The position numbers were made by a program, and so were the translations under genes. This document shows, in pieces, positions 1-64,000 of a stretch of DNA of 64,000 bases; within the stretch, counting starts at the first letter, position 1, and each line of letters starts with the position of its first letter. The notes under the pieces were generated by a model. That model saw nothing but the letters and a program-made list of their open reading frames with translations. It did no database searches and was not told where the DNA came from. This DNA comes from Candidatus Woesearchaeota archaeon (GTDB taxonomy: Archaea > Nanobdellota > Nanobdellia > Pacearchaeales > GW2011-AR1). The stretch is taken from positions 30,913 to 94,912 of the forward strand of contig CAYXNP010000002.1 of NCBI GenBank assembly GCA_964466575.1, read 5' to 3'.

Positions 1-1332
1 TTGGTTCCCATCGCCATGGAGCAAGATAAATACTTGCGAATGCTTCGTTTTGGATGCTGATTAAATCTTCAGGTGTTAAGTCTCCAACAGTCAATACAGC
101 AGCATTATATCGTCGGTATTGTGAAAAATCTTCTGTCATTAATTTCAATCCCTTTTCGCCTTTTTTTGCCATTTCAAAAAGCTCTGTCCCTGGATATGGA
201 ACTGCAATGCTAATATTTGCTTGTTTAATTTCTTTTGATTTTCTTAAAAAGGCAAGTGTCTTTCTTACTGTTTCTTCTGTCTCGCCAGGAAGACCAATCA
301 TACATGAGTTTAATGTTTCTATATTATATTTATTGGTTAATTTGTTTGCAGTTTCATAACTTTCTAAAGGAACTAATTTTTTCATTGTGATTCTAATAGT
401 CTCATCAACAGATTCTAAACCAAACGAAAGCCTGATTAAACCAGCTTCTGCCATTTTAGCAATTAGTTCTTCGTCGACTAAATTTGAACGAGTGCTTCCT
501 TCCCACGTAATTCCTAAATTTTCTTTTATTATCAGGTCGCATATTTTCATTGTATGTTCTCTGCTTAATGTTAAGGTGTCGTCTAAAAACATAAAATGTT
601 CTGTGCCGTATTTTTCAATACATTCTTTCATTTCTTCAATAACTAATTCTGGGTCTTTTTTTCTTGTATCTTTTCCAAAAACTTTTGTGCTGCAAAATAT
701 GCAGTTAAATGGGCAACCACGCATTGTCATTATTGTTGTGAATTTTTTTATTCCTTGAATTGTTCCTAAATTGTATAATTCTGATTTAAGTAAATGTCTT
801 GAGGGTATTGGAATTGAATTGACGTCATGAACCGGCAAAGCCATTCCGGTAAATTTGATTTCGTTATTATCTCTATATATTATACCTTTAACTTGTGAAA
901 TGTCTTCCTTGTTTTCATATTTTTTTAAGAAATCTGGCCAAGAGTTGTCGCCTTCACCAATAAATGCATAATCAAAACAAGGTTCAAAAACTTTTTCTCT
1001 CAAGACAGTAATGTGTGGTCCGCCAATTGCAATAGGAACTGACGGCAATTCTTTTTTTAATTCATTTCCAAGTTCAACACAAATATGATAAAATGGTGTT
1101 GTGCCGGTAATTCCAATAACATTTGGAGCAAATTCTTTTGTTCTCTGAACTATCTCGTTAATTGAAATTCCTTCTGCTTCTCCGTCGATAATCTTGACTT
1201 CGTGTCCTTGTTTTTCAGCAATTGCTGCAAGATAAGCCAAGTTTAATGGCGGCCATTTACCTGCTTTTTTTGCGAAGTGAGCGATTTTTCCGTATGCTGA
1301 AGTCCATAATGGATACAAGAGCATTATTTTCA
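1..1332 (-). CDS. Cobalamin-binding-domain (class B) radical SAM enzyme. The C-terminus is truncated at the window edge.
   Basis: Manual translation of the minus strand from the ATG at 1332 gives MKIMLLYPLWTSAYGKIAHFAKKAGKWPPLNLAYLAAIAEKQGHEVKIIDGEAE...IGGPHITVL...MRGCPFNCIFCSTK...FLDDT. This is a Rossmann-like B12-binding N-domain followed by a CxxxCxxC cluster. It is missing from the ORF track because there is no stop codon inside the window, and the plus-strand ORFs at 54-359 and 387-758 are antisense artefacts. Confidence 0.8.
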
Positions 1333-1392
1333 TATTTTTAAGAAATTTGTTTTGTTTTTAAAAGTTGTTAAGTTGTGATATATTATATATAT

Positions 1393-1402
1393 CTTTATAA
1401 AT
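1393..1402 (+). promoter_or_regulatory. TATA-like box (ctttataaat) about 24 nt upstream of the ATG at 1422, in a divergent intergenic region. Likely an archaeal leaderless promoter.
   Basis: The sequence tttataaa is centred about 24 nt before the start codon and no SD-like motif lies between them. Archaeal TATA boxes sit about -26 from the TSS. Confidence 0.3.
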
Positions 1403-1421
1403 TATTATTCAACTAATTTTT

Positions 1422-2189
1422 ATGCCAGAAGAAAAAAGAATCATTGAAGCACAGCCCTCACTTGTAATAGCTTACTGTGAAAAAGGAAACAAGGTTCTTA
1501 CTTCTGTTTATGATGCTGGATATAGAAAAGGGAAAAGCCCATATGTTTTGACTCCAAATATTATTGGAGGAAATCCTGATTTAAAATATGTTAAAAATGG
1601 GCCATTAGAAGTTCTCGTTAGAGAGATTAATGAAGAATTTGATCCAGAATTTCAAATAGAACATCCAGATACAAATCAATTTAGACAGAGAGTTGCATGG
1701 GCAACACCAGAAGATATTGGTGTTGTTAGAAATGCTTTGTTTGAAGGTATAGAACCTTATCAGGATTTTTTTGTTGATGCTCAATCATTTAGAGAAGGAA
1801 CTGCAACTTACAAAGCGATTTATAGTTATTTCTTTTCAAACATATCTCCAGAAGTAATTGATGTTGTTGAGTCAAATCTTAGAAGACAAAAATCATTAAG
1901 TCCAGAAGGGCTTGTTGGAGTTTTTACATTAGAAGAATTGGAAAAAGACCCACGAGGAATGTTTGGCACGGCGCACATAACTGCTCCTGCATTAAATCAT
2001 TGTTTTGAAACAAATATTCCATACCCAGAAGAATACTTGAGGGTTTCTGTTGAAGGAATTCCAAGAGAATCTTATACAGGTTATCTTCTTGATTTTGAAT
2101 ATTCTAAAGTTAGAAAACCAAACCATAATGATCCTTCAAAAGAGGATCCAAGTTTTCATGAAGTTATTTTTGGTGTTGAAAAGGAATAA
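1422..2189 (+). CDS. Hypothetical protein, 255 aa, with no domain I can recognise.
   Basis: A clean ORF with an upstream TATA-like box. No diagnostic motif was identified. Confidence 0.4.
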   Translation: MPEEKRIIEAQPSLVIAYCEKGNKVLTSVYDAGYRKGKSPYVLTPNIIGGNPDLKYVKNGPLEVLVREINEEFDPEFQIEHPDTNQFRQRVAWATPEDIGVVRNALFEGIEPYQDFFVDAQSFREGTATYKAIYSYFFSNISPEVIDVVESNLRRQKSLSPEGLVGVFTLEELEKDPRGMFGTAHITAPALNHCFETNIPYPEEYLRVSVEGIPRESYTGYLLDFEYSKVRKPNHNDPSKEDPSFHEVIFGVEKE

Positions 2190-2281
2190 TTTTAATTTGA
2201 AAAATAGTTGCTTCGCAATAATTTAAGTTGATATAATTTGAGTTAACATTGTTTAAAAATGGTTTCGCAAAGGCGAGAAGT

Positions 2282-3595
2282 TTAAGGAAAATCTATACAC
2301 ATTGGATCTTCATCTAAAGAGCCCATTGCGATTTCTTCGATTTGTCGAGCGTATTCACCATAAGTGCATCTTCCGCATTCTGCATTAACACTTATTCCCT
2401 TAAGTAATTCTCTATGTTTATCTGTTCCCCAAAATTCAAGAATTTTTTCTGGATTTGGAAAATGAGAAGTTAGCTTAAATCGTTGTTCAATTCTGTGGTC
2501 AGCACAGACATAAACGTGGCCGTCAGCACATGCTTGCAACATTAATGGTGCGCATACACAATTTTTGAAAGTGTGTATTACTCTAAATTCAGGGTCGTAT
2601 TTGTGCATTATTGTAAATACTCTAAAGTTTTCACCGTCGCCGAGGTCATGGCACTTTTCAAATAGTTCGTGTATTTTTTCAATATTATAATTTAATTCCA
2701 TTGCGTTTTTGAAGTCTTTTCTTTCCAAATCTGCCGGTCTTGCATGAAAATCCCTAACACCAATATCTTTTGCAAGTTTGGCGGCTTCATAGACGTCATG
2801 CCAGTTGTCTGGACGAATTAGGAATTTAAATGCAATGTCAATTTTACTTCCTGTTTCTTGTTTTTTTCTCATTAATAGGCGGAGGTTTTCAATAACTCTT
2901 TTGTATGTGTTTCCATTTCCATTTTCGTCCCCCATTTCTCGTTTGAATAATTCTCTAATTTTGTTAAATATTATTTCATTATTAACGTCGACGCCATGCA
3001 CTTTTTCGTAACATTCTTTTACTTTGTCAAAAGTTATATCACTTTCACCAAATCCATGAACTTTGTCGAATACTTCTTTTGAACCAGAATCAACTGAAAC
3101 ACCCACCCAACGACAATGCATCATTTGATTTGCTATTTCTTCATTGATGATGCTCCCATTTGTTGCAAATGAACATTGCATTCCTTTGCTCTTAATATAT
3201 TCTGGAAGTTTCCAAACATTTCTATTCATTAAAGGTTCTCCGCCGCCACCTAAACAAACTCCTTTAACTCCCCACTTTGCCGCGAAATCGATTAAATTTT
3301 TCAGATGTTGTTCTGTCATTAATTTCATATCTTTTGGAACTTGCTCTGGATTTAATGTAAGGTATCGTTGAGCATTGCAATGCTCGCATTTATAATTACA
3401 AATATGTGCGGGGTCTAAAGAAAGTTCTATTGGCGGAGGTAACTGTACTCCTGGAACTCCTTTTAACCATTGGGCAATTGGTTTATAGTGCGTGTGATAA
3501 TAAATTAAACCCTTATAAGAATTAAATGAATTATACTTGCTTTTATCGTTCCACTCGCGCTCTTTTTTTCTTATGTCTATCATTTGATTTTTCAA
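2282..3595 (-). CDS. Radical SAM enzyme with a C-terminal SPASM-like Cys-rich domain.
   Basis: CNYKCEHCNAQ is a CxxxCxxC motif near residue 70 and GGGEPL is the glycine-rich SAM motif. The C-terminal cysteines (CVCAPLMLQACADGHVYVCADH...ECGRCTYGE) look like the auxiliary Fe-S cluster region of a SPASM or twitch domain. Confidence 0.75.
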   Translation of the reverse strand: MKNQMIDIRKKEREWNDKSKYNSFNSYKGLIYYHTHYKPIAQWLKGVPGVQLPPPIELSLDPAHICNYKCEHCNAQRYLTLNPEQVPKDMKLMTEQHLKNLIDFAAKWGVKGVCLGGGGEPLMNRNVWKLPEYIKSKGMQCSFATNGSIINEEIANQMMHCRWVGVSVDSGSKEVFDKVHGFGESDITFDKVKECYEKVHGVDVNNEIIFNKIRELFKREMGDENGNGNTYKRVIENLRLLMRKKQETGSKIDIAFKFLIRPDNWHDVYEAAKLAKDIGVRDFHARPADLERKDFKNAMELNYNIEKIHELFEKCHDLGDGENFRVFTIMHKYDPEFRVIHTFKNCVCAPLMLQACADGHVYVCADHRIEQRFKLTSHFPNPEKILEFWGTDKHRELLKGISVNAECGRCTYGEYARQIEEIAMGSLDEDPMCIDFP

Positions 3596-3694
3596 AAAAA
3601 TGAAATTTGGTTATAAACATTGTTGTTTTTAGATATATAGTTGTCCTACATTTAATTTGAAAAAATTTATAAGGAAAGCAATTTAATAAAAATT

Positions 3695-4198
3695 ATGATT
3701 ATAAACTTTGAAGATTTGTCAAAGATTAGAAATGAAAATATTAATAAAAAAATAGTTTTTTGTTCTGGAAGTTTTGATATTACTCATGTTGGGCATATTA
3801 TTTTTTTTGAAGAGTGTAATAAATATGGAAACATTCTTATTGTCGGTGTGGGAAGTGATAAAATGTTAAGATATCATAAGGGCGGCAATAGACCTATTTT
3901 AAATGAACATATACGATTGAAAACAATTGATAGCTTTAAGTGTGTTGATTATTCTTTTATTGATTCTGTATCTACGCCTGATGAACCTTTAATATTATTG
4001 AGATGTGTATTTGAGAGTTTAAAGCCAGATTTTTATTTAATTAACGATGATGCATTTGATATCCCCTATAGAGAAAGGGTTTGTGAGGAATTTAAAGTTA
4101 AATTGATTATATTAAAAAGGTGGTGCCCTCCTGAATTCGAAGATATTTCTACATCAAAAATAATAGAAAAAATAAAAAATTTAGATAAGAGTAATTAA
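3695..4198 (+). CDS. Cytidylyltransferase-like nucleotidyltransferase, resembling RfaE domain II or TagD with an HxGH motif.
   Basis: FCSGSFDITHVGH places the HxGH motif after a Gly-rich turn. The 167-aa size fits glycerol-3-P cytidylyltransferase or heptose-1-P adenylyltransferase domains. Confidence 0.65.
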   Translation: MIINFEDLSKIRNENINKKIVFCSGSFDITHVGHIIFFEECNKYGNILIVGVGSDKMLRYHKGGNRPILNEHIRLKTIDSFKCVDYSFIDSVSTPDEPLILLRCVFESLKPDFYLINDDAFDIPYRERVCEEFKVKLIILKRWCPPEFEDISTSKIIEKIKNLDKSN

Positions 4199-4238
4199 AC
4201 TAAATAATATTTAAAAAGAGATTTTTATTGGGAATTAA

Positions 4239-5705
4239 ATGGAGAAAATGTTGGATGTTCTTTTAGTTAATGCTGGAGGAATGAGAAAAAGAGTTTATCA
4301 GGAATTGAGCAGGGATTATTCTGCGATTGAGCCGCCATTTTGGGCTGCGTTGACTGCGGGTTTTGTTAGAAAAAAAGGATTTAGTGTTAAAATTCTCGAC
4401 GCTAATGCAGAAAATATTGATATTAAAGAAACAGTAGAGATAATAAAAGAACTTAATCCTAGATTTGTGAACATTATAGTTTATGGGCAACACCCTTCAG
4501 CATCAACCCAATTAATGGTTAGTGTTGGGAATTTATGCCGAGAAATAAAAAACAATGAACCCTTAAGAAAGATTTTATTGATAGGTTTGCATCCGTCTGC
4601 TTTGCCTGAAAAAACAATGAAGGAAGAAGTTTGTGATTATGTTTCGCAAGGAGAAGGATTTTATACAATTCTTGGATTATTGGAAAATAAAAACTTAAAT
4701 GAAATTCCTGGTTTGTGGTATAGGGAAAATAATTTAATAAAATCAAACGCGCCTGCTCCTTTAATTCAAGATTTAACAACTGAACTAAGTGATGTCGCTT
4801 GGGATTTACTGCCAATGGATAAATACAAAGCTCACAATTGGCATTGTTTGCATGATTTAGAATCGCGGGGAAGTTATGCTTCTTTATCAACAAGCTTGGG
4901 TTGCCCTTATAATTGTATTTTTTGCTGTATTAATTCGCCGTTTGGAAAATCTGGATATAGATGCTGGAGCCCTGAATGGGTATTGAAACAGCTTGATATT
5001 TTAGTTAAAGAATATAGTGTTAAAAATGTAAAGTTAATAGATGAACTGTTTGTTTTGAATCCGAAGCATTTTATGGAAATTTGCGACGGTGTTATTCAAA
5101 GAGGATATAAATTAAATTTTTGGGCTTATGCGAGGATTGATACTGTCAAGGAAGAACATTTAAGAAAAATGAAGCAAGCAGGAATTAATTGGCTTGCGTT
5201 AGGAATTGAATCTGCAAGTGAAGAAGTTAGGCAGGGTGCTGAGAAAGGCAGGTTTAATGAAACAGATATTGTAAATATTGTGAAAATGATTAAAGATGTT
5301 GATATTAATATTATTGGAAATTATATGTTCGGTTTGCCTGAAGATGATTTTCAATCAATGCAAGAAACATTAAAACTTTCTCTTGATTTAAATTGCGAGT
5401 TTGGGAATTTTTATTGTGCTTCTGCTTATCCTGGTTCAAAATTATATACTTGGGCAGTTGAAAATAATATTCAATTGCCAGAATCATGGGAAGGTTATGC
5501 TCAGCATAATTACAACTTTCTTTCTCTTCCAACAAAAACTTTGTCTCCCAAGGAGGTTCTTGAATATAGAGACTATGCTTTTGATGTTTATTTTAAGAAT
5601 CCAATATATTTGAAAATGATTGAAGAGCGATTTGGAATTGTTGCAAGAAAACATATTGAAGAAATGACAAAAATAAAATTGAAGAGAAAGTTGTTGGGCG
5701 ATTGA
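4239..5705 (+). CDS. Class B (B12-binding domain) radical SAM enzyme.
   Basis: The N-terminal segment VLLVNAGG...EPPFWAALTAGF...KILD resembles a cobalamin-binding fold. LGCPYNCIFCCIN is the CxxxCxxC motif, and the downstream region is a TIM-barrel-like domain of 488 aa. Confidence 0.85.
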   Translation: MEKMLDVLLVNAGGMRKRVYQELSRDYSAIEPPFWAALTAGFVRKKGFSVKILDANAENIDIKETVEIIKELNPRFVNIIVYGQHPSASTQLMVSVGNLCREIKNNEPLRKILLIGLHPSALPEKTMKEEVCDYVSQGEGFYTILGLLENKNLNEIPGLWYRENNLIKSNAPAPLIQDLTTELSDVAWDLLPMDKYKAHNWHCLHDLESRGSYASLSTSLGCPYNCIFCCINSPFGKSGYRCWSPEWVLKQLDILVKEYSVKNVKLIDELFVLNPKHFMEICDGVIQRGYKLNFWAYARIDTVKEEHLRKMKQAGINWLALGIESASEEVRQGAEKGRFNETDIVNIVKMIKDVDINIIGNYMFGLPEDDFQSMQETLKLSLDLNCEFGNFYCASAYPGSKLYTWAVENNIQLPESWEGYAQHNYNFLSLPTKTLSPKEVLEYRDYAFDVYFKNPIYLKMIEERFGIVARKHIEEMTKIKLKRKLLGD

Positions 5706-5759
5706 GATAAATATTATTACTACATAAATCTTTAAAAACAAATTGGAATTTTATGAAAT

Positions 5760-6473
5760 ATGGATTTTATTGAATATAATCAATTTGGAGAAGTTAAAAA
5801 AGAGATAAATGATCTGAAAATTAAAATGGATGAAATGAAATTAGTTCTTGAAAGAAATTTAAATAGTAATGGAAATGGTTTAACAAATCTGACAGCAGAG
5901 GATTTAATTGCTTTTGAAAATGACATTATTGAGATTTATGAAGCTGGAAAAATTAAGGCGCCTGTTCATTTTTGTAAAGGCAATGAAGAGCAACTTATTG
6001 AGATTTTTAAGAAAGTAGGAAAAGATGATTGGATTTTCTCGACGCATAGAAGTCATTATCATGCGTTATTAAAAGGTGTTGACCCATTGTGGTTGAAAAG
6101 AGAAATACTTGAAAAAAGAAGTATTCATATTAACAATAAAGAATATAAAACATTTACTTCTGCGATTGTCGGAGGAATTCTTCCTATTGCGCTTGGAGTT
6201 GCGCTTGCAATAAAACTAAAAAAAACAAACGAGAGAGTTTGGGCATTTGTCGGAGATATGTGTGCTGAAATGGGTGTTTTTCATGAATGTACAAAATATG
6301 CAAAAAGGCATAATTTGCCAATAACTTTTGTTGTAGAAGACAACAATTTAAGTGTTAACACTCCAACGCAAAAAGTTTGGGGTGAAAATGATTTTGGTAA
6401 TGCAAATATTATCAGATATAAATACAAAAGAATTTGTCCCCATCATGGTTCTGGAAAATGGGTGACTTTTTAA
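5760..6473 (+). CDS. Thiamine-diphosphate-dependent E1 alpha-like subunit (dehydrogenase E1 component family), minimal form.
   Basis: The TPP motif GDG-x26-NN reads VGDMCAEMGVFHECTKYAKRHNLPITFVVEDNN. HRSHYHAL resembles E1 alpha sequences. Confidence 0.7.
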   Translation: MDFIEYNQFGEVKKEINDLKIKMDEMKLVLERNLNSNGNGLTNLTAEDLIAFENDIIEIYEAGKIKAPVHFCKGNEEQLIEIFKKVGKDDWIFSTHRSHYHALLKGVDPLWLKREILEKRSIHINNKEYKTFTSAIVGGILPIALGVALAIKLKKTNERVWAFVGDMCAEMGVFHECTKYAKRHNLPITFVVEDNNLSVNTPTQKVWGENDFGNANIIRYKYKRICPHHGSGKWVTF

Positions 6474-6474
6474 A

Positions 6475-7035
6475 ATGAGTTACAAAGATGAAATAAAAAA
6501 AGCAATGACGATGTTAGGACAGCATCCGAAAACAATTTTTCTTGGACAAACAGTAGAATATTCTGGAAGTTGTATTTATGGGAGTTTAGAAGATGTTCCT
6601 AATGAAAAAAGAATTGAACTTCCAATTATCGAAGATACTCAAATGGGAATGTCTATTGGTTTAAGTTTGGAAGGATTTATTCCAATATCTATTTTTCCCA
6701 GGTTTGATTTTTTTATATGCGCTACTAATCAATTAGTAAATCACTTGGATAAAACTAGAGAGATGAGTAATGGGCGGTTTACTCCAAAAGTTATACTTAG
6801 AACAATGATAGGAGGTACAAATCCGCTTTATCCAGGAGTACAGCATTGTTCAGATTATACTGAAGCAATGAAACATTTTTTAAAAGATGTTGATGTTGTG
6901 AGTTTAACAAAAGAAGAAGATGTTATGTCTGTTTATAAAAGAGCTTTAGAAAGCGATAGGTCAACTTTAATTATTGAAGTAGCAGATTTATATAACGATG
7001 ATATTATTAGTGGTGAGAGAATAGGGAAGGATTAA
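6475..7035 (+). CDS. E1 beta-like / transketolase pyrimidine-binding-domain subunit, partner of 5760-6473.
   Basis: It starts 1 nt after the upstream stop. The size (186 aa) and sequence (IFLGQTVEYSGSCIYGS...PIIEDTQMGMSIGLS) fit a Transket_pyr-like domain. Confidence 0.6.
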   Translation: MSYKDEIKKAMTMLGQHPKTIFLGQTVEYSGSCIYGSLEDVPNEKRIELPIIEDTQMGMSIGLSLEGFIPISIFPRFDFFICATNQLVNHLDKTREMSNGRFTPKVILRTMIGGTNPLYPGVQHCSDYTEAMKHFLKDVDVVSLTKEEDVMSVYKRALESDRSTLIIEVADLYNDDIISGERIGKD

Positions 7036-7041
7036 ATTAAA

Positions 7042-7668
7042 ATGTTTAATGGAAAATTTGTTTGGTTGAAGGGTGCAATAAAAAAGTGGTTTTTGTTATT
7101 TGGTTATGAAATAGTTAAAGATAATAACGGCAATCATTTGAAGAAAATTTATTCTTCTAAATCTGCAATTCAGTTTATGAAAGAAAATTACAATAAAAAA
7201 GATTTAATTGTTGCTGAAATTGGGGTGTGGAAAGGTCACACTACAGAACATATAATAAAAACATTACCGATAAAAAGAATTTATGCAATTGATTCTTGGG
7301 CCCCTTGGAGTTCAAGTGAACATAACGAAGAAATAATTCAAACTGCAATGAAAGAAGCTAAAAAGAAGTTATCAAAATATGGCAATAAAGTCATCATCAT
7401 AAAAAAATATTCAAAAGACGCAGTTAAAGATATTAAAGAAAAATTAGATTTTGTTTATATTGATGGCGACCATGATTATGAATTTGTTAAAGACGACATT
7501 GAACAATATTATAAACTTTTAAAAAAAGGAGGGGTTTTGTCTGGTGATGATATTGAAAATAGAAGATTACCTAATGGAGTTTTCAAAGCATTATCTGAAT
7601 TTTCAGTTAAGAATAAATTAGATGTCAAAATTGAAGGGAATAATTGGTGGTTGATAAAACCGGATTAG
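7042..7668 (+). CDS. Class I SAM-dependent methyltransferase, in the O-methyltransferase or Methyltransf_24 family (TylF/MycF-like).
   Basis: The SAM-binding region LIVAEIGVWKGHTT and the DGDHDYEFVKDD motif are typical of this family. Confidence 0.65.
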   Translation: MFNGKFVWLKGAIKKWFLLFGYEIVKDNNGNHLKKIYSSKSAIQFMKENYNKKDLIVAEIGVWKGHTTEHIIKTLPIKRIYAIDSWAPWSSSEHNEEIIQTAMKEAKKKLSKYGNKVIIIKKYSKDAVKDIKEKLDFVYIDGDHDYEFVKDDIEQYYKLLKKGGVLSGDDIENRRLPNGVFKALSEFSVKNKLDVKIEGNNWWLIKPD

Positions 7669-9692
7669 AAATATTTCCATTTCTTAAATGAATCAATAAT
7701 CGGGCGAGTGAATAAAATATCTTTTAGGTCGTGTCCCATTGCTGAAGAGACATTGCAAATATGGGTGCAATCGCATTTATGATTTTTAATTTGATTAAAT
7801 AATTTTCTAGCTGGTTGTGATTTTAATAATTGCTCTGGAGAATTTTCTTTAAGGTTTCCAATTTTTGGCTGAAGTTCGCAGATTCTTAATGAACCATCGC
7901 TTTCTAAGATTAAATCATTTGTTCCTGCATTGCATTTGAAGGGCCATTTTTTACCTTCGAGAACTTCCATTTGAGAAATTATTATATGTCTATCTCGAAT
8001 ATTAGTGTAAATTCTTTTCAATAAACTTTTATGTTTTTTGGCATTATAATATTTTCTTGCATTATATCTTAAATTATTAATTTTATTAAAATCTTTTTTG
8101 TTTGGAAGAGTCAATAAACCTTTATGTTCTCCTCTAAGTAAATCAAAAAAGTGGTCTGATAAATCAAGTTTTTTTACTAATTCAATTAATGCTGGAAGGT
8201 CATTGATGTTTTCATTTGTGATAACTGTATTCACTGTAAGATACTTGAGGTTTGGATGTATTTTTCTTAATTCATTCATTTTTTTTATGAACTGGATTGA
8301 TTTCTTAAAATTTCCCTTTATTCCTCGAAGAAAATCGTGGCGCGCTTCTAATCCATCTAAAGAACAATCAATTGCAAAATCAACATGTGGATATTTCTTT
8401 AAGACTTTTTCCATGTCAGTTACAACTTTATTTTCCATTAAACAATTAGTTGGTATGCTGATTAAATTTGGATTAGTATATTTTATAATTAAATCTATAA
8501 TTTCTGGGAAGTCTTTTCTTATGAATGGTTCGCCCCCAGAAAGCAAAACCTCTGAAAGGTTGTAAAATTTTGATAATATTTCTTCGATTTCCTTGAGAGA
8601 TAAATCATTATTTTTGTTTAAATCTTTCCAATAAAAACAATGTTTGCATTTTGAATTGCATTTTGTTGTTATGAAAAAAGTGACGCCGCTTAACTTCTTT
8701 TTGTTTACATTTTTAATAAAACCCAAGTATTTCTTTTCTATATTTCTTGTTCTTACTAAAAATGGAAATTCTATTGTGTCAAACATTTCAGAATCAGAAA
8801 TTTTTCTTTTGTCTTGAATGTATTTGCGTTTTTTAAGAGTTTGGTTTAATTTTTTTAAATTGTATAAATATGCTCTAAAGACTTCAATACCATGTTTTTT
8901 GAGTAATAATGTCTGAAAAAAGTCAGTTAATAAAAAAGGAGTATTTAGAATAATTGTTTTTGATTCGAAATTTTTTAATAGTGTTGTTAGTTTATTCCGT
9001 TTGTCTCTGTATGTTTCTTTTTTCATTGGCGCGTTTTTCATTGTATGGTGGCTTAAATGAAATGAAACTAAGTCAGAATTATAGACAACTTTCCAACCAG
9101 CAATGTTTGCTCTTAAACCTAAATCAGAGTCTTCAACACCATAATAATAATCAGAATCAAAACCGCCAATTTCTTGTACCATTTTTTTCCTAATTATTAA
9201 TGAGGCGCTTTTCAAATAACCAACTCTTCTAAAAGAATTGTATTGTCCGATATCTTTTTCTCCAAAACCAATGTCTGTTCCTCCCCCATTTCTTGCAAGA
9301 ATTCCTCCAGCAGCGTCTATTAAACCATCTGCTCTAATTATTTTTCCATTACACAAACCGACATCTAAATGAGAATCCATATATTTGACTGCATTTTTAA
9401 TCCACTCTTTTGTTAATTTTGCATCACTGTCCATGACTACAAAATACTCTGAATTTGACATTGACATGCCAATATTTCTTTTTTTGGAAGGACCTTCATT
9501 TGGTACATCTACAAAATTTATAGAAGAATAATTTTTTTTAATAAATTCTTTTGTATTGTCTGTTGAATCGTTGTCTAATAAATAAATTTTAATTTTCTTA
9601 TAAGTTTGATTATTTATTGAGTCTATACAATCTCCTAAAATGTTTTTATTATTATGTGAAACAATTATAACATCAACATTTGATTCTTTCAT
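7665..9692 (-). CDS. Fusion protein with an N-terminal GT2 glycosyltransferase and a C-terminal radical SAM/SPASM domain.
   Basis: The N-terminus reads VDVIIVSHNN...LLDNDSTDNT...VVMDSDAKL...YGVEDSDLGLR, a GT-A fold with DxD-like elements. Residue ~335 onward reads FFITTKCNSKCKHCFYW, a CxxxCxxC motif, followed by LSGGEPF, and the protein ends with Cys-rich CNAG...CELQ...CDCTHIC. The continuous ORF is 675 aa. Confidence 0.8.
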   Translation of the reverse strand: MKESNVDVIIVSHNNKNILGDCIDSINNQTYKKIKIYLLDNDSTDNTKEFIKKNYSSINFVDVPNEGPSKKRNIGMSMSNSEYFVVMDSDAKLTKEWIKNAVKYMDSHLDVGLCNGKIIRADGLIDAAGGILARNGGGTDIGFGEKDIGQYNSFRRVGYLKSASLIIRKKMVQEIGGFDSDYYYGVEDSDLGLRANIAGWKVVYNSDLVSFHLSHHTMKNAPMKKETYRDKRNKLTTLLKNFESKTIILNTPFLLTDFFQTLLLKKHGIEVFRAYLYNLKKLNQTLKKRKYIQDKRKISDSEMFDTIEFPFLVRTRNIEKKYLGFIKNVNKKKLSGVTFFITTKCNSKCKHCFYWKDLNKNNDLSLKEIEEILSKFYNLSEVLLSGGEPFIRKDFPEIIDLIIKYTNPNLISIPTNCLMENKVVTDMEKVLKKYPHVDFAIDCSLDGLEARHDFLRGIKGNFKKSIQFIKKMNELRKIHPNLKYLTVNTVITNENINDLPALIELVKKLDLSDHFFDLLRGEHKGLLTLPNKKDFNKINNLRYNARKYYNAKKHKSLLKRIYTNIRDRHIIISQMEVLEGKKWPFKCNAGTNDLILESDGSLRICELQPKIGNLKENSPEQLLKSQPARKLFNQIKNHKCDCTHICNVSSAMGHDLKDILFTRPIIDSFKKWKYF

Positions 9693-9810
9693 TTTTGTAT
9701 AGTTATGGAATCCTTTTTAAGCTTTATTTAGAAATGTTAACTAAATTGTATATTTTGAATATCATATTTTAGATAGATAAACCTTAAAAAACGCCTGACT
9801 TTCTGTCGTT

Positions 9811-11196
9811 ATGGCAAAAGTTCTACTTGTTCAGCCTCATAATAATTTAAAAGAGAAGACAAATATTGTTGCTCCTCCGTCGAGTTTGATTATAGTAGCT
9901 ACATCAATACAGCACAAACATCCTGTTAAAATTTATGATAGAAATGTAGAACTGGGAGATGAGCGATTTTTTAAGATGCTTAAAGAATATAATCCTGATA
10001 TAATTGGATTTACAACAATGACTTCTACAATGTTATATGATATTGTTCATTTGGGTCCAAAAATTAAAGAGATTATGCCTAAGAAAATTATTATAATTGG
10101 AGGGGTGCATCCCAGTATTGAACCTGATTCTGTTTTGAATGAATCATATGTTGACTATATAATGAGAGGAGAAGGGGAAGAGGCTTTTTTGGAATTCTGT
10201 GATACTTTTGATAAAAATCCCAAGAAGTTGGGAACATTAAAAAATATTAATAAAAACCCTTTGAGACCATTTATGGATTTAAATATGGTTAAGTTTCCAA
10301 ATTATGATTTAGTTGATGTCAAGAAATATAGGCAGTTTTTTATTTTTACAAGCAGGGGATGCCCTGGAAGATGCACTTTTTGCTATAATATTGGTATGTG
10401 GGGAAAAGATGGAAATCCCTGTGTTAGGGTTTATGATACTGAGAAAACAAAAGCTTTGTTTAAAGAAGCAATTGAAAAATATAGTATAGTTGATTTTACA
10501 ATCAGCGACGAGAATTTTATGACATTTAAAAAAAGGAGTATTGAAGTTGGAGAGTTTCTTGCAAGAAATTACAAAGGAAAAATTAATTTCTTTATTTTTG
10601 GAAGGGCCGATTTTATGAAGAAAAATGAAGATGCGATTAAAGTCTTAAAAAAAGCCGGGCTTCATACAATTCAGATTGGTTCTGAAACAGGAAGTCAAAG
10701 AGTTCTAGATTTTCTTAATAAAAATATAAGTGTTGAAGTTCAAGCAGAGGCAATTGATATTTGCAGAAGAAACGGAGTTTTTAGTGATGCAAGTTTTATG
10801 ATTGGAATTCCGACAGAAACAATTGAAGAATTAAGAATGACTGAGAGATTTATTAGAACAACAAAACCAGACATCATGGATATTAAAATATTTAATCCAA
10901 TTCCTGGAACAAAAGTTTTTGATGATTTGGTTGAAGATGGAACAATAAAAAAGCCCAAAAATTTATTGGAATGGGCTGATTGGACTGGAAATTGGAGAGA
11001 TATGAAACATAATTTTAGTAAAATTCCTGATGCAGTATTATGGAAAATGGCAGAAAAATTTTGGGGGTATAATTACTATCGTTCTAGAATTAAAAAAGCG
11101 ATTTTTTGGATTCGAAAAGGCAGAATCAAATATGTCACAACAAAGATTAGACAGGGTTTAATTAAAGGTTATAATAAAGAGGGTCTAGAATTATAA
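9811..11196 (+). CDS. Class B (B12-binding domain) radical SAM enzyme.
   Basis: The N-domain reads VLLVQPHNN...PPSSLIIVAT...IIGGVHPS. SRGCPGRCTFCYN is the CxxxCxxC motif. Confidence 0.85.
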   Translation: MAKVLLVQPHNNLKEKTNIVAPPSSLIIVATSIQHKHPVKIYDRNVELGDERFFKMLKEYNPDIIGFTTMTSTMLYDIVHLGPKIKEIMPKKIIIIGGVHPSIEPDSVLNESYVDYIMRGEGEEAFLEFCDTFDKNPKKLGTLKNINKNPLRPFMDLNMVKFPNYDLVDVKKYRQFFIFTSRGCPGRCTFCYNIGMWGKDGNPCVRVYDTEKTKALFKEAIEKYSIVDFTISDENFMTFKKRSIEVGEFLARNYKGKINFFIFGRADFMKKNEDAIKVLKKAGLHTIQIGSETGSQRVLDFLNKNISVEVQAEAIDICRRNGVFSDASFMIGIPTETIEELRMTERFIRTTKPDIMDIKIFNPIPGTKVFDDLVEDGTIKKPKNLLEWADWTGNWRDMKHNFSKIPDAVLWKMAEKFWGYNYYRSRIKKAIFWIRKGRIKYVTTKIRQGLIKGYNKEGLEL

Positions 11197-12273
11197 AACT
11201 TTATCAATTTCTTTTTTAATATCTTCGACGCTAATATCTTTCATTTCCTTGTAAATCACTATTGATTTTTTCCCTAAAGGGCCAATATGTTTTAAATTAT
11301 ATTCTTTTGGAATTAATGCAATTAGGTTTATATTGGCAATCCATGCTAAATGCATTGGTGCTCCGTCAGGAGCAATCACAAGAGAGCTATTCTTATATAA
11401 TAAATAATTAAATCTAAGATTCTTTTTTATCAAAGGAATTGTTGAGAAATTTTTCTTTGATAAATATCTTATTTTCTTAGAATCTGAACCGACAAGAATT
11501 ATTTTGTAAAGAGGATATTTTTGTTTAATATATTTAATAACTGCATCAAATTTATTTAAAGAAAGTTGTTTTTCTTTAAAACTTGCATCTGGCACTATAC
11601 AAACATATTTTTTTAATTTAAATTCATTAAGGAAATTTGTTAGCTCTAATTTATCATTTTCATCTACAAAGATTTCTTGATGTTCATTAATGGATTTAAT
11701 AGAGAGATTCTTTTTTACTAATTCTAATTCAGAAATGCTTGCGTGAATTTCTTTTTTGTATCTTACTGGATTTGTTAAAAGGGGTTTTCCACCATTAAAA
11801 CTATAGTATCCTGAACGCATTTTTATCTTAGAAAAATACATAAAAATCATATTAATCAACATTGTTCCTGCTTCAATTCCAAGGTCATATTCGTCCCCTT
11901 TAATTTTCTTGAAAGTTTTAATATAATTACGCAAAGTTGAAATTGGTTTTTTTCTCCATGAAAAATCCAATTTAATAATCTCGTCTATGTTTGGATTTTT
12001 TTCAATTATTTGTGAATTTAGTTTTGATGCAATAACTGTTAATTTTGAGTTAGGAAAGTTTTTTTTGATTTCTCTGAAAACATTCGTTGTTAAAACCATG
12101 TCCCCAATTTTACAATTACGGATTATTAGTATTTTTTTTGGGTTAGAAATTTTGATTGGTTTAGACTTGAAGAAAAGCCCTATTAATTTATCTAAGAAAT
12201 ATAATTTTATGGCGTTTTGTTTTGAATTTTTTCTTACACAATATTCTTGATAGAATTTATTCATTAAAATCAT
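11191..12273 (-). CDS. GT9-family glycosyltransferase, ADP-heptose:LPS heptosyltransferase-like.
   Basis: KKILIIRNCKIGDMVLTTNVFREIKKNFPNSKLTVIASK matches the GT9 N-terminal signature and IAPDGAPMHLAWIAN matches the C-terminal one. Confidence 0.75.
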   Translation of the reverse strand: MILMNKFYQEYCVRKNSKQNAIKLYFLDKLIGLFFKSKPIKISNPKKILIIRNCKIGDMVLTTNVFREIKKNFPNSKLTVIASKLNSQIIEKNPNIDEIIKLDFSWRKKPISTLRNYIKTFKKIKGDEYDLGIEAGTMLINMIFMYFSKIKMRSGYYSFNGGKPLLTNPVRYKKEIHASISELELVKKNLSIKSINEHQEIFVDENDKLELTNFLNEFKLKKYVCIVPDASFKEKQLSLNKFDAVIKYIKQKYPLYKIILVGSDSKKIRYLSKKNFSTIPLIKKNLRFNYLLYKNSSLVIAPDGAPMHLAWIANINLIALIPKEYNLKHIGPLGKKSIVIYKEMKDISVEDIKKEIDKVL

Positions 12274-12310
12274 GGATTGGGTGCATATTTAATATTTATG
12301 TATGTGTAGA

Positions 12311-13021
12311 TTATATTTTGTGGTTAATCTTCTGAAAATAATAATCTACATTAAACGTTCTTTTTATAGTGTAATACAATCTTTTGTGTTTTCTTAGACG
12401 TGGTTTTAGTATGTTGATTATTTTCCTTATTCTTGGATATGTGCTCTGAATAGTAATTCCTTTTTTTCTATCTTTGTAACTTTCATTTAATCTCTTGTCA
12501 ACATGATAAGGGGTGAATTCTTTGACGCCGAGAAATTTGAATAATTTGTTTAATTCACCTTGTTTATTTTGATTGTCCATATTAAAAATAAAAACATTTT
12601 TGCCAAACTCTTTTTTCCATGGTTCAATGAGTTCTTTTTGATTAAATTTTGGTTTCTTTGTCGGAAGAAGATCATGATATTTTGAAACATTATAATATGA
12701 TTTTGCCCTATCTTCTTCATTTCTTTCGTAGATTATTATTTTAGTGTTGGGAAATAATTTTTTTAATAATTTAGCAGAACGTTTTTTATCGATTATTAGT
12801 GTGCTTATTTCTCCAACTACTTTACTGAAGTCGCAATTTTTAAATTTTTTATAATAGTTTTTTAAGCCCATAATTTCATACTCTTCAGGGAAATAATTAA
12901 TTTCAGTAAGAAGATTAAATTTAGGTATGCTTATTTGAGGATGTTCATATAAGCAATTAACCAGCCAATTTGAACCTGTTCTTCCAAATCCGACACCAAT
13001 GAAATCTATTCTTAATTTCAT
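12311..13021 (-). CDS. Sulfotransferase-family protein.
   Basis: The 5'-PSB-like motif is GFGRTGSNWL and the 3'-PB-like motif is YERNEEDRAKSYY (RxxxxRxxS). Confidence 0.6.
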   Translation of the reverse strand: MKLRIDFIGVGFGRTGSNWLVNCLYEHPQISIPKFNLLTEINYFPEEYEIMGLKNYYKKFKNCDFSKVVGEISTLIIDKKRSAKLLKKLFPNTKIIIYERNEEDRAKSYYNVSKYHDLLPTKKPKFNQKELIEPWKKEFGKNVFIFNMDNQNKQGELNKLFKFLGVKEFTPYHVDKRLNESYKDRKKGITIQSTYPRIRKIINILKPRLRKHKRLYYTIKRTFNVDYYFQKINHKI

Positions 13022-13105
13022 AATTTAATCTGTTCTTGGTAATTTTTAAAGTTATATAGTTTTAAGTTACATAAAGTATTTAAATAAAATTTTGGGTAAG
13101 ATTTC

Positions 13106-14170
13106 ATGAATAAAAGGGTAAAGATTATTTGTACAATCGGACCGTCTTCTTCTAATTCAGATATATTGAATAAATTCAAAGAAAGGGGAGTTGATTATTT
13201 TAGAATAAATCTTTCTCATACTAATACGGAAGATATTGAAACTAAGATATTGGAATTAAAAAAATATGGGGTTCCAATAATCTTAGATACTGAAGGTCCC
13301 CAAGTTAGGACAGGAAATGTTGACGAAATACTCTTTAGAGAAGGAGATAGTGTGAGAGTTTACTCGAAAGAGGTTATGTGTGACTCAGAAAATTTATTTT
13401 TAACACCCCAAAGGATTGTAAATAGTTTTGAAGTTGGGGATGAAATTTCTCTTGCATTTGGTTCTGCAACTTTTGTGGTTGAAGATACTTCAAATCTTGA
13501 GAGTGACGGATTTATAATTTGTAAAGTATTGTTGGGTGGAGAGATTGGAAGAAAAAAAGCAGTGCATATCGACGGCCCGAATTTTCTTTTGCATGATTTT
13601 AGTGAGAAAGATATGTATGCAATTGAACTTGCTAAAAGACAAAGTATAAAATACTTTACTCTTTCATTTATGGAAAGTGCTGATTCTGTTCAAAAGATAA
13701 GGGACTTTTATCCAGATGCAATTCTTTATTCCAAAATAGAATCTAGGAAGGGATTGGTTAATTTTGATAGTATCCTTGAAACTTCAGATGGGATTTTAAT
13801 TGATAGGGGTGATTTGAGTAGCCATATCCCGATTCATAAAATTCCAGTGATACAAAAGCATTTGATTGAAAAATGTAGAAATAAGGGCAAGGACTTATTT
13901 GTAGCCACTGATACTCTTCAGAATATGTTTTCAAATCACAGACCGAATGCTGCAGATGCAAATGACATTGTAAATACTCTTTTAGACGGTGCAACAGGAA
14001 TAGCACTAACTAAAGAGACTGCAGTTGGTAAATATCCAATACAGACTGTAGAAATGATGAATAAGATCATTGATTATATAGAATATATCTCGGGTTTTGA
14101 CAGCCTTCACCACCCAGACATCTTGAAAAGTATTCTTGAAGAAAGTAAACCTAAGTCTTTAAAGAATTAA
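13106..14170 (+). CDS. Pyruvate-kinase-like barrel-domain protein that lacks the C-terminal alpha/beta domain. A divergent PK paralog.
   Basis: KIICTIGPSS, LDTEGPQVRTG and SKIESRKG (K-x-E) are conserved. LIDRGDLSSHIP replaces the canonical MVARGDLGVEIP. At 354 aa it is about 120 aa shorter than a genuine PK. Confidence 0.65.
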   Translation: MNKRVKIICTIGPSSSNSDILNKFKERGVDYFRINLSHTNTEDIETKILELKKYGVPIILDTEGPQVRTGNVDEILFREGDSVRVYSKEVMCDSENLFLTPQRIVNSFEVGDEISLAFGSATFVVEDTSNLESDGFIICKVLLGGEIGRKKAVHIDGPNFLLHDFSEKDMYAIELAKRQSIKYFTLSFMESADSVQKIRDFYPDAILYSKIESRKGLVNFDSILETSDGILIDRGDLSSHIPIHKIPVIQKHLIEKCRNKGKDLFVATDTLQNMFSNHRPNAADANDIVNTLLDGATGIALTKETAVGKYPIQTVEMMNKIIDYIEYISGFDSLHHPDILKSILEESKPKSLKN

Positions 14171-15460
14171 TTTTCTAAAAACATAATGAGGATGAAATTT
14201 ATTTGTTACGTTTGGAATTACCTCTACGAGGTTCATTCCACTGATTTCATTCATTAATTGTTTTTGTTTTTTTGGAGAAGCATAGTAAGTGAATAAATCT
14301 CCAAAGTCTTGTTTTTCATATTTATATTGTGAGAATAAAGTTCCTTTAAATAAATTTCTTAAAATAAATTTTGGCCTTATCTGAGAAAATAATGCCAATG
14401 GATTATGGGAGCTGTATATGAATAATCCGTTTGGTTTTAAGACTCTTTTAATTTCCCGTATGGCTTTTTTTCTTTTTGATTCTGGATGAATATAATCTAG
14501 CCCATTATATGAAAAAAATACTAAATCAAAAGTGTTAGGATTAAATTTTAAATTGCACGCATCTCCTAATTCAAACTTAATATGCGGGTTATTTTTTTGG
14601 GCTCTTTTTATCATATCTTCAACAATATCGACGCCAATTACATCAAAACCTAAATCATGTAATTCTTTTGTCGTTCTTCCGCAACCGCAACCCAAATCCA
14701 ATATTTTTCCTTTGAAATATTTATCAATTATTAATTTCTCTGATTGAAATAAGCCTTTTAGCCCTAAATCAAAATGGTCAACAGAACTTTTTGTTTCATA
14801 TGATTTTTTATTAATCGCATTTTTGTCTTTTCTTGGTATTGGGCGTCTTTTGATTCTATCCCATATCCATCTTGCAATACTTGAATTTCTAATTGCTTTT
14901 CTTCCTAAAATGTACAAAGGATTTTTACTATAGATGTAATAATAAACTATTTTTCCGCCCCATTTTTCTTTGAAAGTGTTTATTCCAACTAAATGCCCCC
15001 GTGCTTTTATTTGATAACCCCCCAAATCCACTTTTGTTTTTCCTTTTGATTTTGCATACTTGATTGAATTCCAATATTGAAAATCATTTATCCTTAAATC
15101 CTGATATTCTATTAATGAAGCAAATGCGCGAAAGACTATTCTATCATCGAATTCTTCAAAAACACTGCCTCCCAAAAGTTTTTTGTCTTTTTTAGTTAAG
15201 AATAATTTGTGATTTGGTTTTCTAAATATTTCTAATTTTTGAGGATCTATCCCTCCTTCTTTCCAAACCTTGCAATAAATTTTATACCAATTATTCCACT
15301 CATCGTCTGTTTTTCCCTCGACAAAAGTTAGATTTTCTCTGCTGGCCTTATTAATATTCTTTCGTCTGCTTCTATCAATGTTTTTTAAAATTTCTTCTTC
15401 TGGTTTGTCAATATCAATTATGATTGTCGCTTGTATGTCTTTAAATCCTTTCCAAGTCAT
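14159..15460 (-). CDS. Fusion of an N-terminal FemAB-like/Acetyltransf_6 (BioF2-like GNAT) domain with a C-terminal class I SAM methyltransferase.
   Basis: The C-terminal half reads ILDLGCGCGRTTKELHDLGFDVIGVDI...FDLVFFSYNGLDYI, the Methyltransf_11/25 motifs I-III. The N-terminal 230 aa resemble FemAB or GNAT_6 aminoacyl/acyl transferases. This domain assignment is tentative. Confidence 0.55.
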   Translation of the reverse strand: MTWKGFKDIQATIIIDIDKPEEEILKNIDRSRRKNINKASRENLTFVEGKTDDEWNNWYKIYCKVWKEGGIDPQKLEIFRKPNHKLFLTKKDKKLLGGSVFEEFDDRIVFRAFASLIEYQDLRINDFQYWNSIKYAKSKGKTKVDLGGYQIKARGHLVGINTFKEKWGGKIVYYYIYSKNPLYILGRKAIRNSSIARWIWDRIKRRPIPRKDKNAINKKSYETKSSVDHFDLGLKGLFQSEKLIIDKYFKGKILDLGCGCGRTTKELHDLGFDVIGVDIVEDMIKRAQKNNPHIKFELGDACNLKFNPNTFDLVFFSYNGLDYIHPESKRKKAIREIKRVLKPNGLFIYSSHNPLALFSQIRPKFILRNLFKGTLFSQYKYEKQDFGDLFTYYASPKKQKQLMNEISGMNLVEVIPNVTNKFHPHYVFRKLIL

Positions 15461-15461
15461 T

Positions 15462-16481
15462 TTAGTTGTATTTGAAATAATTTAAAAAATTCAATTGTTT
15501 TTTTAATATTAAATTAAAGGGATATAATCTGCTTGGTTGAAATCCTTCTCTTTCTCTGCAATTTTTACAGATGTGGTTTTTTGGAAATGAATTTTCAATA
15601 TTTTGTTTTCTGAATTCTTGCATTTTCTTGCTGTTCCATATTTCTTTTAATGTTTGCTTGTTTAAATCTCCAAGAACTAATTTTGCATCGTAATCAAAAC
15701 AACAGGGCACAACTTTTCCGTCCCACAAAACAGTTAATTTTCCCCAAGGCCAAAAACAAGGGTAATAATATTTTCTTTTGAATTTATGCGAGTATTCGTC
15801 GGCTAATTTAGTTATGTTATCCATACTACCATCCCACGTGATAAAATCTTTGACTTCAACATGCTCTATTCCTTTTTTGTTAGACCATTTTTTCTTAAAT
15901 GAGTTAATTTCATTTTTAGTTTCTTTCATCCTTATTATTGCGATTGTTGTTTCTGGTAATTTTGATTTTCTTTTATTTTTTTCTTTTAAAAAATTATCAA
16001 TATTCTTAAGAGCGATATCATAATCCGCTAACCCTTTTCTTATCTTTTCATAAGTTTCTTTTGTAGCACCATCCAATGAAATATGCAAGAAGTCTAATTT
16101 TGAATCTAAAATTTCGTTGATTTTGTCTTTTGTTAAACTTGAGGGATTTGTCGAAAAAGATGCTTGAATTTTATATTTGTGGCATATTTTTATCATTTCC
16201 CCTATTTTTGGATGTAATAACGGATCTCCAAAATGATGCAAAACAATTCTAGAGTTATATTTCATTTGTTTTATTATTTTTTCAAATAATTTTATGTCCA
16301 TATATCCGATTTCTCGTTTCATGTAATTTCTTGGACACATGATACATTTCATTCCGCAAGCATTGGTTGGTTCAATATTGCTTATTGAAGGAAATGCTTT
16401 GACTATGAGTTTCTTATGAGAATAATCGTATCCTTTTTTCCATAGGTTGATTAATTTATTAAAAGTATTAACCATTTTCAT
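15462..16481 (-). CDS. Radical SAM/SPASM-domain enzyme.
   Basis: NACGMKCIMCPRN is a CxxxCxxC motif near the N-terminus. The C-terminal cysteines read VPCCFDYD...HICKNCRERE. Confidence 0.75.
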   Translation of the reverse strand: MKMVNTFNKLINLWKKGYDYSHKKLIVKAFPSISNIEPTNACGMKCIMCPRNYMKREIGYMDIKLFEKIIKQMKYNSRIVLHHFGDPLLHPKIGEMIKICHKYKIQASFSTNPSSLTKDKINEILDSKLDFLHISLDGATKETYEKIRKGLADYDIALKNIDNFLKEKNKRKSKLPETTIAIIRMKETKNEINSFKKKWSNKKGIEHVEVKDFITWDGSMDNITKLADEYSHKFKRKYYYPCFWPWGKLTVLWDGKVVPCCFDYDAKLVLGDLNKQTLKEIWNSKKMQEFRKQNIENSFPKNHICKNCREREGFQPSRLYPFNLILKKQLNFLNYFKYN

Positions 16482-16540
16482 TGTAGAATATCACTAATAC
16501 ACCTCAATAAGCTTTTTAATTGTTATGAAGCTGAAATTCT

Positions 16541-17320
16541 ATGGTTGTTTCGTTAACTATTGATACTGAAGAAGACCTTCATTCAAAAACGTATGTAAGT
16601 CTGAATTATGGCATTCCAAAGATATTAAAAATTTGTGATAGGTTTGAGATTAAACTGACGTTTTTTGTTCCAGCTATGCTTCTAGAAAAGTTTCCTGTTC
16701 TTTTCAAAGATTTAAGAAATAAAGGGCACGAGATTGCGTTGCATGGTTATGAACATGAGAGATTTGATGAACTTTCTTTTAATGAAAAAGAAAAACGAAT
16801 TATAAAATCAATTTTAGTATATAGAGAGATATTTAATGAAAATCCAAAGGGGTTTAGGGCGCCGCAACACTCTATTGATAATGAAACTTTAGGTTTGTTG
16901 AGCAAATATGGTTTTTCTTATGACTCGTCATATACACCGTTTAATTTATTGCAGTTACTTTTTTTCCCAAAGAAAATCAAGTTATTTATTGAAGGTTTCT
17001 TTAAACCTAGAAAGATTTTCTTTATTAAAAAAAACTTATATGAAATTCCGGTGTCTGGATTTCTTATTGCTTTTGTATCACTTCCTTTAAGAATTTTTCC
17101 TAAGCCGATTTTAAGATTATATTTATCAATTCTGAAATTAACAAATAAAGATTTAGTTTTTTATGCACATTCATGGGATTTTATTAAATTGCCTAATAGC
17201 AGAATAGATAAAATATTTAGCCATAAAAAATTGATGAAAAATCTTGAACTGATGATAAAATATTTGGTTAAAAAAAATAAATTTTTAACAATGGAGCAAA
17301 TTGCAAATGAAAATTCTTGA
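16541..17320 (+). CDS. Polysaccharide deacetylase of the CE4/NodB-like family.
   Basis: SLTIDTEED, ALHGYEHERF (HxxH) and FRAPQHS (similar to RPPYG) are the NodB motifs. Confidence 0.6.
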   Translation: MVVSLTIDTEEDLHSKTYVSLNYGIPKILKICDRFEIKLTFFVPAMLLEKFPVLFKDLRNKGHEIALHGYEHERFDELSFNEKEKRIIKSILVYREIFNENPKGFRAPQHSIDNETLGLLSKYGFSYDSSYTPFNLLQLLFFPKKIKLFIEGFFKPRKIFFIKKNLYEIPVSGFLIAFVSLPLRIFPKPILRLYLSILKLTNKDLVFYAHSWDFIKLPNSRIDKIFSHKKLMKNLELMIKYLVKKNKFLTMEQIANENS

Positions 17321-18452
17321 AGTGACTGCTTTCTCGTCGGGGTTTTGTGGATTGTGGGCCAGAGTTAAAAAAGAATCAGAATTATTAATTGAAAAAGGGC
17401 ACGAAGTAGTTGTTTTTTCATCTAATATTCATAGGGGTTCTGGAAAAATAGAATTTGCTAAAGAATTTGAGAAAATTGGAAAACTTAAAGTTCATAGATT
17501 TAAAACAAAGGGAAATTTTGGCGAGAACACTTTTTTTTGGGATTATGAGAAAGAAGCTTTTAGATTTAAGCCAGATATTATTATTTGCCATGCATATAGA
17601 CAATATTATTCTACAAAAGCTGTTAAGATTGCCAAAAAATTAGGTGTTCCGTGCATTCTTGTAACACATGCTCCTTTTCTTGAAAAGAAACTTAGAGGCT
17701 GGAAATTAAATGCAATGGTTTGGTTTTATGACAATTTTATTGGAAGAAGAATTTTAAATAAATATTCAAGAATTTTCATAATAACAAAATGGGAAACCCC
17801 TTATCTGATTGAATTAGATGTGAAAAAAGAAAAGATTGTTTATATGCCGAATGGTGTTCCTGAAGAGTTTTTTAATATTAAAATTCCTAAACCAAAAAAT
17901 AAGAAAAACAAGGAAATCTTATTCTTGGGAAGAATTGCTCCGATTAAAGATGTAGAAACTTTAATTCGTGCATTTAGTTTAGTTTTGGAAAAAGAAAAAA
18001 GTGTTGTTATAAATTTTGTTGGGCCGATTGAAGAAGAATATGGTTTGAAAATTAAAGATTTGATAAAAAAATTAAAATTAGATAAAAAAATTAATTTTTT
18101 AGGGCCTGTTTTTGATTTGAAAAAGAAAATGAATTTAATCGATAGTTCTGATGTTTTTGTTCTCTCCAGCAAAAGAGAAGGGATGCCTCAGTCGCTTGTT
18201 GAAGTAATGGCGCGAGAGAAAATCGTGATTTCTTCGGATATTCAGGCAGGAAAAGAAGTAATTGAAGATGGAAATAATGGTTATTTGTTTAAAGTTGGAA
18301 ATGAGAATAAGTTGGCTGAAAAAATTTTGAGGGGATTAAAAAATAGCGAAGAAAATAAGAAGATTAGGAAAAATGCAAGAAAGGCGGTTGAAAAGTTTTC
18401 TTGGAATAAATTGATTGATGAGATTGATGAAATCTTAAAATCACTTATATAA
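17301..18452 (+). CDS. GT4-family glycosyltransferase.
   Basis: The C-terminal signature reads EGMPQSLVEVMAREKIVISSDIQAGKEVIEDGNNGYLF, the E-x7-E motif. Confidence 0.85.
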   Translation: MQMKILEVTAFSSGFCGLWARVKKESELLIEKGHEVVVFSSNIHRGSGKIEFAKEFEKIGKLKVHRFKTKGNFGENTFFWDYEKEAFRFKPDIIICHAYRQYYSTKAVKIAKKLGVPCILVTHAPFLEKKLRGWKLNAMVWFYDNFIGRRILNKYSRIFIITKWETPYLIELDVKKEKIVYMPNGVPEEFFNIKIPKPKNKKNKEILFLGRIAPIKDVETLIRAFSLVLEKEKSVVINFVGPIEEEYGLKIKDLIKKLKLDKKINFLGPVFDLKKKMNLIDSSDVFVLSSKREGMPQSLVEVMAREKIVISSDIQAGKEVIEDGNNGYLFKVGNENKLAEKILRGLKNSEENKKIRKNARKAVEKFSWNKLIDEIDEILKSLI

Positions 18453-18496
18453 CACTCCTCAACAATGCTTATAAAATAAAACTCTTCTTTTGAATT

Positions 18497-20041
18497 ATGA
18501 GAATAATTCTTATATCGGCTGCGACGTTTCCGTCTGACCAAGGAATCAGAACTATTTCGGCAATTTTGAAAAAAGCTGGACACGACGTGAAAATCGTTTT
18601 TATGGCTTATTCAGAAGATTATTCCAAATTTTATCATAATAGGGAATTAAATCAATTAGTAAATATCTGCAAAAATGCAGATTTGATTGGAGTTAATTGT
18701 TATGTTTCGACTATGCCCCGAGCGATTCAAATTACAGGATTTTTGAAAAAGAAATTAAAAAAAGAAATTCCGATTGTTTGGGGTGGAATTCATCCGACGC
18801 TTTTTCCTCAAGATTGCATTAAATATGCAGACATTGTTTGCGTTGGCGACGGCGAAGATGCTGTTTTAGATTTGGCGAAGGCCATTGAAAATAAAAAACC
18901 AATTGATAAAATTCAAAACTTGTGGGTTAAAGATAAAAATGGTGAGATAGTAAAAAATCCTGTCCGTCCATTTATTGATAATCTTGATACTCTGCCTTTT
19001 GTGGATTACGATATAGAAGACCATTACATTTTGGAAAATCACAATTTGAGAAAATTTAAAGAAGAAGATTTGAATGGCCAAATATTCTTTTTGACAGGAA
19101 GGGGCTGTCCTTATGGCTGTACTTATTGCAGCAATAATCTTTTGAATGAGTTGTATAAAGGCAAATGCAAATCAATTGTAAGGTGGCACAGTGTCGACTA
19201 TATTATTGAGCATGTTTTATATTTAAAAAAACGATTTAAAACTTTGAGTTACTTTGATATTAGGGATGATACTTTTTCTTTGAGACCATTGAGCCAGATT
19301 CAGGAATTTTGTGAAAAGTATAAGGAAAAAGTTAATATGCGGTTCAAATGTCTTGGTGACCCGAAGACAATCTCTGAAGATAAAATTAAAGTTCTTGTCG
19401 ACGCTGGATGCACTGATATCATTATTGGAATCCAAGGCAATGAAAAAACTAACAGAGATATTTACAAAAGAGGGCAGACGAATGAACAAGTTTTGAAAGC
19501 CGGAAAAATTTTGAGTAAATACAAAAATAAATTGGCAGTGATGTATGATGTGATAACGTGCAATCCTTTTGAAGATGCGAAGGATGTAATTGACCTTATT
19601 CGACTTTTACAAATACTTCCTAAACCATATTATGTTTCTGTGAATAATCTGGTTTTTTTTCCTGGAACCGGCATTTATGAACGCGCCAAGATGAATCCTA
19701 AACTAAAAAAGATTGTTGAAGAAAGTTCTAAGTTAAATTATTGGGATAGGAATAAGCATATTTTATTGAAAAGGAAAGATATGTATCTTGTTTTGATTTT
19801 GAATTTAATGAGAGGTTCTGTGACTGAGAACAGATTTGGTTTAATGCCGAATAAATTAATTAATTATTTGTTAAAACCGTCGAGAATAAAATACAATTTA
19901 AATAATCCTGCTTTGACTTACATTGGATTGTCTTTTGTTAGTGTGATGGATTTAACGCGAGAAAGAATTGCGAAGCCGTTGTATCGTTCAACGCCGGTAA
20001 ATTTTAAAGTTTGGTATGATAAGATTCGTTATAGAGTTTAA
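18497..20041 (+). CDS. Class B (B12-binding domain) radical SAM enzyme.
   Basis: The N-domain reads IILISAATFPSDQG...VWGGIHPTLFP. GRGCPYGCTYCSNN is the CxxxCxxC motif. Confidence 0.85.
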   Translation: MRIILISAATFPSDQGIRTISAILKKAGHDVKIVFMAYSEDYSKFYHNRELNQLVNICKNADLIGVNCYVSTMPRAIQITGFLKKKLKKEIPIVWGGIHPTLFPQDCIKYADIVCVGDGEDAVLDLAKAIENKKPIDKIQNLWVKDKNGEIVKNPVRPFIDNLDTLPFVDYDIEDHYILENHNLRKFKEEDLNGQIFFLTGRGCPYGCTYCSNNLLNELYKGKCKSIVRWHSVDYIIEHVLYLKKRFKTLSYFDIRDDTFSLRPLSQIQEFCEKYKEKVNMRFKCLGDPKTISEDKIKVLVDAGCTDIIIGIQGNEKTNRDIYKRGQTNEQVLKAGKILSKYKNKLAVMYDVITCNPFEDAKDVIDLIRLLQILPKPYYVSVNNLVFFPGTGIYERAKMNPKLKKIVEESSKLNYWDRNKHILLKRKDMYLVLILNLMRGSVTENRFGLMPNKLINYLLKPSRIKYNLNNPALTYIGLSFVSVMDLTRERIAKPLYRSTPVNFKVWYDKIRYRV

Positions 20042-20045
20042 CACG

Positions 20046-20951
20046 ATGAGAACATTGATAATAAAACTTGGTGCAATAGGCGATGTAGTTAGAACGACGG
20101 TTCTTTTAAGAGAGCTCGAAGGAGAAATATATTGGTTAACCAAAAAACACTCCAAAGATTTTTTAAATTCTGACAGAATTTCTCAAATTTACTTTATGGA
20201 GGATGAAAATAATCTTAATGAATTAAAGAATAAAGAATTTGATTTAGTTATTAATTTAGAGGAGGATATGGGGGTTTTAAAATTATTGAAACAAATTAAG
20301 ATGAGGAGGATGATTGGTGTATTTTTAGATGAAGAAAATAAGATTGATTATTCGCCTGAAAGCAAATATTGGTTTGATATGTCCAGGATAAGCAAATTCG
20401 GTTTATTAGACGCTGATCAATTAAAAAAAGAAAATAAAAAATCTGTTCCGCAAATTTATATTGAAATGATTGGGAAAGAATTTCATGGACAGGAATATGA
20501 TGTTGGTATTGAGCCGAAGCCAATCGATGAAGTTAAGGGAAAAATTGGATTGATTAATGTTACAACTAGTTTTTGGAAAAACAAATATTGGAATGGCTAT
20601 GATGAACTGGATTATGTTCTTAAAGAGAAAGGTTATGATGTTAATTTTTTAGAAATGCGAGACACATTGAAAGAGCATATAAATGATATTAATAATTGTG
20701 AGGTTGTTGTTTGCGGAGACACATTTGGAATGCATGCTGCGTTGGCTTTGAAAAAGAAAGTTGTTGCTATATTTAATTGCACACCGCCTGATGAAATTTA
20801 TCCCTATGATAGGATGATTAAAATTAAAAGTCCCATGTATGATAAATATTTTTTAAAAAAAGAACCGAGCATGAAAGCAATGTCAGCTGTTTCTGTAGAA
20901 GAAGTATATAGTGCAGTTGAGGAAATTTTAAAAGGTTCTGAAAAAAAGTAA
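20046..20951 (+). CDS. GT9-like (heptosyltransferase-family) glycosyltransferase.
   Basis: MRTLIIKLGAIGDVVRTTVLLREL matches the GT9 N-terminus and VVCGDTFGMHAALAL matches the C-terminal motif. The start was moved to the internal ATG at 20046 to avoid a 26-nt overlap with the upstream gene. Confidence 0.6.
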   Translation: MRTLIIKLGAIGDVVRTTVLLRELEGEIYWLTKKHSKDFLNSDRISQIYFMEDENNLNELKNKEFDLVINLEEDMGVLKLLKQIKMRRMIGVFLDEENKIDYSPESKYWFDMSRISKFGLLDADQLKKENKKSVPQIYIEMIGKEFHGQEYDVGIEPKPIDEVKGKIGLINVTTSFWKNKYWNGYDELDYVLKEKGYDVNFLEMRDTLKEHINDINNCEVVVCGDTFGMHAALALKKKVVAIFNCTPPDEIYPYDRMIKIKSPMYDKYFLKKEPSMKAMSAVSVEEVYSAVEEILKGSEKK

Positions 20952-20953
20952 TT

Positions 20954-22141
20954 TTATACTACTTCAAAAATTAATTCTGCTGGGCCTTTTTGATAAAGTG
21001 TTTCGTCTACCATTTCTTTGTTTGCTTCTGGATTCATAGCTCCTTTATTTTTAATTCTTATAGTAGGATCTTTTGTTACATAACCAATTTGTTTTGCATC
21101 AATTCCATGAACTTTTGCAACACCAATAACTGCTTCTGGCTTTGGCGTGACGATTATCATTCCTTGTCCCATATTCCATGTTTTATATGCTTCTTCATCA
21201 GCTACATTTCCTAATGCTTGAGTATATAACATAAAGTCTGAAGGTTCAAAAGGTTCATCTATCACAGCCCCTAATCCAGAAGGTCTTAACACTCTTCCAA
21301 GTTTTCCTGGAACTCCTCCTCCTGTAATATGAGCAACTCCATGAATTTCAACTTTTGGTTCTCTGTCATATCCACCAAACATATCAACAACTGCAGCCGT
21401 ATAAATTTTCGAGGGAGTTAATGCTAAATCTGCTAAAGAATCATTACCAACTTTCCAAGAAACCTGATGCCAATTTTCTCCATGAGTATTTTTCATTATT
21501 CTTCTAACTAAAGATAATCCATTAGATCTGAATCCTTTTTCTCTTAATCCTACAAGCGAATCTCCTTCTTTAATTTCTCTTCCAGTAAACATTCTATCTT
21601 TTTTAGCAAACCAAATAACTGCTGCTCCCCAATTATAATTAAAATTTCCATAACCACTAACCCTATTCCCTAATTCTGCTACTTCTCCATTAACAATCGC
21701 AACATTTGCTGCTTTTGCAGCACCAATATATCCTTCTGCTAATTGTTTTACTTGCTCAATATAAATTTCATCTCCCCTTCCTAAAGAATTAACATCTAAT
21801 ATACTTCCAATTAAAACTGGCTCTGCGCCCCTAACAACAGCATCATCACATACCATTGCAAATAAGTCGTAAGCAATAGTTTTGTGGTTATTAACTCTTT
21901 CAGCTAATTCCATTTTAGTTCCAACGCCGTCAAATCCAATATTCATTAAAGTTCCAGCAGGTAAATTAGAAACATCAATAGCTCTAACTCCTGAAAAATC
22001 ATCAAAAGGAACAACCAATTCTCCTAATCTTCCTCTCCGATTATTCCATGTTTGTTTTGCAGCATTATATAAAATTTTAGAAACATCATCACCTAGCTCA
22101 ATATTAACTCCTGCTTCTGCATAAGTTGATTGTGTTGGCAT
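20954..22141 (-). CDS. purM: Phosphoribosylformylglycinamidine cyclo-ligase (AIR synthase).
   Basis: YAEAGVNIELGDD and GFDGVGTKMELAERVNNHKTIAYDLFAMVCDDAVVRGAEP align closely with E. coli PurM (DAGVDIDAGN...GTDGVGTKL...GIDLVAMCVNDLVVQGAEP). Confidence 0.85.
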   Translation of the reverse strand: MPTQSTYAEAGVNIELGDDVSKILYNAAKQTWNNRRGRLGELVVPFDDFSGVRAIDVSNLPAGTLMNIGFDGVGTKMELAERVNNHKTIAYDLFAMVCDDAVVRGAEPVLIGSILDVNSLGRGDEIYIEQVKQLAEGYIGAAKAANVAIVNGEVAELGNRVSGYGNFNYNWGAAVIWFAKKDRMFTGREIKEGDSLVGLREKGFRSNGLSLVRRIMKNTHGENWHQVSWKVGNDSLADLALTPSKIYTAAVVDMFGGYDREPKVEIHGVAHITGGGVPGKLGRVLRPSGLGAVIDEPFEPSDFMLYTQALGNVADEEAYKTWNMGQGMIIVTPKPEAVIGVAKVHGIDAKQIGYVTKDPTIRIKNKGAMNPEANKEMVDETLYQKGPAELIFEVV

Positions 22142-22272
22142 TTTACTTAATTAGAAAATACATTTATAAATTTACCGTCGGAAGATTCATTAAATCATAG
22201 TAATAAAAAATAATCACAACAATATACTTCTCCTTCATAAATCTTTAAATATCACTTAACGAAATCTAATTC

Positions 22273-23160
22273 ATGATTTCAATAGTCATAACTTCTTTTA
22301 AAGAGCCAAAAACAATAGGCAAGGCAATTGAATCTTTTTTGAATCAGGAAATTAGGGAGGAATATGAATTATATGTTGCTGCGCCTGATGAAGAGACTTT
22401 GAATGTTGCGCGAAGTTATCAGAATAAGAATAAAAATCTGAAATTATTTACTGACCCTGGAAAAGGAAAAAGTTATGCGATGAATTTAATTCTTCCTAAA
22501 TTAAAAGGAGATATTTTCATTTTTAGCGACGGTGATGCTTATGTTTCTGAAAATTCGGTTAATGAACTTGTTAGGTTTTTTGATGATGATAATGTTGGTT
22601 GTGTTTCAGGAAGACCGGTTTCTCAAAATTCCAGAATAGATTTATTTGGATATTGGAGCCATATGTTATGTTATGCTGCTCACAAATTAAGAGAAAAAAG
22701 AAATGAGCAAGATAGGTTTCTTGAATGTTCTGGTTATTTATGGGCGTTTAGAAAAGGCGTGATTAAAAAATTTCCAGTCCATATTGCCGAGGACACGATT
22801 GTTCCAATTTTCTTTTGGTTGAATGGATATAAAATTAAGTATGCATCAAAAGCTTTAGTTTATGTTAAGTTTCCTGTTAATATGAAAGATTTTTTGAAAC
22901 AAAAACGTAGAGCTGCTGCATCTCATGGAACAATTTATCGGTATGTTAATCCGAAAAAAATTCCGCGAATGAAAACCCTGTCAAACGAGATTATTGAATC
23001 ATATCATGTTTTTGAATATCCTGAAAATTTGAAAGAATTTTTTTATACTATGCAATTATTTCCATTGAGACTTTACATTTGGCTTAATCTTGCGTTTAAT
23101 GAAAAGATTAGAAATAGGTATTATACTGATGCATGGAAGAGGGTGGGAAGTACGAAATAA
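22273..23160 (+). CDS. GT2-family glycosyltransferase.
   Basis: MISIVITSFKEPKTIGKAIESFLNQ and FSDGDAYV (a DxD motif) are typical of the family. Confidence 0.75.
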   Translation: MISIVITSFKEPKTIGKAIESFLNQEIREEYELYVAAPDEETLNVARSYQNKNKNLKLFTDPGKGKSYAMNLILPKLKGDIFIFSDGDAYVSENSVNELVRFFDDDNVGCVSGRPVSQNSRIDLFGYWSHMLCYAAHKLREKRNEQDRFLECSGYLWAFRKGVIKKFPVHIAEDTIVPIFFWLNGYKIKYASKALVYVKFPVNMKDFLKQKRRAAASHGTIYRYVNPKKIPRMKTLSNEIIESYHVFEYPENLKEFFYTMQLFPLRLYIWLNLAFNEKIRNRYYTDAWKRVGSTK

Positions 23161-23188
23161 ATATAAAGATAGTTTTTTATAATAAAAG

Positions 23189-24775
23189 ATGGATGAGGTA
23201 AAAGAGATTGTTGAGAAAAAAAGAGATATTAAATTGAAAATTAAGGCTTGGCTTAAAGATTATGAAAATATTGTTTTGCTGGCGGTTTTAATTTTCGCTT
23301 TTGCACTTAGATGGCAATTTTTTATCTTAACAAAAAATCAGCCGTTTTGGTGGGATGAAGCGAGTTATGGGATTATTGCGAAGAGTTTTATTTCGAACAC
23401 ATTTGATTCAAATACGTTAGTTATTAATGAGATAATTATTAGGCCATTATTGCTTTCAATTATGTGGGCGGGTTTGATGTTAATGGAAATGCCTGAACAT
23501 TGGAGCAAATTTATTCTTGAGTTTATACCTTCGATTTTGTCTGTTTTTTTTGTGTATTTGGTTGGAAAGGAGATTTACAATAAAAGGGTCGGGATTATTT
23601 CAGCGTTTATTTTTTCTGTAATATGGATTCATCTTTTTTATACGATGAGGTTTTTGACAGATGTCCCTCAATTAGTTTTTTTATTCTCAAGTATTTACTA
23701 TTTTATTCTTGCTACAAAAAAAGAATTTGATTATAAATATTTCTCAATTTCATTATTCCTGCTTTCTTTAGGTACATTAATGAAGTATCCCAATGGAATG
23801 GTTTTTGTGATTTATTTTATTATATTGTTATTTGGAAAGCAGCTTTATTTAAATAAGAAAAAGTTTTGGTATTGTGGAATTGCAGGAGTTTCGCCGATGT
23901 TGCTCGCAGTGTTACTTAATTATTTTTTAAGTGGTGATTTTATTTCCAGGTTTATTGGAGCGAATTTTGGAAATGCGTCGGAACAAGTTGCCAGACCAAT
24001 TGCATACAATCTTTTGAATTACATCTCCATATATCTGCAAAATATTTTCTTTCTTCTTTTTTTGATTGGTTGTGCAATACTTTTATTTGAAGCTTTTATT
24101 AGATATAATTATATTTTTAAAAATAAGAAATTAAGAGATTCTTTACTTTTGGCTTTGATTATGATAGCTTTCTTCTCGTTTTTTATTTTTTATTTGAGAA
24201 GTGCTGATGATAGGTATTTCTTGCCGACGACAATTACGATGAGCATTTTTGCAGGTTTTGGTTTGGGTTATATATATGATCTTTTGAGAAAGTATCATCA
24301 AATTTTTGCGATTCTTGTTATTGTAGTGATTTTGTTTTTTGGAGCAAAAGCGCAAATAAAACAAGCAGATGATATAATTAAATTAAGAAGCGAAAGTTTT
24401 TTACAAATAAAACAAGGAATGTTATGGTTGAAAGCGAATGCTCCTGCTGGAAGCGAGATTGTTGGAATTGGTTTGGACCCGTATGCTATTTATTATGGTG
24501 ATATTAATATGACGTCGGATATTACAGAAAATGATTCTGTTAGAATTAATAATGCAGATTATTTAATTGTTCATGTTTTTCCGCCCGAGAATTTTTTAAT
24601 GCAATATGTCCAGGATAATCAGGATGTGTGGCAACCGATTAATGGCTTTTTCTTGGATAAGGAAAATACACAGGCGGGTTTAATAATTTATAAGAATACT
24701 GGGAAGAAGATTGATGCTGGTGAAGAATTAATTTCTAGTGAGGAAAATACTCTGCTCACAAGTTCGCAAGAATAA
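23189..24775 (+). CDS. Polytopic GT-C fold membrane glycosyltransferase, PMT/ArnT-like (GT39/GT83).
   Basis: At least ten predicted TM helices. The first extracytoplasmic loop carries FWWDEASYG, the acidic DE motif typical of PMT/ArnT enzymes. Confidence 0.55.
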   Translation: MDEVKEIVEKKRDIKLKIKAWLKDYENIVLLAVLIFAFALRWQFFILTKNQPFWWDEASYGIIAKSFISNTFDSNTLVINEIIIRPLLLSIMWAGLMLMEMPEHWSKFILEFIPSILSVFFVYLVGKEIYNKRVGIISAFIFSVIWIHLFYTMRFLTDVPQLVFLFSSIYYFILATKKEFDYKYFSISLFLLSLGTLMKYPNGMVFVIYFIILLFGKQLYLNKKKFWYCGIAGVSPMLLAVLLNYFLSGDFISRFIGANFGNASEQVARPIAYNLLNYISIYLQNIFFLLFLIGCAILLFEAFIRYNYIFKNKKLRDSLLLALIMIAFFSFFIFYLRSADDRYFLPTTITMSIFAGFGLGYIYDLLRKYHQIFAILVIVVILFFGAKAQIKQADDIIKLRSESFLQIKQGMLWLKANAPAGSEIVGIGLDPYAIYYGDINMTSDITENDSVRINNADYLIVHVFPPENFLMQYVQDNQDVWQPINGFFLDKENTQAGLIIYKNTGKKIDAGEELISSEENTLLTSSQE

Positions 24776-24994
24776 TGTGGATTTTTCCAGAGCAAGATTC
24801 TACAAAGAAATATTGTTAATACTTAATATCTAAAAAGCATTGTTACTCAGTACTTTAACTTAAAATTTTATTAATAACGCGAATGAAATGAGCGCTAATT
24901 TAATATAAAATAATTTTAGATTATAAAATAAAATAGATAAGTAAAGATAATAATGTTCATAATATGCGAATATATAATCATCCTCAATAATCCT

Positions 24995-25004
24995 TATAAA
25001 ATAT
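24995..25004 (+). promoter_or_regulatory. TATA-like box (ttataaaata) about 21 nt upstream of the ATG at 25021, inside a 245-bp AT-rich intergenic region.
   Basis: Position and sequence fit an archaeal leaderless promoter. No SD motif is present. Confidence 0.3.
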
Positions 25005-25020
25005 AGTTAGAAGTAATTTT

Positions 25021-26481
25021 ATGAAAAGAAAGATTTATTTGGTTTATCCGCATGAAAAAACGCATTTTGTGCGGCTGTCTTTGTCTTTACTTAGTGTTGC
25101 GTCGACATTAGAGCCGGCTGGGTATGATGTTAAAATAATTGACATGAGATTTCAAGATCACTTGAAGGTTAATTTTTCAGATGCTCTTTTTGTTGGTTTG
25201 ACGAGTTTTACTGGAAGTAACTTGAAATCTGGATTAGAATTCTCAAGATATATCAAGAAAAAATATCCGAAGGTGCCGATTGTTTGGGGGGGTGTTCATG
25301 CTTCGATTTTGTCAATTCAGACAATTAGGAATGAGAATGTAGATATTATTGTTCGTGGCGAGGGCGACGTAACTGTTGTAGAGCTTGCTGATGCTTTATC
25401 TAAGGGAAAACCATTGAATAAAATAAATGGACTGACATTTAAAGATAAAGACGGCAAGATTGTTAATACGCCTGAAAGGGAATTTATTGATATGAATAAA
25501 CTGCCGAAGCCAGCATATCATCTTGTTGATTTGACTAAGGCTGAGACAACTCTTGGGCATTTTCCTTATAATGGGAGCCGAGGTTGTCCGCACAGATGCA
25601 AGTTTTGTTTTAATGTTAATTTTCATAAACGAAAATGGAGGGGAGTTACTGCTGAGAGAACTTTGGATGATATAGAGGATATAATTAGAGTTTCCGGAGC
25701 AAAGGGAATTGAATTTACAGAAGATAATTTTTTTACGAATAAGGAAAGGATTAGACAAATTGCGCAGGGTTTGATTGACAGGAAAATAAAAATTACTTGG
25801 GGGGCGGCTTGTCGAATGGATTATTTTGCTAAGTATGAAATTGAGTTTCTTAAGATGTTGAAGAGAAGTGGATTGGATTTAATGTCTGGCGGCGCAGAAT
25901 CAGGAAGTCAAAGAATTCTTGATTTGGTTGATAAGGATATAAAAGTTGAGGATACGATTGTTGCTGTTGCTAAGGCGAAAGAAGCGGGAATTATTCCGTG
26001 CTTGAGTTTTATTTATGGTGTTCCTAGTGAAACAAAAGAAGATGTTTTCAAGACGCTGAATTTGATTGATAAGTTAAAGAAAATAAATCCTGACACGCAG
26101 GTTAATGGAATTTTTGCGTTTACGATTTATCCTGGAGATCCGCTTGTTGAAGATTGTAAGAAGTTGGGATATAAAGAACCAAAGTCGTTGGAAGGTTGGG
26201 CGAATCATAATCTTTCTGATTTTAATACGCAGGTTTGGTTGAATAAAAAAGAGATTGCTTGGCTTGAGACGATTGGCGACATAATTCGGTTTGATTATTT
26301 TAATCAGACTGGAAGAGTTTATGATAATCTGAATGTGAAGTGGCATTATATTCCTTATTTGATTATGAGAGCTGTTTATACTGTTTCTGCGAGATTGAGA
26401 TGGAGACTAAGATATTTTCATCATGCATATGAATGGAGACTTTGGAGTTGGGTTAAGGAAAAGTATCTGGGGCATTTTTAG
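25021..26481 (+). CDS. Class B (B12-binding domain) radical SAM enzyme.
   Basis: The N-domain reads IYLVYPHEKT...VWGGVHASI. SRGCPHRCKFCFN is the CxxxCxxC motif. Confidence 0.85.
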   Translation: MKRKIYLVYPHEKTHFVRLSLSLLSVASTLEPAGYDVKIIDMRFQDHLKVNFSDALFVGLTSFTGSNLKSGLEFSRYIKKKYPKVPIVWGGVHASILSIQTIRNENVDIIVRGEGDVTVVELADALSKGKPLNKINGLTFKDKDGKIVNTPEREFIDMNKLPKPAYHLVDLTKAETTLGHFPYNGSRGCPHRCKFCFNVNFHKRKWRGVTAERTLDDIEDIIRVSGAKGIEFTEDNFFTNKERIRQIAQGLIDRKIKITWGAACRMDYFAKYEIEFLKMLKRSGLDLMSGGAESGSQRILDLVDKDIKVEDTIVAVAKAKEAGIIPCLSFIYGVPSETKEDVFKTLNLIDKLKKINPDTQVNGIFAFTIYPGDPLVEDCKKLGYKEPKSLEGWANHNLSDFNTQVWLNKKEIAWLETIGDIIRFDYFNQTGRVYDNLNVKWHYIPYLIMRAVYTVSARLRWRLRYFHHAYEWRLWSWVKEKYLGHF

Positions 26482-26544
26482 TTCAACCAAGTAGTGAATT
26501 CTCGACGAGGAAAGTTTTAAAAAGTATTTATTTAGAGTAATGAC

Positions 26545-28317
26545 ATGGGAAAAACTTTGGATAAAATTATTTCTAAATGGTTGATTATAGCTACAGGTTT
26601 GACAATGGGATTGAGTTCTGCGAGAAGTGAAAGTTATACTGTTCCTTTGGATTTACCAACAGGTGCAAGAACATTGAATATGGTTAGAATTCCTGCTGGT
26701 TCTTATTGGATGGGAAATATTGGAACTCTAAGAGATGGTTCTTTTCCTGATGAATTACCTCAACATGAAGTTACGATTACAAAAGATTTTTATATTGGAG
26801 AAACAGAAATTACACAAGCACAATACTTTTCTGTTGTTGGTGTTCAACCAGCAAATAGTTATGGGGTTGGAGATAATTATCCTGTTTATTATGTTTCTTG
26901 GAATGATACTCAAAATTTTATAAATGATTTAAATGAATTAAGTCAAGATAATTTTAGATTACCTACTGAGGCTGAATGGGAATATGCTTGTCGGGGAAGC
27001 GAATCAAATCCAGAAAGATATAATCTTTTTTCATTTGGCGATGATACATCTTATGATCTTGTTAATGGGAGTTTTAATAATCTTTTTAATCAATTTATGG
27101 TTTGGAATGGAAATAATAATATTCACGCAGAACAGGTTGCATCTAGACTTCCAAATGATTATGGTTTATATGATATGCATGGAAACATGTGGGAATGGAT
27201 TCAAGATTTTTATCGGGAAGATTTTTATAGTCAACCAGAAGCGATTTTACCTAATCCAATAAATACCTTACCTGGTAATTCTCTTATGAGAGGTGGTAGT
27301 TGGACACATAATGCTAATGGCTGTCGAACAGCTGAAAGAGGAAATGTTGTAGCAAGTACATCTCATAATGTGAGTGGCTTTAGAATAGCAATTGATGCTT
27401 CTGAGATTGACACTCCAACGCCGACTGAGACTGAAACTTCAACTCCGACTGAAACACCAACATTAACTCCATATCCAACTTACACTTTTTATCCAACTTA
27501 CACTTTTTATCCAACTTCAACGCCTTATTTTACTAACACTCCTCGGCCGACATATACACCAAATCATAGAGCCGATTTAATAATTAATGGAATGAGATTA
27601 ACAACTGAATTTAATGATTGTAATTCTAGAGATTTAGGTTTGGAAGTTGAGGTTGAAAATGTTGGGAATAATTATGCTGGACCTTTCACTGTTAAAATTA
27701 ATGATGATTTTAAGGATTTTGTATATGGATTAGCGGTTGGAACAACAGGTACGGTGTGGTCTGGAAGTGATGAAATTAATCTTAATTATACTCAAGCAGA
27801 TTTTTATAATCAAGTTTTAGAAAGTAATGAAGGTAACAACAGCTCATTTGAAGTCTTCCATAATTTTCCAACGCCACGAGCAACTTGCACTCCGACGATA
27901 ACTGAAACATTAACACGAACAAACACCCCTGTTGATACACAAACTCCTTATCCGACCTATACAGAAAGGCCACAACTAGTAACACAAACACCTTATAATA
28001 CTAACACGCCTTATCCGACTTACACTTTTTATCCAACATGGACTGAAATTCCAAGTGCGACGCCGACAGAAACTTTTACTATGACGCCGACATTTACTGA
28101 AAGTAATACACCAACATTTACATTTTCTTATACACCAACTTACACGACAACGCCTAGTCCAACAGAAACCAATACTTTAATACCAACGTTGACAAACACT
28201 CCAATTTGGAATTATGCTGATCTTGATGGTAATGGGGTTGTTAATTCAAATGATGTTTTAATGCTTCTTCAAGAATGGCATAAGCATCGTGATGATGGGC
28301 CTGTGTTGTTGGAATAG
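26545..28317 (+). CDS. Secreted FGE/SUMF1-domain (formylglycine-generating-enzyme-like) protein with a Pro/Thr-rich repetitive linker and a C-terminal dockerin-like Ca-binding repeat.
   Basis: The N-terminus is signal-peptide-like. The FGE domain reads MVRIPAGSYWMGN...RLPTEAEWEYACRG...YGLYDMHGNMWEWIQD...RGGSW. The linker (TPTPTETETSTPTETPTLTPYPTYTFYPTYTFYPT) reappears later in the protein. The C-terminus ADLDGNGVVNSNDVLMLLQEW is dockerin-like. Confidence 0.7.
   Translation: MGKTLDKIISKWLIIATGLTMGLSSARSESYTVPLDLPTGARTLNMVRIPAGSYWMGNIGTLRDGSFPDELPQHEVTITKDFYIGETEITQAQYFSVVGVQPANSYGVGDNYPVYYVSWNDTQNFINDLNELSQDNFRLPTEAEWEYACRGSESNPERYNLFSFGDDTSYDLVNGSFNNLFNQFMVWNGNNNIHAEQVASRLPNDYGLYDMHGNMWEWIQDFYREDFYSQPEAILPNPINTLPGNSLMRGGSWTHNANGCRTAERGNVVASTSHNVSGFRIAIDASEIDTPTPTETETSTPTETPTLTPYPTYTFYPTYTFYPTSTPYFTNTPRPTYTPNHRADLIINGMRLTTEFNDCNSRDLGLEVEVENVGNNYAGPFTVKINDDFKDFVYGLAVGTTGTVWSGSDEINLNYTQADFYNQVLESNEGNNSSFEVFHNFPTPRATCTPTITETLTRTNTPVDTQTPYPTYTERPQLVTQTPYNTNTPYPTYTFYPTWTEIPSATPTETFTMTPTFTESNTPTFTFSYTPTYTTTPSPTETNTLIPTLTNTPIWNYADLDGNGVVNSNDVLMLLQEWHKHRDDGPVLLE
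27470..27530 (+). repeat. In-frame tandem nucleotide repeat (tccaacttacacttttta x2 plus a partial copy) encoding YPTYTF units of the PT linker.
   Basis: Direct reading of the sequence. A diverged copy is at about 28010-28040. Confidence 0.7.
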
Positions 28318-28340
28318 ATAGAAATATATAAATAATTCTG

Positions 28341-28577
28341 GTGCTTTATTTTTTTATGGGATTAGAAAATACAACTAATGATGAATCTGGAAAAAAGAAG
28401 CTTAGAATGAAAGATGTTGTTGATGCCGAGGCTTCGACTTTTGGGAATAATCCTCAATATTGGGAAACACACGAGGAAGTAGATGTTGGATATTATGCAA
28501 GAAAGTTTGTTTTTAGAGCAGCTTTGGGTGCAGGAATTCTTTATGGAGTTTTTTATTTGGCGAAGGAAGTTTGGTGA
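28341..28577 (+). CDS. Small hypothetical protein with a C-terminal hydrophobic helix.
   Basis: The ORF alone. The C-terminus reads AALGAGILYGVFYLA. Confidence 0.3.
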   Translation: MLYFFMGLENTTNDESGKKKLRMKDVVDAEASTFGNNPQYWETHEEVDVGYYARKFVFRAALGAGILYGVFYLAKEVW

Positions 28578-28616
28578 GATAGAAACACCTAAAAACTCTC
28601 CATATCTCTTTTTATC

Positions 28617-29264
28617 ATGGCATATAAGTTTTCACCATCTGGATTGAATTTATTTAAAGAATGCCCTCGCTGTTTTTGGCTGACGCATCATAAAATTTGG
28701 AAAAGACCACAAGGAATTTTTCCGAGCTTGCCGAGTGGCATGGACAAGATATTGAAAGTTCATTTTGATAAGTTCAGGGAGAAAGGAGAACTTCCTCCGG
28801 AATTAAAAAAGAATGGAGATTGTAAGAACATGAAACTTTTTGATAATCATGAACTTCTTGCGATATGGAGAAGCAACTTCAAAGGAATTTCTTACTCTGA
28901 TAAAGAGGGCAACATTCTCAAAGGTGCTGTAGATAATATCCTAATGAAAGGAAAGAAACTAATTGTTCTAGATTACAAAACACGAGGTTATGATTTGAAG
29001 GAAGATACACATGAACATTACCAAGACCAGCTTGATATATACAATTTCTTATTGAGAAAAAATGGATATCAAACTGAAGACTTTGCGTTTCTTTTGTTTT
29101 ACGTTCCAAAAGAGGTTTTGCCGACGGGAGAAGTTATATTTGACACCACTTTAAAGAAGATGAAGATTAATATAAAGAACGCTGAGAAAGTTTGGAGAAA
29201 TGCGTTGGAGATGTTGAAGGGAGAGTGTCCGGAAAGGGGATGTGAGTGGTGTGGGAAAGTATAA
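28617..29264 (+). CDS. Cas4-like / RecB-family PD-(D/E)xK nuclease with a 4-Cys cluster.
   Basis: One N-terminal Cys sits in ECPRCFW and three C-terminal Cys in CPERGCEWCGK. The core nuclease motif is ILMKGKKLIVLDYKT (D...DYK). The Cys layout matches Cas4/DUF83. Confidence 0.7.
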   Translation: MAYKFSPSGLNLFKECPRCFWLTHHKIWKRPQGIFPSLPSGMDKILKVHFDKFREKGELPPELKKNGDCKNMKLFDNHELLAIWRSNFKGISYSDKEGNILKGAVDNILMKGKKLIVLDYKTRGYDLKEDTHEHYQDQLDIYNFLLRKNGYQTEDFAFLLFYVPKEVLPTGEVIFDTTLKKMKINIKNAEKVWRNALEMLKGECPERGCEWCGKV

Positions 29265-29355
29265 AAGATTTTAGAAGGGGTTGTAGGAATTGTTCTTTTA
29301 GAATCGAAAAATTTATAAAGATGTAAGTACATGTAAGAACATAAAGATAAGGAAA

Positions 29356-29556
29356 ATGGGAAAAGACAGAAAACACATGAAAAAATTAAGAAAGAAGAGA
29401 ATAACATCAGTTAAAGAAAATATAGAGGAACATGAAGAAAAGATTCAAAAAGAAAAAGGCAGAAAAGATACGACTAAAGATTATTGGAGAAAGGAAATAG
29501 ATGAAAAATTTTTAAAACAAGTAAATGAAGACGAAGAGTATTTGGAGGAAAAATAA
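29356..29556 (+). CDS. Small, highly charged (K/E-rich) hypothetical protein of 66 aa.
   Basis: It lies 3 nt upstream of the next gene and is probably co-transcribed with it. No motif was found. Confidence 0.3.
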   Translation: MGKDRKHMKKLRKKRITSVKENIEEHEEKIQKEKGRKDTTKDYWRKEIDEKFLKQVNEDEEYLEEK

Positions 29557-29559
29557 AAA

Positions 29560-30342
29560 ATGGATGTACAAATAAAAAAAACAATTAAGGCAGGAAATTC
29601 TTCGGCAGTTGTGCTTCCAAGAGCATGGTTGAACAAGGAAGTAAGAATTGAGTTGGTAAAAAAAACACCAGAAATAATATTATATGATGTGCTTGAAATC
29701 TTAAAAAAGAACATTGATTTAGCATCAGTTATAGGCGTGTATTTAGTTGGAAGTTATGCAAGAGGAGAAGAAAACGAAAATAGCGACATAGATGTTTTAG
29801 TTATAACAAAAGCTATTGATAAAGAGATGATTAGCGAAGGAATATATAATTTATTAATAATCTCTCAGGAATTATTGCTTCAGAAATTAAACCATGACTT
29901 GTTTCCAATTGGACAGATGATAAAGGAGGCCGAGCCGCTCTTAAATTCCAACTATCTAAGCAGCATAGATGTTAAAGTAACTCAAAAAAATGTAAAATGG
30001 TATTTAGATACAACTAAAGAAAAATTAGAAATAATTCAGAAATATATTGAAGAGGCTAAAAGAAAAAATAAGAAATACCTTGAGGATAAAATTGCATATA
30101 CTCTTATCTTGAGAATACGGACACTTGAAATAATAAAAAATCTGGCAAAAAACAAGGATTACTCCAACAAAGATTTTTTGAGATTAATAAAAAGAATTTC
30201 AAATGGAAAGAACGTTTATGAAAGATATTTGGTTGTTAAAAACAACATGGAAGAAAAGAATGGAATAAGTATAGAAGAAGCTGAAAAATTATATGAATAT
30301 CTAAAAAAAGATTTGATTAAGGTTATTGGGATGGTGAGGTGA
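29560..30342 (+). CDS. Fusion of an AbrB/MazE-type swapped-hairpin DNA-binding domain, a minimal nucleotidyltransferase (MNT) and a helical C-terminal region.
   Basis: The N-terminus IKAGNSSAVVLPRAWL is the SpoVT/AbrB antitoxin signature. GVYLVGSYARGEENENSDIDVLVI is the GS-x9-DxD polymerase-beta-like NTase motif. Confidence 0.65.
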   Translation: MDVQIKKTIKAGNSSAVVLPRAWLNKEVRIELVKKTPEIILYDVLEILKKNIDLASVIGVYLVGSYARGEENENSDIDVLVITKAIDKEMISEGIYNLLIISQELLLQKLNHDLFPIGQMIKEAEPLLNSNYLSSIDVKVTQKNVKWYLDTTKEKLEIIQKYIEEAKRKNKKYLEDKIAYTLILRIRTLEIIKNLAKNKDYSNKDFLRLIKRISNGKNVYERYLVVKNNMEEKNGISIEEAEKLYEYLKKDLIKVIGMVR

Positions 30343-30411
30343 AAAGGGGGAGTGAAAATTGTCTTTGGGAGGAATAGAAAACCCTAAAAACTCTTTAAAC
30401 CCTTATAATCT

Positions 30412-31461
30412 ATGAGTAAAAGATATAAAATAGTTAAAAAAGAACAAGAAGGATTTAGACATAAAATCCCTATAGCTGGTGAAATGATCGAAGTATTAAG
30501 AGATGATTTAGATATCGACAAGATAAACTTAGACCCAGAAAATCCCCGTATTGGTTATTGGTCAGATAATCAGATCAAAAAAGAATTTTCACAAGATGAA
30601 ATAGCCTTTGCACTAAGGGAAAAATCAGATGATGTAAACCGATTGAAACTAAGTATAGAAATACATGAAGGAATAATGAATCCTATATGGATCTATAAAA
30701 AAGAGGGAAAATTTTTAGTGATAGATGGAAATACTCGTTTAGAAATCTTTAAGGATCTTAGAAGAAAATATCCTAATAAAGATAATTACAAGAAGATACC
30801 TTGTGAGATTCTTCCTGAGAATGTTGGAGAAAAGGTTAAAAATTTTATAAGACTTATGCAACATTTAAGGGGAGTTAATGATTGGGAAGTTTATGAAAGG
30901 GCAAGAATGTTATATATTTTATGGGACAAAAGAGGCTATACTGAAGAGGAATTGCAAAGCCAAACAAAACTTAATAAAAGTCAAATTAGGAGATGGATAG
31001 AGGCTTATAAAAATATGACTGAACAATTCCTTCCAGAATATGGATCACAAAATGATGCTTTGAGTAAATTTTCTTATTTTGTTGAATATGAAAATCCAAA
31101 AATTAAACAAGGTATGGAAGAAATTAAATTATCGATAAAAGATTTTTGTAAGTGGGTTGGTCTATCAGAAATTAAACGGGCACAAGATGTAAGAAATATC
31201 AAAAAAATATTCGAAGATAAAAAATCAACAGAAATATTAGTTAGAAGGGGATATAAATGTGCAATTGAAGAACTAAGTGTAGTAAAACCCGAAATTTCTT
31301 CTAAACTCTTTGAAGCAATAGAAGAGGTTTTAGATGGATTAAAAGAGATGACTCGAATGGAGGAGGAGGAAATAACCGATGGGGATTCTCCCCAAAAAAG
31401 AATTTTAATTAAGAATCTTTCTTTAGAACTTGAGAAAATGATAAATAAGTTCAAAGAGTAA
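30412..31461 (+). CDS. ParB/Sulfiredoxin-superfamily (ParB-like nuclease / DUF262-like) domain protein.
   Basis: INLDPENPRIGYW...IHEGIMNPIWIY...LVIDGNTRLEIF. The DGNTR motif occupies the position of DGQQR in DUF262, DGQHR in DndB and GERRxRA in ParB. The C-terminal 200 aa are unassigned. Confidence 0.6.
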   Translation: MSKRYKIVKKEQEGFRHKIPIAGEMIEVLRDDLDIDKINLDPENPRIGYWSDNQIKKEFSQDEIAFALREKSDDVNRLKLSIEIHEGIMNPIWIYKKEGKFLVIDGNTRLEIFKDLRRKYPNKDNYKKIPCEILPENVGEKVKNFIRLMQHLRGVNDWEVYERARMLYILWDKRGYTEEELQSQTKLNKSQIRRWIEAYKNMTEQFLPEYGSQNDALSKFSYFVEYENPKIKQGMEEIKLSIKDFCKWVGLSEIKRAQDVRNIKKIFEDKKSTEILVRRGYKCAIEELSVVKPEISSKLFEAIEEVLDGLKEMTRMEEEEITDGDSPQKRILIKNLSLELEKMINKFKE

Positions 31462-31462
31462 A

Positions 31463-31894
31463 ATGGCAACATCTAACTCCCATCAATTAATTCTTGGTTT
31501 AATAGCAAGAAGAATGAGAGAAAAGGGATATCTTGTTATTAGTTTTGATGGTCATGAATCTTTGATTGGAGATTTGTCATTAAATGCTCCAAAAAAAATA
31601 AAGAGACATAAGCCAGATTTGATCGGTATAAACTTGGAAGACAAAAGAATTTGTATTGGTGAGGCCAAAACTTCTTCCGATTTAAATTCAAAGAGAACTA
31701 AAGAACAATTCTTAGACTTTTCTTGTTTAATGACTAAATCTCAAAGATTATGTGAATTAATCATCGGAATCCCAAAATCATCAGAAAAGGAATTATTATA
31801 TCTGCTACAAAACTTAAAACTTTTAAATAAATCCAATATTTCCTATATCTGGATGCCTGATGATTTATTAGTTGAGGAAGAGAATGGAATTTAA
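31463..31894 (+). CDS. Small PD-(D/E)xK-fold nuclease-like protein.
   Basis: HKPDLIGINLEDKRICIGEAKT gives the PD...(E)xK arrangement. It is translationally coupled to its neighbours (2-nt gap upstream, 23-nt overlap downstream). Confidence 0.4.
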   Translation: MATSNSHQLILGLIARRMREKGYLVISFDGHESLIGDLSLNAPKKIKRHKPDLIGINLEDKRICIGEAKTSSDLNSKRTKEQFLDFSCLMTKSQRLCELIIGIPKSSEKELLYLLQNLKLLNKSNISYIWMPDDLLVEEENGI

Positions 31895-33311
31895 TTTTTC
31901 TTCAAAGACTTTAGCCATGCCCCATCAAATAGAAGCAATAGAATTTATTAAAGGTAATAAAAGCCTAGCGTTGTTTGATGAACAGGGTTTAGGTAAGAGC
32001 AAGATTGTTATATCTGCTCTTTGTGAAGACTTAAAGAATAAGATTATTGATTCGGTTTTGATTTTATGTAAAAAAACATTAGTGAAAACTTGGAAAAACG
32101 AGTTGCTAAAACATTCTTATCTAAAAACAAATGTTATTGTAGGGTCTAAGCAAAATAGGGGGAGATCTTTTATGCATTTTTCTCATTTTCATATTATAAA
32201 CTATGATTCTTTTGTTCAGGAGTTAGATAAAATTAAGCTTTTTTTAGGATTATATAAATTTGCAATTATTCTTGATGAATCACAAGTAATTAAAAATCCA
32301 TCGTCAAGAATAACAAAATCAGTTTTAGATATTAAGGATCTAGGGGTCAAAAGAATAATTATTACAGGTACTCCTATTGCAAACAAGCCAGAGGATTTGT
32401 GGTCTCAGTTTTATTTTTTGGATAACGGGGAAACACTAGGGAAAGATTTTAAGGAGTTTCAGAAAAAGTTTCGAATACAATTAAAAGGTGAAACTTCTTT
32501 AAAAAAATATGAAAACATTTTAGATTCAATTAAGCAAAAGATAAACAAAATATCAATTAGAAGAACAAAAAATGTCCTAGAATTACCAGAAAAATTATAT
32601 CGTGAAGTTTTTGTAGTTCTTGAGAAAGAACAAAAAAGAATGTATGAAAAATTAAGGGGGGAATTATACTTAGAACTTAAAGATATTGATGACAATTTAA
32701 TATTAGAAAAAATAGATAATTACCTAGTTAAATTATTGAGATTAACTCAAATAGCAAGTAACCCTTCACTTTTAGAAGAAGGATATAAAGATACGCCTGC
32801 AAAATTTAAAGAACTAGACAAATTAATAAAAGATATTCTAGATAAAAATGAAAAAGTCATAATTTGGACAAGTTTTAGAGGAAATATAAGAACTCTAAGA
32901 AAAAGGTATCAGGATTATGGAGCTCTTATGCTCTTTGGAGAAATTCCAATGGCTGAAAGAGATGATATCATAGAAAAGTTTATGCAAAATCTAGAAATTA
33001 AGATATTAATAGCTAATCCATCTGCCGCAAAAGACGGGTTGACTCTTACATCAGCGAATAATGTCATATATCTTGATAGAAGTTTTAAAATGGACGATTA
33101 TCTTCAATCGCAAGATCGCATACATAGGATAGGTCAACAAAAAAAGTGTCAGATTATTAAATTAATAGCAAAAGATACTATCGACGAATATACTGATGAA
33201 ATACTTGAAAAGAAACATTTATTAGCACAATTTGCTCTTGGAGATACAGATCATATTCATGAAAGAAATAAATTTTTAACTAAGGACGAGCTACTAAAGA
33301 TTTTAGGATAA
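31872..33311 (+). CDS. Compact SNF2-family (SWI2/SNF2) helicase/translocase.
   Basis: The Q-region is AMPHQIEAI, motif I is DEQGLGKSK, motif II is ILDESQVIKN and motif VI is QSQDRIHRIGQQKKCQIIKL. At 479 aa it carries both RecA-like lobes. Confidence 0.8.
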   Translation: MRKRMEFNFSSKTLAMPHQIEAIEFIKGNKSLALFDEQGLGKSKIVISALCEDLKNKIIDSVLILCKKTLVKTWKNELLKHSYLKTNVIVGSKQNRGRSFMHFSHFHIINYDSFVQELDKIKLFLGLYKFAIILDESQVIKNPSSRITKSVLDIKDLGVKRIIITGTPIANKPEDLWSQFYFLDNGETLGKDFKEFQKKFRIQLKGETSLKKYENILDSIKQKINKISIRRTKNVLELPEKLYREVFVVLEKEQKRMYEKLRGELYLELKDIDDNLILEKIDNYLVKLLRLTQIASNPSLLEEGYKDTPAKFKELDKLIKDILDKNEKVIIWTSFRGNIRTLRKRYQDYGALMLFGEIPMAERDDIIEKFMQNLEIKILIANPSAAKDGLTLTSANNVIYLDRSFKMDDYLQSQDRIHRIGQQKKCQIIKLIAKDTIDEYTDEILEKKHLLAQFALGDTDHIHERNKFLTKDELLKILG

Positions 33312-33315
33312 GAAT

Positions 33316-34431
33316 ATGGAAGAAAAAAATTATATTAATCTAGGAGGAGAAAAAATTCTCGTAAAGACTGAAATGATAGATATTTTTAAATTGAAGTATT
33401 ATCCAGAGAATCCGAGAATACTATCTATTATAAAACAAAATCCAGAAATCAAAAAGGACGAAAAGCTAATAGAAGAAAAGTTGTGGGATGATGATGATAC
33501 CCATAAATTATTTCGAAGTATAGAACACCATGGCGGATTAATAAATCCAATAATAGTGCATGATAATTATGTTCTTGAAGGGAATACTAGATTGTGTTGT
33601 TTTAGAAGATTATATGCGCAAAATAAAGAAGATAAGTGGAAATTTATTAGATGTGAGGTTTTATTAATAAAAAAATTACCAAAAGAAAAAATAGATATAT
33701 TATTAGGAAATGAGCATATAATAGGCAAAATAGAATGGAATACTTATGAAAAGGGGTGTTGGATGACAAAGATGTTGAAAGAAGATGATTATGGTATAGA
33801 TAAGATCAAGGAAATAGTTGGTAATTCTGAAATATGGATCAAACAGCAGATCTCAGCTTATGAAATTATGGTAAAAGAAAAAATAAATGATAATAAAAAG
33901 TTTAGCCACCTCGTTCAATTAGTCTCAAATGATCAGATTAGACAAATAGAAAAAAATAAAGACCCTAAAATAAAAGAGAAGATCATTAAGGCTATTAAAA
34001 ATGACCAATTTAAAACTGCGCATGATATACGTAAAATTCCCGTAGTTTATGAAGACAAGGAATCCAGAAAAAGGCTTTTTGAATATGGTGAATCTATTGA
34101 GCAGATATTTTATGACTTAAAATCTGAACATCCAACTCGTGGTTCTCCATTTATTCGTGTAGTTGAAGATTTAACGCAAAGAGCTAGCGAATTAACTAGA
34201 AAAGAAAGAGCAGAAATAGCAGAAGATATAGCACAAAAGGATAAAATAAAAAGATTAGCATGCGAATTAAAGAAACTCTGTTCAGAATTAAAAAAAGAGG
34301 GTTTATCTAAAATAGATGAGAAAATAAGAGGGATAAAAATACTAAAAATTGTTGGAAAAGCTAAAGAAGAGGATTTAAAAAAATTGGAAAGAGAAAAAGA
34401 AAATTTGGAAAAAGAAGAGTTTTTGGAATAG
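33316..34431 (+). CDS. Second ParB-like (DUF262-like) domain protein, paralogous to 30412-31461.
   Basis: LKYYPENPRIL...HHGGLINPIIVHDNYVLEGNTRLCCF has the same motif order as the first copy. The C-terminus is a K/E-rich coiled coil. Confidence 0.6.
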   Translation: MEEKNYINLGGEKILVKTEMIDIFKLKYYPENPRILSIIKQNPEIKKDEKLIEEKLWDDDDTHKLFRSIEHHGGLINPIIVHDNYVLEGNTRLCCFRRLYAQNKEDKWKFIRCEVLLIKKLPKEKIDILLGNEHIIGKIEWNTYEKGCWMTKMLKEDDYGIDKIKEIVGNSEIWIKQQISAYEIMVKEKINDNKKFSHLVQLVSNDQIRQIEKNKDPKIKEKIIKAIKNDQFKTAHDIRKIPVVYEDKESRKRLFEYGESIEQIFYDLKSEHPTRGSPFIRVVEDLTQRASELTRKERAEIAEDIAQKDKIKRLACELKKLCSELKKEGLSKIDEKIRGIKILKIVGKAKEEDLKKLEREKENLEKEEFLE

Positions 34432-34501
34432 GATTCTTGTTTAATTAATCACCCTAAAGTGATCAGAGATCTTTAAAAAGATCACTTTCTTTATACTTTT
34501 A

Positions 34502-35842
34502 ATGAAAAAAAGAGTATTACTTGTTGAGCCAGACTTTCCTTATCCTAATAGATCTAAAAATAGGGCAAATGATATTCATAAAAATTTTGTTCCAATTGGA
34601 TTATTAAAATTAGGTTCATTAAACAAGGCGAAGGGCAATTCAGTCAAACTAGTGAGGGGAAAAGTAAAGAAAGAAGAAATTGGTTTTATTCCAGATGAAA
34701 TTTTAATTACATCAATGTTTACTTATTGGTCAAATTATGTATGGGGGTGTGTTGAACATTATAGAAATTTATTTCCAAAAAAAAATATTTGGATTGGAGG
34801 GATTTATGTTACATTACACCATAACCAAGAAAAATTTAAGGATTTAACAAAAAGAAATAAAGTTAAATTTTTTGTAGGGGTTCATAATGAAGCAGAGAAT
34901 TTTTTACCTGATTATAGTTTAATTCCTCCCGTAGAATATCATGCAACCCATATTATGAGGGGATGTATAAGAAAATGTGATTTTTGTGGTGTTTGGAAGT
35001 TAGAACCAAAACTTAGTTTTAAAACATTAGAACAACTAAAAAAAGAATTAGATGGTGTTGGCAAGAATAATGTAATCTTTTTTGATAATAATTTCTTTGC
35101 AAATCCAAAGATTAAGGATATTCTAAAAAATCTAGCAGAGATAAGAATAAATGGTAAGCCAGTAACTTTTGAATCACAAAGTGGATTTGATGGTAGATTA
35201 CTAGAAAAAGATCCAGAACTCGCCATCCTGTTGAAGAAAGCAAGATTCAATAATGTGAGGATTGCATGGGATAATAGTGTTAAAGATAAAAAATCAATTA
35301 AAAAGCAAATTGATTTACTTAAGAGTGCGGAATATCCTTTAAAAGATATTTCTATTTTCATGATATATAATTTTGATGTTCCCTATGAAGAAATGATTAA
35401 AAAGTTAAATTTATGTAAAAAATGGGGTGTGCAAATAATAGATTGCAGATATAGGCCATTAGATTTAGATTATGATAATTATAGCCCCCACATGAGAAAA
35501 GGTCAACCAGAAGGAAGTTTTTACATTCACAAAAAAGCTGGCTGGACTGATAAAAAAATTAGGGATTTTAGAAGAAAGGTCCGGCAACAAAATATGGAAA
35601 TTAGATATGCTAATGGGGGAAAATATGATAAAAATATGGAAAAATGGAGTGCGATTCATAATACTTATAAATTTTTTAAATTAGGTCCACCACCCCTTTT
35701 AGAAAAAATTGATAAAAGTGACAAATTAAAAAAAAGGATCTTAATGTTAAACAAATTAAAGAATGATTATAAAAAGAAAGGAATTGGGAAAAAAGATTTA
35801 AGCAAGCTTTCTAAAAAAGAATTGGATGAATTTATTGGTTGA
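34502..35842 (+). CDS. Radical SAM enzyme with an N-terminal B12-binding-like Rossmann domain.
   Basis: VLLVEPDFPYPN...IGLLKLGS...IWIGGIYVTLH is the B12-domain-like region. HIMRGCIRKCDFCGVW is a CxxxCxxC motif near residue 155. The motif position makes QueE or viperin unlikely. Confidence 0.7.
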   Translation: MKKRVLLVEPDFPYPNRSKNRANDIHKNFVPIGLLKLGSLNKAKGNSVKLVRGKVKKEEIGFIPDEILITSMFTYWSNYVWGCVEHYRNLFPKKNIWIGGIYVTLHHNQEKFKDLTKRNKVKFFVGVHNEAENFLPDYSLIPPVEYHATHIMRGCIRKCDFCGVWKLEPKLSFKTLEQLKKELDGVGKNNVIFFDNNFFANPKIKDILKNLAEIRINGKPVTFESQSGFDGRLLEKDPELAILLKKARFNNVRIAWDNSVKDKKSIKKQIDLLKSAEYPLKDISIFMIYNFDVPYEEMIKKLNLCKKWGVQIIDCRYRPLDLDYDNYSPHMRKGQPEGSFYIHKKAGWTDKKIRDFRRKVRQQNMEIRYANGGKYDKNMEKWSAIHNTYKFFKLGPPPLLEKIDKSDKLKKRILMLNKLKNDYKKKGIGKKDLSKLSKKELDEFIG

Positions 35843-35908
35843 TTTTGGGAAGCGATAAGACTCCCTAAGAAGATCTAAGCAATTTCAACAATTCTTTCTA
35901 AAATTTAA

Positions 35909-36064
35909 TCAAATAAAATATCTAGCAAGCCATCCAACTTGTAACAGGACTCCTAAAAACAAAAGCATACCTGCTCCTGCAATTCCCAATAACCAACCAA
36001 TGCCTCCAAATGCAAGCAAAATTGATGGTGGATTTTTTGCAATTATATAAATTAATGTATTCAT
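35909..36064 (-). CDS. Unannotated 51-aa hydrophobic glycine-zipper membrane peptide.
   Basis: Manual minus-strand translation gives MNTLIYIIAKNPPSILLAFGGIGWLLGIAGAGMLLFLGVLLQVGWLARYFI. A strong SD (aaggaggt) lies 8-10 nt upstream of the ATG. It falls below the ORF-track length cut-off. Confidence 0.45.
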   Translation of the reverse strand: MNTLIYIIAKNPPSILLAFGGIGWLLGIAGAGMLLFLGVLLQVGWLARYFI

Positions 36065-36255
36065 CTTATTCTAAACCTCCTTATACCTATCTACTCTTCT
36101 CAAGAATTCTCGAGTTTCGACCGAGTAAGCCGACCCCTTTTTTATTGAACAAAAACAAACAAATAAAAATTTCTAGACCTTCAGAAATTAATACATACAA
36201 ATAATTTGCATAGGAATGTTATATGTTCCCCAATCCTTTCCCCAACCCCCACACC

Positions 36256-36285
36256 CACTCAACTCCTCCCCAACCTATAACTTCC
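36256..36285. repeat. Direct repeat copy 1 (cactcaactcctccccaacctataacttcc), 30 bp.
   Basis: An exact 30-nt match to 37104-37133, found by eye. Confidence 0.8.
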
Positions 36286-36356
36286 ATCCTTCGGCAAATC
36301 TTTTATTTTCATCCTCTTCTCAAGAACTCTTCAATTATTAATATTTCTATATCCAA

Positions 36357-36725
36357 TCACTCACTAGAAAGTATCAAAGGACTGACGTATTCAGATTTTC
36401 TTAATGGTGGCATCGGTTGAACGAATTGCTTGCCTTTAGATTTCAGATTAACTAAAATTATCCATTGATTTCTAAATGATTTATAATCTAACCAAGCTTC
36501 ATCAAGTTGAGAAAGAAATTCCCTATCTATTTCTGAATTGAACGCTCCTAAAAACTCACTGGCATCCATAATTTCTATTCCATTAACTCTTTCATCTTTA
36601 TCTAAATCCAAAACAATATTCTCTGATACCTCTACACTTTCTTCCACACCTCTGTCAGAATTATAAATAGCTAAAATATCGTACTCATCATCATATAAAA
36701 ATTTGTATACCATAATTTTATTCAA
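36357..36725 (-). CDS. DUF2283-like small protein, a putative antitoxin partner.
   Basis: YDDEYDILAIY resembles the YDxEADxLYI signature of DUF2283. It lies 7 nt downstream of the 36732-37058 ORF on the same strand. Confidence 0.5.
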   Translation of the reverse strand: MNKIMVYKFLYDDEYDILAIYNSDRGVEESVEVSENIVLDLDKDERVNGIEIMDASEFLGAFNSEIDREFLSQLDEAWLDYKSFRNQWIILVNLKSKGKQFVQPMPPLRKSEYVSPLILSSE

Positions 36726-36731
36726 TATTCT

Positions 36732-37058
36732 TTAATTTATAAATCTTTTTTTCTTGTATTTTAATAAAGTTTTTCTTCCCAAAGGATAGGCAGTTATAAT
36801 CCTTATCTTATCTAAGAAAGTAATAGCATATACACGACCTTTCTTTTTTGAGTAAGCATAAAACAAAGCATATCTTATTTCATTAGTTTTATATTGCTTT
36901 TCTGTAAATATCAAGTCTTTATTAAGAAATAAATCCTCTATAATCTCTTCTTTGGTTGCACTTATTCTCTCTAAAAGGTAATTCTCATCCTTGCCAAAAA
37001 TAACCTCTTTATCAGAATATTTTTTGAGCAATTCTTTAACCTCTTTAGTGTAGTCCAT
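36732..37058 (-). CDS. Putative toxin, BrnT/DUF4258-like, paired with the DUF2283-like gene.
   Basis: RVYAITFLDKIRIITAYPLGRK resembles the C-terminal ...IRIISARkA motif of BrnT-type RNase toxins. The assignment is tentative. Confidence 0.35.
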   Translation of the reverse strand: MDYTKEVKELLKKYSDKEVIFGKDENYLLERISATKEEIIEDLFLNKDLIFTEKQYKTNEIRYALFYAYSKKKGRVYAITFLDKIRIITAYPLGRKTLLKYKKKRFIN

Positions 37059-37103
37059 TAATGAATGTGTTTATTAATATATTAAAGTCTTTTCCTCTAT
37101 CAC

Positions 37104-37133
37104 CACTCAACTCCTCCCCAACCTATAACTTCC
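37104..37133. repeat. Direct repeat copy 2, overlapping the 3' end of the minus-strand ORF 37107-37316.
   Basis: An exact 30-nt match to 36256-36285. Confidence 0.8.
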
Positions 37134-37316
37134 TTCTTCTTTCTCCTCCCTATAACCCGGATCTTGAACTTCCCTCATATGTTGTATCTTTTCACTTCCG
37201 CAGATGCTGCATTTGTAAATGTCGAAGACTTTAATGCCGTCTTGTAAAGCAGGCTCGACATATTCATGGAGTGTTTGCTTCCGATATGTTATGCAAAATA
37301 ATTCTTCTAGATTCAT
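37107..37316 (-). CDS. Small Cys-containing (Zn-ribbon-like, CSICGSEK) hypothetical protein. Its last nine codons are supplied by repeat copy 2.
   Basis: The ORF alone. The motifs are C-x28-CxxC. This may not be a real gene. Confidence 0.25.
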   Translation of the reverse strand: MNLEELFCITYRKQTLHEYVEPALQDGIKVFDIYKCSICGSEKIQHMREVQDPGYREEKEEGSYRLGRS

Positions 37317-37398
37317 TTTATTATAGTAAAATCAAAACTTTAAGAAATTATTGCTTATTTTAAGATTATTATCAGTCTCAATGTTGAGTTTAAATTAA

Positions 37399-38862
37399 CT
37401 AATATTTTCGTCTTGGTTTCTGGCTAAAATTATTTTGCCTTGAATTTCCTCTTCCTTGAAAATTTCCCCTCGATGGTCCCTGATTAGATTGATTACTTCC
37501 TTGATATCCTTTACTAGATTGGTTTCCTCTTGAATATCCACCAGATGATTGATTACTTCTTGGTGCCCTTGAATATCCTCTGCTGCTTCCAGAATTTCCT
37601 CGTGACTGAAAGTTTCCTCTCGATTGTCCTCTGCTATTTCCTCTAAATTGAAAATTTCCTCTCGACTGATTTCCCCTTTGAGAAAAACCCCTTCCTTTTC
37701 TTATTAATTCTGTATTAACTCTAATCATATCGAATTTGTGAAGCTTGACTTCTTTTATTTTAATATGTTCGTCTTCGAGGATTTTGTTGAAGTTGTCGTA
37801 ATCGCGGTTTGATAAAAGACTTATTGCTATTCCTTCTTCGCCTGCTCTTGCTGTTCTGCCTATTCTGTGAATGTATTCGTCGCTTGTTTTTGGCAAATCG
37901 TAATTGTAAACATGGCTCACGCCTTTTATGTCGAGTCCTCTTGCAGCGACGTCTGTGCAAACCAAAACTGTTACACCCTTTCCGTGGAATTCACTTAAAA
38001 CTCTTAATCGCTTTTTTTGCTCCATTCCGCCGTGAATTGCCTTCGCTGTTATTCTATTTAGATTTAAATTATTTGCGACGAAATCAGCGTTGTTTCTTGT
38101 GCTGCAAAAAACCATTACTAAATCTGAAACTTCTTCTCTCAATAAATGAACTAATAAAGAAAATTTCATGTGGCTCTCGACGTTGTAAAAAATTTGTTTT
38201 AGCTTTGCCGGGTCAACGTGCGATTTGACTGCGACTTCAGCTGGATTTTTTGTGTGCTTTTTTGCTAAATGGTCGATGTTCGGAGAAATTGTAGCAGAGA
38301 ACATCATAGTTTGTCTTTTTTGCGGGCATTGCGAAATTATTTTTTCCACGTCTTTATGGAATCCCATGTCAAACATTCTGTCTACTTCGTCTAATACTAA
38401 AAATTTAACATTGCTTAAATTTAAACTGCCTCTTTGCATATGGTCTAATATTCTTCCAGGAGTTCCGACAATGACATCTGTTTGAGGGATTCTTCTTGTT
38501 TGATTTTGCATGTCGACGCCGCCATAAATTGCCAAGAAATTCAGAGGTTTATTTTTAGAGAATTGTTTTATTGAAGCTAAAACTTGTTCGGCGAGTTCTC
38601 TAGTTGGAGTTAAGATTAGCGCTTGAACTTTATTGTTTGGTTTTAGGTTCTCAATTATCGGAACCGAGAATACTAAAGTTTTTCCGCTTCCCGTCGCTGA
38701 ACCGCCAATTATATCTTTTCCAGCTAGCGCTAAGGGAATGGCTTTTTCCTGAATCTCGGTTGGTTCATCAAATCCAAGACTCTGCAAGACATCCAAAATA
38801 TTCTTACTTAATCCAAGTTCCTTAAAGTTTTTCATTTCAAGAAATAAATTCCTGAGCTGCAA
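37399..38862 (-). CDS. DEAD-box ATP-dependent RNA helicase with a roughly 100-aa C-terminal RGG/SRGN low-complexity tail.
   Basis: Motif I is GSATGSGKT, Ia is PTRELA, II is DEVD (a DEAD variant), III is SAT and VI is HRIGRTARAG. The C-terminus carries RGNQSRGNFQFRGNSRGQSRGNFQSRGNS repeats. Confidence 0.9.
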   Translation of the reverse strand: MQLRNLFLEMKNFKELGLSKNILDVLQSLGFDEPTEIQEKAIPLALAGKDIIGGSATGSGKTLVFSVPIIENLKPNNKVQALILTPTRELAEQVLASIKQFSKNKPLNFLAIYGGVDMQNQTRRIPQTDVIVGTPGRILDHMQRGSLNLSNVKFLVLDEVDRMFDMGFHKDVEKIISQCPQKRQTMMFSATISPNIDHLAKKHTKNPAEVAVKSHVDPAKLKQIFYNVESHMKFSLLVHLLREEVSDLVMVFCSTRNNADFVANNLNLNRITAKAIHGGMEQKKRLRVLSEFHGKGVTVLVCTDVAARGLDIKGVSHVYNYDLPKTSDEYIHRIGRTARAGEEGIAISLLSNRDYDNFNKILEDEHIKIKEVKLHKFDMIRVNTELIRKGRGFSQRGNQSRGNFQFRGNSRGQSRGNFQSRGNSGSSRGYSRAPRSNQSSGGYSRGNQSSKGYQGSNQSNQGPSRGNFQGRGNSRQNNFSQKPRRKY

Positions 38863-39082
38863 GTCTTTTGAACATATAGCTCAAGACTTAAACTATAATT
38901 AAATCATATTTTTAGTTTATAAAAGTTTGTATTAAGATTGACAGATAGAAATACATGCTGTAGTAAACTGAAAATTAGTTCGCTCATTTCATTCGCTCAA
39001 ATCCAATTACATTAATCCAGATTTATCAATTATAGCCATTATCAAGATTGAATCCAATTAACTTTTGGTTCTTGATTATGAA

Positions 39083-40201
39083 TTATATCTCTTTAATCAA
39101 CTCTTCCATTATTTTATCTTCGTTGAATTTCTCAACTGTCTTCGCAACTTGAATTTTATTCCACTTCTTCTTTATTGCTTGTTCAATTTTAAATGCGAGG
39201 TCGCTGATATCATAGGGTTTTGCGAGATAGCCATTTTTATCTTCGACAATTATTTCTTCTGGGCCACCGCCATCTTTCCAAGATATTCCGGGAGTTCCAC
39301 AAGCAATTGACTCGACAAGAGAAAGACCAAATCCTTCTTTAGGGCAGAGTGAGATTGTTGCTTTTGCAGTATTGTATAACCTGATTAATTCTTGTTTATC
39401 TACTAATCCTAAAAACGAGAGGTTAACATTAAGTTTTTTAGCGAGTTCTGTGAATTCTGATTTTAATGATTGTTCGCATTCACCTGCGATTACTAATTTT
39501 GGTTTGTTTTTTATTTTACTTAATGCTTGAATTAACCAATCCAATCTTTTTTGTTTAACAACTCTGCCTGAACTTAAAACAAAGTTTGATTTTTCGTTGT
39601 ATTTTTTTATTTTGAATTCGGCGTTTAATGGTGGGTAAATAACTTTAGAATCAATATGATAAACTTCCTTAATATCTTTTTGAACTGATTTACTCGCTGT
39701 AAAATATTTGTTTGCGTTTTTTATACATTTTTGGTCTAATTTTTTGAAGGGTTTATTAAATATTTTTTTAACTATAAAATATGCAATTAGTCTTTTGAAA
39801 TCGTTTTTAGCCCAATTTAGGTCTGCATTGTAAATGAATTTTGGAAGATGGTGTAAATGAAGAATATATGGAATTTTGAACTTTTTTTTAATTCTGTAAG
39901 CTACATACGATGATGGAAATGAGTGACATATTATTAAATCGAAATTTTTGAACTGGTTTATTATCCTGTTTCGGAAAATTGTTGAAGAAATTTGAACTGC
40001 TTCTAGTTTTATTGGGAGTTTTCCATATTCTATTACATTATATTTTGATAGTTTTTCTTTTTTTAATTTCTCGTCGACAAATGCGAATGCGAATGTTACA
40101 TTACAACCTTTTGCTTTTAATGTCTTTGCTTGAAAAAGCATGACTTTTTCTAGACCGCCATGTTCTGAAAAAAAATCATACATTATTACTATTCTTTTCA
40201 T
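39083..40201 (-). CDS. GT4-family glycosyltransferase.
   Basis: EGFGLSLVESIACGTPGISWKDGGGPEEIIVEDKNGYL is the GT4 C-terminal signature. Confidence 0.85.
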   Translation of the reverse strand: MKRIVIMYDFFSEHGGLEKVMLFQAKTLKAKGCNVTFAFAFVDEKLKKEKLSKYNVIEYGKLPIKLEAVQISSTIFRNRIINQFKNFDLIICHSFPSSYVAYRIKKKFKIPYILHLHHLPKFIYNADLNWAKNDFKRLIAYFIVKKIFNKPFKKLDQKCIKNANKYFTASKSVQKDIKEVYHIDSKVIYPPLNAEFKIKKYNEKSNFVLSSGRVVKQKRLDWLIQALSKIKNKPKLVIAGECEQSLKSEFTELAKKLNVNLSFLGLVDKQELIRLYNTAKATISLCPKEGFGLSLVESIACGTPGISWKDGGGPEEIIVEDKNGYLAKPYDISDLAFKIEQAIKKKWNKIQVAKTVEKFNEDKIMEELIKEI

Positions 40202-40911
40202 TTTTTAACTAAACCAATTCTGTGCTTTAATATTAATCCAATCATGCTCAATCCAATAACAAAAGTTCGTTTGAAGTCGCCTGTTGCAGAAGACACTCCG
40301 ACTCTTCTGAGATAATTTACAGGAATTTCAATAAAAGGAATTCTGTTTCTAATAATTTGGAGCATCATGTCTGGGTTGAATTCCATTCCAGTTATTATGA
40401 ATTTGTATTTGATTTTTTCGTATGCTTTTCTATTGATTAGCCTATAAGAACATCCGACATCAGATAAGAAACTCGTACCGAAAAGAATCTCAACAAATTT
40501 TGCGACTGCAAAATTTCCCCATTTTAAAAACCAGCCCATGTTTGCGCCAGAGCCAATCATTATTGACGTTGTTCTTGTGCCGAAGACTACGTCGAAATTG
40601 TCAGAGTATGCTAAGAATTTTACAACGTCATTTGGGTCAAAGGTGCCGTCTGGTTCTGACATTATAATTAAGTCGCCCTTTGATTCGTGTAATGCTCTGC
40701 GATAACCCCAACCAAAGCCCTGTTTTGACTCGAGAAAGTATTTGGCTTTTGTTTTAAGGATTTCTTCTTTTGTTCCTTTAGCAGCATTATTATCTACGGC
40801 AATTACTTCATCAACATAGCCTGTTTTAAATAAACCATCGATGAATTCTTTTATAGAATCTTTTTCATTATATGTTGAGAACACAACTGAAACTTTCTTT
40901 TTTTTCCACAT
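40198..40911 (-). CDS. GT2 glycosyltransferase, dolichyl-phosphate hexose synthase-like (AglJ/AglD/DPM1-like).
   Basis: VSVVFSTYNEKDSI...VIAVDNNAAKGT...MSEPDGTF matches a short DPM1-like GT2. Confidence 0.75.
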   Translation of the reverse strand: MWKKKKVSVVFSTYNEKDSIKEFIDGLFKTGYVDEVIAVDNNAAKGTKEEILKTKAKYFLESKQGFGWGYRRALHESKGDLIIMSEPDGTFDPNDVVKFLAYSDNFDVVFGTRTTSIMIGSGANMGWFLKWGNFAVAKFVEILFGTSFLSDVGCSYRLINRKAYEKIKYKFIITGMEFNPDMMLQIIRNRIPFIEIPVNYLRRVGVSSATGDFKRTFVIGLSMIGLILKHRIGLVKK

Positions 40912-41117
40912 ATAATTGCCTCATTTTAACAATTTATATAATTAATTATGATGGAAATATATTGGCTACGAATCGGGCTTAGCCACTATTCTTCGCTAAG
41001 GAATATTTAAGGAAGAATACCTGATAAATTTGTGATGAGTATAAGTGCAGTAATTGGATAGTTTAGAGATTGTGGTGGGAGTACATATCAAAAGTGAGAG
41101 TGTGGTTAAGTATTTAT

Positions 41118-42797
41118 TTAACTTCTATGGTAAATGTAAAACTCGCCGATTATTTTTTCTAATTCAAAACCCTGTAATTCGTCTTTGTTAACTTCATAGT
41201 ATTTTACAACATAATCAACTTTTTCTAAATCTTGTTCAGAGACTGAAGGAGAGTATAATCCGGAATAAATTCCGGCTGGCCAGAAAAAGTTATCATTCAT
41301 TTCACGATTTTGCAGGCTCTTAGTGAAGTATTTGTTTAAGTATGAAACAGAAAAATCTAATTTTGGTTTATTATTATCATTGTTATAGAATTTCCTTTGA
41401 GTGTAATGCCCCATTGCATTTGGCAGCATTACAACTGAATCAGCGTCGGTGTTATCGTAAATGTATAATCCTGTTTCTTTTATATGAGCTTTGTGTGTTA
41501 GAAATTTTATGTCGAAATAAAGATTGTAACTTAATAAGAGCGCAATTAAGATTATAATTAATATTCTTCTTGATTTTTTGTAAAAGAATACGAAAAGTAT
41601 TGGTACTGATGCGAGTATATTAAATAAAAAGTCTGGAAGATTTGTAGCTTGAATTAAGCCCTTGCTGTTGTAAATTGTTAGCTGTGGATTAAGAAGTAAT
41701 AAAATAATTATTGAAATAAGAAAACTGATTATAAAGAGGAAAACTTCTTTTTTTGTAAATTTGCTTGGTGATAGATTTTCATAGATTAAAATTCCTATTA
41801 AAATGGAAATCCCTGGAGAAATAGTTAAGAAATACCTTGGATAACCAAACGCCGGACGTGGAAGGAATAAAAAGAAAATTAAGATAACTAAAATGTAAAT
41901 TGAAAGAATTTTAATTATTTTGCTTTTCTTAGGAAGAAGAAAGAAAGATAGTATTATGAGGATTGTTGCGGGAAAAGTGAATAACCTTATGAATTGCGAG
42001 ATGTTTAGTAAAAAACTAGGAATGTAAATTGATAAATTTGAGATTTGTTCGCTGCCTAGGCTTGCGTTATGCGAGAAGAAATAAAAAAATGTTCCAGGTT
42101 CAATAAGAGAGCTGTAAATAAACCATGTTACAAAAAAACAAATTCCTGAAATTACACCGACGATAAAATAATTCTTGAAATCTTTTCGTAAATCTTTGTT
42201 AACTAAAAAATAAACTCCAATTCCAATGAAAACTAAAAATGCCATAGGATAACGGTTCCATATTGCGAAAAATAGTGAAATTGTGCTAATGACAAGAAAT
42301 ATATTTTTGTGAGATTTGGTGTATTTTAATATTGAATAAATGAATAAAAATATGAAAAAAGTTGAGAGCATGTCAATGTCAATAAGTATTGATGAAGACA
42401 AAATATAATAATTTATTAAAAAGAAGATAGAAGATATAATCCCAATTGTTTTTCCTTTTTTGTTTCCTATTAAATCTTTGCAAAATAAATAAATTAAGAA
42501 TGTTGTTAGAAATGAGAAAATTACATTAATTAATCTTGCAGAAATCTCATTTTCAGCAATCAAAAACATGAATGCAATTAAATAAATATACATTGGAGGG
42601 TGCCAAAGACCTAATTTATTAGGGTGTTGTTCTGATTGATAAAATATTGGGTGGCCGGTATTTTTAATTGCCGACGCTGAACGTGTAAATTCTGTCTCTT
42701 CTGCAGTATAATCATTGTTCAATGAAATAATTCTTGCGAAAATCCCGAATAAGATTAAAACTACGATTAATATAAAAAATATTTTCTTTTGATTCAT
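41118..42797 (-). CDS. Polytopic GT-C membrane glycosyltransferase, Dol-P-mannose mannosyltransferase/ArnT-like (AglS-like).
   Basis: About 12 TM helices plus a C-terminal soluble domain, and the position in the agl cluster. Confidence 0.5.
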   Translation of the reverse strand: MNQKKIFFILIVVLILFGIFARIISLNNDYTAEETEFTRSASAIKNTGHPIFYQSEQHPNKLGLWHPPMYIYLIAFMFLIAENEISARLINVIFSFLTTFLIYLFCKDLIGNKKGKTIGIISSIFFLINYYILSSSILIDIDMLSTFFIFLFIYSILKYTKSHKNIFLVISTISLFFAIWNRYPMAFLVFIGIGVYFLVNKDLRKDFKNYFIVGVISGICFFVTWFIYSSLIEPGTFFYFFSHNASLGSEQISNLSIYIPSFLLNISQFIRLFTFPATILIILSFFLLPKKSKIIKILSIYILVILIFFLFLPRPAFGYPRYFLTISPGISILIGILIYENLSPSKFTKKEVFLFIISFLISIIILLLLNPQLTIYNSKGLIQATNLPDFLFNILASVPILFVFFYKKSRRILIIILIALLLSYNLYFDIKFLTHKAHIKETGLYIYDNTDADSVVMLPNAMGHYTQRKFYNNDNNKPKLDFSVSYLNKYFTKSLQNREMNDNFFWPAGIYSGLYSPSVSEQDLEKVDYVVKYYEVNKDELQGFELEKIIGEFYIYHRS

Positions 42798-43339
42798 TTT
42801 AAAACCTCTAACTCAATATAAATCTCATAGATTGGAAAAACCCAACAAAAAAACCGTTCATATATTTTTTGATTTATATTTACTAAACTATTAAGTATAT
42901 TGTTTACTGAAATTAAAACTGGCTTAAATCTTCCCTTTAAAAATTGCCGCCCGATAAAATTTGGTTCTCTTTTTAAAATTTTAAATTGCGGGAGCTGATA
43001 AAAACTTTTTTCAGTAAAATAATCAAAGGTAAATAGACTAAATCCTCTGTGTTTGTGGGTTGGATCCCTATATGCATTCCCGCAGGAAAAATGGGGTAAA
43101 ATTATTTTTAACCGCGCATTGTTTTTACAAATTCTTCTTAATTCGGTCATAACTTTTACTAAATCGGTCAAATGTTCCAGTGTATGCGAAGTATAAACCT
43201 CGTCGAAAGTATTGTCTTTAAAAGGCCAGGGGAATTTTTCTAAATCATGAATTACATCGACGCCATCTAATTTCATTGCATCTAAATTAACATAGTCTTT
43301 CAGTATATTTTGTCCGCATCCTAAATTCAATTTTTTCAT
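42794..43339 (-). CDS. Class I SAM-dependent methyltransferase (AglP-like).
   Basis: LNLGCGQNILKDYVNLD is motif I. FDEVYTSHTLEHL is also present. Confidence 0.65.
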   Translation of the reverse strand: MKKLNLGCGQNILKDYVNLDAMKLDGVDVIHDLEKFPWPFKDNTFDEVYTSHTLEHLTDLVKVMTELRRICKNNARLKIILPHFSCGNAYRDPTHKHRGFSLFTFDYFTEKSFYQLPQFKILKREPNFIGRQFLKGRFKPVLISVNNILNSLVNINQKIYERFFCWVFPIYEIYIELEVLK

Positions 43340-44148
43340 TTTTTTCTTAATATTTTATCTGCAATTTTTAAAATAAATTTCAACGGCCTTAAAACTGGTT
43401 CAAATGGAGAATAAACTAATCTTAATCTAAGAATACCTGAAAACATTTGAATTGGAACTTTTGTTAAATTTACTTTTGAATCTTGTTTGTCTTCCCAGAT
43501 TGTTGGAAATTCTTTTATTTTTAAATTAAATCTTCTTGCAAGATATAACAAATTAACATCAAAAGCCCATTCTGTTAATCTTAATTCAGGAGTTATCTTT
43601 TCAATTACTCTTTTTTTGAATAATTTGGCGCCGCATTGTGTGTCTCTGTAATTGAAAAAGAACATTGTTCTAACAAGAATATTAAACCCTCTGCTAACAA
43701 ATCTTCTTAAAAGAGTTTGTTTTGTTTTGATAACACTTTGTTTTAACCATCTGCTTGCGATTATTCCATCATAATGCTTAATGTTTTTTACTAAATCAAA
43801 AAAAGCATTTGGGGGAGTTGCCATATCAGCGTCAACAAATCCTATTAAATGTTTATCTGATTTTGATTTTTCTAATATATTTTTGAATCCTTCTGTAATT
43901 GCGAATCCTTTTCCACCAGGTCTTAAATCCATAATAACTATTTCACTATATTTCTTCTTTACTTGTTTGGTTATTTCTAAAGTTCTATCGGTTGTGTTAT
44001 TCAAAACAACAACAATTTCAAAATCTGAGATTTCTTTTGTTTTAACTTTTAGTTTGAAAAAACTGCAATAGGATTCTAATGTGCCTCTAATTCTTTTTTC
44101 TTCGTTGTATGCAGGTATTACTATACTCAATTTATCGAAAGTAATCAT
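43336..44148 (-). CDS. GT2-family glycosyltransferase.
   Basis: LSIVIPAYNEEKRI...VVVLNNTTDRT...FVDADMATPP gives the DxD and acceptor motifs. Confidence 0.8.
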   Translation of the reverse strand: MITFDKLSIVIPAYNEEKRIRGTLESYCSFFKLKVKTKEISDFEIVVVLNNTTDRTLEITKQVKKKYSEIVIMDLRPGGKGFAITEGFKNILEKSKSDKHLIGFVDADMATPPNAFFDLVKNIKHYDGIIASRWLKQSVIKTKQTLLRRFVSRGFNILVRTMFFFNYRDTQCGAKLFKKRVIEKITPELRLTEWAFDVNLLYLARRFNLKIKEFPTIWEDKQDSKVNLTKVPIQMFSGILRLRLVYSPFEPVLRPLKFILKIADKILRKK

Positions 44149-45374
44149 CGTTTTAAGAAAAAATAGCTGCCTATAAACATTATTATGTTAGAAACCATAA
44201 ATGAGGTAATATATTGTAAAATAGTGTCATGGAATAAAGAAAGTAAAACGACTTCAATTACAACAAAGATAAATAGAAACCGGGTTTTTCTGAGTTTGTC
44301 TGTTGATAGTCCATAAATTAATACTAAATTGGTTAATGATAAAAAGCTTAGAGCGATTGCAGAGTAAACTAAATAGGGAGCCATTTCTAAATAAACACTT
44401 CCAAATAAAATGCTAATTATTAATTTAGGAAACATTGCGTAAACTAAAACTGAAATAACACATATTATAATTATTAAAATTAATGATTTATAGAATAGAC
44501 CAGATGAATTTTGATTAGTTTCTTTTCTCTCCGAGGTTAATGGAAACATTGCTTTGCTAATTCCAAAAGTGCCGAGATAAATCATTTTTCCCAGCATTGA
44601 TAACACGGCGTATTTTCCTGCTAATTCTGGCGCGAAGAATCTTTTCGCGAGGATTATATCTAAACTAAATACCAATAAAATTGCAAGCATAACCAAGAAA
44701 TATGGTATGCCCATCGAATAGGCTTTTGGAAAAGAAACTTTTTTTTCTTTTTCTGAAAGAATATCTCTGCTAAAATATAGGGAAAAAATAAATCCTGCAA
44801 AAACACCTAATAAAACCCCAATCATTGCTCCAAAAACTTTGAATCCAAAGAGAACCAAAGAAATTGCAAAAAATAATTTTAAACACGATTCAATAATCAT
44901 GCTGTTTCCCAACGAAATGAACTTTTTTCTTCCTTGTAATACTCCTCTTGCAACAGGGCTTGAGAAAGAAATGAAAACTATTAAGTTTGTTAATAAAATT
45001 AACCAAAAGTTAATTCTTAAAAAGTATGATAAGAAAATTGAAATGATTATTGAAAAAAGGAAGATTATTATTGCAATTTTAAATCCTTTTTTTAATGATT
45101 TATTTATTAAGAATTTTATCTTTTTATTCTCATGTTTAACATTAAGTTTAGAAGTCAGTTTAGTTATTATATTTTGAATTGCTTCTGTTGGGATGCCATA
45201 AATGTAAATTATTGACATTAAAACCGCCAGGGTGCCGTATCCTTCAGGACCTAACATCCACTCGCGCGCCATAGCAAAATGGAAAAGATAATTCAGAACA
45301 TTAAAAATATTCATTGTGACAAATAAAATTATTGCGCCTTTTCCCAGTTCACTTGATAAATATTTTTTAAACAT
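44145..45374 (-). CDS. Polysaccharide-biosynthesis (MOP/Wzx-like) flippase, AglR-like.
   Basis: About 12 TM helices and the cluster context. Confidence 0.55.
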   Translation of the reverse strand: MFKKYLSSELGKGAIILFVTMNIFNVLNYLFHFAMAREWMLGPEGYGTLAVLMSIIYIYGIPTEAIQNIITKLTSKLNVKHENKKIKFLINKSLKKGFKIAIIIFLFSIIISIFLSYFLRINFWLILLTNLIVFISFSSPVARGVLQGRKKFISLGNSMIIESCLKLFFAISLVLFGFKVFGAMIGVLLGVFAGFIFSLYFSRDILSEKEKKVSFPKAYSMGIPYFLVMLAILLVFSLDIILAKRFFAPELAGKYAVLSMLGKMIYLGTFGISKAMFPLTSERKETNQNSSGLFYKSLILIIIICVISVLVYAMFPKLIISILFGSVYLEMAPYLVYSAIALSFLSLTNLVLIYGLSTDKLRKTRFLFIFVVIEVVLLSLFHDTILQYITSFMVSNIIMFIGSYFFLKR

Positions 45375-45375
45375 G

Positions 45376-46389
45376 TTAAGTGTAAATAAATTGTTTGAAT
45401 AGTAATAATGAAAGCAAAATAATAATTATCTGGAATAGGTTAATTAAATAGACAACATCTTTTTCGTAAACTTTATTTTTGAATTTTTTTAGAATTAATA
45501 TTGAAAGGTGTGTCAGGCTGTAGATTTTTTTATAAGGAAGCTCTAAACTGCCGTCAGGATTTGGAATTGCAAAAGAATGTTTTTTTAATCCTCCTCGGAG
45601 TTTTAATCCGGTTTCAATTATATATGGAATAAAAACAAATGCAGCGATTTTCTCGAAGTTTCCAAGAATTGCCATAATTGCGATAAAACCGCCAATTGGG
45701 TAGGTTAAAACATCTCCTGGAAAAACTAATGCTGGAAATTTATTGAAGATATAAAATCCTAAAAGTGCTGCAACCATACATAAACCAACAACTGCCAGCC
45801 ACGCTGTGCCTGTAATATATGAGATATAAGACAAAAATCCAATAATTAATATTCCTTGGCTTGTTTCCAAACCATTAAAACCTGCTAAAAAATTATACGT
45901 TGCTGTGGCGCCCATAATTCCTAATGGGATTAAAAATAAAGGGTACCAAATTCCCAAGTCTATGTTGCCTAATATAGGGAGATTAATTTTATGAACTCCT
46001 GCATTTATTACTACTAATGGAATTGATGCAAATAATATTAAAAATAATCTGAATCGTTTTGATAAGCCGTTATTTTTCCATCCAAGCAAATCGTCTGTTA
46101 ATCCAATTATTCCTAAAATTAAAATTGAAGTTAATAATGAGAAAATTTCTAAATTTGATTCAATGTTTTGAAATATAAAAGTCCTAAATGAAACATATAA
46201 TAAAACACCCAGGACAAATGAGATTATAACCATTATTCCGCCTGATGATGCAACGTTTTTAGGATGTGAAAATTTATTCATATCTTCCCATAACAATCCT
46301 GTAAAGTGGCATTTCTTAATCCATTTTGGAAGGAAAAAAATCACTAAAATCAAACTAATAAAAACAGGTATTAAAAGTATTAAATCCAT
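45376..46389 (-). CDS. aglH: UDP-GlcNAc:dolichyl-phosphate GlcNAc-1-phosphate transferase (Alg7/AglH, MraY/WecA superfamily).
   Basis: GLTDDLLGW is the DDxxD motif. YNFLAGFNGLETSQG matches the eukaryotic/archaeal GPT motif (N..AG.NGLE.GQ) rather than the bacterial NxxNxxDGIDGL. Confidence 0.75.
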   Translation of the reverse strand: MDLILLIPVFISLILVIFFLPKWIKKCHFTGLLWEDMNKFSHPKNVASSGGIMVIISFVLGVLLYVSFRTFIFQNIESNLEIFSLLTSILILGIIGLTDDLLGWKNNGLSKRFRLFLILFASIPLVVINAGVHKINLPILGNIDLGIWYPLFLIPLGIMGATATYNFLAGFNGLETSQGILIIGFLSYISYITGTAWLAVVGLCMVAALLGFYIFNKFPALVFPGDVLTYPIGGFIAIMAILGNFEKIAAFVFIPYIIETGLKLRGGLKKHSFAIPNPDGSLELPYKKIYSLTHLSILILKKFKNKVYEKDVVYLINLFQIIIILLSLLLFKQFIYT

Positions 46390-46398
46390 TTTCTGAAA

Positions 46399-49311
46399 CT
46401 ATAACTGCCAATTTAGATATTTATTTGGATCTTTGTCTAAATATTCTTGTTTAACTTCTTCGTCGCCAGTATATTCAATTTCCCATATTTTTATTGGGCC
46501 CTGAATTCCCTGGAAATAAACAAAATCTGGAAGATCTAATCCTTGTGACTCTAAGCCTTCAATTAAAAGACTTTGTTGTGTGTGGGCTAATTTGAAATTA
46601 GGAAATTTTTTAAGGGGGTCATTTAAGATATAAATTTGAGACATCATTCCCCTCATTAGCCTTGGAGTTATAAACATTGCAACACCAATTCTGTTAACGC
46701 TAATTCCCTGACCTTGTTGAGATAGTGATGGAAAGATATATGCTGTTGCTTCAATTCCTGAACCAAAATCGAAAAACTTTTCTTCAACAATTATATATCT
46801 TAACTTAACATTATGCTGAACTCCTTGATAAATCATTATCACATAAGGTTGTTGGAGTGTTGTATTATTTCCATCTATTGAATAAGGCAGCATAATTGCA
46901 CCAACACTAGTTTGGCCTGCTGGCAACATAATTTCTTTTCCATTTTCTTCAATAACTAAATCTTCGTCTAAACCATATCCTCCTATATAAGGACGAATTG
47001 TTGTATTTTGTGTTTCTTGAATTTGTTTTTCATCTAAAAAGTAAGTTCCAATATATGAAAGTCTATCAAAATTCTCGTCGCTGCCGATTTGTGCATAAGC
47101 GCCGTATTTACCTATGTCAGAAGAATCTATTAGTAAATGGGTTGAATTATGGTTGTATAGAAATTCTAATGCGTCATGCTGATTATCTCCTGTTAAAACC
47201 AATCTTCCCATATAATAATTCCAAAACGTGATTGCGTTTCCTCCGTCGAGAACAGTTGCTCTTTTTCCAATACTTTGGACCCAATAACCATAGTCCCACC
47301 AATGAGCGAAGACCGCGTCTTCAGGAGTTTCTTCCCTAACCCATTGCATTGCTTTTTGCCATTGTTGATTATATGATGAAGGAACAAAACTAAATGCCTC
47401 ACTGGTTATTTGCTGATAAAATCCAGGATATTTTTGCGTATTAAAAGGCATTCCATAAAAGATATAAATTGTTAGGAAAATCACAACTACCACAATTCCT
47501 AAATATATTAGTTTCAAGTTTTTGTCTTCGGCTTTTCTGTATTTTTCTACTGACTCGACAACTAAATAACCAATGAAGATTGGAGCGATTGGCGCTAAAA
47601 CCATAATTAGTCTTACTGCGCCTCTCGACGTAAATACAGTTAAAATTAATAATGAAAGCAAAACTAAATAATCATATCTAATTTTTTCAAAACTTTTATC
47701 GTCTCGTTTATAATATTCTAAATAAATTTTTATTAATATAAAAGCGAATAATAAAAATGCACAGTAATAAACCGCTTTACTAATAAAATTATCTCCGTTG
47801 AAAACGCTCGCTGAAGAATATCTTGAGAAAATTATTGATAATAAAAGAATTACATATGCTCCTGTTAAAATCCATGCGTCTTTGTTTCTTAATTTGTTTA
47901 ACATATTCCTAAATAACACGACTGAACCAATTACGAAAAGCCAAAACATGATTGGAATATTTTGAGAGCCCAATTTTAGGAATGGGCCAAAACTTCCCCG
48001 CCATTCTGTGAAAAATGGCTGCCGGTTTTCTGCAACTGTCGTGTTCCATCTTCCTATAACTGGCCTGAATATCATTTGATGAATTGCCTTGGCTTTATCA
48101 ACAACAAATGATGGGCCAATAAGAATTGAAGCAAAAACTATAACTAAAATAATTGAGATAATTATTGAAACAATGTTTTTTGGTAATTTTAAGTTAGATA
48201 AATACCTGTTGTTAGATAATTTTGTATTCCATAAAACTAAATGAACCACGAATGTAATGAAAACTAAAAATGCCAGGCCTGATGCTAACGAAGTAAGCAT
48301 TGTGATTAGATTTGTTTTATTTGAGAAATATACTGATATTGAAATAGCTAAAATTATCCATTCGCCGTAGATTATTACTTCTTTTAATTTTACTTTGTTT
48401 AATATTAATGCTGCTAAACTTGCGACTGCGATTGGAATGTAAATATAAAGGACACCGCCCCATATCAACCCCATTATTGCTGTTGTTATTCCTGCTAAAG
48501 CTCCATATATATAAGCTGTTACTAATTTTTCTGATTTCCATGCTTTTAAGAAAAAGAAATATGCTAAGAACATAAAGAAAAATGCGGCCGATTCTTTTTC
48601 GGGAATTCCTGCTACTGTCCTTGATAAAAATATTGGGACAACAATCATCAGGAAAGTTGAGATTAAGGCGATTGCATTTGCATTGATTTTGCTCTCTTTT
48701 GATTTTTCAACAAACACTTCTCGCACAAATAAGAAGAATGAAATTATTGTTAAAACAAACATTAAGACAGGAAATAATACGCCTGCAAATTCAGGATTTG
48801 TTCCGGAATAAAAGAAATTAGATAGGTGATAAGTCCAATCAATCATTAATGGAAGAAGCATTGTTTCGCCGGAATTGTCAAAACCAAGGGGAACATTTCT
48901 CATCATGTCGATTTTTGGAAATGAGCCAGTTTTTATCACAGATTCTGCTGTTCTTAAAAAAAGCCATGGATCTAAATCTGGGCCGAGTGTCCAATTTTGG
49001 GTTGTTATATCCCATAAACCAGGGGTGCCGCCAAACGCTTTTCCAGGATTTAATAAAAAACCAGAAAAAGAAACAGGCCCTTGAGTATGGTCTTGCATTG
49101 GCAATGTTCTAATATAAATTCCTAAAAGAATTGCAATAATCAAGAAAAATGCAACCCAAACTTTTGGTTGTATTAAAAAATTAATTATTTTCTTCTTTCT
49201 GATTTCTATTACTTTATCATCATGAAAAACATTCATTTCCGCGGACTTGTCTCCAATAATTTCATTTTCTCTTTTAATTAAATCATCCATGTTTTTTTGA
49301 GAGATTGGCAA
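46399..49311 (-). CDS. aglB: Oligosaccharyltransferase, STT3/AglB family.
   Basis: AHWWDYGYWVQS is the WWDYG motif. The protein has a 13-TM N-domain and a large C-terminal soluble domain, 970 aa in all. Confidence 0.9.
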   Translation of the reverse strand: MPISQKNMDDLIKRENEIIGDKSAEMNVFHDDKVIEIRKKKIINFLIQPKVWVAFFLIIAILLGIYIRTLPMQDHTQGPVSFSGFLLNPGKAFGGTPGLWDITTQNWTLGPDLDPWLFLRTAESVIKTGSFPKIDMMRNVPLGFDNSGETMLLPLMIDWTYHLSNFFYSGTNPEFAGVLFPVLMFVLTIISFFLFVREVFVEKSKESKINANAIALISTFLMIVVPIFLSRTVAGIPEKESAAFFFMFLAYFFFLKAWKSEKLVTAYIYGALAGITTAIMGLIWGGVLYIYIPIAVASLAALILNKVKLKEVIIYGEWIILAISISVYFSNKTNLITMLTSLASGLAFLVFITFVVHLVLWNTKLSNNRYLSNLKLPKNIVSIIISIILVIVFASILIGPSFVVDKAKAIHQMIFRPVIGRWNTTVAENRQPFFTEWRGSFGPFLKLGSQNIPIMFWLFVIGSVVLFRNMLNKLRNKDAWILTGAYVILLLSIIFSRYSSASVFNGDNFISKAVYYCAFLLFAFILIKIYLEYYKRDDKSFEKIRYDYLVLLSLLILTVFTSRGAVRLIMVLAPIAPIFIGYLVVESVEKYRKAEDKNLKLIYLGIVVVVIFLTIYIFYGMPFNTQKYPGFYQQITSEAFSFVPSSYNQQWQKAMQWVREETPEDAVFAHWWDYGYWVQSIGKRATVLDGGNAITFWNYYMGRLVLTGDNQHDALEFLYNHNSTHLLIDSSDIGKYGAYAQIGSDENFDRLSYIGTYFLDEKQIQETQNTTIRPYIGGYGLDEDLVIEENGKEIMLPAGQTSVGAIMLPYSIDGNNTTLQQPYVIMIYQGVQHNVKLRYIIVEEKFFDFGSGIEATAYIFPSLSQQGQGISVNRIGVAMFITPRLMRGMMSQIYILNDPLKKFPNFKLAHTQQSLLIEGLESQGLDLPDFVYFQGIQGPIKIWEIEYTGDEEVKQEYLDKDPNKYLNWQL

Positions 49312-49398
49312 TATATAAAGATTTCTTAGTTTTTGTATATTGGATAATAAAAAACATTTTTATACTCAATTCTCCTTAATTTATTATAAAAGAGGAAA

Positions 49399-51144
49399 AT
49401 GGCGATTGAAGGAATATTTTTGCAGTTTGCAGTGATTTTGCTAGTTGCGTTTATAGTGTCTTACATAATCCGGTTGTTTAATCAGCCGATTATTGTTGGT
49501 TATATTATTGCGGGCGTGATAATAAGTCCGTTTATCCTCGATTTCGGTAATACTTCCACGGAAATAATTGATGTTTTTTCCAAGTTTGGAATTGCGTTTT
49601 TGTTGTTTATAGTTGGTTTGCATTTGAATCCAAAAGTCATTAAAGAAATTGGTTTGCCTTCATTGGTTATTGGATTAATCCAAATGGCTTTGACTTTTGG
49701 TTTGGGTTTTGTTATTGCATTGTATGTTGTCGGCTGGGATGTTGTGGCTTCGGCATATGTTGGTGCGGCGTTGATGTTCTCTTCTACAATTATTGTTATG
49801 AAATTATTGTCAGATAGGTCTGAATTGGATTCTCTTCATGGGAAAATTGCGATTGGAATTTTGATTATTCAGGATTTGGCTGCGATTGGAATTTTGATTT
49901 TTGTTTCATCTACCGGAATGATTGATGGTTCAACTTCTTGGGGAATGTTTGCGCTGCAGAGTTTGTTAATTGGCGGTGGATTGCTTTTTGCGACTTTAAT
50001 TGTTGGGTTTTTTATTTTGCCGTTTGTTTTGAAGTCGGTTGCAAAATCGCAGGAATTATTGTTTTTGTTTTCGATTACGTGGTGTTTTTTAATTGCTGCT
50101 CTTTTCAGTTTTTTTAATTTTTCTATTGAAATTGGCGCCTTACTTGCTGGAGTTGTTTTATCAATAAGCCCTTACAGCACCGAGATAAGTGCGAAGATAA
50201 GGCCGTTAAGGGATTTCTTTTTAGTGTTGTTTTTTATAATCTTGGGATTGCGAATTCAATTAGATAACATCGGGAATATTTTGGTTAATGCGGTGCTTTT
50301 CTCTTTGGTTGCTTTAATTTTTAAGCCAATAATTTTGAGTGTTTTGATGGCAATGTTTGGACATGCAAAAAGGAACAACTTCATTGTTGGAACAACGCTT
50401 GCGCAAATTTCCGAGTTTTCTCTGATATTGCTGACATTAGGTTTGAGTGTTGGACATTTGTCAAAATATGGAATAGAAAATAATGAAGTTATCTCGACTA
50501 TAACGCTAACTGCTGTGATTACAATTACTTTATCGACTTATATGATAATTTATTCAAAGAAAATTTATAATAAAATATCTTCGACATTTCTTGTGTTTGA
50601 AAAAAAATCTGCTCAAAGGAAAAACGAAAAGAAGAAAAAATATGACGCGATTTTGTTTGGTTATAATAGGATTGGTTATGGAATTTTAAGGAGTTTGAAA
50701 AAAATTAAGAAAAATTATGTTGTGGTTGATTTTAACCCAGAGACAATTGAGAACTTGTCGAAGCTGAGAATTCCTGCGCTGTATGGAGATGCTTATGATT
50801 CTGATTTGATAAATGAGCTGCCGTTGAATGATGTGAAGTTGGTTGTTTCGACGATTCCAGATTTTGAGACTAATTTGCTGCTTGTTGAAAATATTAGAAT
50901 GATAAATAAATCTGCGATTGTAATTTTGAGAGCGCATTCTGTTAAAGACGCTCTTGATTTGTATGATAAAGGCGCTTCTTATGTTTTGACTCCGCACTTT
51001 TTGGGGGGACAATATATTTCAAAAATGATTGAAAATTCAGAAGTTAGAGCTGCTGAATATAAAGAAGAGAAAGAGAGACATATTGAACATTTAAAGAGCA
51101 TGATTGAAAGAGGAATTGAACATCCAGAGGTTGAGAAAAACTAA
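49399..51144 (+). CDS. CPA2 monovalent cation:proton antiporter with a C-terminal TrkA-N/RCK domain (KefB-like).
   Basis: Twelve TM helices. The Rossmann motif AILFGYNRIGYGILRSL lies in the C-terminal third. Confidence 0.8.
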   Translation: MAIEGIFLQFAVILLVAFIVSYIIRLFNQPIIVGYIIAGVIISPFILDFGNTSTEIIDVFSKFGIAFLLFIVGLHLNPKVIKEIGLPSLVIGLIQMALTFGLGFVIALYVVGWDVVASAYVGAALMFSSTIIVMKLLSDRSELDSLHGKIAIGILIIQDLAAIGILIFVSSTGMIDGSTSWGMFALQSLLIGGGLLFATLIVGFFILPFVLKSVAKSQELLFLFSITWCFLIAALFSFFNFSIEIGALLAGVVLSISPYSTEISAKIRPLRDFFLVLFFIILGLRIQLDNIGNILVNAVLFSLVALIFKPIILSVLMAMFGHAKRNNFIVGTTLAQISEFSLILLTLGLSVGHLSKYGIENNEVISTITLTAVITITLSTYMIIYSKKIYNKISSTFLVFEKKSAQRKNEKKKKYDAILFGYNRIGYGILRSLKKIKKNYVVVDFNPETIENLSKLRIPALYGDAYDSDLINELPLNDVKLVVSTIPDFETNLLLVENIRMINKSAIVILRAHSVKDALDLYDKGASYVLTPHFLGGQYISKMIENSEVRAAEYKEEKERHIEHLKSMIERGIEHPEVEKN

Positions 51145-51145
51145 A

Positions 51146-52258
51146 ATGAAAATTAATTCAAAACTTTTATTGAAACCTGAAGATTTTAGACCTTCAGTTA
51201 AGAATTGGATTGTCAAGGGCATTCTTAATCCTGGCGCTATGAGACTGCCTGACAATAAAATTATGCTTTATGTCCGGGTTGCCGAATCTGCGGGAATCGA
51301 GCATGAACAACTGAAAAAATGCCCGATGATTACCTCGTCGAGAAAATCAAAATTTAAATATATTGATGTTGACGGAAAAAATCCGCTGAAGATAAAAGAA
51401 AATAAAATTGTGCTGGTGAAAGATGTCTGTGATGTTAAGTTGTCGCATATTTCGCATTTCCGAAGAGTAATTTTAGGTAGGAACGGATTTAATATTGAAA
51501 AAATTGAGCAAAAGCCGATTTTTAGCGGAACGCCGATTAGCAGCAACCTCGGTGTTGAAGATCCCCGCATTGTAAAAATGGAAAACAGATATTTTATGAC
51601 TTATGTCGGAGTTTCATTGAAAAATGGAATCTCGTCTTATATGGCGACTTCTAAAGATTTGAAAAATTGGGAGAAAAAATGGATGATTTTTTCTGAGCAG
51701 GACAAAGATGTTGTTTTGTTTCCAGAAAAAATAAATGACAAGTATATCGTAATGCATCGTCCTGAAACTTCGTTCAGCAATTACAAGCCGGGCATTTGGC
51801 TGTCTTATTCGCCAGATTTAATTCATTGGGGAGAAGACAAGATTTTAATGCGTCCTCGAAAAAACAGCTGGGAACAGGAACGAATAGGCGCTGGACCGCC
51901 GCCGATAAAAACAGACAAGGGATGGCTTTGCATTTATCATGGAGTGAAAATCAAGAAAAAAATTAACGAGATTAATGGAAAAGAAGAAGAGTATAGTATT
52001 TACAGCGCTGGTGCTGTTTTACTGGATTTGAAAAAACCAGAAAAAATTTTAGCTATTTCACCAAAAGACAAGCCATTGTTTGAGCCTTCGCATGAGTTTG
52101 AGAAAGTTGGGTTTATGAATAATGTAATTTTTCCGACAGGAATTGTTGAAACTTTGGATAAAAAATCAGTCCTGTTATATTGCGGCGGAGCTGATACAGT
52201 TACAGTTGTAAAGAAAATTTCTTTTAAGGATATTTTTGAAAGTATGGAGTGGAGATAA
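51146..52258 (+). CDS. GH130-family glycoside phosphorylase/glycosidase (PH1107-related).
   Basis: ILNPGAMRL and VEDPRIVKM are GH130 signatures. The start was moved to the ATG 1 nt after the antiporter stop instead of the overlapping 51104. Confidence 0.65.
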   Translation: MKINSKLLLKPEDFRPSVKNWIVKGILNPGAMRLPDNKIMLYVRVAESAGIEHEQLKKCPMITSSRKSKFKYIDVDGKNPLKIKENKIVLVKDVCDVKLSHISHFRRVILGRNGFNIEKIEQKPIFSGTPISSNLGVEDPRIVKMENRYFMTYVGVSLKNGISSYMATSKDLKNWEKKWMIFSEQDKDVVLFPEKINDKYIVMHRPETSFSNYKPGIWLSYSPDLIHWGEDKILMRPRKNSWEQERIGAGPPPIKTDKGWLCIYHGVKIKKKINEINGKEEEYSIYSAGAVLLDLKKPEKILAISPKDKPLFEPSHEFEKVGFMNNVIFPTGIVETLDKKSVLLYCGGADTVTVVKKISFKDIFESMEWR

Positions 52259-52553
52259 AATTAGCTCGCTGACGCGAGGATAATTGTTCAGTGCCTGACT
52301 TCATCAAGGCACTTCGTAGAAAAAAAGATAATGCATAATTTCTCAAAGTTAGATGTTTGTTATAAGATTGAATTTTTATCAGTTACTAAAACTCAATGTT
52401 GAATCTGAGTTAATTTTATATTAATCCACGAGCTTACGAGTGCTAACTTTTCTAAAAAACCTTAAAAACCTTTCCTATTATTACATTATTATTCGCTAGC
52501 TTCTGAATAGCCATAATAGATAATTTTTTAAGCAGGGGTTTCTTCTGTATTTT

Positions 52554-52790
52554 ATGGAAAAGAATATACTTGATTTCACTATAATTATTGAGCAAGATGA
52601 AGATGGGGTTTATGTAGCAAAAGTTCCAGAAATTGATGGTTGTTATACCCAAGGGAAAACATTGAATGAAGTTTTAGAAAGGATTAAAGAAGCAATTGAA
52701 TTATGCCTTGAAGCAGATAACGAAGAGGTCAATCCTTTGAAATTTATAGGTATTCAAAAAATTCAGATTGAAAAAAAGCCAGTCATGTAA
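52554..52790 (+). CDS. hicB: HicB-family antitoxin (UPF0150).
   Basis: FTIIIEQDEDGVYVAKVPEIDGCYTQGKTLNEVLERIKEAIELCLE is the hallmark of the family. Confidence 0.7.
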   Translation: MEKNILDFTIIIEQDEDGVYVAKVPEIDGCYTQGKTLNEVLERIKEAIELCLEADNEEVNPLKFIGIQKIQIEKKPVM

Positions 52791-52791
52791 A

Positions 52792-53025
52792 ATGACAAAG
52801 TTAATTATTATTTCTGGAAAAAAGTTTTGCAAAATTCTTGAAATGCTGGGTTTTGAAAAAGTTCAAGGAAAGGGCAGTCATGTAAGATACAAGCATGAAG
52901 ATGGACGAAGAACTGTTATTCCAATTCACGGAAACGAAGATTTGGGAAAGGGTTTATTGAGGGAAATACTAAAACAAATAAATATAAGTAAAGAAGAATA
53001 TGAAGAATTAAGAAAAGAGGTATAA
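52792..53025 (+). CDS. hicA: HicA-family mRNA interferase toxin.
   Basis: FEKVQGKGSHVRYKHEDGRRTVIPIHGNEDLGKGLLREILKQINI is the family signature. The ATG at 52792 is preferred over the TTG at 52768 used by the ORF track. Confidence 0.7.
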   Translation: MTKLIIISGKKFCKILEMLGFEKVQGKGSHVRYKHEDGRRTVIPIHGNEDLGKGLLREILKQINISKEEYEELRKEV

Positions 53026-53652
53026 ATGAAACTATTAATTGTTAAAAACAAAAAAGAAGTTGCTAAGAAAGCTTCGGAAATAATTGCTAAACAAATTAAA
53101 AAGAAACCTAATTCAGTTCTTGGTTTAGCCACAGGAAAAACAATGATTCCATTGTATAAAGAATTAGTTAAGAGCAAGGTTGATTTTTCTAAGGTTAAGA
53201 CTTTTAATTTAGATGATTATTCAAATAAGAAATATCAAAAGTATATGGATAAACATTTATTCAATAAAATAAATATTCCAAGAAAAAATATTAATTTTCC
53301 ATCATCTTCAAATGTTTCAAAATATGATTTTTTAATAAAAAAAGCAAAAGGAATTGATTTGCAGATTTTAGGAATTGGAAAAAATAGCCACATTGCATTT
53401 AATGAACCTGGCTCGTCGTTTAAGAGCAAGACGCGAAAAGTTAATATTAAAGGCAAGACTGCTTACAGCGTCGGCATTGCGACAATTATGAAATCGCGAA
53501 AGATAATTTTGTTGGCGTTTGGTAGGGAGAAGGCTAAGGCGATTTTCAATACTCTTAAAGGGAAAATTTCTGAAGATGTTCCTGCTTCTATTTTAAGAAA
53601 ACATAAAAATGTGATTGTTGTGGTTGATAAGAAGGCGGGGAGGAAGTTATAG
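53026..53652 (+). CDS. nagB: Glucosamine-6-phosphate deaminase (NagB/6-phosphogluconolactonase family, short form).
   Basis: VLGLATGKTMIPLYKEL and NSHIAFNEPGSSF match the conserved HIAFNEPGSS of NagB. Confidence 0.7.
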   Translation: MKLLIVKNKKEVAKKASEIIAKQIKKKPNSVLGLATGKTMIPLYKELVKSKVDFSKVKTFNLDDYSNKKYQKYMDKHLFNKINIPRKNINFPSSSNVSKYDFLIKKAKGIDLQILGIGKNSHIAFNEPGSSFKSKTRKVNIKGKTAYSVGIATIMKSRKIILLAFGREKAKAIFNTLKGKISEDVPASILRKHKNVIVVVDKKAGRKL

Positions 53653-53657
53653 AATTA

Positions 53658-54269
53658 TTAACCAATATACATTTTATCTTTAATCAATCTTGGAAAATGC
53701 TTTTTAAGATCTCTTTGAGCAATACTTGAGAAAAATGTAAGAAATTTTATTTTAAATTTAACTTTAAAAAATTCAGAAAGGAATAACGTAAGGTCGTAAA
53801 CCATGTCTTCCGTTATTCCTTTTATTAGGAGTGCACTATAAAATCTAATTTCCTCACCATTTTTTTTCATTAAAGTTAAGCTTACATCAGTGGGATCAGG
53901 TATAATTGAAATTTCTAAATAATCAATTTCATTAAAATCTTTTTCTTTAATTATATTTCTTTTTGGAAATATATAAGAATGTATTTCTTTAAATTTCCTT
54001 CTTTGTTTATTGAATTCATAGGATACTGAAGAATTTAATCCTGGTAATGATACTACAATAAAAAATAATCCCAATATAAAAAGAATGATAGAAAAGATTT
54101 TAACAATTAACTCATTTGTATCTTGAAAAAATAGAGACATTAGCATTATTCCAATGATAACCCCAATTAAACCCCATAACTTTGATTGTGGAAAAAGATA
54201 GAGTGTATTACTTTTTTCGTCATATTTAATCTTTCTATATCTTTTCAGAAAAGAATATTTTTCTTTCAT
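53658..54269 (-). CDS. Hypothetical membrane protein with two TM helices.
   Basis: The ORF and its hydrophobic segments only. Confidence 0.3.
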   Translation of the reverse strand: MKEKYSFLKRYRKIKYDEKSNTLYLFPQSKLWGLIGVIIGIMLMSLFFQDTNELIVKIFSIILFILGLFFIVVSLPGLNSSVSYEFNKQRRKFKEIHSYIFPKRNIIKEKDFNEIDYLEISIIPDPTDVSLTLMKKNGEEIRFYSALLIKGITEDMVYDLTLFLSEFFKVKFKIKFLTFFSSIAQRDLKKHFPRLIKDKMYIG

Positions 54270-54350
54270 CTTTTTTTAAGTAAATTTAAATTAATAAACC
54301 TTATGTTTAAAATTAAATAAACTTTAATACCCTATTCACTTCTATCTTTC

Positions 54351-54938
54351 ATGAAATCCTTAGTAATTATCGCTCATCCTGACGATGAAACAATTTGGAT
54401 GGGTGGGACTATTTTACAAAATACGTCTGAAGATTGGACAATAATTTCTTTATGCAGAAAACACGACGAGGATAGACAGCCAAAGTTTATGAAAGTGTGT
54501 GAGGCTTTGAATGCTAAAGGAATTATTTCTGATTTAGATGATGAGGAGTTGAAGCCGATTGAAATTGTAAAAGTAATTGAAGAAATAATTTCTCTTTTAC
54601 CTTCTAAAGAATATGATGTTATTTATACTCATGGAAAAAACGGCGAGTATGGACATATAAGACATAAGGAAATTCACGACAGCGTCGCGAAAATGGTTGA
54701 AGTTGGTTATTTGAAATGCAAGATGTTGAAGTTTTTTTCTTATATCAAAGGAAATGAAATTCCGCCAGTTAATCCTGAATTGAAAGTTATGATTGCGAAT
54801 CCGAATGCAAAAGAACATATAGGGTTGAGTGAAGAAATCCTTAAAAGGAAAAAAGAGCTTGTTCGTGACATGTATGGATTTCAAGAAGGAGGGTTTGAAG
54901 TAATGAGCGCTGGAAAAATTGAAGCATTTGATTTTTGA
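54351..54938 (+). CDS. PIG-L/LmbE-family N-acetylglucosaminyl deacetylase.
   Basis: VIIAHPDDETIWMGG is the family signature. Confidence 0.75.
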   Translation: MKSLVIIAHPDDETIWMGGTILQNTSEDWTIISLCRKHDEDRQPKFMKVCEALNAKGIISDLDDEELKPIEIVKVIEEIISLLPSKEYDVIYTHGKNGEYGHIRHKEIHDSVAKMVEVGYLKCKMLKFFSYIKGNEIPPVNPELKVMIANPNAKEHIGLSEEILKRKKELVRDMYGFQEGGFEVMSAGKIEAFDF

Positions 54939-55084
54939 TTTTAAAATGTATAAAAAATTTTGTTAACGCAAAGAATTGATAAGATGATAAATAAAAATAA
55001 TCCCAAGAATATAATTGATACTGGTTTGGTTATTAATAATTTTATTAAATCTGCCGAAGGCAGTAAATTATTATGGAGTAATGA

Positions 55085-56230
55085 ATGAAAATTCTTTTAT
55101 TATATCCTTATCCTTTAGAGATGGACGGGCAGAGTTTACAAGGACATTATTTAGCAAAGGGTTTAAGAGAATTGGGTGTTGAAGTTATGGAATGCAGCAG
55201 GAATAATAATTTACAAAAATTGTGGACTTACAAATCATTTAATCCTGATGCAGTTATTGGAATTGGTTTTTGGGGGGACTCGCCTGATGTTTTGTATTCT
55301 CCTTTGAATCATGGTTTAAAGGCTGTGCCGTGGTTTAATGCCGACGGGTGGGTTGCGAATTATCATGATACATTTAACAACTTGCCTTTGATGTGCGTGA
55401 CAAGCAACTGGGTTAAACAGACTTACATTCGAGATGGATTGCATGGAAATAATATTCATGTTTGTCCGATTGGTTATGATCCAGATGTGTTTAAACCTAT
55501 TCCAATACACGACAAGAAAGTGCAGAAATTGAGAGAGCTGCTTGGAATTCAGCCAGACGAGAAAATGATTTTCACTGCCGGCGGCGACGTAACTAGCAAA
55601 GGTGCGCAGGAGATGATGCAGGCGATTGCTAAATTTCAAGATAAATTTCCAAATTGGAAATATGTTTTAAAAGTTAATGAAGGTTTTTCTGCAGAAGACC
55701 ATGGAATCGAAGAAGATAAATTAATTGAAAAACTTGGTTTTGACAGGAATCGTATTACGTATCTTAGCGGGGAATATTCTCCAGGGTTTATGGCAATGCT
55801 GCTTAATGCGTGCGATGTTTATGCTGCGCCGTCGAGACTAGAAGGTTTTGGAATGATTCAATTAGAGGCGCAGGCTTGCGGCAAACCGGTTGTTTCTATT
55901 AATGTTGGAGGACCGAAAGATGTTATTAAACATAATGAAACCGGATTTCTTGTTGATGTCAGCCATGAAATTAAATTAGATAGAGAGTGGGCTTATCCTT
56001 GGATGGGGTTTGAAGAAAAGCACCAGATTACTTTTCCTGAACCAAAAACTTTTGCGTACAGAGCAGATATTAATCAACTTGCAGAATGCACTTTAAGGCT
56101 GCTTCAAGACGATAACCTTCGAAAACAAATGGGCGAAGCTGCTGCAAGACATGCTTTTGAAAATTTTCATTACAAAGTTTCTGCGAAGATAATGCTGGAT
56201 TTGTTGAAAGAGAATTTAATTAATACTTAA
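55085..56230 (+). CDS. GT4-family glycosyltransferase.
   Basis: EGFGMIQLEAQACGKPVVSINVGGPKDVIKHNETGFLV is the GT4 C-terminal signature. Confidence 0.8.
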   Translation: MKILLLYPYPLEMDGQSLQGHYLAKGLRELGVEVMECSRNNNLQKLWTYKSFNPDAVIGIGFWGDSPDVLYSPLNHGLKAVPWFNADGWVANYHDTFNNLPLMCVTSNWVKQTYIRDGLHGNNIHVCPIGYDPDVFKPIPIHDKKVQKLRELLGIQPDEKMIFTAGGDVTSKGAQEMMQAIAKFQDKFPNWKYVLKVNEGFSAEDHGIEEDKLIEKLGFDRNRITYLSGEYSPGFMAMLLNACDVYAAPSRLEGFGMIQLEAQACGKPVVSINVGGPKDVIKHNETGFLVDVSHEIKLDREWAYPWMGFEEKHQITFPEPKTFAYRADINQLAECTLRLLQDDNLRKQMGEAAARHAFENFHYKVSAKIMLDLLKENLINT

Positions 56231-56231
56231 A

Positions 56232-58118
56232 TTAATTTTTGTATTTTCTAAGATAAATAAGTAAGAAGATAATTCCAAAAATACTTAATAAAATTCCAAT
56301 CATTTCTTCAATAGTCTTGCTTTGGTAAAAAATTATCCCTTTTGAATCTGAAGGCGGATTGATATACATGAATCCAAGATTAGTTTTATGAATTTCAAGA
56401 TTTTTCCCAGATTCTAAATCTTTTGCTTTCCATGTTTTATGATAAAATTCCTTAAATAAAACTGCATCGTTTTCATCAACAGAATCGTATTTTACTATAA
56501 CTTTGTCTGGATTTTCTCTTTCCCATTCGAAAGCTTTTTCTTTTCCAAATAAATCATCGTCGAGATAATCCACTAAAGAAATAATTTGTTTTGCTTCTAA
56601 ATATTCAAATAAAGTGAAGGCGTAACCATTTAAAGAAAACTTAAGTATAATTTTAAATCTTGCATCATTCTCAAATTTACCCATAGAGTCACTAGTTGTT
56701 CCTTCAAAATATTTTATTCCAAACCAGTCTAAATAATAAATAGATTTATTGATATCTTCTGAATTCCAAATAGCATCAAGAAAATCGCGATGAGTTTGTA
56801 AATTCAACATCCCTGCATCTTGATAACCAAAATTATGTGATACATGGGGCATGAAATAATTAATTGTTTCTCCAAAAACATATCTTGAAGTCCCAAACCT
56901 ATAATTTGAAAACTCGTTTTGCAAAGGAAAATTTTTGTCATTTATTACCTCTTGTATAATTTCGTATCTACTGTTTTCCCCATAATAAGAAAAACTCTCA
57001 AAATTCTTATTTATTATTGTAAAATTCCATAATAATCCAATAAACAAAATCAAAAATAATCCTACGAGCAAATATTTATTTTCAAATAATTTTGTTTTGT
57101 AGATTGTTAATCCTAAAAATATTGATAAAAAAATAGAAAATGGCAAAACAAATCTAACTGGGTCAACTCCGAAAGGATAATGGTTTCCTAATTTTCCTAA
57201 AAGCAAAAATCCGAGGATAAAGACAGCTAATAAAGAGAATAATATTAATTTATTATTCCAACATTTTTTAAAAGATAAAATAAATAAAGCAGGAATAAAT
57301 AAAAATGCCAACACTCCAATTCCGCCTGCTTGCAGCCCCCAACAACACTCGCCAAACCCAAATAAGAATGAAAAATCTGGAGCATAGCCCTCATACCCTG
57401 CCGATGAGTTAGAGTAAAACAAAAAAGGAATAAACCAAAATGAAGAGAGTAAAATTGGAATAGCGCCGTATAAAAATATTTTCTTAATATTAATCCAATT
57501 TATACCTTCAAAAAGAAATCTTAAGAACATTAGAACGCCGATTAAAAATCCGACGATAAAATGTATAAGAATTCCGGCTGTAAAGATTAAACAAAAAAAG
57601 ACAAAATCAATTCTTTTATTCTCTTTTATAGATTTTTCAAGAAAATATAATGAAAAGGGAATTGTCCATAACGCAAAAAAATAAGGCAGGTTGCCTGTGC
57701 TTATCCAATAATATGAAATGCTCAAAACAGTTAGATAACTAAGCCCGCTAAACAAAGATACTTTTTCGTCTTGGGTTTTATATCTAATAAAAAAATAAAT
57801 TCCTATCGATGTTAGGTATATGCTCAAGAAACTGAGAAAGTTTGCTGCAAAAAAAGTGTTTGGGAATAGGGCAGTTAAATAATAAAATAAAGGAGGATAT
57901 AATTTTAAGAATAAAGTTCCAGAATACCACGACATGTCCCAGTCAGCAAATGGGTAGAGTTTGAGGTAAGAAACTTTGCTTAAATGCCCTAACGTATCCA
58001 ATCCTAATGGCTGGTTGCTCAACAAAGGTTTGTAAAATAAAAATAAAGACACAAATAATATTATTAAAATCGAAAATAATTTTTTATTCATCTTTAAATG
58101 TCCATAATTTATTTCCAA
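56232..58118 (-). CDS. Large polytopic membrane protein, possibly a GT-C/YfhO-like glycan transferase or polymerase.
   Basis: About 14 TM helices and a C-terminal soluble domain. No WWDYG motif is present. Confidence 0.35.
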   Translation of the reverse strand: MEINYGHLKMNKKLFSILIILFVSLFLFYKPLLSNQPLGLDTLGHLSKVSYLKLYPFADWDMSWYSGTLFLKLYPPLFYYLTALFPNTFFAANFLSFLSIYLTSIGIYFFIRYKTQDEKVSLFSGLSYLTVLSISYYWISTGNLPYFFALWTIPFSLYFLEKSIKENKRIDFVFFCLIFTAGILIHFIVGFLIGVLMFLRFLFEGINWINIKKIFLYGAIPILLSSFWFIPFLFYSNSSAGYEGYAPDFSFLFGFGECCWGLQAGGIGVLAFLFIPALFILSFKKCWNNKLILFSLLAVFILGFLLLGKLGNHYPFGVDPVRFVLPFSIFLSIFLGLTIYKTKLFENKYLLVGLFLILFIGLLWNFTIINKNFESFSYYGENSRYEIIQEVINDKNFPLQNEFSNYRFGTSRYVFGETINYFMPHVSHNFGYQDAGMLNLQTHRDFLDAIWNSEDINKSIYYLDWFGIKYFEGTTSDSMGKFENDARFKIILKFSLNGYAFTLFEYLEAKQIISLVDYLDDDLFGKEKAFEWERENPDKVIVKYDSVDENDAVLFKEFYHKTWKAKDLESGKNLEIHKTNLGFMYINPPSDSKGIIFYQSKTIEEMIGILLSIFGIIFLLIYLRKYKN

Positions 58119-58488
58119 TGAAATTTATCATTAAAGTTATTGCTATCGCTATAAGTTGAGATATCATATACCATAATCCAATAAATTCTGTAAAAACATA
58201 TAAGAAAAATAAATTTGAAATCGCGGCCGTAATACTAACAATAAAAAATTTAGAATATTTCTTGGTAGTTTTATACCTTATATCTTTTCTAAATGTCCAT
58301 AGGGTATTTAGAATAAAACTATTTGTAACTGCAACTAAGAATGCAAATAAGGAAGATAAAATATACCAAATAGAAAAAAATTCTGTAAGAACATAAAGAA
58401 CCAGTAAATGAATAATAGTGTTCATAGCTCCAACCACAGAGAATTTAAGGAATTCTTGGGTTATTCTGAAATTTGGTATTTTTATCAT
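58084..58488 (-). CDS. GtrA-family small membrane protein.
   Basis: FLKFSVVGAMNTIIHLLVLYVL...NTLWTF, four TM helices and 134 aa. Confidence 0.7.
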   Translation of the reverse strand: MIKIPNFRITQEFLKFSVVGAMNTIIHLLVLYVLTEFFSIWYILSSLFAFLVAVTNSFILNTLWTFRKDIRYKTTKKYSKFFIVSITAAISNLFFLYVFTEFIGLWYMISQLIAIAITLMINFIGNKLWTFKDE

Positions 58489-58612
58489 TATAATACATTA
58501 ACAATTTATACTTATTAACTTTATCTAATTTAGTCTTTAATAAAATCAAAAAGTTAAAATACTATATATATTTATAAAAAATTGTAAAGAAATAAAGATA
58601 TTTTAAAATAAA

Positions 58613-59695
58613 ATGATTCAAATAAAAAAAGAGGATTTAGTGGGAATATTATTTATTGGAATAGTCATCTTTTTATTGGGCTTTTATTATTTTAGTTTTT
58701 ATAGAATAGACCAAGAGATTTCCCGAATGAATAATGAGAATATTTTAATTGAAGGAAATAAAGTTGATTTAGATTCCATGACTTTGAGACAAAAAATTGC
58801 GCAGATGATAATGGTGAGAGGGGATGAAAAAGATTTAAGATTTAATAATTTAAATGTTGGAGGAATTTTTTTAGACAGGCAAGGAACAGAAGAGAGATAT
58901 AAAAAATTAATTAATGATTATCAAAGTAATTCTAAAATTAAACTTCTTGTTGCAACTGATTTGGAAGGGGCTTGGTCGCCTTTTTATAATTCTCCAGAAA
59001 GTCAATTGTCTCCTTATTTTTCAGAGGTTGAAACTATTCAAGAAGCGAATGAAATAGGAATAGAGCACGGAGAAATATTAAAGGAAATTGGATTTAACTT
59101 GAATTTTGCTCCTGTTTCTGAATTGAAAGATGATGTTTATGGAGGAAGAACTTTTGCTGGAACAAATGAAGAAATTGAAAATAAGATTGAAGCATATATT
59201 GGCGGTTTGCAGAAAAATGTTCTGGGAACATGCAAGCATTATCCTGGAAAAGCGCTGGAGGAAAATTTGCATTATCAGAAAGACACAGTAACAATAACAA
59301 AAGAAGATCTTGATTTGTTTGATATTTGTTTAGAAAATAATATTTCTGCAATAATGATTAGTCATCAAATCGCTGAGGGAGAATTAAATTCTAATGGAAA
59401 ACCTTCGAGTGTTTCAAAAGAAGTAATTTCGAGTATTGATGAGCCTGTTTTAATTGTTGCTGATGAGATTAATATGAGGGCATTGAAGGATTTTTACCCT
59501 GAGAGAAAAATAATGTATATTGATTTAATTAACGCTGGAGAGAATTTGATTCTTGATTTTCAATTAAGTTCATTTGAAACTTATAGATTGATTAAAAATA
59601 TTGAGAAAGAAGTTGATAAGGGAAGTATTGATGAAAAACTAATTGATGAAAGTGTTAGGAGAGTTTTAATTGCGAAGGGCTATGAAGTGGGGTGA
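58613..59695 (+). CDS. GH3 N-terminal-domain beta-N-acetylhexosaminidase (NagZ-like) with an N-terminal TM anchor.
   Basis: LRQKIAQMIMV, VATDLEG and KHYPG (KHFPGHG in NagZ) are the conserved elements. Confidence 0.65.
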   Translation: MIQIKKEDLVGILFIGIVIFLLGFYYFSFYRIDQEISRMNNENILIEGNKVDLDSMTLRQKIAQMIMVRGDEKDLRFNNLNVGGIFLDRQGTEERYKKLINDYQSNSKIKLLVATDLEGAWSPFYNSPESQLSPYFSEVETIQEANEIGIEHGEILKEIGFNLNFAPVSELKDDVYGGRTFAGTNEEIENKIEAYIGGLQKNVLGTCKHYPGKALEENLHYQKDTVTITKEDLDLFDICLENNISAIMISHQIAEGELNSNGKPSSVSKEVISSIDEPVLIVADEINMRALKDFYPERKIMYIDLINAGENLILDFQLSSFETYRLIKNIEKEVDKGSIDEKLIDESVRRVLIAKGYEVG

Positions 59696-59764
59696 GAAAA
59701 AGTTGAAGTTGGAAAATGAAAACTAAACCGACAGATCTAAAAATATTGTATTCTAATTTAGCGT

Positions 59765-60187
59765 ATGAATAACAAGGAATTAGGAAATATGGGAGAAAAA
59801 GAAATCGTTAGTTTAGTTGCTTGTCCTAATTGTAAAAACAAACTCATGCGACTTCCTCTTAATTATCCCCTTGTAGATATTCAATGTAGCGCTTGTTATT
59901 TTAGGGCACAAGTAAAGACAGTGAATTCTTCTCCAAAAAATATCTCTTTTGGTGCTGGATGGGAAATAATGAATAAAGTTTTGAAATCTGGGTATATGGT
60001 TCCGCCGACTTTTTTTAATTTTAAATGGAATGATGGAAAAAGTCAAGAAATAAGGTTTTATCCATTCATACCAAGAATTAATTTAAGAAAATATCAACTT
60101 TCAAAAAAAGCAAGAAGAGCCAATTACAAAATGTTTCATTATATAGGTTTAGATGACTTACCATTTTTTATAGTTTTCGAGAAATAA
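59765..60187 (+). CDS. Hypothetical protein with a Zn-ribbon (CPNC...CSAC).
   Basis: The ORF and its four-Cys motif. Confidence 0.3.
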   Translation: MNNKELGNMGEKEIVSLVACPNCKNKLMRLPLNYPLVDIQCSACYFRAQVKTVNSSPKNISFGAGWEIMNKVLKSGYMVPPTFFNFKWNDGKSQEIRFYPFIPRINLRKYQLSKKARRANYKMFHYIGLDDLPFFIVFEK

Positions 60188-60272
60188 TCACAACAGCACT
60201 CCCTATTCATCTTTTCGTCAATACATTTTTAAATATCATAATCTTTAAATAATAAGAAAAGAGGGAAGCATC

Positions 60273-60524
60273 ATGGAACAAAATTTACAAGAAATGTCTG
60301 TTTTGAGAAACTTTGAAAAAGATAGTGAATGGTTCCATAAAAATATAAATAAATTGAGGGAAGAGGGTTTTGAAGGGAAATTTGTGGCTGTAAAGAATTC
60401 TAAAACTCTTGCTTCTGATAAAAACGTGGATTTATTAATTAATGAAATAGAAAAAAAGGGAGAGAATCCCTCTTATGTCTTTATAGAATTTGTACATCCA
60501 GAAGGCTTCACTTTAATTCTTTAA
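60273..60524 (+). CDS. Small hypothetical protein, probably the partner of the downstream protease.
   Basis: It lies 1 nt upstream of the next gene. Confidence 0.35.
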   Translation: MEQNLQEMSVLRNFEKDSEWFHKNINKLREEGFEGKFVAVKNSKTLASDKNVDLLINEIEKKGENPSYVFIEFVHPEGFTLIL

Positions 60525-60525
60525 A

Positions 60526-60960
60526 ATGAAAAGAATTCCATTGGAAGTTTATGAATTTGCAGGAGATTTAAGAGTAATGGCTCATTTTATTCTAAGAGTG
60601 AAAGAGCTTTCAAGATTTGTTCCGATAAATGCTATTGTTGATACTGGCAGTCCGATAACTCTTATCGGTCCTTTAGATACGAAGAAGATGAGAATTTCTA
60701 AAATACAACTTAAAAAATTAGATGGAAGACACAAACCTGTTAACATTGGCGGTGAAAAAATACAAACTAAAATAATTGAAAAATCAAAATTAAAGTTTGG
60801 AAATGAATTTGAAGTAGAAATGCCTGTAGAAATTCCAATAGAAGATGATGATAATCCAACTCAACCAAGTCTTTTAGGTGTTGATTTTATGTTGAAAACT
60901 AAAGCAAAATTATTTTTTGATCCAGATAAAAGAGAAGCTTATTTTGAAATAGGAGATTAA
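60526..60960 (+). CDS. Retropepsin-like (clan AA) aspartyl protease.
   Basis: INAIVDTGSPITLIG is the DTGS catalytic motif. The protein is 144 aa. Confidence 0.6.
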   Translation: MKRIPLEVYEFAGDLRVMAHFILRVKELSRFVPINAIVDTGSPITLIGPLDTKKMRISKIQLKKLDGRHKPVNIGGEKIQTKIIEKSKLKFGNEFEVEMPVEIPIEDDDNPTQPSLLGVDFMLKTKAKLFFDPDKREAYFEIGD

Positions 60961-62088
60961 TCACAACAGCACTCTTCCTTTCAATAAACTTTCGTAAGCG
61001 AGAATATACATTCCTGCGTTCCAAGCTTGATTGCCTTCCTGGCTGCCGGCATGGGACTTTCCTGGTCTTCCTGTTTTTCCATTAAGCCATTCACCGAAAT
61101 TTGATTTTATGTTTGCTTTTGCAAGCTGTTCCAATTGCTTTTCTGCTTCTTTGATGTTATTGTTTTTTATTAAACACAAAATGTAAAATCCGCCGATAAA
61201 AGTCCAGATTCCCGCGTTGCTGTAATGAAAGGGTTTACCTGCTTCTGAATCCAAAAAATAATCCTGCCAGTCTTTGCTTTTAGGAATTATTGGGGGAAAA
61301 ATTGCTTTTACCGGATATGGTTTATCAATTCTTTTTTCTTTAACATGAGATAAAATTCTTTTTGTTTGTGATTCATCAGCTAAACCAAATAATATTGCTA
61401 AGAAATTTCCCAACGATTCAAACCATTCACCTTTTTCGTGGTAAGTATTATGATTTTTCCAACGCCAAGGTAAATAGTAACCTTTGCTTGCGTCCCACAA
61501 ACCATCGTCTTTGTCTTCGTTGACCATCGCTTTTAGTTTTTGAGACTTGGATGTTTGTCCTGTAATTTTTAAAACATAATAGTAAAGTGCGTTTGTGTTT
61601 ATTGTATGCCCATAACGATGCGGAAATGCGTCAAACCAATCTGATGTCGGCAGCTGCTCAAGCATTCCATCTTCACCCATATCTTGATAACTAAGCCATG
61701 TCAATGCTTTTTTTATTTCAGCAGAATATTTTCTTTCCATAGAACCATCGTTGAATCTTTTTTTGTAAATGTAATGCCCTATTATGAACCATAAAGTTGA
61801 ATCAATTGACTTAAAATCTACATGGGGTTTTCGTTTTGAGAATTTGTCAACAGCGTTGGGAATCTGCCCGTTTTCTGATTGATTAGAAGAAAGAGTTATC
61901 AATGATTGCTTAAATGTTTCCTGGAAATTTTTGTCAAGAAGACTTGCTCCTAATGAAGTTATCATTGAATCCCTGCTCCAGACAGCGTCGTAACCTGGAT
62001 GAGCTGCGAAAAATCCGTTTTTAGTTTTGCATAATTCCAGTACTTCGTTTGCTTTCGCATACGCATCTTCAATTACTTCTTTCTTCAT
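60961..62088 (-). CDS. (alpha/alpha)6-barrel glycoside hydrolase, in the GH15/GH63/amylo-1,6-glucosidase-like group.
   Basis: GFFAAHPGYDAVWSRDSMIT resembles the substrate-binding region of six-hairpin glycosidases. The assignment is tentative. Confidence 0.45.
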   Translation of the reverse strand: MKKEVIEDAYAKANEVLELCKTKNGFFAAHPGYDAVWSRDSMITSLGASLLDKNFQETFKQSLITLSSNQSENGQIPNAVDKFSKRKPHVDFKSIDSTLWFIIGHYIYKKRFNDGSMERKYSAEIKKALTWLSYQDMGEDGMLEQLPTSDWFDAFPHRYGHTINTNALYYYVLKITGQTSKSQKLKAMVNEDKDDGLWDASKGYYLPWRWKNHNTYHEKGEWFESLGNFLAILFGLADESQTKRILSHVKEKRIDKPYPVKAIFPPIIPKSKDWQDYFLDSEAGKPFHYSNAGIWTFIGGFYILCLIKNNNIKEAEKQLEQLAKANIKSNFGEWLNGKTGRPGKSHAGSQEGNQAWNAGMYILAYESLLKGRVLL

Positions 62089-62344
62089 TATTTAAGGAAA
62101 GAGAGAGTGTATTAAAATGTTTTGTTAGTGTGTTAAAACAAACTGATGATGTAATCTTAATATAAATATTGCACATCTCGCGTCCATGTTTTGCTATTAA
62201 TGTTCAAGATTGTCAAAACATAAACACTCGTCCAAAGTTGTGTTATTAACTATTAATTAATCTGCGACTGGAAGAGCAACAAATTATAAGATTAAGAAAA
62301 ATATTTATAAAATTATTTATTTGAAATAATGTAAATAATAAATG

Positions 62345-62791
62345 TTAAATCTTTATCCTCTCATCTTTTATAGTTTTTAGAATTAAAGCTGTGACTGTTC
62401 TTTGAACGAAGTCGTATGTCTGCATTCTTTTTATGAAAATATCTAATTCTCTTCGGCTTTTGAATCGCGCAATTACTAAAACATCGAATTCTCCAGTCGT
62501 GTCATATATAGCCATAACATTAGAATCACTTTTTAATCTGTTTTCCACTTCAGACTCCTGACCCTTGGAAACCCTAATCATAATCAACACGTGAATGTCA
62601 TATCCAAGTTTGTCATAATCGACTCTTGTCGTGAATTGGTTTATGATTTTTTCTTTTTTGAATTGCTTCAATCTTTTTGCGATTGTTACTATGCTGACTT
62701 TTGTATTCTTTGCTAAACTTCTATAGGACTGCCTGGAATTTTCTATCAACTCGTTAAGAATTCTCCTTCCGGTTTCGTCCATTTCATACAT
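62345..62791 (-). CDS. Lrp/AsnC-family transcriptional regulator.
   Basis: The N-terminal HTH (RQSYRSLAKNTKVSIVTIAKRL) is followed by a RAM domain, 148 aa in all. Confidence 0.8.
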   Translation of the reverse strand: MYEMDETGRRILNELIENSRQSYRSLAKNTKVSIVTIAKRLKQFKKEKIINQFTTRVDYDKLGYDIHVLIMIRVSKGQESEVENRLKSDSNVMAIYDTTGEFDVLVIARFKSRRELDIFIKRMQTYDFVQRTVTALILKTIKDERIKI

Positions 62792-62911
62792 ATTAATATA
62801 ACTAAATAAATGTTTTCATTAAAAAGGTTAACAAGTATTTAATATTTTCTATTTTCGTTATCATTCGTTAACTAAAAGACAAGCAAAGTATATATAGTAT
62901 TAAGTGCGTTA

Positions 62912-63223
62912 TTGGGTATGGTGGCTGCAGCATTAAAAACTGAAGAAGATTACCGAAATATTTCTAGAAGCCGTTTGGAAAGATATGAGGCATTTATTCC
63001 TGATTATAGAGAAGTTCCTGAAGATATGCAGGAGCCAATTCATAGGCTGACTTATTTTATAATCAATGGGAGTTTTCATTCTGCATTGGAAATTGCGTTA
63101 GAAAATAATTTCAGCCATGACTTAATAACTAAATTAAAAAGAGAGTGCAGTTTTTCTCCCGATATAGAAAGAAAAGAAAGAAGAAGTATTTGGAGAAGAG
63201 GAGGACATGATGCCATTGAATGA
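62912..63223 (+). CDS. Hypothetical protein.
   Basis: The ORF only. Confidence 0.3.
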   Translation: MGMVAAALKTEEDYRNISRSRLERYEAFIPDYREVPEDMQEPIHRLTYFIINGSFHSALEIALENNFSHDLITKLKRECSFSPDIERKERRSIWRRGGHDAIE

Positions 63224-63482
63224 AAGACAAAGGGTGGAAAGAATAAAGAAAAGAATAGAAAGTGGTGGGTTAAAGTTAAGACAGCTTGAAGATTCAGGAC
63301 ATTCAAATTATGGAGAGTACCACATAGCAAAAAGGGAATTTGATGACGCAAGAAAAGATATGGAAAGATTTCTTAGAACTGTAAAAAGCAGCGACATAAG
63401 AGCAGAATATTCAAAATATACACCAAGAAAATTCGCAGCGAGAATTTTGCATACAACATTAGAAACTATAGGGTTGTATTAA
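63207..63482 (+). CDS. Hypothetical protein.
   Basis: The ORF only. Confidence 0.3.
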   Translation: MMPLNERQRVERIKKRIESGGLKLRQLEDSGHSNYGEYHIAKREFDDARKDMERFLRTVKSSDIRAEYSKYTPRKFAARILHTTLETIGLY

Positions 63483-63529
63483 AAAGTGATACTATTTTGA
63501 AGTTTATTCGTTTTTAAAGAATATTGTTG

Positions 63530-64000
63530 TTAATTAAACTTAATCAATTTATAATCATCAAATTCAACATCCATGAAGTCTGTTCTTATTCCAGTATAAC
63601 CGCTTGATAAAATTGGATACCCTTGACTTTTTTTGTAATCTCTTGCTTCCAGAATCAAAATCCAATTATTATTTTTATTTTCATCCATATAAAGTTTAAT
63701 AATTGATTCTCCATTAACGTTTTTAACTTCGCTCCGAATGCCAATCCATTTATCTTTTGGAAGTAAATTAGGATTTAAGCCTCTGTCATAAACTCCAGGA
63801 AATATCTTTTTTGAAGATAAAGTATAATACGTTCCAAAATATTTCTTTTTTATTATAGCTGTTCCATCAGTTCGGACTCCAGCATAATAAAAATTATTTC
63901 CATCTAAGTAGCGGCTCATTAAAAGAATTCCATTATATCCGTCGCGATTTGGGCTTAAGCTTAATTGATCCCTATTAATTTTAAAATAAACTGTCTGTTG
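63530..64000 (-). CDS. Hypothetical beta-rich (LamG/DUF1080-like?) protein whose N-terminus is truncated at the window edge.
   Basis: The minus-strand reading frame stays open upstream of the annotated Met all the way to position 64000. Confidence 0.35.
   Translation of the reverse strand, partial: QQTVYFKINRDQLSLSPNRDGYNGILLMSRYLDGNNFYYAGVRTDGTAIIKKKYFGTYYTLSSKKIFPGVYDRGLNPNLLPKDKWIGIRSEVKNVNGESIIKLYMDENKNNNWILILEARDYKKSQGYPILSSGYTGIRTDFMDVEFDDYKLIKFN

Follow-up and report, generated by a model that had tools for sequence, protein, structure and literature searches.

Five co-oriented genes at positions 30412-35842 of the window (the whole 64-kb stretch of Woesearchaeota DNA that was analysed) form a cassette that is a conserved, horizontally mobile unit. 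They encode two ParB-like proteins, a small PD-(D/E)xK protein, an SNF2 translocase and a radical SAM enzyme. The combination is described in no PADLOC or NCBIfam model and in no paper found, in agreement with the sequence-only reading, which knew of no system joining these genes. That reading also took the locus for an undescribed defence or DNA-modification system; the gene content, from which the function is deduced, supports this view. With about even confidence, we propose that the cassette is a restriction-modification (R-M)-like DNA surveillance system built from a marking module and a restriction module.

The locus and its proteins

The features of the locus are as follows.

30368-30394, + strand, 27-nt upstream motif GGAGGAATAGAAAACCCTAAAAACTCT, ending 17 nt before the ParB1 ATG
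30412-31461, + strand, open reading frame of ParB-like protein 1 (ParB1), 349 aa
31463-31894, + strand, open reading frame of the small PD-(D/E)xK protein, 143 aa
31872-33311, + strand, SNF2 translocase, 479 aa from TTG 31872 or 475 aa from ATG 31884
33316-34431, + strand, open reading frame of ParB-like protein 2 (ParB2), 371 aa
34456-34488, no strand, perfect 9-bp inverted repeat AAAGTGATC / GATCACTTT with a 15-nt spacer, read from the sequence
34502-35842, + strand, open reading frame of the radical SAM enzyme, 446 aa

All five open reading frames reported earlier were recovered, co-oriented and at the same coordinates. The spacings of 4 nt and 70 nt stood, but the gap between ParB1 and the small gene is 1 nt and not 2 nt. 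The claimed 23-nt overlap of the nuclease and SNF2 genes holds with the TTG start at 31872; it shrinks to 11 nt with ATG 31884, the start in public gene calls (475 aa). The genes form a tight operon with gaps of 1 and 4 nt, one overlap of 11-23 nt and one spacer of 70 nt. The AAAGTGATC / GATCACTTT repeat lies inside this ParB2-to-radical SAM spacer and could be an operator or an RNA hairpin. A second copy of GGAGGAATAGAAAACCCTAAAAACTCT (28573-28599) precedes the Cas4-like gene at the same spacing; there are no others in the window, and the number of matches expected by chance is zero (100 shuffles). The motif is a candidate shared promoter or operator element, and we count it only tentatively as part of the system.

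The locus had been placed between a Cas4-like/AbrB-MNT module and a toxin-antitoxin cassette with integration scars. The Cas4-like protein (PDDEXK_1 1.7e-11) and the nucleotidyltransferase (NTP_transf_2 1e-10) were confirmed, but the AbrB/MazE-type match of the latter is faint (E = 0.078). Downstream lie a DUF2283 protein and a weak BrnT-like match, and a 34-nt direct repeat brackets the pair. The defence-island setting claimed for the window is only moderately supported.

ParB1 and ParB2 are, judged by their profiles, full-length paralogs of the ParB/Srx superfamily. The two family profiles aligned in hhalign over 325 columns (probability 100%, E = 3.5e-62). ParB1 consists of a ParB/Srx N-terminal domain, an HTH and a helical C-terminal region, and contains the motifs LDxENPR, DGNTR and HLRG..W..YE(R/K)A. 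N44, P45, R46, G106, N107, R109, H151 and W158 are invariant in the family alignment. As single sequences the ParB-like proteins show a weak ParB identity, and Pfam ParB_N was matched by 9 of 32 ParB1 family members. The ParB1 family profile aligned with residues 51-165 of Noc (7ol9, 8.9e-5) and matched ParB (7bnk and 4umk, about 1e-3), with SbnI and sulfiredoxin also among its matches. The NPR and GxxR motifs, together with the ParB_N fold seen in these profile matches, are those of the superfamily. PADLOC gave only local matches of ParB1 to PDC-M38A (5e-8) and PD-Lambda-5_A (5e-4). ParB2 has the motifs ENPR, EGNTR and HIIGK..W..YEK, a Pfam ddrB-ParB match (1.7e-3) and, in the window's copy, a lysine/glutamate-rich C-terminal tail; its Rhizobium ortholog is annotated as 'ParB N-terminal domain-containing protein'. 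DGNTR had been assigned to both proteins. Only ParB1 contains it; in ParB2 the motif reads EGNTR, and EGN(T/S)R is the consensus of the family. The canonical CTPase boxes GERRxR and ENLQR are not conserved, and GN(T/S)R and H(L/I)xG stand there instead.

The 143-aa protein is, according to its predicted fold, a stand-alone PD-(D/E)xK restriction-endonuclease-fold protein. Its putative catalytic residues D52, E67 and K69, in the motifs hRPD and IGEAKT, are invariant, and the D..ExK motif is intact. The restriction-endonuclease-like alpha/beta fold and these residues back the PD-(D/E)xK-like identity suggested earlier. Structural neighbours include HamA and the repair nuclease NucS. The gene is always directly upstream of the SNF2 gene, often overlapping it, and in one locus it is fused to ParB1.

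The SNF2 protein is, by its motifs and domain matches, a compact SNF2/Rad54-type dsDNA translocase with the motor core only. Pfam detected both lobes above the cut-offs (SNF2-rel_dom 6.5e-31, 107.9 bits; Helicase_C 4.8e-15, 56.2 bits). Walker A (GLGKS), the DExx box (DESQ) and the motif VI arginines (QSQDRIHRIGQ) are intact, and GLGKS, DESQ and QDRIHRxGQ are invariant in the family alignment. Among solved structures, the Sulfolobus SWI2/SNF2 core is the best match (1z63, 7.7e-50). The Pfam lobes and the 1z63 match bear out the compact translocase of the sequence-only reading, with 479 aa when the TTG start is used. PADLOC matched only the motor region (ZorD 1e-60, the best; DpdE 3e-38), with weak, partial matches to DrmD (2e-19) and DrmA (8e-6). 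NCBIfam scores are far under the cut-offs (ZorD 90.8 vs 1500 bits; DpdE 21.5 vs 500 bits).

In the radical SAM enzyme, an N-terminal Rossmann/B12-binding-like domain precedes the radical SAM core (Pfam Radical_SAM 7.3e-12), and the C-terminal domain is helical. The B12-like domain and the 70-nt spacing agree with the earlier description. A single CX3CX2C cluster is present (C155-x3-C159-x2-C162), and no auxiliary cluster motif was found in the protein. Across all variants, the orthologs can be aligned over some 400 aa. The closest structural relatives are methylases, methylthiotransferases and a dehydratase, but the enzyme is no more than 10-14% identical to AprD4, MgmA, CysS, TokK, TsrM and MiaB/RimO, and it scores below the cut-off of every NCBIfam family. 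A cobalamin-dependent (class B) radical SAM methylase, which would have to bind cobalamin and transfer methyl groups, is a possible identity. A MiaB/RimO/MtaB methylthiotransferase was rejected because the N-terminal three-Cys cluster is missing. A viperin-like or QueE enzyme was rejected because these have a compact core without the N-terminal Rossmann domain. The gene context points to a nucleic acid as the probable substrate and not to a metabolite or a protein.

Recurrence, mobility and variants

Loci were gathered by SNF2 similarity and are mostly on MAG contigs. We found the cassette at 59 loci in genomes and at 80 in metagenomes, spread over many phyla of bacteria and archaea. As a control, the partners are missing from 77 of 80 viral-contig SNF2 loci (27-30% identity). 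Because the set recurs in 59 + 80 independent loci and is missing from these 77 phage loci, it is more than a chance association. Of the 40 loci flanked by 6 kb or more on each side, the nuclease was found in 39, at least two ParB paralogs in 38 and the radical SAM gene in 36. The last count argues against a radical SAM gene separable from the ParB-SNF2 block, a possibility raised at the outset. Several gene orders and orientations were seen, such as ParB-nuclease-SNF2-ParB-radical SAM, or three ParB genes followed by nuclease and SNF2 with the radical SAM gene in addition.

The homologs lie in varied neighbourhoods. A total of 182 Pfam families were matched by 137 proteins in the flanks of the 59 loci, and those that recur are all accessories of the system. 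The neighbourhoods are unrelated; some contain integrases, type I/II methyltransferases, toxin-antitoxin pairs, MADS genes, ArdC or VapBC. The nearest SNF2 homologs cross domains, with 67% identity to a Patescibacteria protein vs 56-57% to other archaea. Copies were found on rhizobial plasmids and on two provirus-labelled contigs, and frameshifted copies occur in several MAG loci.

The radical SAM gene is missing from 4 of the 40 full-flank loci. Three of these (L019, L024 and L110) carry a Dam-class DNA adenine methyltransferase instead, a D12-class N6-adenine enzyme whose gene shares the strand of ParB1 and lies 9-11 nt upstream of it (Pfam 2e-20, 6e-48 and 8e-46; DPPY/DPPF motifs). This is a non-orthologous displacement of the radical SAM enzyme by a DNA methyltransferase in one clade, within which the methyltransferase itself was exchanged for an unrelated D12 enzyme. 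In larger variants, a DGQHR protein (PADLOC DpdB match 2.6e-36) adjoins the radical SAM gene. A radical SAM-DGQHR-GHKL set is also present on plasmid pNL1, without SNF2.

Comparison with known systems

The Dpd system consists of DpdA/B/C for 7-deazaguanine DNA modification and DpdD-K for restriction. The cassette resembles it in its two-module logic with a ParB-superfamily helper beside the modifying enzyme, in the SNF2-type motor of the restriction part and in the true DpdB-like DGQHR protein of the larger variants. It differs in lacking the DpdA transglycosylase, DpdC and preQ0 pathway genes. Its candidate modifying enzyme is the 446-aa B12-domain-type radical SAM protein, and neither ParB-like protein of the window is a DGQHR protein. 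Dpd was rejected: TGT, DpdA and DpdC are missing from the window proteins and the recurrent flanks, and the DpdE score is 21.5 vs 500 bits. That the window's cassette has no TGT, Dnd or methyltransferase gene, as first read, agrees with the profile searches, which gave no such match.

Dnd and Ssp likewise place a ParB-superfamily protein beside DNA-modifying machinery that includes an Fe-S enzyme. However, the cassette has no DndA/C/D/E or SspA/C/D, its ParB-like proteins have GN(T/S)R and not DGQHR, and its Fe-S enzyme is a genuine radical SAM protein with a TIM barrel. Phosphorothioation was rejected, as none of its enzymes was matched and the ParB-like motif is (D/E)GNTR.

In Type I, III and ISP R-M systems and in DISARM, as in the cassette, a DNA-modifying enzyme is encoded together with a motor ATPase and a PD-(D/E)xK nuclease, and DISARM uses an SNF2 protein (DrmD). 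Unlike these, the cassette lacks DrmA/B/C and a specificity subunit of the HsdS/Mod type, has a bare SNF2 core as its motor and includes two or three obligatory ParB-like proteins; in most members, the radical SAM enzyme stands in for the methyltransferase. The methyltransferase variant (L019, L024, L110) would be in effect an atypical ATP-dependent R-M system. DISARM was rejected, as the cassette lacks DrmB, DrmC and a methyltransferase and the DrmD/DrmA matches are weak and partial.

Zorya ZorD and Hachiman HamAB pair a PD-(D/E)xK nuclease with an SF2 motor as the cassette does, but its nuclease is a separate 143-aa protein, ZorA/B/C and a HamB-type helicase are missing, and those systems contain neither ParB-like nor radical SAM proteins. 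Zorya was rejected since only the SNF2 motor region matches ZorD and the other four proteins have no Zor match in PADLOC. With ParABS/Noc the cassette shares a ParB_N fold followed by an HTH, but its ParB-like proteins are conserved alongside a nuclease, an SNF2 motor and a radical SAM enzyme. Canonical ParABS, and with it a plasmid-partition ParB as considered in the sequence-only reading, was rejected: no ParA-type match occurs in the cassette or its recurrent neighbours, and GERRxR and ENLQR are replaced.

Proposed function and alternatives

In the proposed R-M-like system, the marking module would consist of the radical SAM enzyme and a ParB-superfamily partner, which would put a covalent mark on the host's own DNA. 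The partner would be ParB2 in the compact version and the DpdB-like DGQHR protein in the larger ones. DpdB is a helper of a DNA-modifying enzyme, assisting DpdA as SspB assists the Ssp enzymes; by analogy, the ParB-type partner may bind or open DNA, possibly with NTP. In the restriction module, ParB1 would recruit or license a nuclease-SNF2 complex, which would track along duplex DNA and cut DNA without the mark. The gene content fits such a defence, and methyltransferases replace the radical SAM enzyme in one clade. The more specific idea, that the radical SAM enzyme and its ParB partner install a new covalent DNA mark (e.g. a C-methyl or a carbon-centred adduct) as the 'self' label for the ParB/nuclease/SNF2 machine, is a tentative one that we hold at well under even confidence. 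We infer DNA as the radical SAM substrate, the nature of the mark, the contacts between the proteins, NTP use by the ParB-like proteins and anti-phage or anti-plasmid activity.

Several points weigh against the R-M-like reading. The displacement is confined to one SNF2 clade (67-79% mutual identity), so that it counts as one or two evolutionary events and not as three that happened independently. One full-flank locus (L038) has neither a radical SAM gene nor a methyltransferase within 10 kb, and strict R-M logic would not predict such a locus. Known defence genes are only occasional neighbours. The ParB-like proteins lack the GERRxR/ENLQR boxes, which makes their NTP use doubtful. The radical SAM enzyme may act on RNA, on a protein or on a small molecule instead of DNA; its closest structural relatives span several chemistries, and cobalamin use would be awkward for DPANN/CPR hosts.

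A modification-independent defence appears unlikely. Here the ParB-like proteins, as NTP-gated DNA clamps or sensors, would load onto DNA that enters the cell or onto intermediates of replication or transfer, and would license the SNF2-nuclease complex. The radical SAM enzyme would be a regulator or a second effector and not a self-marker; it might, for instance, use radical chemistry to damage DNA, or produce an antiviral metabolite.

ParB/Srx proteins are weapons in plasmid-plasmid conflicts. It is quite improbable, in our view, that the cassette serves mobile elements and not host immunity, by maintaining plasmids or islands, by entry exclusion or by competing with rival elements (like the ParB/Srx protein Osa). 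Copies on rhizobial and Roseomonas plasmids, several of them conjugative, lie near integrase and VapBC genes, ArdC and MPTase-PolyVal genes are present in two flanks, and the two provirus-labelled contigs agree with this possibility. However, the majority of loci lie on long chromosomal contigs, one of them a closed Asgard chromosome of 2.76 Mb; ParA, relaxase and replication genes are not consistently linked, and a nuclease, an SNF2 motor and a modification enzyme suit restriction more than partition. This explanation overlaps with the R-M-like one, since R-M systems are themselves selfish and mobile.

A housekeeping locus, in which ParB would act in partition and the SNF2, nuclease and radical SAM proteins in repair (cf. 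spore photoproduct lyase), is disfavoured as very improbable: the ParB-like domain order with an HTH, the Rad54-like Sulfolobus relative of the SNF2 core and the NucS neighbour of the small protein are in its favour, but the flanks are heterogeneous without core synteny and the SNF2 identities cross domains.

If the R-M-like system with a radical SAM-made mark is true, it would be the first R-M-type immunity with a radical SAM modification enzyme, and one common to bacteria and archaea, including DPANN and CPR.

Conservation and distribution of the cassette

The sequence-only reading had placed five co-oriented genes in this part of the window. A six-frame ORF listing agrees with it, all five lying on the + strand:

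30412-31461, + strand, ParB-like protein 1 (ParB1), 349 aa
31463-31894, + strand, small gene, 143 aa
31872-33311, + strand, SNF2, 479 aa from a TTG start
33316-34431, + strand, ParB-like protein 2 (ParB2), 371 aa
34502-35842, + strand, radical SAM gene, 446 aa

The gaps in the cassette are 1 nt, 4 nt and 70 nt. The 4-nt gap and the 70-nt distance to the radical SAM gene had been read correctly, and the gap given as 2 nt is 1 nt. The 23-nt overlap of the small gene with SNF2 holds for the TTG start; the ATG at 31884 (475 aa), chosen in public gene calls, gives an overlap of 11 nt. Within the 70 nt that separate ParB2 from the radical SAM gene lies a perfect 9-bp inverted repeat (AAAGTGATC...GATCACTTT, 34456-34488) with an AGATCT palindrome inside, which could be an operator or an attenuator hairpin. 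Past the radical SAM gene, a stretch of about 500 nt that passes as non-coding holds a small ORF (35912-36064, minus strand) for a very hydrophobic 51-aa peptide (MNTLIYIIAKNPPSILLAFGGIGWLLGIAGAGMLLFLGVLLQVGWLARYFI), absent from public gene calls. In a promoter and terminator scan, the sigma-70-type search, which is unsuited to an archaeon, gave no signal above shuffles. The window is from a 111-kb groundwater-metagenome contig, and the nearest named relatives of its proteins originate from Candidatus Woesearchaeota.

An SNF2-alignment scan of one genome per species yielded 59 related loci, and a metagenome scan yielded 80 further loci. Partner genes were found by searching the six-frame ORFs of these loci with the window proteins and derived profiles. 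The sample consists of loci picked by SNF2 similarity, mostly on MAG or metagenome contigs, with mechanically called ORFs. The cassette is present at almost all 59 and 80 loci. Among the 40 complete loci, which extend at least 6 kb on each side of SNF2, the nuclease gene is found in 39 (in the remaining one, L050, it is fused to ParB1), two or more ParB paralogs in 38, and the radical SAM gene in 36. Fifteen loci share the gene order of the window. A second dominant architecture, mainly proteobacterial, has three ParB paralogs with the nuclease and SNF2, and a nearby, often divergent radical SAM gene.

Archaeal hosts include Woesearchaeota, Pacearchaeota, Thermoplasmata, Methanosarcinales and Asgard archaea. 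Bacterial hosts include the candidate-phyla Patescibacteria, then Chloroflexia, Clostridia, Nitrospirota, Brocadia, Planctomycetes, Spirochaetes and Geobacter, and further Mesorhizobium, Bradyrhizobium and Variovorax. The window SNF2 protein is 67% identical to a Patescibacteria protein, compared with 56-57% to other archaeal ones. Judged from these sequences, the cassette is real, strongly conserved and cross-domain. Several MAG copies are frameshifted. In five MAG loci (L020, L045, L052, L056 and L057), ParB, SNF2 or radical SAM genes are broken up into 2-3 ORFs; such copies could be genuine pseudogenes, as would suit dispensable accessory genes, or could result from assembly errors.

As a control, 80 IMG/VR loci with distant SNF2 proteins (27-30% identity) were inspected, and 77 carried no partner gene at all. 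A phage origin, prompted by PHROG matches, was rejected because only 2 of the 80 carried the cassette. Phage homologs of the radical SAM protein do not exceed 33% identity and occur in different contexts.

Putative nuclease, SNF2 motor and ParB-like proteins

The SNF2 assignment is borne out by Pfam (SNF2-rel_dom 6.5e-31, Helicase_C 4.8e-15) and by the closest solved structure, the Sulfolobus SWI2/SNF2 core 1z63 (7.7e-50). Its ATPase motifs are invariant among relatives. PADLOC ZorD (1e-60) and DpdE (3e-38) match in the motor region only, and the protein missed every curated NCBIfam cut-off by far.

Profiles and structure prediction were needed after single-sequence scans of the cassette proteins. 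Such scans of Pfam, NCBIfam, PADLOC and PHROGs gave no match for the 143-aa protein, a PDB search with the nuclease profile gave nothing meaningful, and none of 75 homologs carries a Pfam domain. In alignments, D52, K69 and D73 are invariant and E67 is nearly so, within the motifs hRPD and IGEAKT. This conservation identifies the protein as a minimal PD-(D/E)xK nuclease, and the D52/E67/K69 motif agrees with the earlier PD-(D/E)xK-like call. Clustering at 50% leaves 469 family representatives (106 at E <= 1e-10), nearly all of them 120-150 aa long and stand-alone.

Both ParB-like proteins gave sub-threshold matches in single-sequence family scans (HTH_23 for ParB1, ddrB-ParB at 1.7e-3 for ParB2), and the ParB1 sequence found nothing meaningful in the PDB. 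A 32-sequence ParB1 profile matches Noc (7ol9, 8.9e-5) over both N-terminal domain and HTH, and also ParB structures, SbnI and sulfiredoxin; Pfam ParB_N matches 9 of the 32 orthologs. ParB1 and ParB2 are paralogs, since their profiles align over the full length (hhalign probability 100%, E 3.5e-62). Their proposed place in the ParB/Srx superfamily agrees with these matches. The DGNTR motif attributed to both is exact in ParB1 and reads EGNTR in ParB2. In this family the canonical GERRxR and ENLQR boxes are replaced by invariant NPR, GN(T/S)R and H(L/I)xG..W..YEK. PADLOC gave local matches only (PDC-M38A and PD-Lambda-5_A).

The nuclease gene always lies directly 5' of SNF2, usually overlapping it, and sits after a ParB paralog. 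In L050, a Nitrospirota MAG locus, ParB1 and the nuclease share one 490-codon open frame (8515-9987), the nuclease profile matching residues 356-490. The shared frame either is a natural fusion or arose by loss of a stop codon. Because SNF2 is split in L050, decay or mis-assembly of the locus is possible. The positions of the nuclease, SNF2 and ParB genes and this single fusion suggest a ParB-nuclease-motor effector.

The radical SAM protein and clues to a possible role in DNA modification

The 446-aa protein matches Pfam Radical_SAM at 7.3e-12, and its sequence found nothing meaningful in the PDB. The predicted structure (pLDDT 82) has an N-terminal Rossmann domain, a radical SAM barrel and a helical C-terminal domain; its active-site loop is of low confidence, as expected for a model without its cluster. 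C155, C159 and C162 are the only cysteines conserved across all orthologs, so the protein lacks the auxiliary cluster known from methylthiotransferases. C305 and C315 were considered as RlmN/Cfr-type catalytic cysteines and rejected, being unconserved in the family. Foldseek returned MtaB, CysS, TokK and OxsB. The nearest relatives include methylases and a dehydratase, so the fold does not reveal the chemistry. Across all variants the orthologs can be aligned over about 400 residues, with common motifs in both domains, and at least 1865 of 8000 scored radical SAM candidates reached E <= 1e-5.

A second, unrelated HpnJ/BchE-like radical SAM gene lies 4 kb upstream in the window (25021-26481). 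Its product has a clear B12-binding domain (Pfam 1.8e-13; Radical_SAM 1.7e-21). The homolog of this gene near the cassette in L031, another related locus, is probably a coincidence. At L100, a further related locus (1410-4372, minus strand), a second protein, of 487 aa and with a weak match to the B12-binding domain (1.4e-5), is encoded after the cassette's radical SAM gene; some variants may thus have a B12-type partner that is duplicated or accessory.

Three of the four complete loci without the radical SAM gene (L019, L024 and L110) have a D12-class N6-adenine DNA methyltransferase gene on the ParB1 strand, 9-11 nt 5' of ParB1. The Pfam matches are at 2e-20, 6e-48 and 8e-46, with DPPY or DPPF motifs. 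None of the radical SAM-containing loci has a methyltransferase in this slot. The three loci form one SNF2 clade (67-79% mutual identity, at most 54% to others), and the displacement is phylogenetically narrow. The L019 enzyme is unrelated to those of L024 and L110 beyond its class, so within this clade a methyltransferase entered the slot at least once and another later took its place.

A DGQHR protein (PADLOC DpdB, 2.6e-36) is encoded next to the radical SAM gene in the variants of Nitrospirota/Brocadia, rhizobia and proteobacteria. In the Dpd system, DpdB is a ParB-like ATPase that assists the DNA transglycosylase DpdA. A radical SAM-DGQHR-GHKL set with neither SNF2 nor the small nuclease is found on Novosphingobium aromaticivorans plasmid pNL1 (L060, 58383-68740), with genes for PIN-like, GHKL ATP-binding, DGQHR, radical SAM, ATP-binding and 770-aa DGQHR proteins. 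It uses the radical SAM family of the cassette. Present there without SNF2, the set behaves as a module of its own, and it may be a sister system. The methyltransferase displacement, the DpdB-like neighbour and the pNL1 module point to a role of the radical SAM protein in DNA modification.

Genomic surroundings, known systems and candidate mechanism

Flanks differ from locus to locus: the 137 flanking proteins carry 182 Pfam families, and just two of these recur, GHKL ATPases (10) and DndB-like proteins (3), both accessories of the larger variants. Integrases, type I/II methyltransferases, AbiEii-like ATPases, ArdC and MADS genes are scattered among the rest; the PADLOC mad2/mad3/mad8 matches, at 2-3 loci, were discounted as neighbouring systems. 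Rhizobial plasmids carry the cassette. On R. leguminosarum WSM1325 pR132505 the order is two hypothetical proteins, DEAD/DEAH helicase, ParB N-terminal domain protein, DGQHR protein, radical SAM protein and ATP-binding protein, and the cassette adjoins an integrase and two VapBC pairs.

In the window, the 5' neighbours encode a Cas4-like PD-(D/E)xK protein and a nucleotidyltransferase protein that faintly matches the AbrB/MazE type. On the 3' side, glycosyltransferase genes follow this pair:

36357-36725, minus strand, DUF2283 gene
36732-37058, weakly BrnT-like gene

A 34-nt direct repeat (97% identical; 36255-36288 and 37103-37136) brackets the pair and not the five-gene cassette, as if a small toxin-antitoxin cassette had been inserted there. 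The Cas4-like and toxin-antitoxin-like neighbours lend the proposed defense-island context moderate support; they are compatible with a small accessory island and do not prove one. Scans for tRNAs and Rfam families in the window were empty, hence no tRNA-linked integration site. A search for a cassette-less variant of the window genome found only contigs with the identical arrangement. The GC content is 0.28-0.29 in the cassette and 0.33-0.35 in its flanks; the dip is slight and is matched elsewhere in the window, so it is weak evidence of foreign origin. A 27-nt motif, GGnGrrATAGAAAmmCCTAAAAACTCT, has exactly two copies in the 64-kb window (28573-28599 and 30368-30394; none expected in shuffles). 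They end 17 nt 5' of the ATGs of the Cas4-like gene and ParB1, which suggests a shared promoter or operator. The faintly AbrB/MazE-type protein encoded between them (29560-30342) is a possible reader.

The cassette would work most like Dpd, DISARM and ATP-dependent restriction-modification systems, and its effector resembles ZorD or Hachiman HamAB. It belongs to none of them and has no DpdA/DpdC (Dpd), ZorA-C (Zorya), DrmA-C (DISARM), DndA/C/D/E (Dnd), SspA/C/D (Ssp) or ParA. Curated NCBIfam scores were all far under their cut-offs, and PADLOC had no significant model for the radical SAM protein, the nuclease or the GHKL and PIN-like accessories. The openly searchable literature (subscription-only papers lay outside the search) contained no description of the ParB/SNF2/radical SAM combination, and its only recurrent match, a 2024 Dnd reappraisal, does not cover the cassette. 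The original statement that no described system has this combination is in line with all three sources; the cassette is missing from current defence catalogues.

We infer all functional statements on the cassette from sequence. A restriction-modification-like system is the most likely mechanism, with about an even chance of being right. The radical SAM protein, with ParB2 or a DGQHR helper, would place a mark on host DNA, and ParB1, the nuclease and SNF2 would move along unmarked DNA and cut it. A stronger claim, which is tentative, makes the mark a new modification produced by radical SAM chemistry. The main rival is a modification-independent nuclease-motor system with the radical SAM protein as a regulator or effector. 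Locus L038 has neither the radical SAM gene nor a methyltransferase, and the position of the radical SAM gene varies, both in favour of this explanation, which we nevertheless consider rather unlikely. Maintenance of, or competition among, mobile elements is less probable still and overlaps the restriction-modification-like mechanism. Housekeeping partition or repair is very improbable, being contradicted by the distribution, the methyltransferase variant and the lack of the ParA of partition systems; the syntenic neighbourhood and cognate ParA expected of a housekeeping locus were not found, the flanks being unlike across loci.

DNA marks used for self/non-self discrimination comprise methylation, phosphorothioation, 7-deazaguanine and glucosylation. 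There is a substantial chance that the cassette, read as a multi-gene modification/restriction system, brings new DNA-modification chemistry. If so, radical SAM chemistry would join this small set, and a large unannotated radical SAM family and a functionless ParB subfamily would gain a defined role. The cassette is compact (about 5.4 kb) and its hosts range from tiny-genome DPANN/CPR organisms to cultivable rhizobia and Geobacter, so it is directly testable. Even if the radical SAM substrate is not DNA, an uncatalogued core of two ParB-like proteins, nuclease and SNF2, strongly conserved across domains, merits characterisation. For phage-host biology, epigenomic sequencing and biotechnology, the interest would lie in a new enzymatic DNA modification and in the motor-nuclease reading it.

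What the first reader, a model, noticed from the sequence alone, without database searches (positions are those of the whole stretch)
36256..37133. 30-bp perfect direct repeats bracketing a toxin/antitoxin-like cassette, with one copy forming the 3' end of a small ORF
cactcaactcctccccaacctataacttcc occurs at 36256-36285 and 37104-37133, and nowhere else that I could see. The roughly 820 bp between the copies carry a DUF2283-like gene and a BrnT/DUF4258-like gene on the minus strand. Copy 2 supplies the last nine codons of the minus-strand ORF 37107-37316. This is the pattern left by site-specific insertion into a gene's 3' end with duplication of the target. It looks like a mobile mini-cassette or defense-island hotspot, with no integrase left.
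Basis: seen in the sequence. Interest (0 to 1): 0.6.

Follow-up and report, generated by a model that had tools for sequence, protein, structure and literature searches.

The report
Duplicated boundary of a toxin-antitoxin slot
The 30-base repeat is real: it marks a spot in an uncultivated groundwater archaeon where small toxin-antitoxin gene pairs are swapped and stacked by recombination, which is a tidy but fairly ordinary case of genome shuffling and needs no dedicated mobile element.

Summary
**Observation.** Confirmed. An exact 31-nt direct repeat (called S here) lies at 36255-36285 and 37103-37133 and occurs nowhere else in the window.

**What S is.** The left copy is the dispensable 3' tail of a lineage-specific zinc-ribbon ORF. 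The right copy is fused in frame to the first 9 codons of a dead radC gene. That radC fragment and its ~55-nt upstream region (R) travel with the two-gene module.

**The module.** A 108-aa protein with a RelE/BrnT-like predicted fold sits next to a DUF2283 protein.

**Related groundwater contigs show:**
- A single-S allele without the module (L017).
- A stacked allele, S-TA-R|S-M-R, in which both S and R are duplicated and M is a second ParE-like two-gene module (L046, L048).
- A second, different radC'|S-like joint (L014).
- Sharp mosaic identity: the module is 99.6% identical between two contexts, next to about 86% in the small ORF.

**What was not found.**
- No recombinase family among the ORFs scanned in the 64 kb.
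- No attC-like hairpin.
- No S or R around the same gene pair in other genomic contexts.

**Reading.** S is the duplicated left boundary of a cassette slot. It most likely arose by homology-anchored illegitimate or unequal recombination at GGAAG microhomology, not by integrase-mediated target duplication. The hotspot idea is supported; the site-specific mechanism is not. Moderate interest.

The parts
37103..37133 (-). A 31-nt repeat read on the minus strand as GGAAGTTATAGGTTGGGGAGGAGTTGAGTGG. It encodes the last 8 codons plus the stop of the small ORF.
36255..36285 (-). It is fused in frame to 9 radC codons. Homology between the window and L021 ends exactly at 36255.
37107..37316 (-). Small ORF of 69 aa, a lineage-specific zinc-ribbon-like protein (CxxC...CxxC in relatives; CITY...CSIC here). 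Only its core is conserved. The tail encoded by S is missing or replaced in L017, L018 and P0105.
37053..37097 (-). P: an A/T-rich TATA-like stretch (GAAAAGACTTTAATATATT) about 25 nt upstream of the ATG of the 108-aa gene. Read as an archaeal promoter by inference only.
36732..37058 (-). 108-aa putative toxin with a RelE/BrnT-like predicted fold. It belongs to a small family that is always paired with a DUF2283 gene.
36357..36713 (-). DUF2283 protein, 118 aa from the ATG (the mechanical ORF from TTG runs to 36725). Putative partner or antitoxin.
36286..36356 (-). R: the radC upstream region plus the first 9 radC codons (ATG at 36312). The resulting 17-codon ORF 36259-36312 ends inside S copy 1.
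36228..36256 (-). G-run tract GGGTGTGGGGGTTGGGGAAAGGATTGGGG abutting S copy 1. It is the only G-quadruplex-like motif (loops of 9 nt or less) in the 64 kb.
36094..36106 (-). R'': a 13-nt exact remnant (TTCTTGAGAAGAG) of the radC upstream region, 220 nt downstream of the first R and just upstream of the 51-aa gene. It marks the end of a second, now empty, slot unit.
35909..36064 (-). 51-aa hydrophobic ORF forming the right flank of the slot in this strain.
37399..38862 (-). DEAD-box helicase with an RGG/SRGN-rich tail. It is the conserved left flank, shared with the single-S alleles L017, L018 and L019.

Best explanation
The two 31-nt copies (S) are the duplicated left boundary of a small cassette slot. 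The organism is probably a Pacearchaeota-like DPANN archaeon from groundwater.

**The slot.** It lies between the 3' tail of a lineage-specific zinc-ribbon ORF (S) and the promoter and 5' end of a now-dead radC gene (R). Different strains carry different two-gene toxin-antitoxin-like modules in it. One is TA, the 108-aa RelE/BrnT-like protein plus DUF2283. The other is M, a 71/85-aa protein plus a 116-aa ParE/YoeB-like protein.

**How the window's arrangement arose.** The order is S - promoter - TA - R(9 codons) | S - 150 nt - R remnant. An S-TA-R allele was joined through a GGAAG microhomology, shared by radC codons 8-10 and the small-ORF tail, to the S of a second allele. The likely route is incoming or sister DNA anchored by homology in the small ORF or helicase on the left, with an illegitimate or unequal crossover on the right. 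This is homology-facilitated illegitimate recombination, equivalent to unequal crossing-over between alleles.

**Consequences.** The event stacked the TA module in front of a second copy of the slot boundary. It left S duplicated and radC truncated. Later, ordinary homologous recombination shuffled the pieces among strains, including exchange that ends exactly at S.

**Shown and inferred.**
- Shown: the anatomy, the allelic series, the duplicated S and R, the microhomology, and the mosaic identity.
- Inferred: the direction of the event, its mechanism, and the toxin-antitoxin function.
For: 1. **S is fused to a radC fragment.** S copy 1 follows 9 radC codons. In L014 the same ORF runs on as MKIKDLPKEGRPRERFLEKG..., whose only Pfam hit is the RadC N-terminal domain UPF0758_N, positions 1-20, E=2.7e-4. 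In L048 a 30-codon version reads [30 protein letters not shown].
2. **Both S and R are duplicated in stacked alleles.** L046 and L048 have the order S-TA-R9|S'-M-R30.
3. **M is a discrete unit.** Its homology to another context (L038, 77% identity) is bounded exactly by R on one side and by S' plus 16 nt on the other.
4. **A single-S allele exists.** L017 has helicase | small ORF | one S | M, with no TA module. L018 and L019 lack S altogether.
5. **The joint is a microhomology.** The radC side reads ...GG(A/T)GGAAG| and the small-ORF side reads ...GAAGGAAG|.
6. **There is a second, different joint.** In L014 and L047, radC codon 20 is joined to an S-like GGGAGG/GATGAGGG tract.
7. **Identity is mosaic.**
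   - Window against L014: 34 differences in the first 250 columns but 3 in the next 700 (Fisher p=1e-17).
   - L012 against the window: 13 of 17 mismatches fall within 66 nt of the small ORF.
8. **S and R belong to the locus, not the cassette.** The 108-aa/DUF2283 pair in other contexts (type I restriction-modification operon L022-26; L027) has no S or R nearby.
9. **No dedicated machinery was found.** There is no recombinase or transposase family in precomputed Pfam within 10 kb either side or in 40 further window ORFs. The S regions form no hairpin (z from -0.67 to +0.94).
10. **The window keeps an R remnant.** A 13-nt piece sits 220 nt beyond the first R. The chance expectation for that is about 6e-4.
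Against: - No true empty allele of the window's own right flank was found. Every contig that carries the 51-aa gene and reaches far enough upstream also has radC'+S.
- The polarity is not proven. L017 could be a deletion between S copies rather than an ancestral empty site.
- The R9|S joint is identical in contexts A and B'. It therefore counts as one event, so exact reuse of a site cannot be tested.
- Homology between the window and L021 ends precisely at the end of S. That is also what a site-specific crossover inside S would give.
- No full-length radC with the R upstream region was recovered, so the proposed parent S-TA-R-radC is inferred.
- Nothing is known about recombination pathways or DNA uptake in this organism.
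- It is not known whether contexts A and B sit in one genome or in two.
Confidence: 0.6

Rival explanations
1. Integrase-mediated site-specific integration. S is the core of an att site in the 3' end of the small ORF. A circular cassette [S-P-TA-R9] was inserted by a tyrosine or serine recombinase encoded elsewhere, or since lost, and this duplicated the 31-nt core.
For: - Perfect 31-nt direct repeats flank the module.
- A single-S allele exists (L017).
- The same module lies behind small-ORF homologues in two contexts.
- Homology between the window and L021 stops exactly at the end of S.
- The TA segment is nearly identical (99.6%) between contexts whose small ORFs differ by about 14%.
Against: - No recombinase was found within 10 kb either side or among the 40 further ORFs scanned elsewhere in the 64-kb window.
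- S has no dyad symmetry or hairpin, and no inverted repeats sit at the cassette ends.
- The cassette carries a gene fragment (radC') whose upstream region is also duplicated in L046 and L048. An att model does not predict this.
- L014 has a different joint.
- M is bounded by S on one side only.
- The TA pair elsewhere lacks S.
- S is absent from viral contigs and from GTDB representative genomes.
Confidence: 0.15
2. The two-copy state is older. The single-S alleles (L017, L018) are secondary deletions by recombination or slippage between S-like G/A-rich repeats. On this view the repeats mark a deletion-prone tandem duplication of the slot and not an insertion. It differs from the best explanation only in polarity.
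For: - The small-ORF tail shows a nested deletion series. L048 has S' plus 16 nt, L017 has 27 nt of S, and L018 keeps only GGAAG plus 11 nt.
- The G-rich tract is slippage-prone and is the only G4-like motif in the window.
Against: - A deletion between the two S copies of an L046-like allele would give S-M, which is what L017 shows, so this cannot be excluded.
- It still needs a prior event to create the R9|S joint.
- The radC fragments of 9, 20 and 30 codons point to repeated insertion or truncation at the right boundary.
Confidence: 0.15
3. S is a functional sequence element selected at the 3' ends of genes, such as an RNA stability or termination signal, a G-quadruplex, or a protein-binding site. 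On this view its two copies reflect function rather than recombination history.
For: - S is G-rich in a genome of 31% G+C and lies beside the only G4-like motif in the window.
- Both copies sit at ORF 3' ends.
Against: - There are only two copies in 64 kb, and none in large public collections outside this population.
- There is no Rfam match and no predicted structure beyond shuffled controls.
- S is truncated or missing in close relatives without loss of the small ORF core.
- The right copy closes a 17-codon radC remnant that is very unlikely to be functional.
Confidence: 0.05
4. Assembly artefact: a misjoin or chimera at a short repeat.
For: - Logan contigs break exactly at the repeat. L006 ends at the left copy, and L032 and L033 start at the right copy.
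- L008 has a different left junction.
Against: - Over a dozen independent assemblies from different samples and assemblers, with k=127 or 141 (longer than 31), give the identical 2.3-kb arrangement.
- Breaks at a 31-nt repeat are expected for a short-k graph (Logan's k is from my own knowledge, not checked here).
Confidence: 0.02

Closest known systems
Homology-facilitated illegitimate recombination (HFIR) arrays, such as the orphan immunity-gene arrays in Vibrio cholerae type VI secretion clusters and the orphan Rhs/CDI toxin tips (Kirchberger et al. 2017, PMC5361080, read; it cites de Vries & Wackernagel 2002 and Prudhomme et al. 2002)
   Same: - A conserved upstream gene serves as the homologous anchor.
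- A new toxin/immunity-type module is added at a fixed slot.
- Older content is pushed downstream.
- Truncated gene fragments and duplicated boundary sequences are left at the joints.
- No integrase is involved.
   Different: - This is an archaeal (DPANN-like) population.
- The modules are type II toxin-antitoxin-like pairs, not secreted effectors.
- The anchor is a 69-aa ORF.
- The mechanism here is inferred from sequence only.
Minimal mobile elements of Neisseria: alternative gene cassettes between conserved flanking genes, exchanged by homologous recombination. The term appears in 25 papers; the description is from my own knowledge.
   Same: - Alternative small cassettes (TA, M, or none) occupy one chromosomal slot defined by conserved flanks.
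- Identity patterns are mosaic, implying flank-mediated exchange.
   Different: - The flanks here are themselves partly duplicated (S and R) and one of them is decayed (radC).
- Natural transformation is not known for this organism.
Integron gene cassettes, including TA cassettes in chromosomal superintegrons
   Same: - Small modules, often toxin-antitoxin pairs, stacked head to tail.
- A short repeated sequence at each boundary.
- New cassettes displace older ones.
   Different: - There is no IntI.
- No attC-like imperfect hairpin was found.
- The module appears to carry its own TATA-like promoter.
- The boundary repeat is a piece of neighbouring genes.
Integrative elements that target the 3' end of a gene and duplicate the att core (tRNA- or gene-3'-end-specific islands)
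   Same: - An exact direct repeat in which one copy completes the target ORF.
- An empty-site-like allele in relatives.
   Different: - No integrase was found.
- The 818-bp payload is far smaller than known integrative elements.
- A second boundary element (R) is duplicated as well.
- There is a variable second joint (L014).
BrnT/BrnA and RelE-superfamily type II toxin-antitoxin modules. The DUF4258-DUF2283 pairing is from my own knowledge and could not be verified in the paper library.
   Same: - Two small, co-oriented, tightly spaced genes, with the toxin-like gene first as in brnTA.
- The predicted fold of the 108-aa protein matches TA toxins best.
- The partner is a DUF2283 protein.
   Different: - The BrnT Pfam score is below the cut-off.
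- There is no NCBIfam or PADLOC hit.
- The partner is not the RHH protein BrnA.
- The one paper read here on DUF2283 assigns the domain to FseA, an ICE excision activator, and notes weak similarity in the antiactivator QseM. Neither is an antitoxin (PMC4755241).

Membership tests
Type II toxin-antitoxin module (RelE/BrnT superfamily toxin) | Two small adjacent co-oriented genes forming an operon, conserved as a pair across contexts | tested here: met
   The 108-aa and DUF2283 genes lie 6-18 nt apart. The pair is conserved at 50-65% identity inside a type I restriction-modification operon (L022-26) and in L027.
Type II toxin-antitoxin module (RelE/BrnT superfamily toxin) | The toxin belongs to a recognised toxin family by sequence | tested here: not met
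   Pfam BrnT_toxin scores 17 bits against a cut-off of 34.5, E=0.0075. No DUF4258 hit was listed in Pfam down to E=0.1, and there is no NCBIfam or PADLOC hit. There is no PDB sequence hit.
Type II toxin-antitoxin module (RelE/BrnT superfamily toxin) | Toxin fold (RelE/BrnT/MqsR-like alpha/beta fold) | tested here: inconclusive
   The AlphaFold model has pLDDT 89.6. Best Foldseek matches are a Salmonella TA-complex chain 7vd7_A (E=4.9e-3, TM 0.52/0.58), BrnT 3u97 (TM 0.45/0.59) and MqsR 3hi2_D (TM 0.51/0.59). No match reaches E<=1e-3.
Type II toxin-antitoxin module (RelE/BrnT superfamily toxin) | Toxicity of one product, neutralised by the other | not testable with these tools
   Needs expression experiments.
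Integron gene cassette | An attC site: an imperfect inverted repeat that folds as a single-stranded hairpin at the cassette end | tested here: not met
   Four DNA folds of about 140 nt, covering both S regions on both strands, gave z-scores from -0.67 to +0.94 against shuffles, with no hairpin.
Integron gene cassette | An IntI integrase with attI next to the array | tested here: not met
   No recombinase family appears in precomputed Pfam within 10 kb either side or in 40 further ORFs of the window.
Integrative element with att duplication | An identical core repeat at both ends, one copy completing the target gene | tested here: met
   31/31 nt are identical, and the left copy ends the small ORF.
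Integrative element with att duplication | The element encodes, or lies next to, an integrase or excisionase | tested here: not met
   The 818-bp insert holds only the two small genes and the radC fragment.
Integrative element with att duplication | The att core travels with the element into independent sites or contexts | tested here: not met
   The same gene pair in L022-26 and L027 has no S or R nearby. S is absent from viral contigs and GTDB representative genomes.
HFIR / unequal-recombination product at a cassette slot | A homologous anchor on one side of the acquired DNA | tested here: met
   The small ORF, with the helicase in context A, is shared by all alleles at 84-100% identity.
HFIR / unequal-recombination product at a cassette slot | A short microhomology at the novel joint, with a truncated foreign gene fragment | tested here: met
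   GGAAG (up to GAAGGAAG) is shared by radC codons 8-10 and the small-ORF tail. radC is cut after 9 codons. A second joint at a GGGAGG/GAGG microhomology follows codon 20 in L014.
HFIR / unequal-recombination product at a cassette slot | Both slot boundaries are duplicated when two alleles are stacked | tested here: met
   L046 and L048 have the order S-TA-R9|S'-M-R30. In the window the second R is reduced to a 13-nt remnant.
HFIR / unequal-recombination product at a cassette slot | Direct observation of the recombination event, or of DNA uptake in the organism | not testable with these tools
   The organism is uncultivated. Only population snapshots are available.
Transposon with target-site duplication | Terminal inverted repeats and a transposase, with a short (2-14 bp) target-site duplication | tested here: not met
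   There are no inverted repeats at the ends of the 818-bp segment and no transposase. The duplication is 31 bp.

The most novel reading that the evidence does not exclude
S, possibly together with R (about 110 nt as an R|S composite), may be a genuine recombination site. A trans-acting enzyme, or the unique G-quadruplex-prone tract beside it, would use the site to load and stack small toxin-antitoxin cassettes behind the zinc-ribbon ORF. That would be an integron-like cassette platform in DPANN archaea with no attC hairpins and no linked integrase.
Probability: 0.1. Interest if true: 0.75.

Novelty: new member of a known kind. Interest (0 to 1): 0.35.

Why it matters
- It gives a nucleotide-level view of how the small genomes of uncultivated DPANN-type archaea gain, stack and lose toxin-antitoxin modules. 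The process uses a fixed slot, short G/A-rich microhomologies and frequent homologous exchange between co-existing strains, with no mobile-element machinery.
- Perfect direct repeats around a small cassette need not mean an integrase. Here the radC fragment and the second duplicated boundary give the history away.
- It defines two small uncharacterised protein families with toxin-like predicted folds as candidates for experiments. One is the 108-aa partner of DUF2283. The other is the 116-aa ParE-like protein, which is widespread in Pacearchaeota and Nanoarchaeota metagenome-assembled genomes.

Tried and rejected
- **Exact 30-mer scans** of GTDB representative genomes and JGI metagenome contigs gave 0 hits. 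A degenerate S scan of viral contigs gave 0. An R-pattern scan of GTDB genomes gave 0. A 108-aa profile search of viral contigs found no relatives. There is therefore no evidence that a virus, plasmid or other genome carries S.
- **tRNA and Rfam scans** of the window found nothing. S is not a tRNA-derived att site or a known RNA.
- **attC-like folding** was rejected.
- **Recombinase search.** No recombinase or transposase family was found within 10 kb either side or in 40 other ORFs.
- **Empty site with the window's own right flank.** A look-up of the 51-aa flank protein found none. All informative contigs carry radC'+S.
- **Full-length radC with the R upstream region.** None was found. Only 9-, 20- and 30-codon fragments exist in the data.
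- **Small-ORF function.** The family is tiny: 5 clusters at 90% identity and 2 real clusters at 50% identity among 1.84 billion representatives. It has no Pfam assignment.
- **Literature.** No paper links DUF2283 with DUF4258 as a TA pair in the library.
- **Discarded queries.** A fuzzy-regex search timed out and was replaced by blastn-short. In one search, the second query peptide was partly my own construct and is not used as evidence.
Full report
**1.

- The 30-mer occurs exactly twice, at 36256-36285 and 37104-37133. There are no further copies with up to 3 mismatches, and none in 100 shuffles.
- The repeat is 31 nt exact, or 34 nt with one mismatch.
- The genes here run on the minus strand. 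Read that way, the repeat (S) is GGAAGTTATAGGTTGGGGAGGAGTTGAGTGG.
- The left copy encodes the last 8 codons and the stop of a 69-aa ORF at 37107-37316.
- Between the copies lie a 108-aa gene (36732-37058) and a DUF2283 gene (36357-36713; Pfam E=1.7e-13).

**2. Organism and surroundings**

- The window has 31% G+C.
- It is dominated by glycan-biosynthesis genes: glycosyltransferases, B12-binding radical-SAM enzymes and an STT3/AglB homologue.
- Identical or near-identical contigs come from aquifer groundwater metagenomes.
- Homologues of a neighbouring-module protein are labelled Candidatus Pacearchaeota or Nanoarchaeota in NCBI metagenome-assembled genomes.
- I therefore infer a Pacearchaeota-like DPANN archaeon.
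- No tRNA or Rfam family is present in the window.
- No integrase, transposase or other recombinase family appears within 10 kb either side (precomputed Pfam). None appears among the 40 further ORFs I scanned.

**3. The two cassette proteins**

- The 108-aa protein belongs to a small family of 15 clusters that is always followed by a DUF2283 gene.
- Its BrnT Pfam hit is sub-threshold, and there are no NCBIfam or PADLOC hits.
- A confident AlphaFold model (pLDDT 89.6) has TA toxins as its best PDB matches: 7vd7_A, BrnT 3u97 and MqsR 3hi2_D. TM scores are about 0.5-0.6, and no match reaches E<=1e-3.
- 'Toxin-antitoxin-like' is therefore a reasonable but unproven label.
- The one paper I read on DUF2283 assigns the domain to FseA, an ICE excision activator. 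It notes only weak similarity in the antiactivator QseM (PMC4755241).

**4. Comparative evidence: an allelic series**

The same 2.3-kb arrangement is found at 99.3-100% identity in over a dozen independent assemblies. This excludes an assembly artefact. Related but different alleles are informative:

| Allele | Arrangement |
|---|---|
| L017 | Same helicase flank, small ORF, one S-like copy (27/30 nt). It is followed directly by the 3' end of a convergent 116-aa gene and has no TA module. |
| L018, L019 | As L017, but the small-ORF tail is different and S is absent. |
| L014, L015, L020, L047 | A different genomic context (Lhr helicase, ParE/DUF7557). It has a 71-aa small-ORF homologue, an S-like sequence and the same TA module. 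A 27-codon ORF follows, MKIKDLPKEGRPRERFLEKGRDEGEII. |
| L021, L046, L048 | Small ORF - S - TA - R(9 radC codons)\|S' - 16 nt - module M (116-aa plus 71-aa genes, opposite strand) - R again - a 30-codon radC fragment. An unrelated membrane-protein gene and a DNA methylase follow. |

- In the L014 group, the only Pfam hit of the 27-codon ORF is the RadC N-terminal domain (UPF0758_N, positions 1-20, E=2.7e-4).
- In the stacked alleles, the 30-codon radC fragment reads [30 protein letters not shown]. The second R is 98% identical to the first over 59 nt.
- In these alleles both the left boundary (S) and the right boundary (R, the radC upstream region plus start) are duplicated.
- M is a discrete unit. 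Its homology to a copy in a PCNA/primase context (L038, 77% identity) runs from exactly the edge of R to exactly the TTAATTAG that follows S' plus 16 nt.
- The 116-aa protein of M has a confident model (pLDDT 89.5). Its best PDB match is a YoeB/ParE toxin (6n90_A, probability 0.99, TM 0.49/0.60). Its small partner gene overlaps it by 1 nt (L038, 5744-6001 and 6001-6351). M is therefore probably a second TA-like module.

**5. The joints**

- At the R9|S joint the radC side reads ...GCCGAAGG(A/T)(A/T)GGAAG and the small-ORF side reads ...GAAGAAGGAAG.
- The two parents therefore share GGAAG, or up to GAAGGAAG if the parent radC resembled L014.
- L014 has a different joint. radC codon 20 (...AAAGGGAGG) is joined to GATGAGGGAGAG plus a TATA-like stretch. 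That sequence resembles the region just downstream of S in the same context.
- radC is therefore known only as fragments of 9, 20 and 30 codons, each cut by different DNA.
- The window retains a 13-nt exact remnant of R (TTCTTGAGAAGAG, 36094-36106). It lies 220 nt beyond the first R and just before the 51-aa gene. A chance occurrence that close is expected at about 6e-4.
- The window therefore reads S-P-TA-R9|S-(150 nt)-R''-flank, parallel to S-P-TA-R9|S'-M-R30 in L048.

**6. Recombination mosaic**

- **Window against L014:** 34 differences in the first 250 columns (small ORF and promoter) but 3 in the next 700 (both TA genes and R). Fisher p=1e-17.
- **L014 against L021:** identical in the small ORF and the 108-aa gene, but 29 differences across the three 100-column blocks (601-900) that span the DUF2283 gene.
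- **L012 against the window:** 13 of 17 mismatches fall within 66 nt of the small ORF.
- **Window against L021:** homology ends exactly at the last base of S (36255).
- Homologous exchange among co-existing strains is evidently frequent, and S has served as an end-point of exchange at least once.

**7. Interpretation**

The simplest account of all the features is a cassette slot between the small-ORF tail (S) and radC (R), holding TA, M or little. The window's duplication was produced when an S-TA-R allele was joined, at GGAAG microhomology between radC codons 8-10 and the small-ORF tail, to the S of another allele. This is either an unequal crossover between alleles or homology-anchored illegitimate recombination of incoming DNA. 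It explains several things at once:
- why the insert carries a radC fragment;
- why R as well as S is duplicated;
- why the joint is a microhomology;
- why a second, different joint exists;
- why S and R do not accompany the TA pair in other contexts (L022-26 and L027).

The closest described process is the HFIR model for orphan immunity-gene arrays in V. cholerae T6SS clusters and for Rhs loci (PMC5361080). Neisseria minimal mobile elements are a further analogue (description from my own knowledge).

**8. Rivals**

- **Site-specific integration with an integrase in trans.** This cannot be excluded. The repeats are perfect, a single-S allele exists, and exchange ends at S. But no recombinase was found, there is no dyad or hairpin, and the duplicated R, the variable joint and the absence of S around the pair elsewhere all argue against it. 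I give it 0.15.
- **Reversed polarity.** Single-S alleles may be deletions between repeats. This remains open (0.15) but still needs the same founding joint.
- **A functional element.** Unlikely (0.05). S is dispensable in relatives and unique to this population.
- **Artefact.** Excluded in practice.

**9. Limits**

- No empty allele with the window's own right flank was found.
- No full-length radC with R was found.
- It is unknown whether contexts A and B share a genome.
- TA function is untested.
- All mechanistic steps are inferred from static sequences.

**10. Verdict**

This is a new member of a known kind of event, documented at unusual resolution in an uncultivated archaeal population. 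Interest is 0.35.

Noticed in passing
window 36228-36271 (minus strand): The only G-quadruplex-like motif in the whole 64-kb window abuts and overlaps S copy 1. With loops of 9 nt or less it is GGGTGTGGGGGTTGGGGAAAGGATTGGGG; with loops up to 12 nt it extends into S. The genome has 31% G+C. It could make this spot fragile or recombinogenic.
   Followed up: partly
window 28617-35842 (plus strand): A cluster convergent on the slot looks defence-like. It holds a PDDEXK_1 nuclease, an NTP_transf_2 protein, two ParB-like proteins (weak PADLOC PDC-M38A hits), an SNF2 helicase matching ZorD/DpdE helicase models (E=1e-60) and a radical-SAM protein. In strain L012 the gene calls across the SNF2 region differ (73 + 371 aa instead of 475 aa).
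   Followed up: partly
window 37399-37700 (minus strand): The DEAD-box helicase ends in a long RGG/SRGN-rich low-complexity tail built from imperfect 38-60-nt DNA repeats. This tail is the most indel-rich part of the helicase between strains (L017, L018: 85% identity with 12-13 gaps).
   Followed up: no
window 37281-37292 (small ORF codons 9-12): In this strain and in L012 the first zinc-ribbon knuckle reads CITY instead of CITC/CRTC as in the other alleles. One of the four cysteines is lost, so the small ORF may be decaying in context A.
   Followed up: partly
L008 1-226 (joins the window sequence at 37365): One scaffold (ANAN16-1 scaffold_44406) carries unrelated sequence in place of the helicase, about 50 nt upstream of the small ORF. 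This is either a further rearrangement at the slot's left side or a scaffolding chimera.
   Followed up: no
L014/L021 about 9076-9565 (context B): In the second context, a ParE toxin gene and a DUF7557 gene, another TA pair, lie immediately upstream of the small ORF on the opposite strand. The small ORF therefore has TA modules on both sides there.
   Followed up: no
L022-L026 (about 3174-12152): A 65%-identical copy of the 108-aa/DUF2283 pair sits inside a type I restriction-modification operon, directly after hsdR and before hsdS, a SLFN/AlbA_2 ATPase and hsdM. A full-length radC lies at the far end on the opposite strand.
   Followed up: no
window 36211-36225: An inverted partial copy of the first 14 nt of S (GGAATGTTATATGTT, one extra base and one mismatch against GGAAGTTATAGGTT) lies 44 nt beyond S copy 1 and brackets the G-run tract. 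The predicted pairing is no better than in shuffled sequence, so it may be chance.
   Followed up: partly
window 59765-60187: A 140-aa ORF matches the DpnI (Dam-replacing) restriction endonuclease family over most of the catalytic domain (E=1.1e-8). No methylase partner was noticed nearby.
   Followed up: no
window 1-26500: There is an unusually dense set of B12-binding radical-SAM genes (4239-5705, 9811-11196, 18497-20041, 25021-26481). Other radical-SAM genes include a glycosyltransferase-radical-SAM fusion (7665-9692), all interleaved with glycosyltransferases.
   Followed up: no
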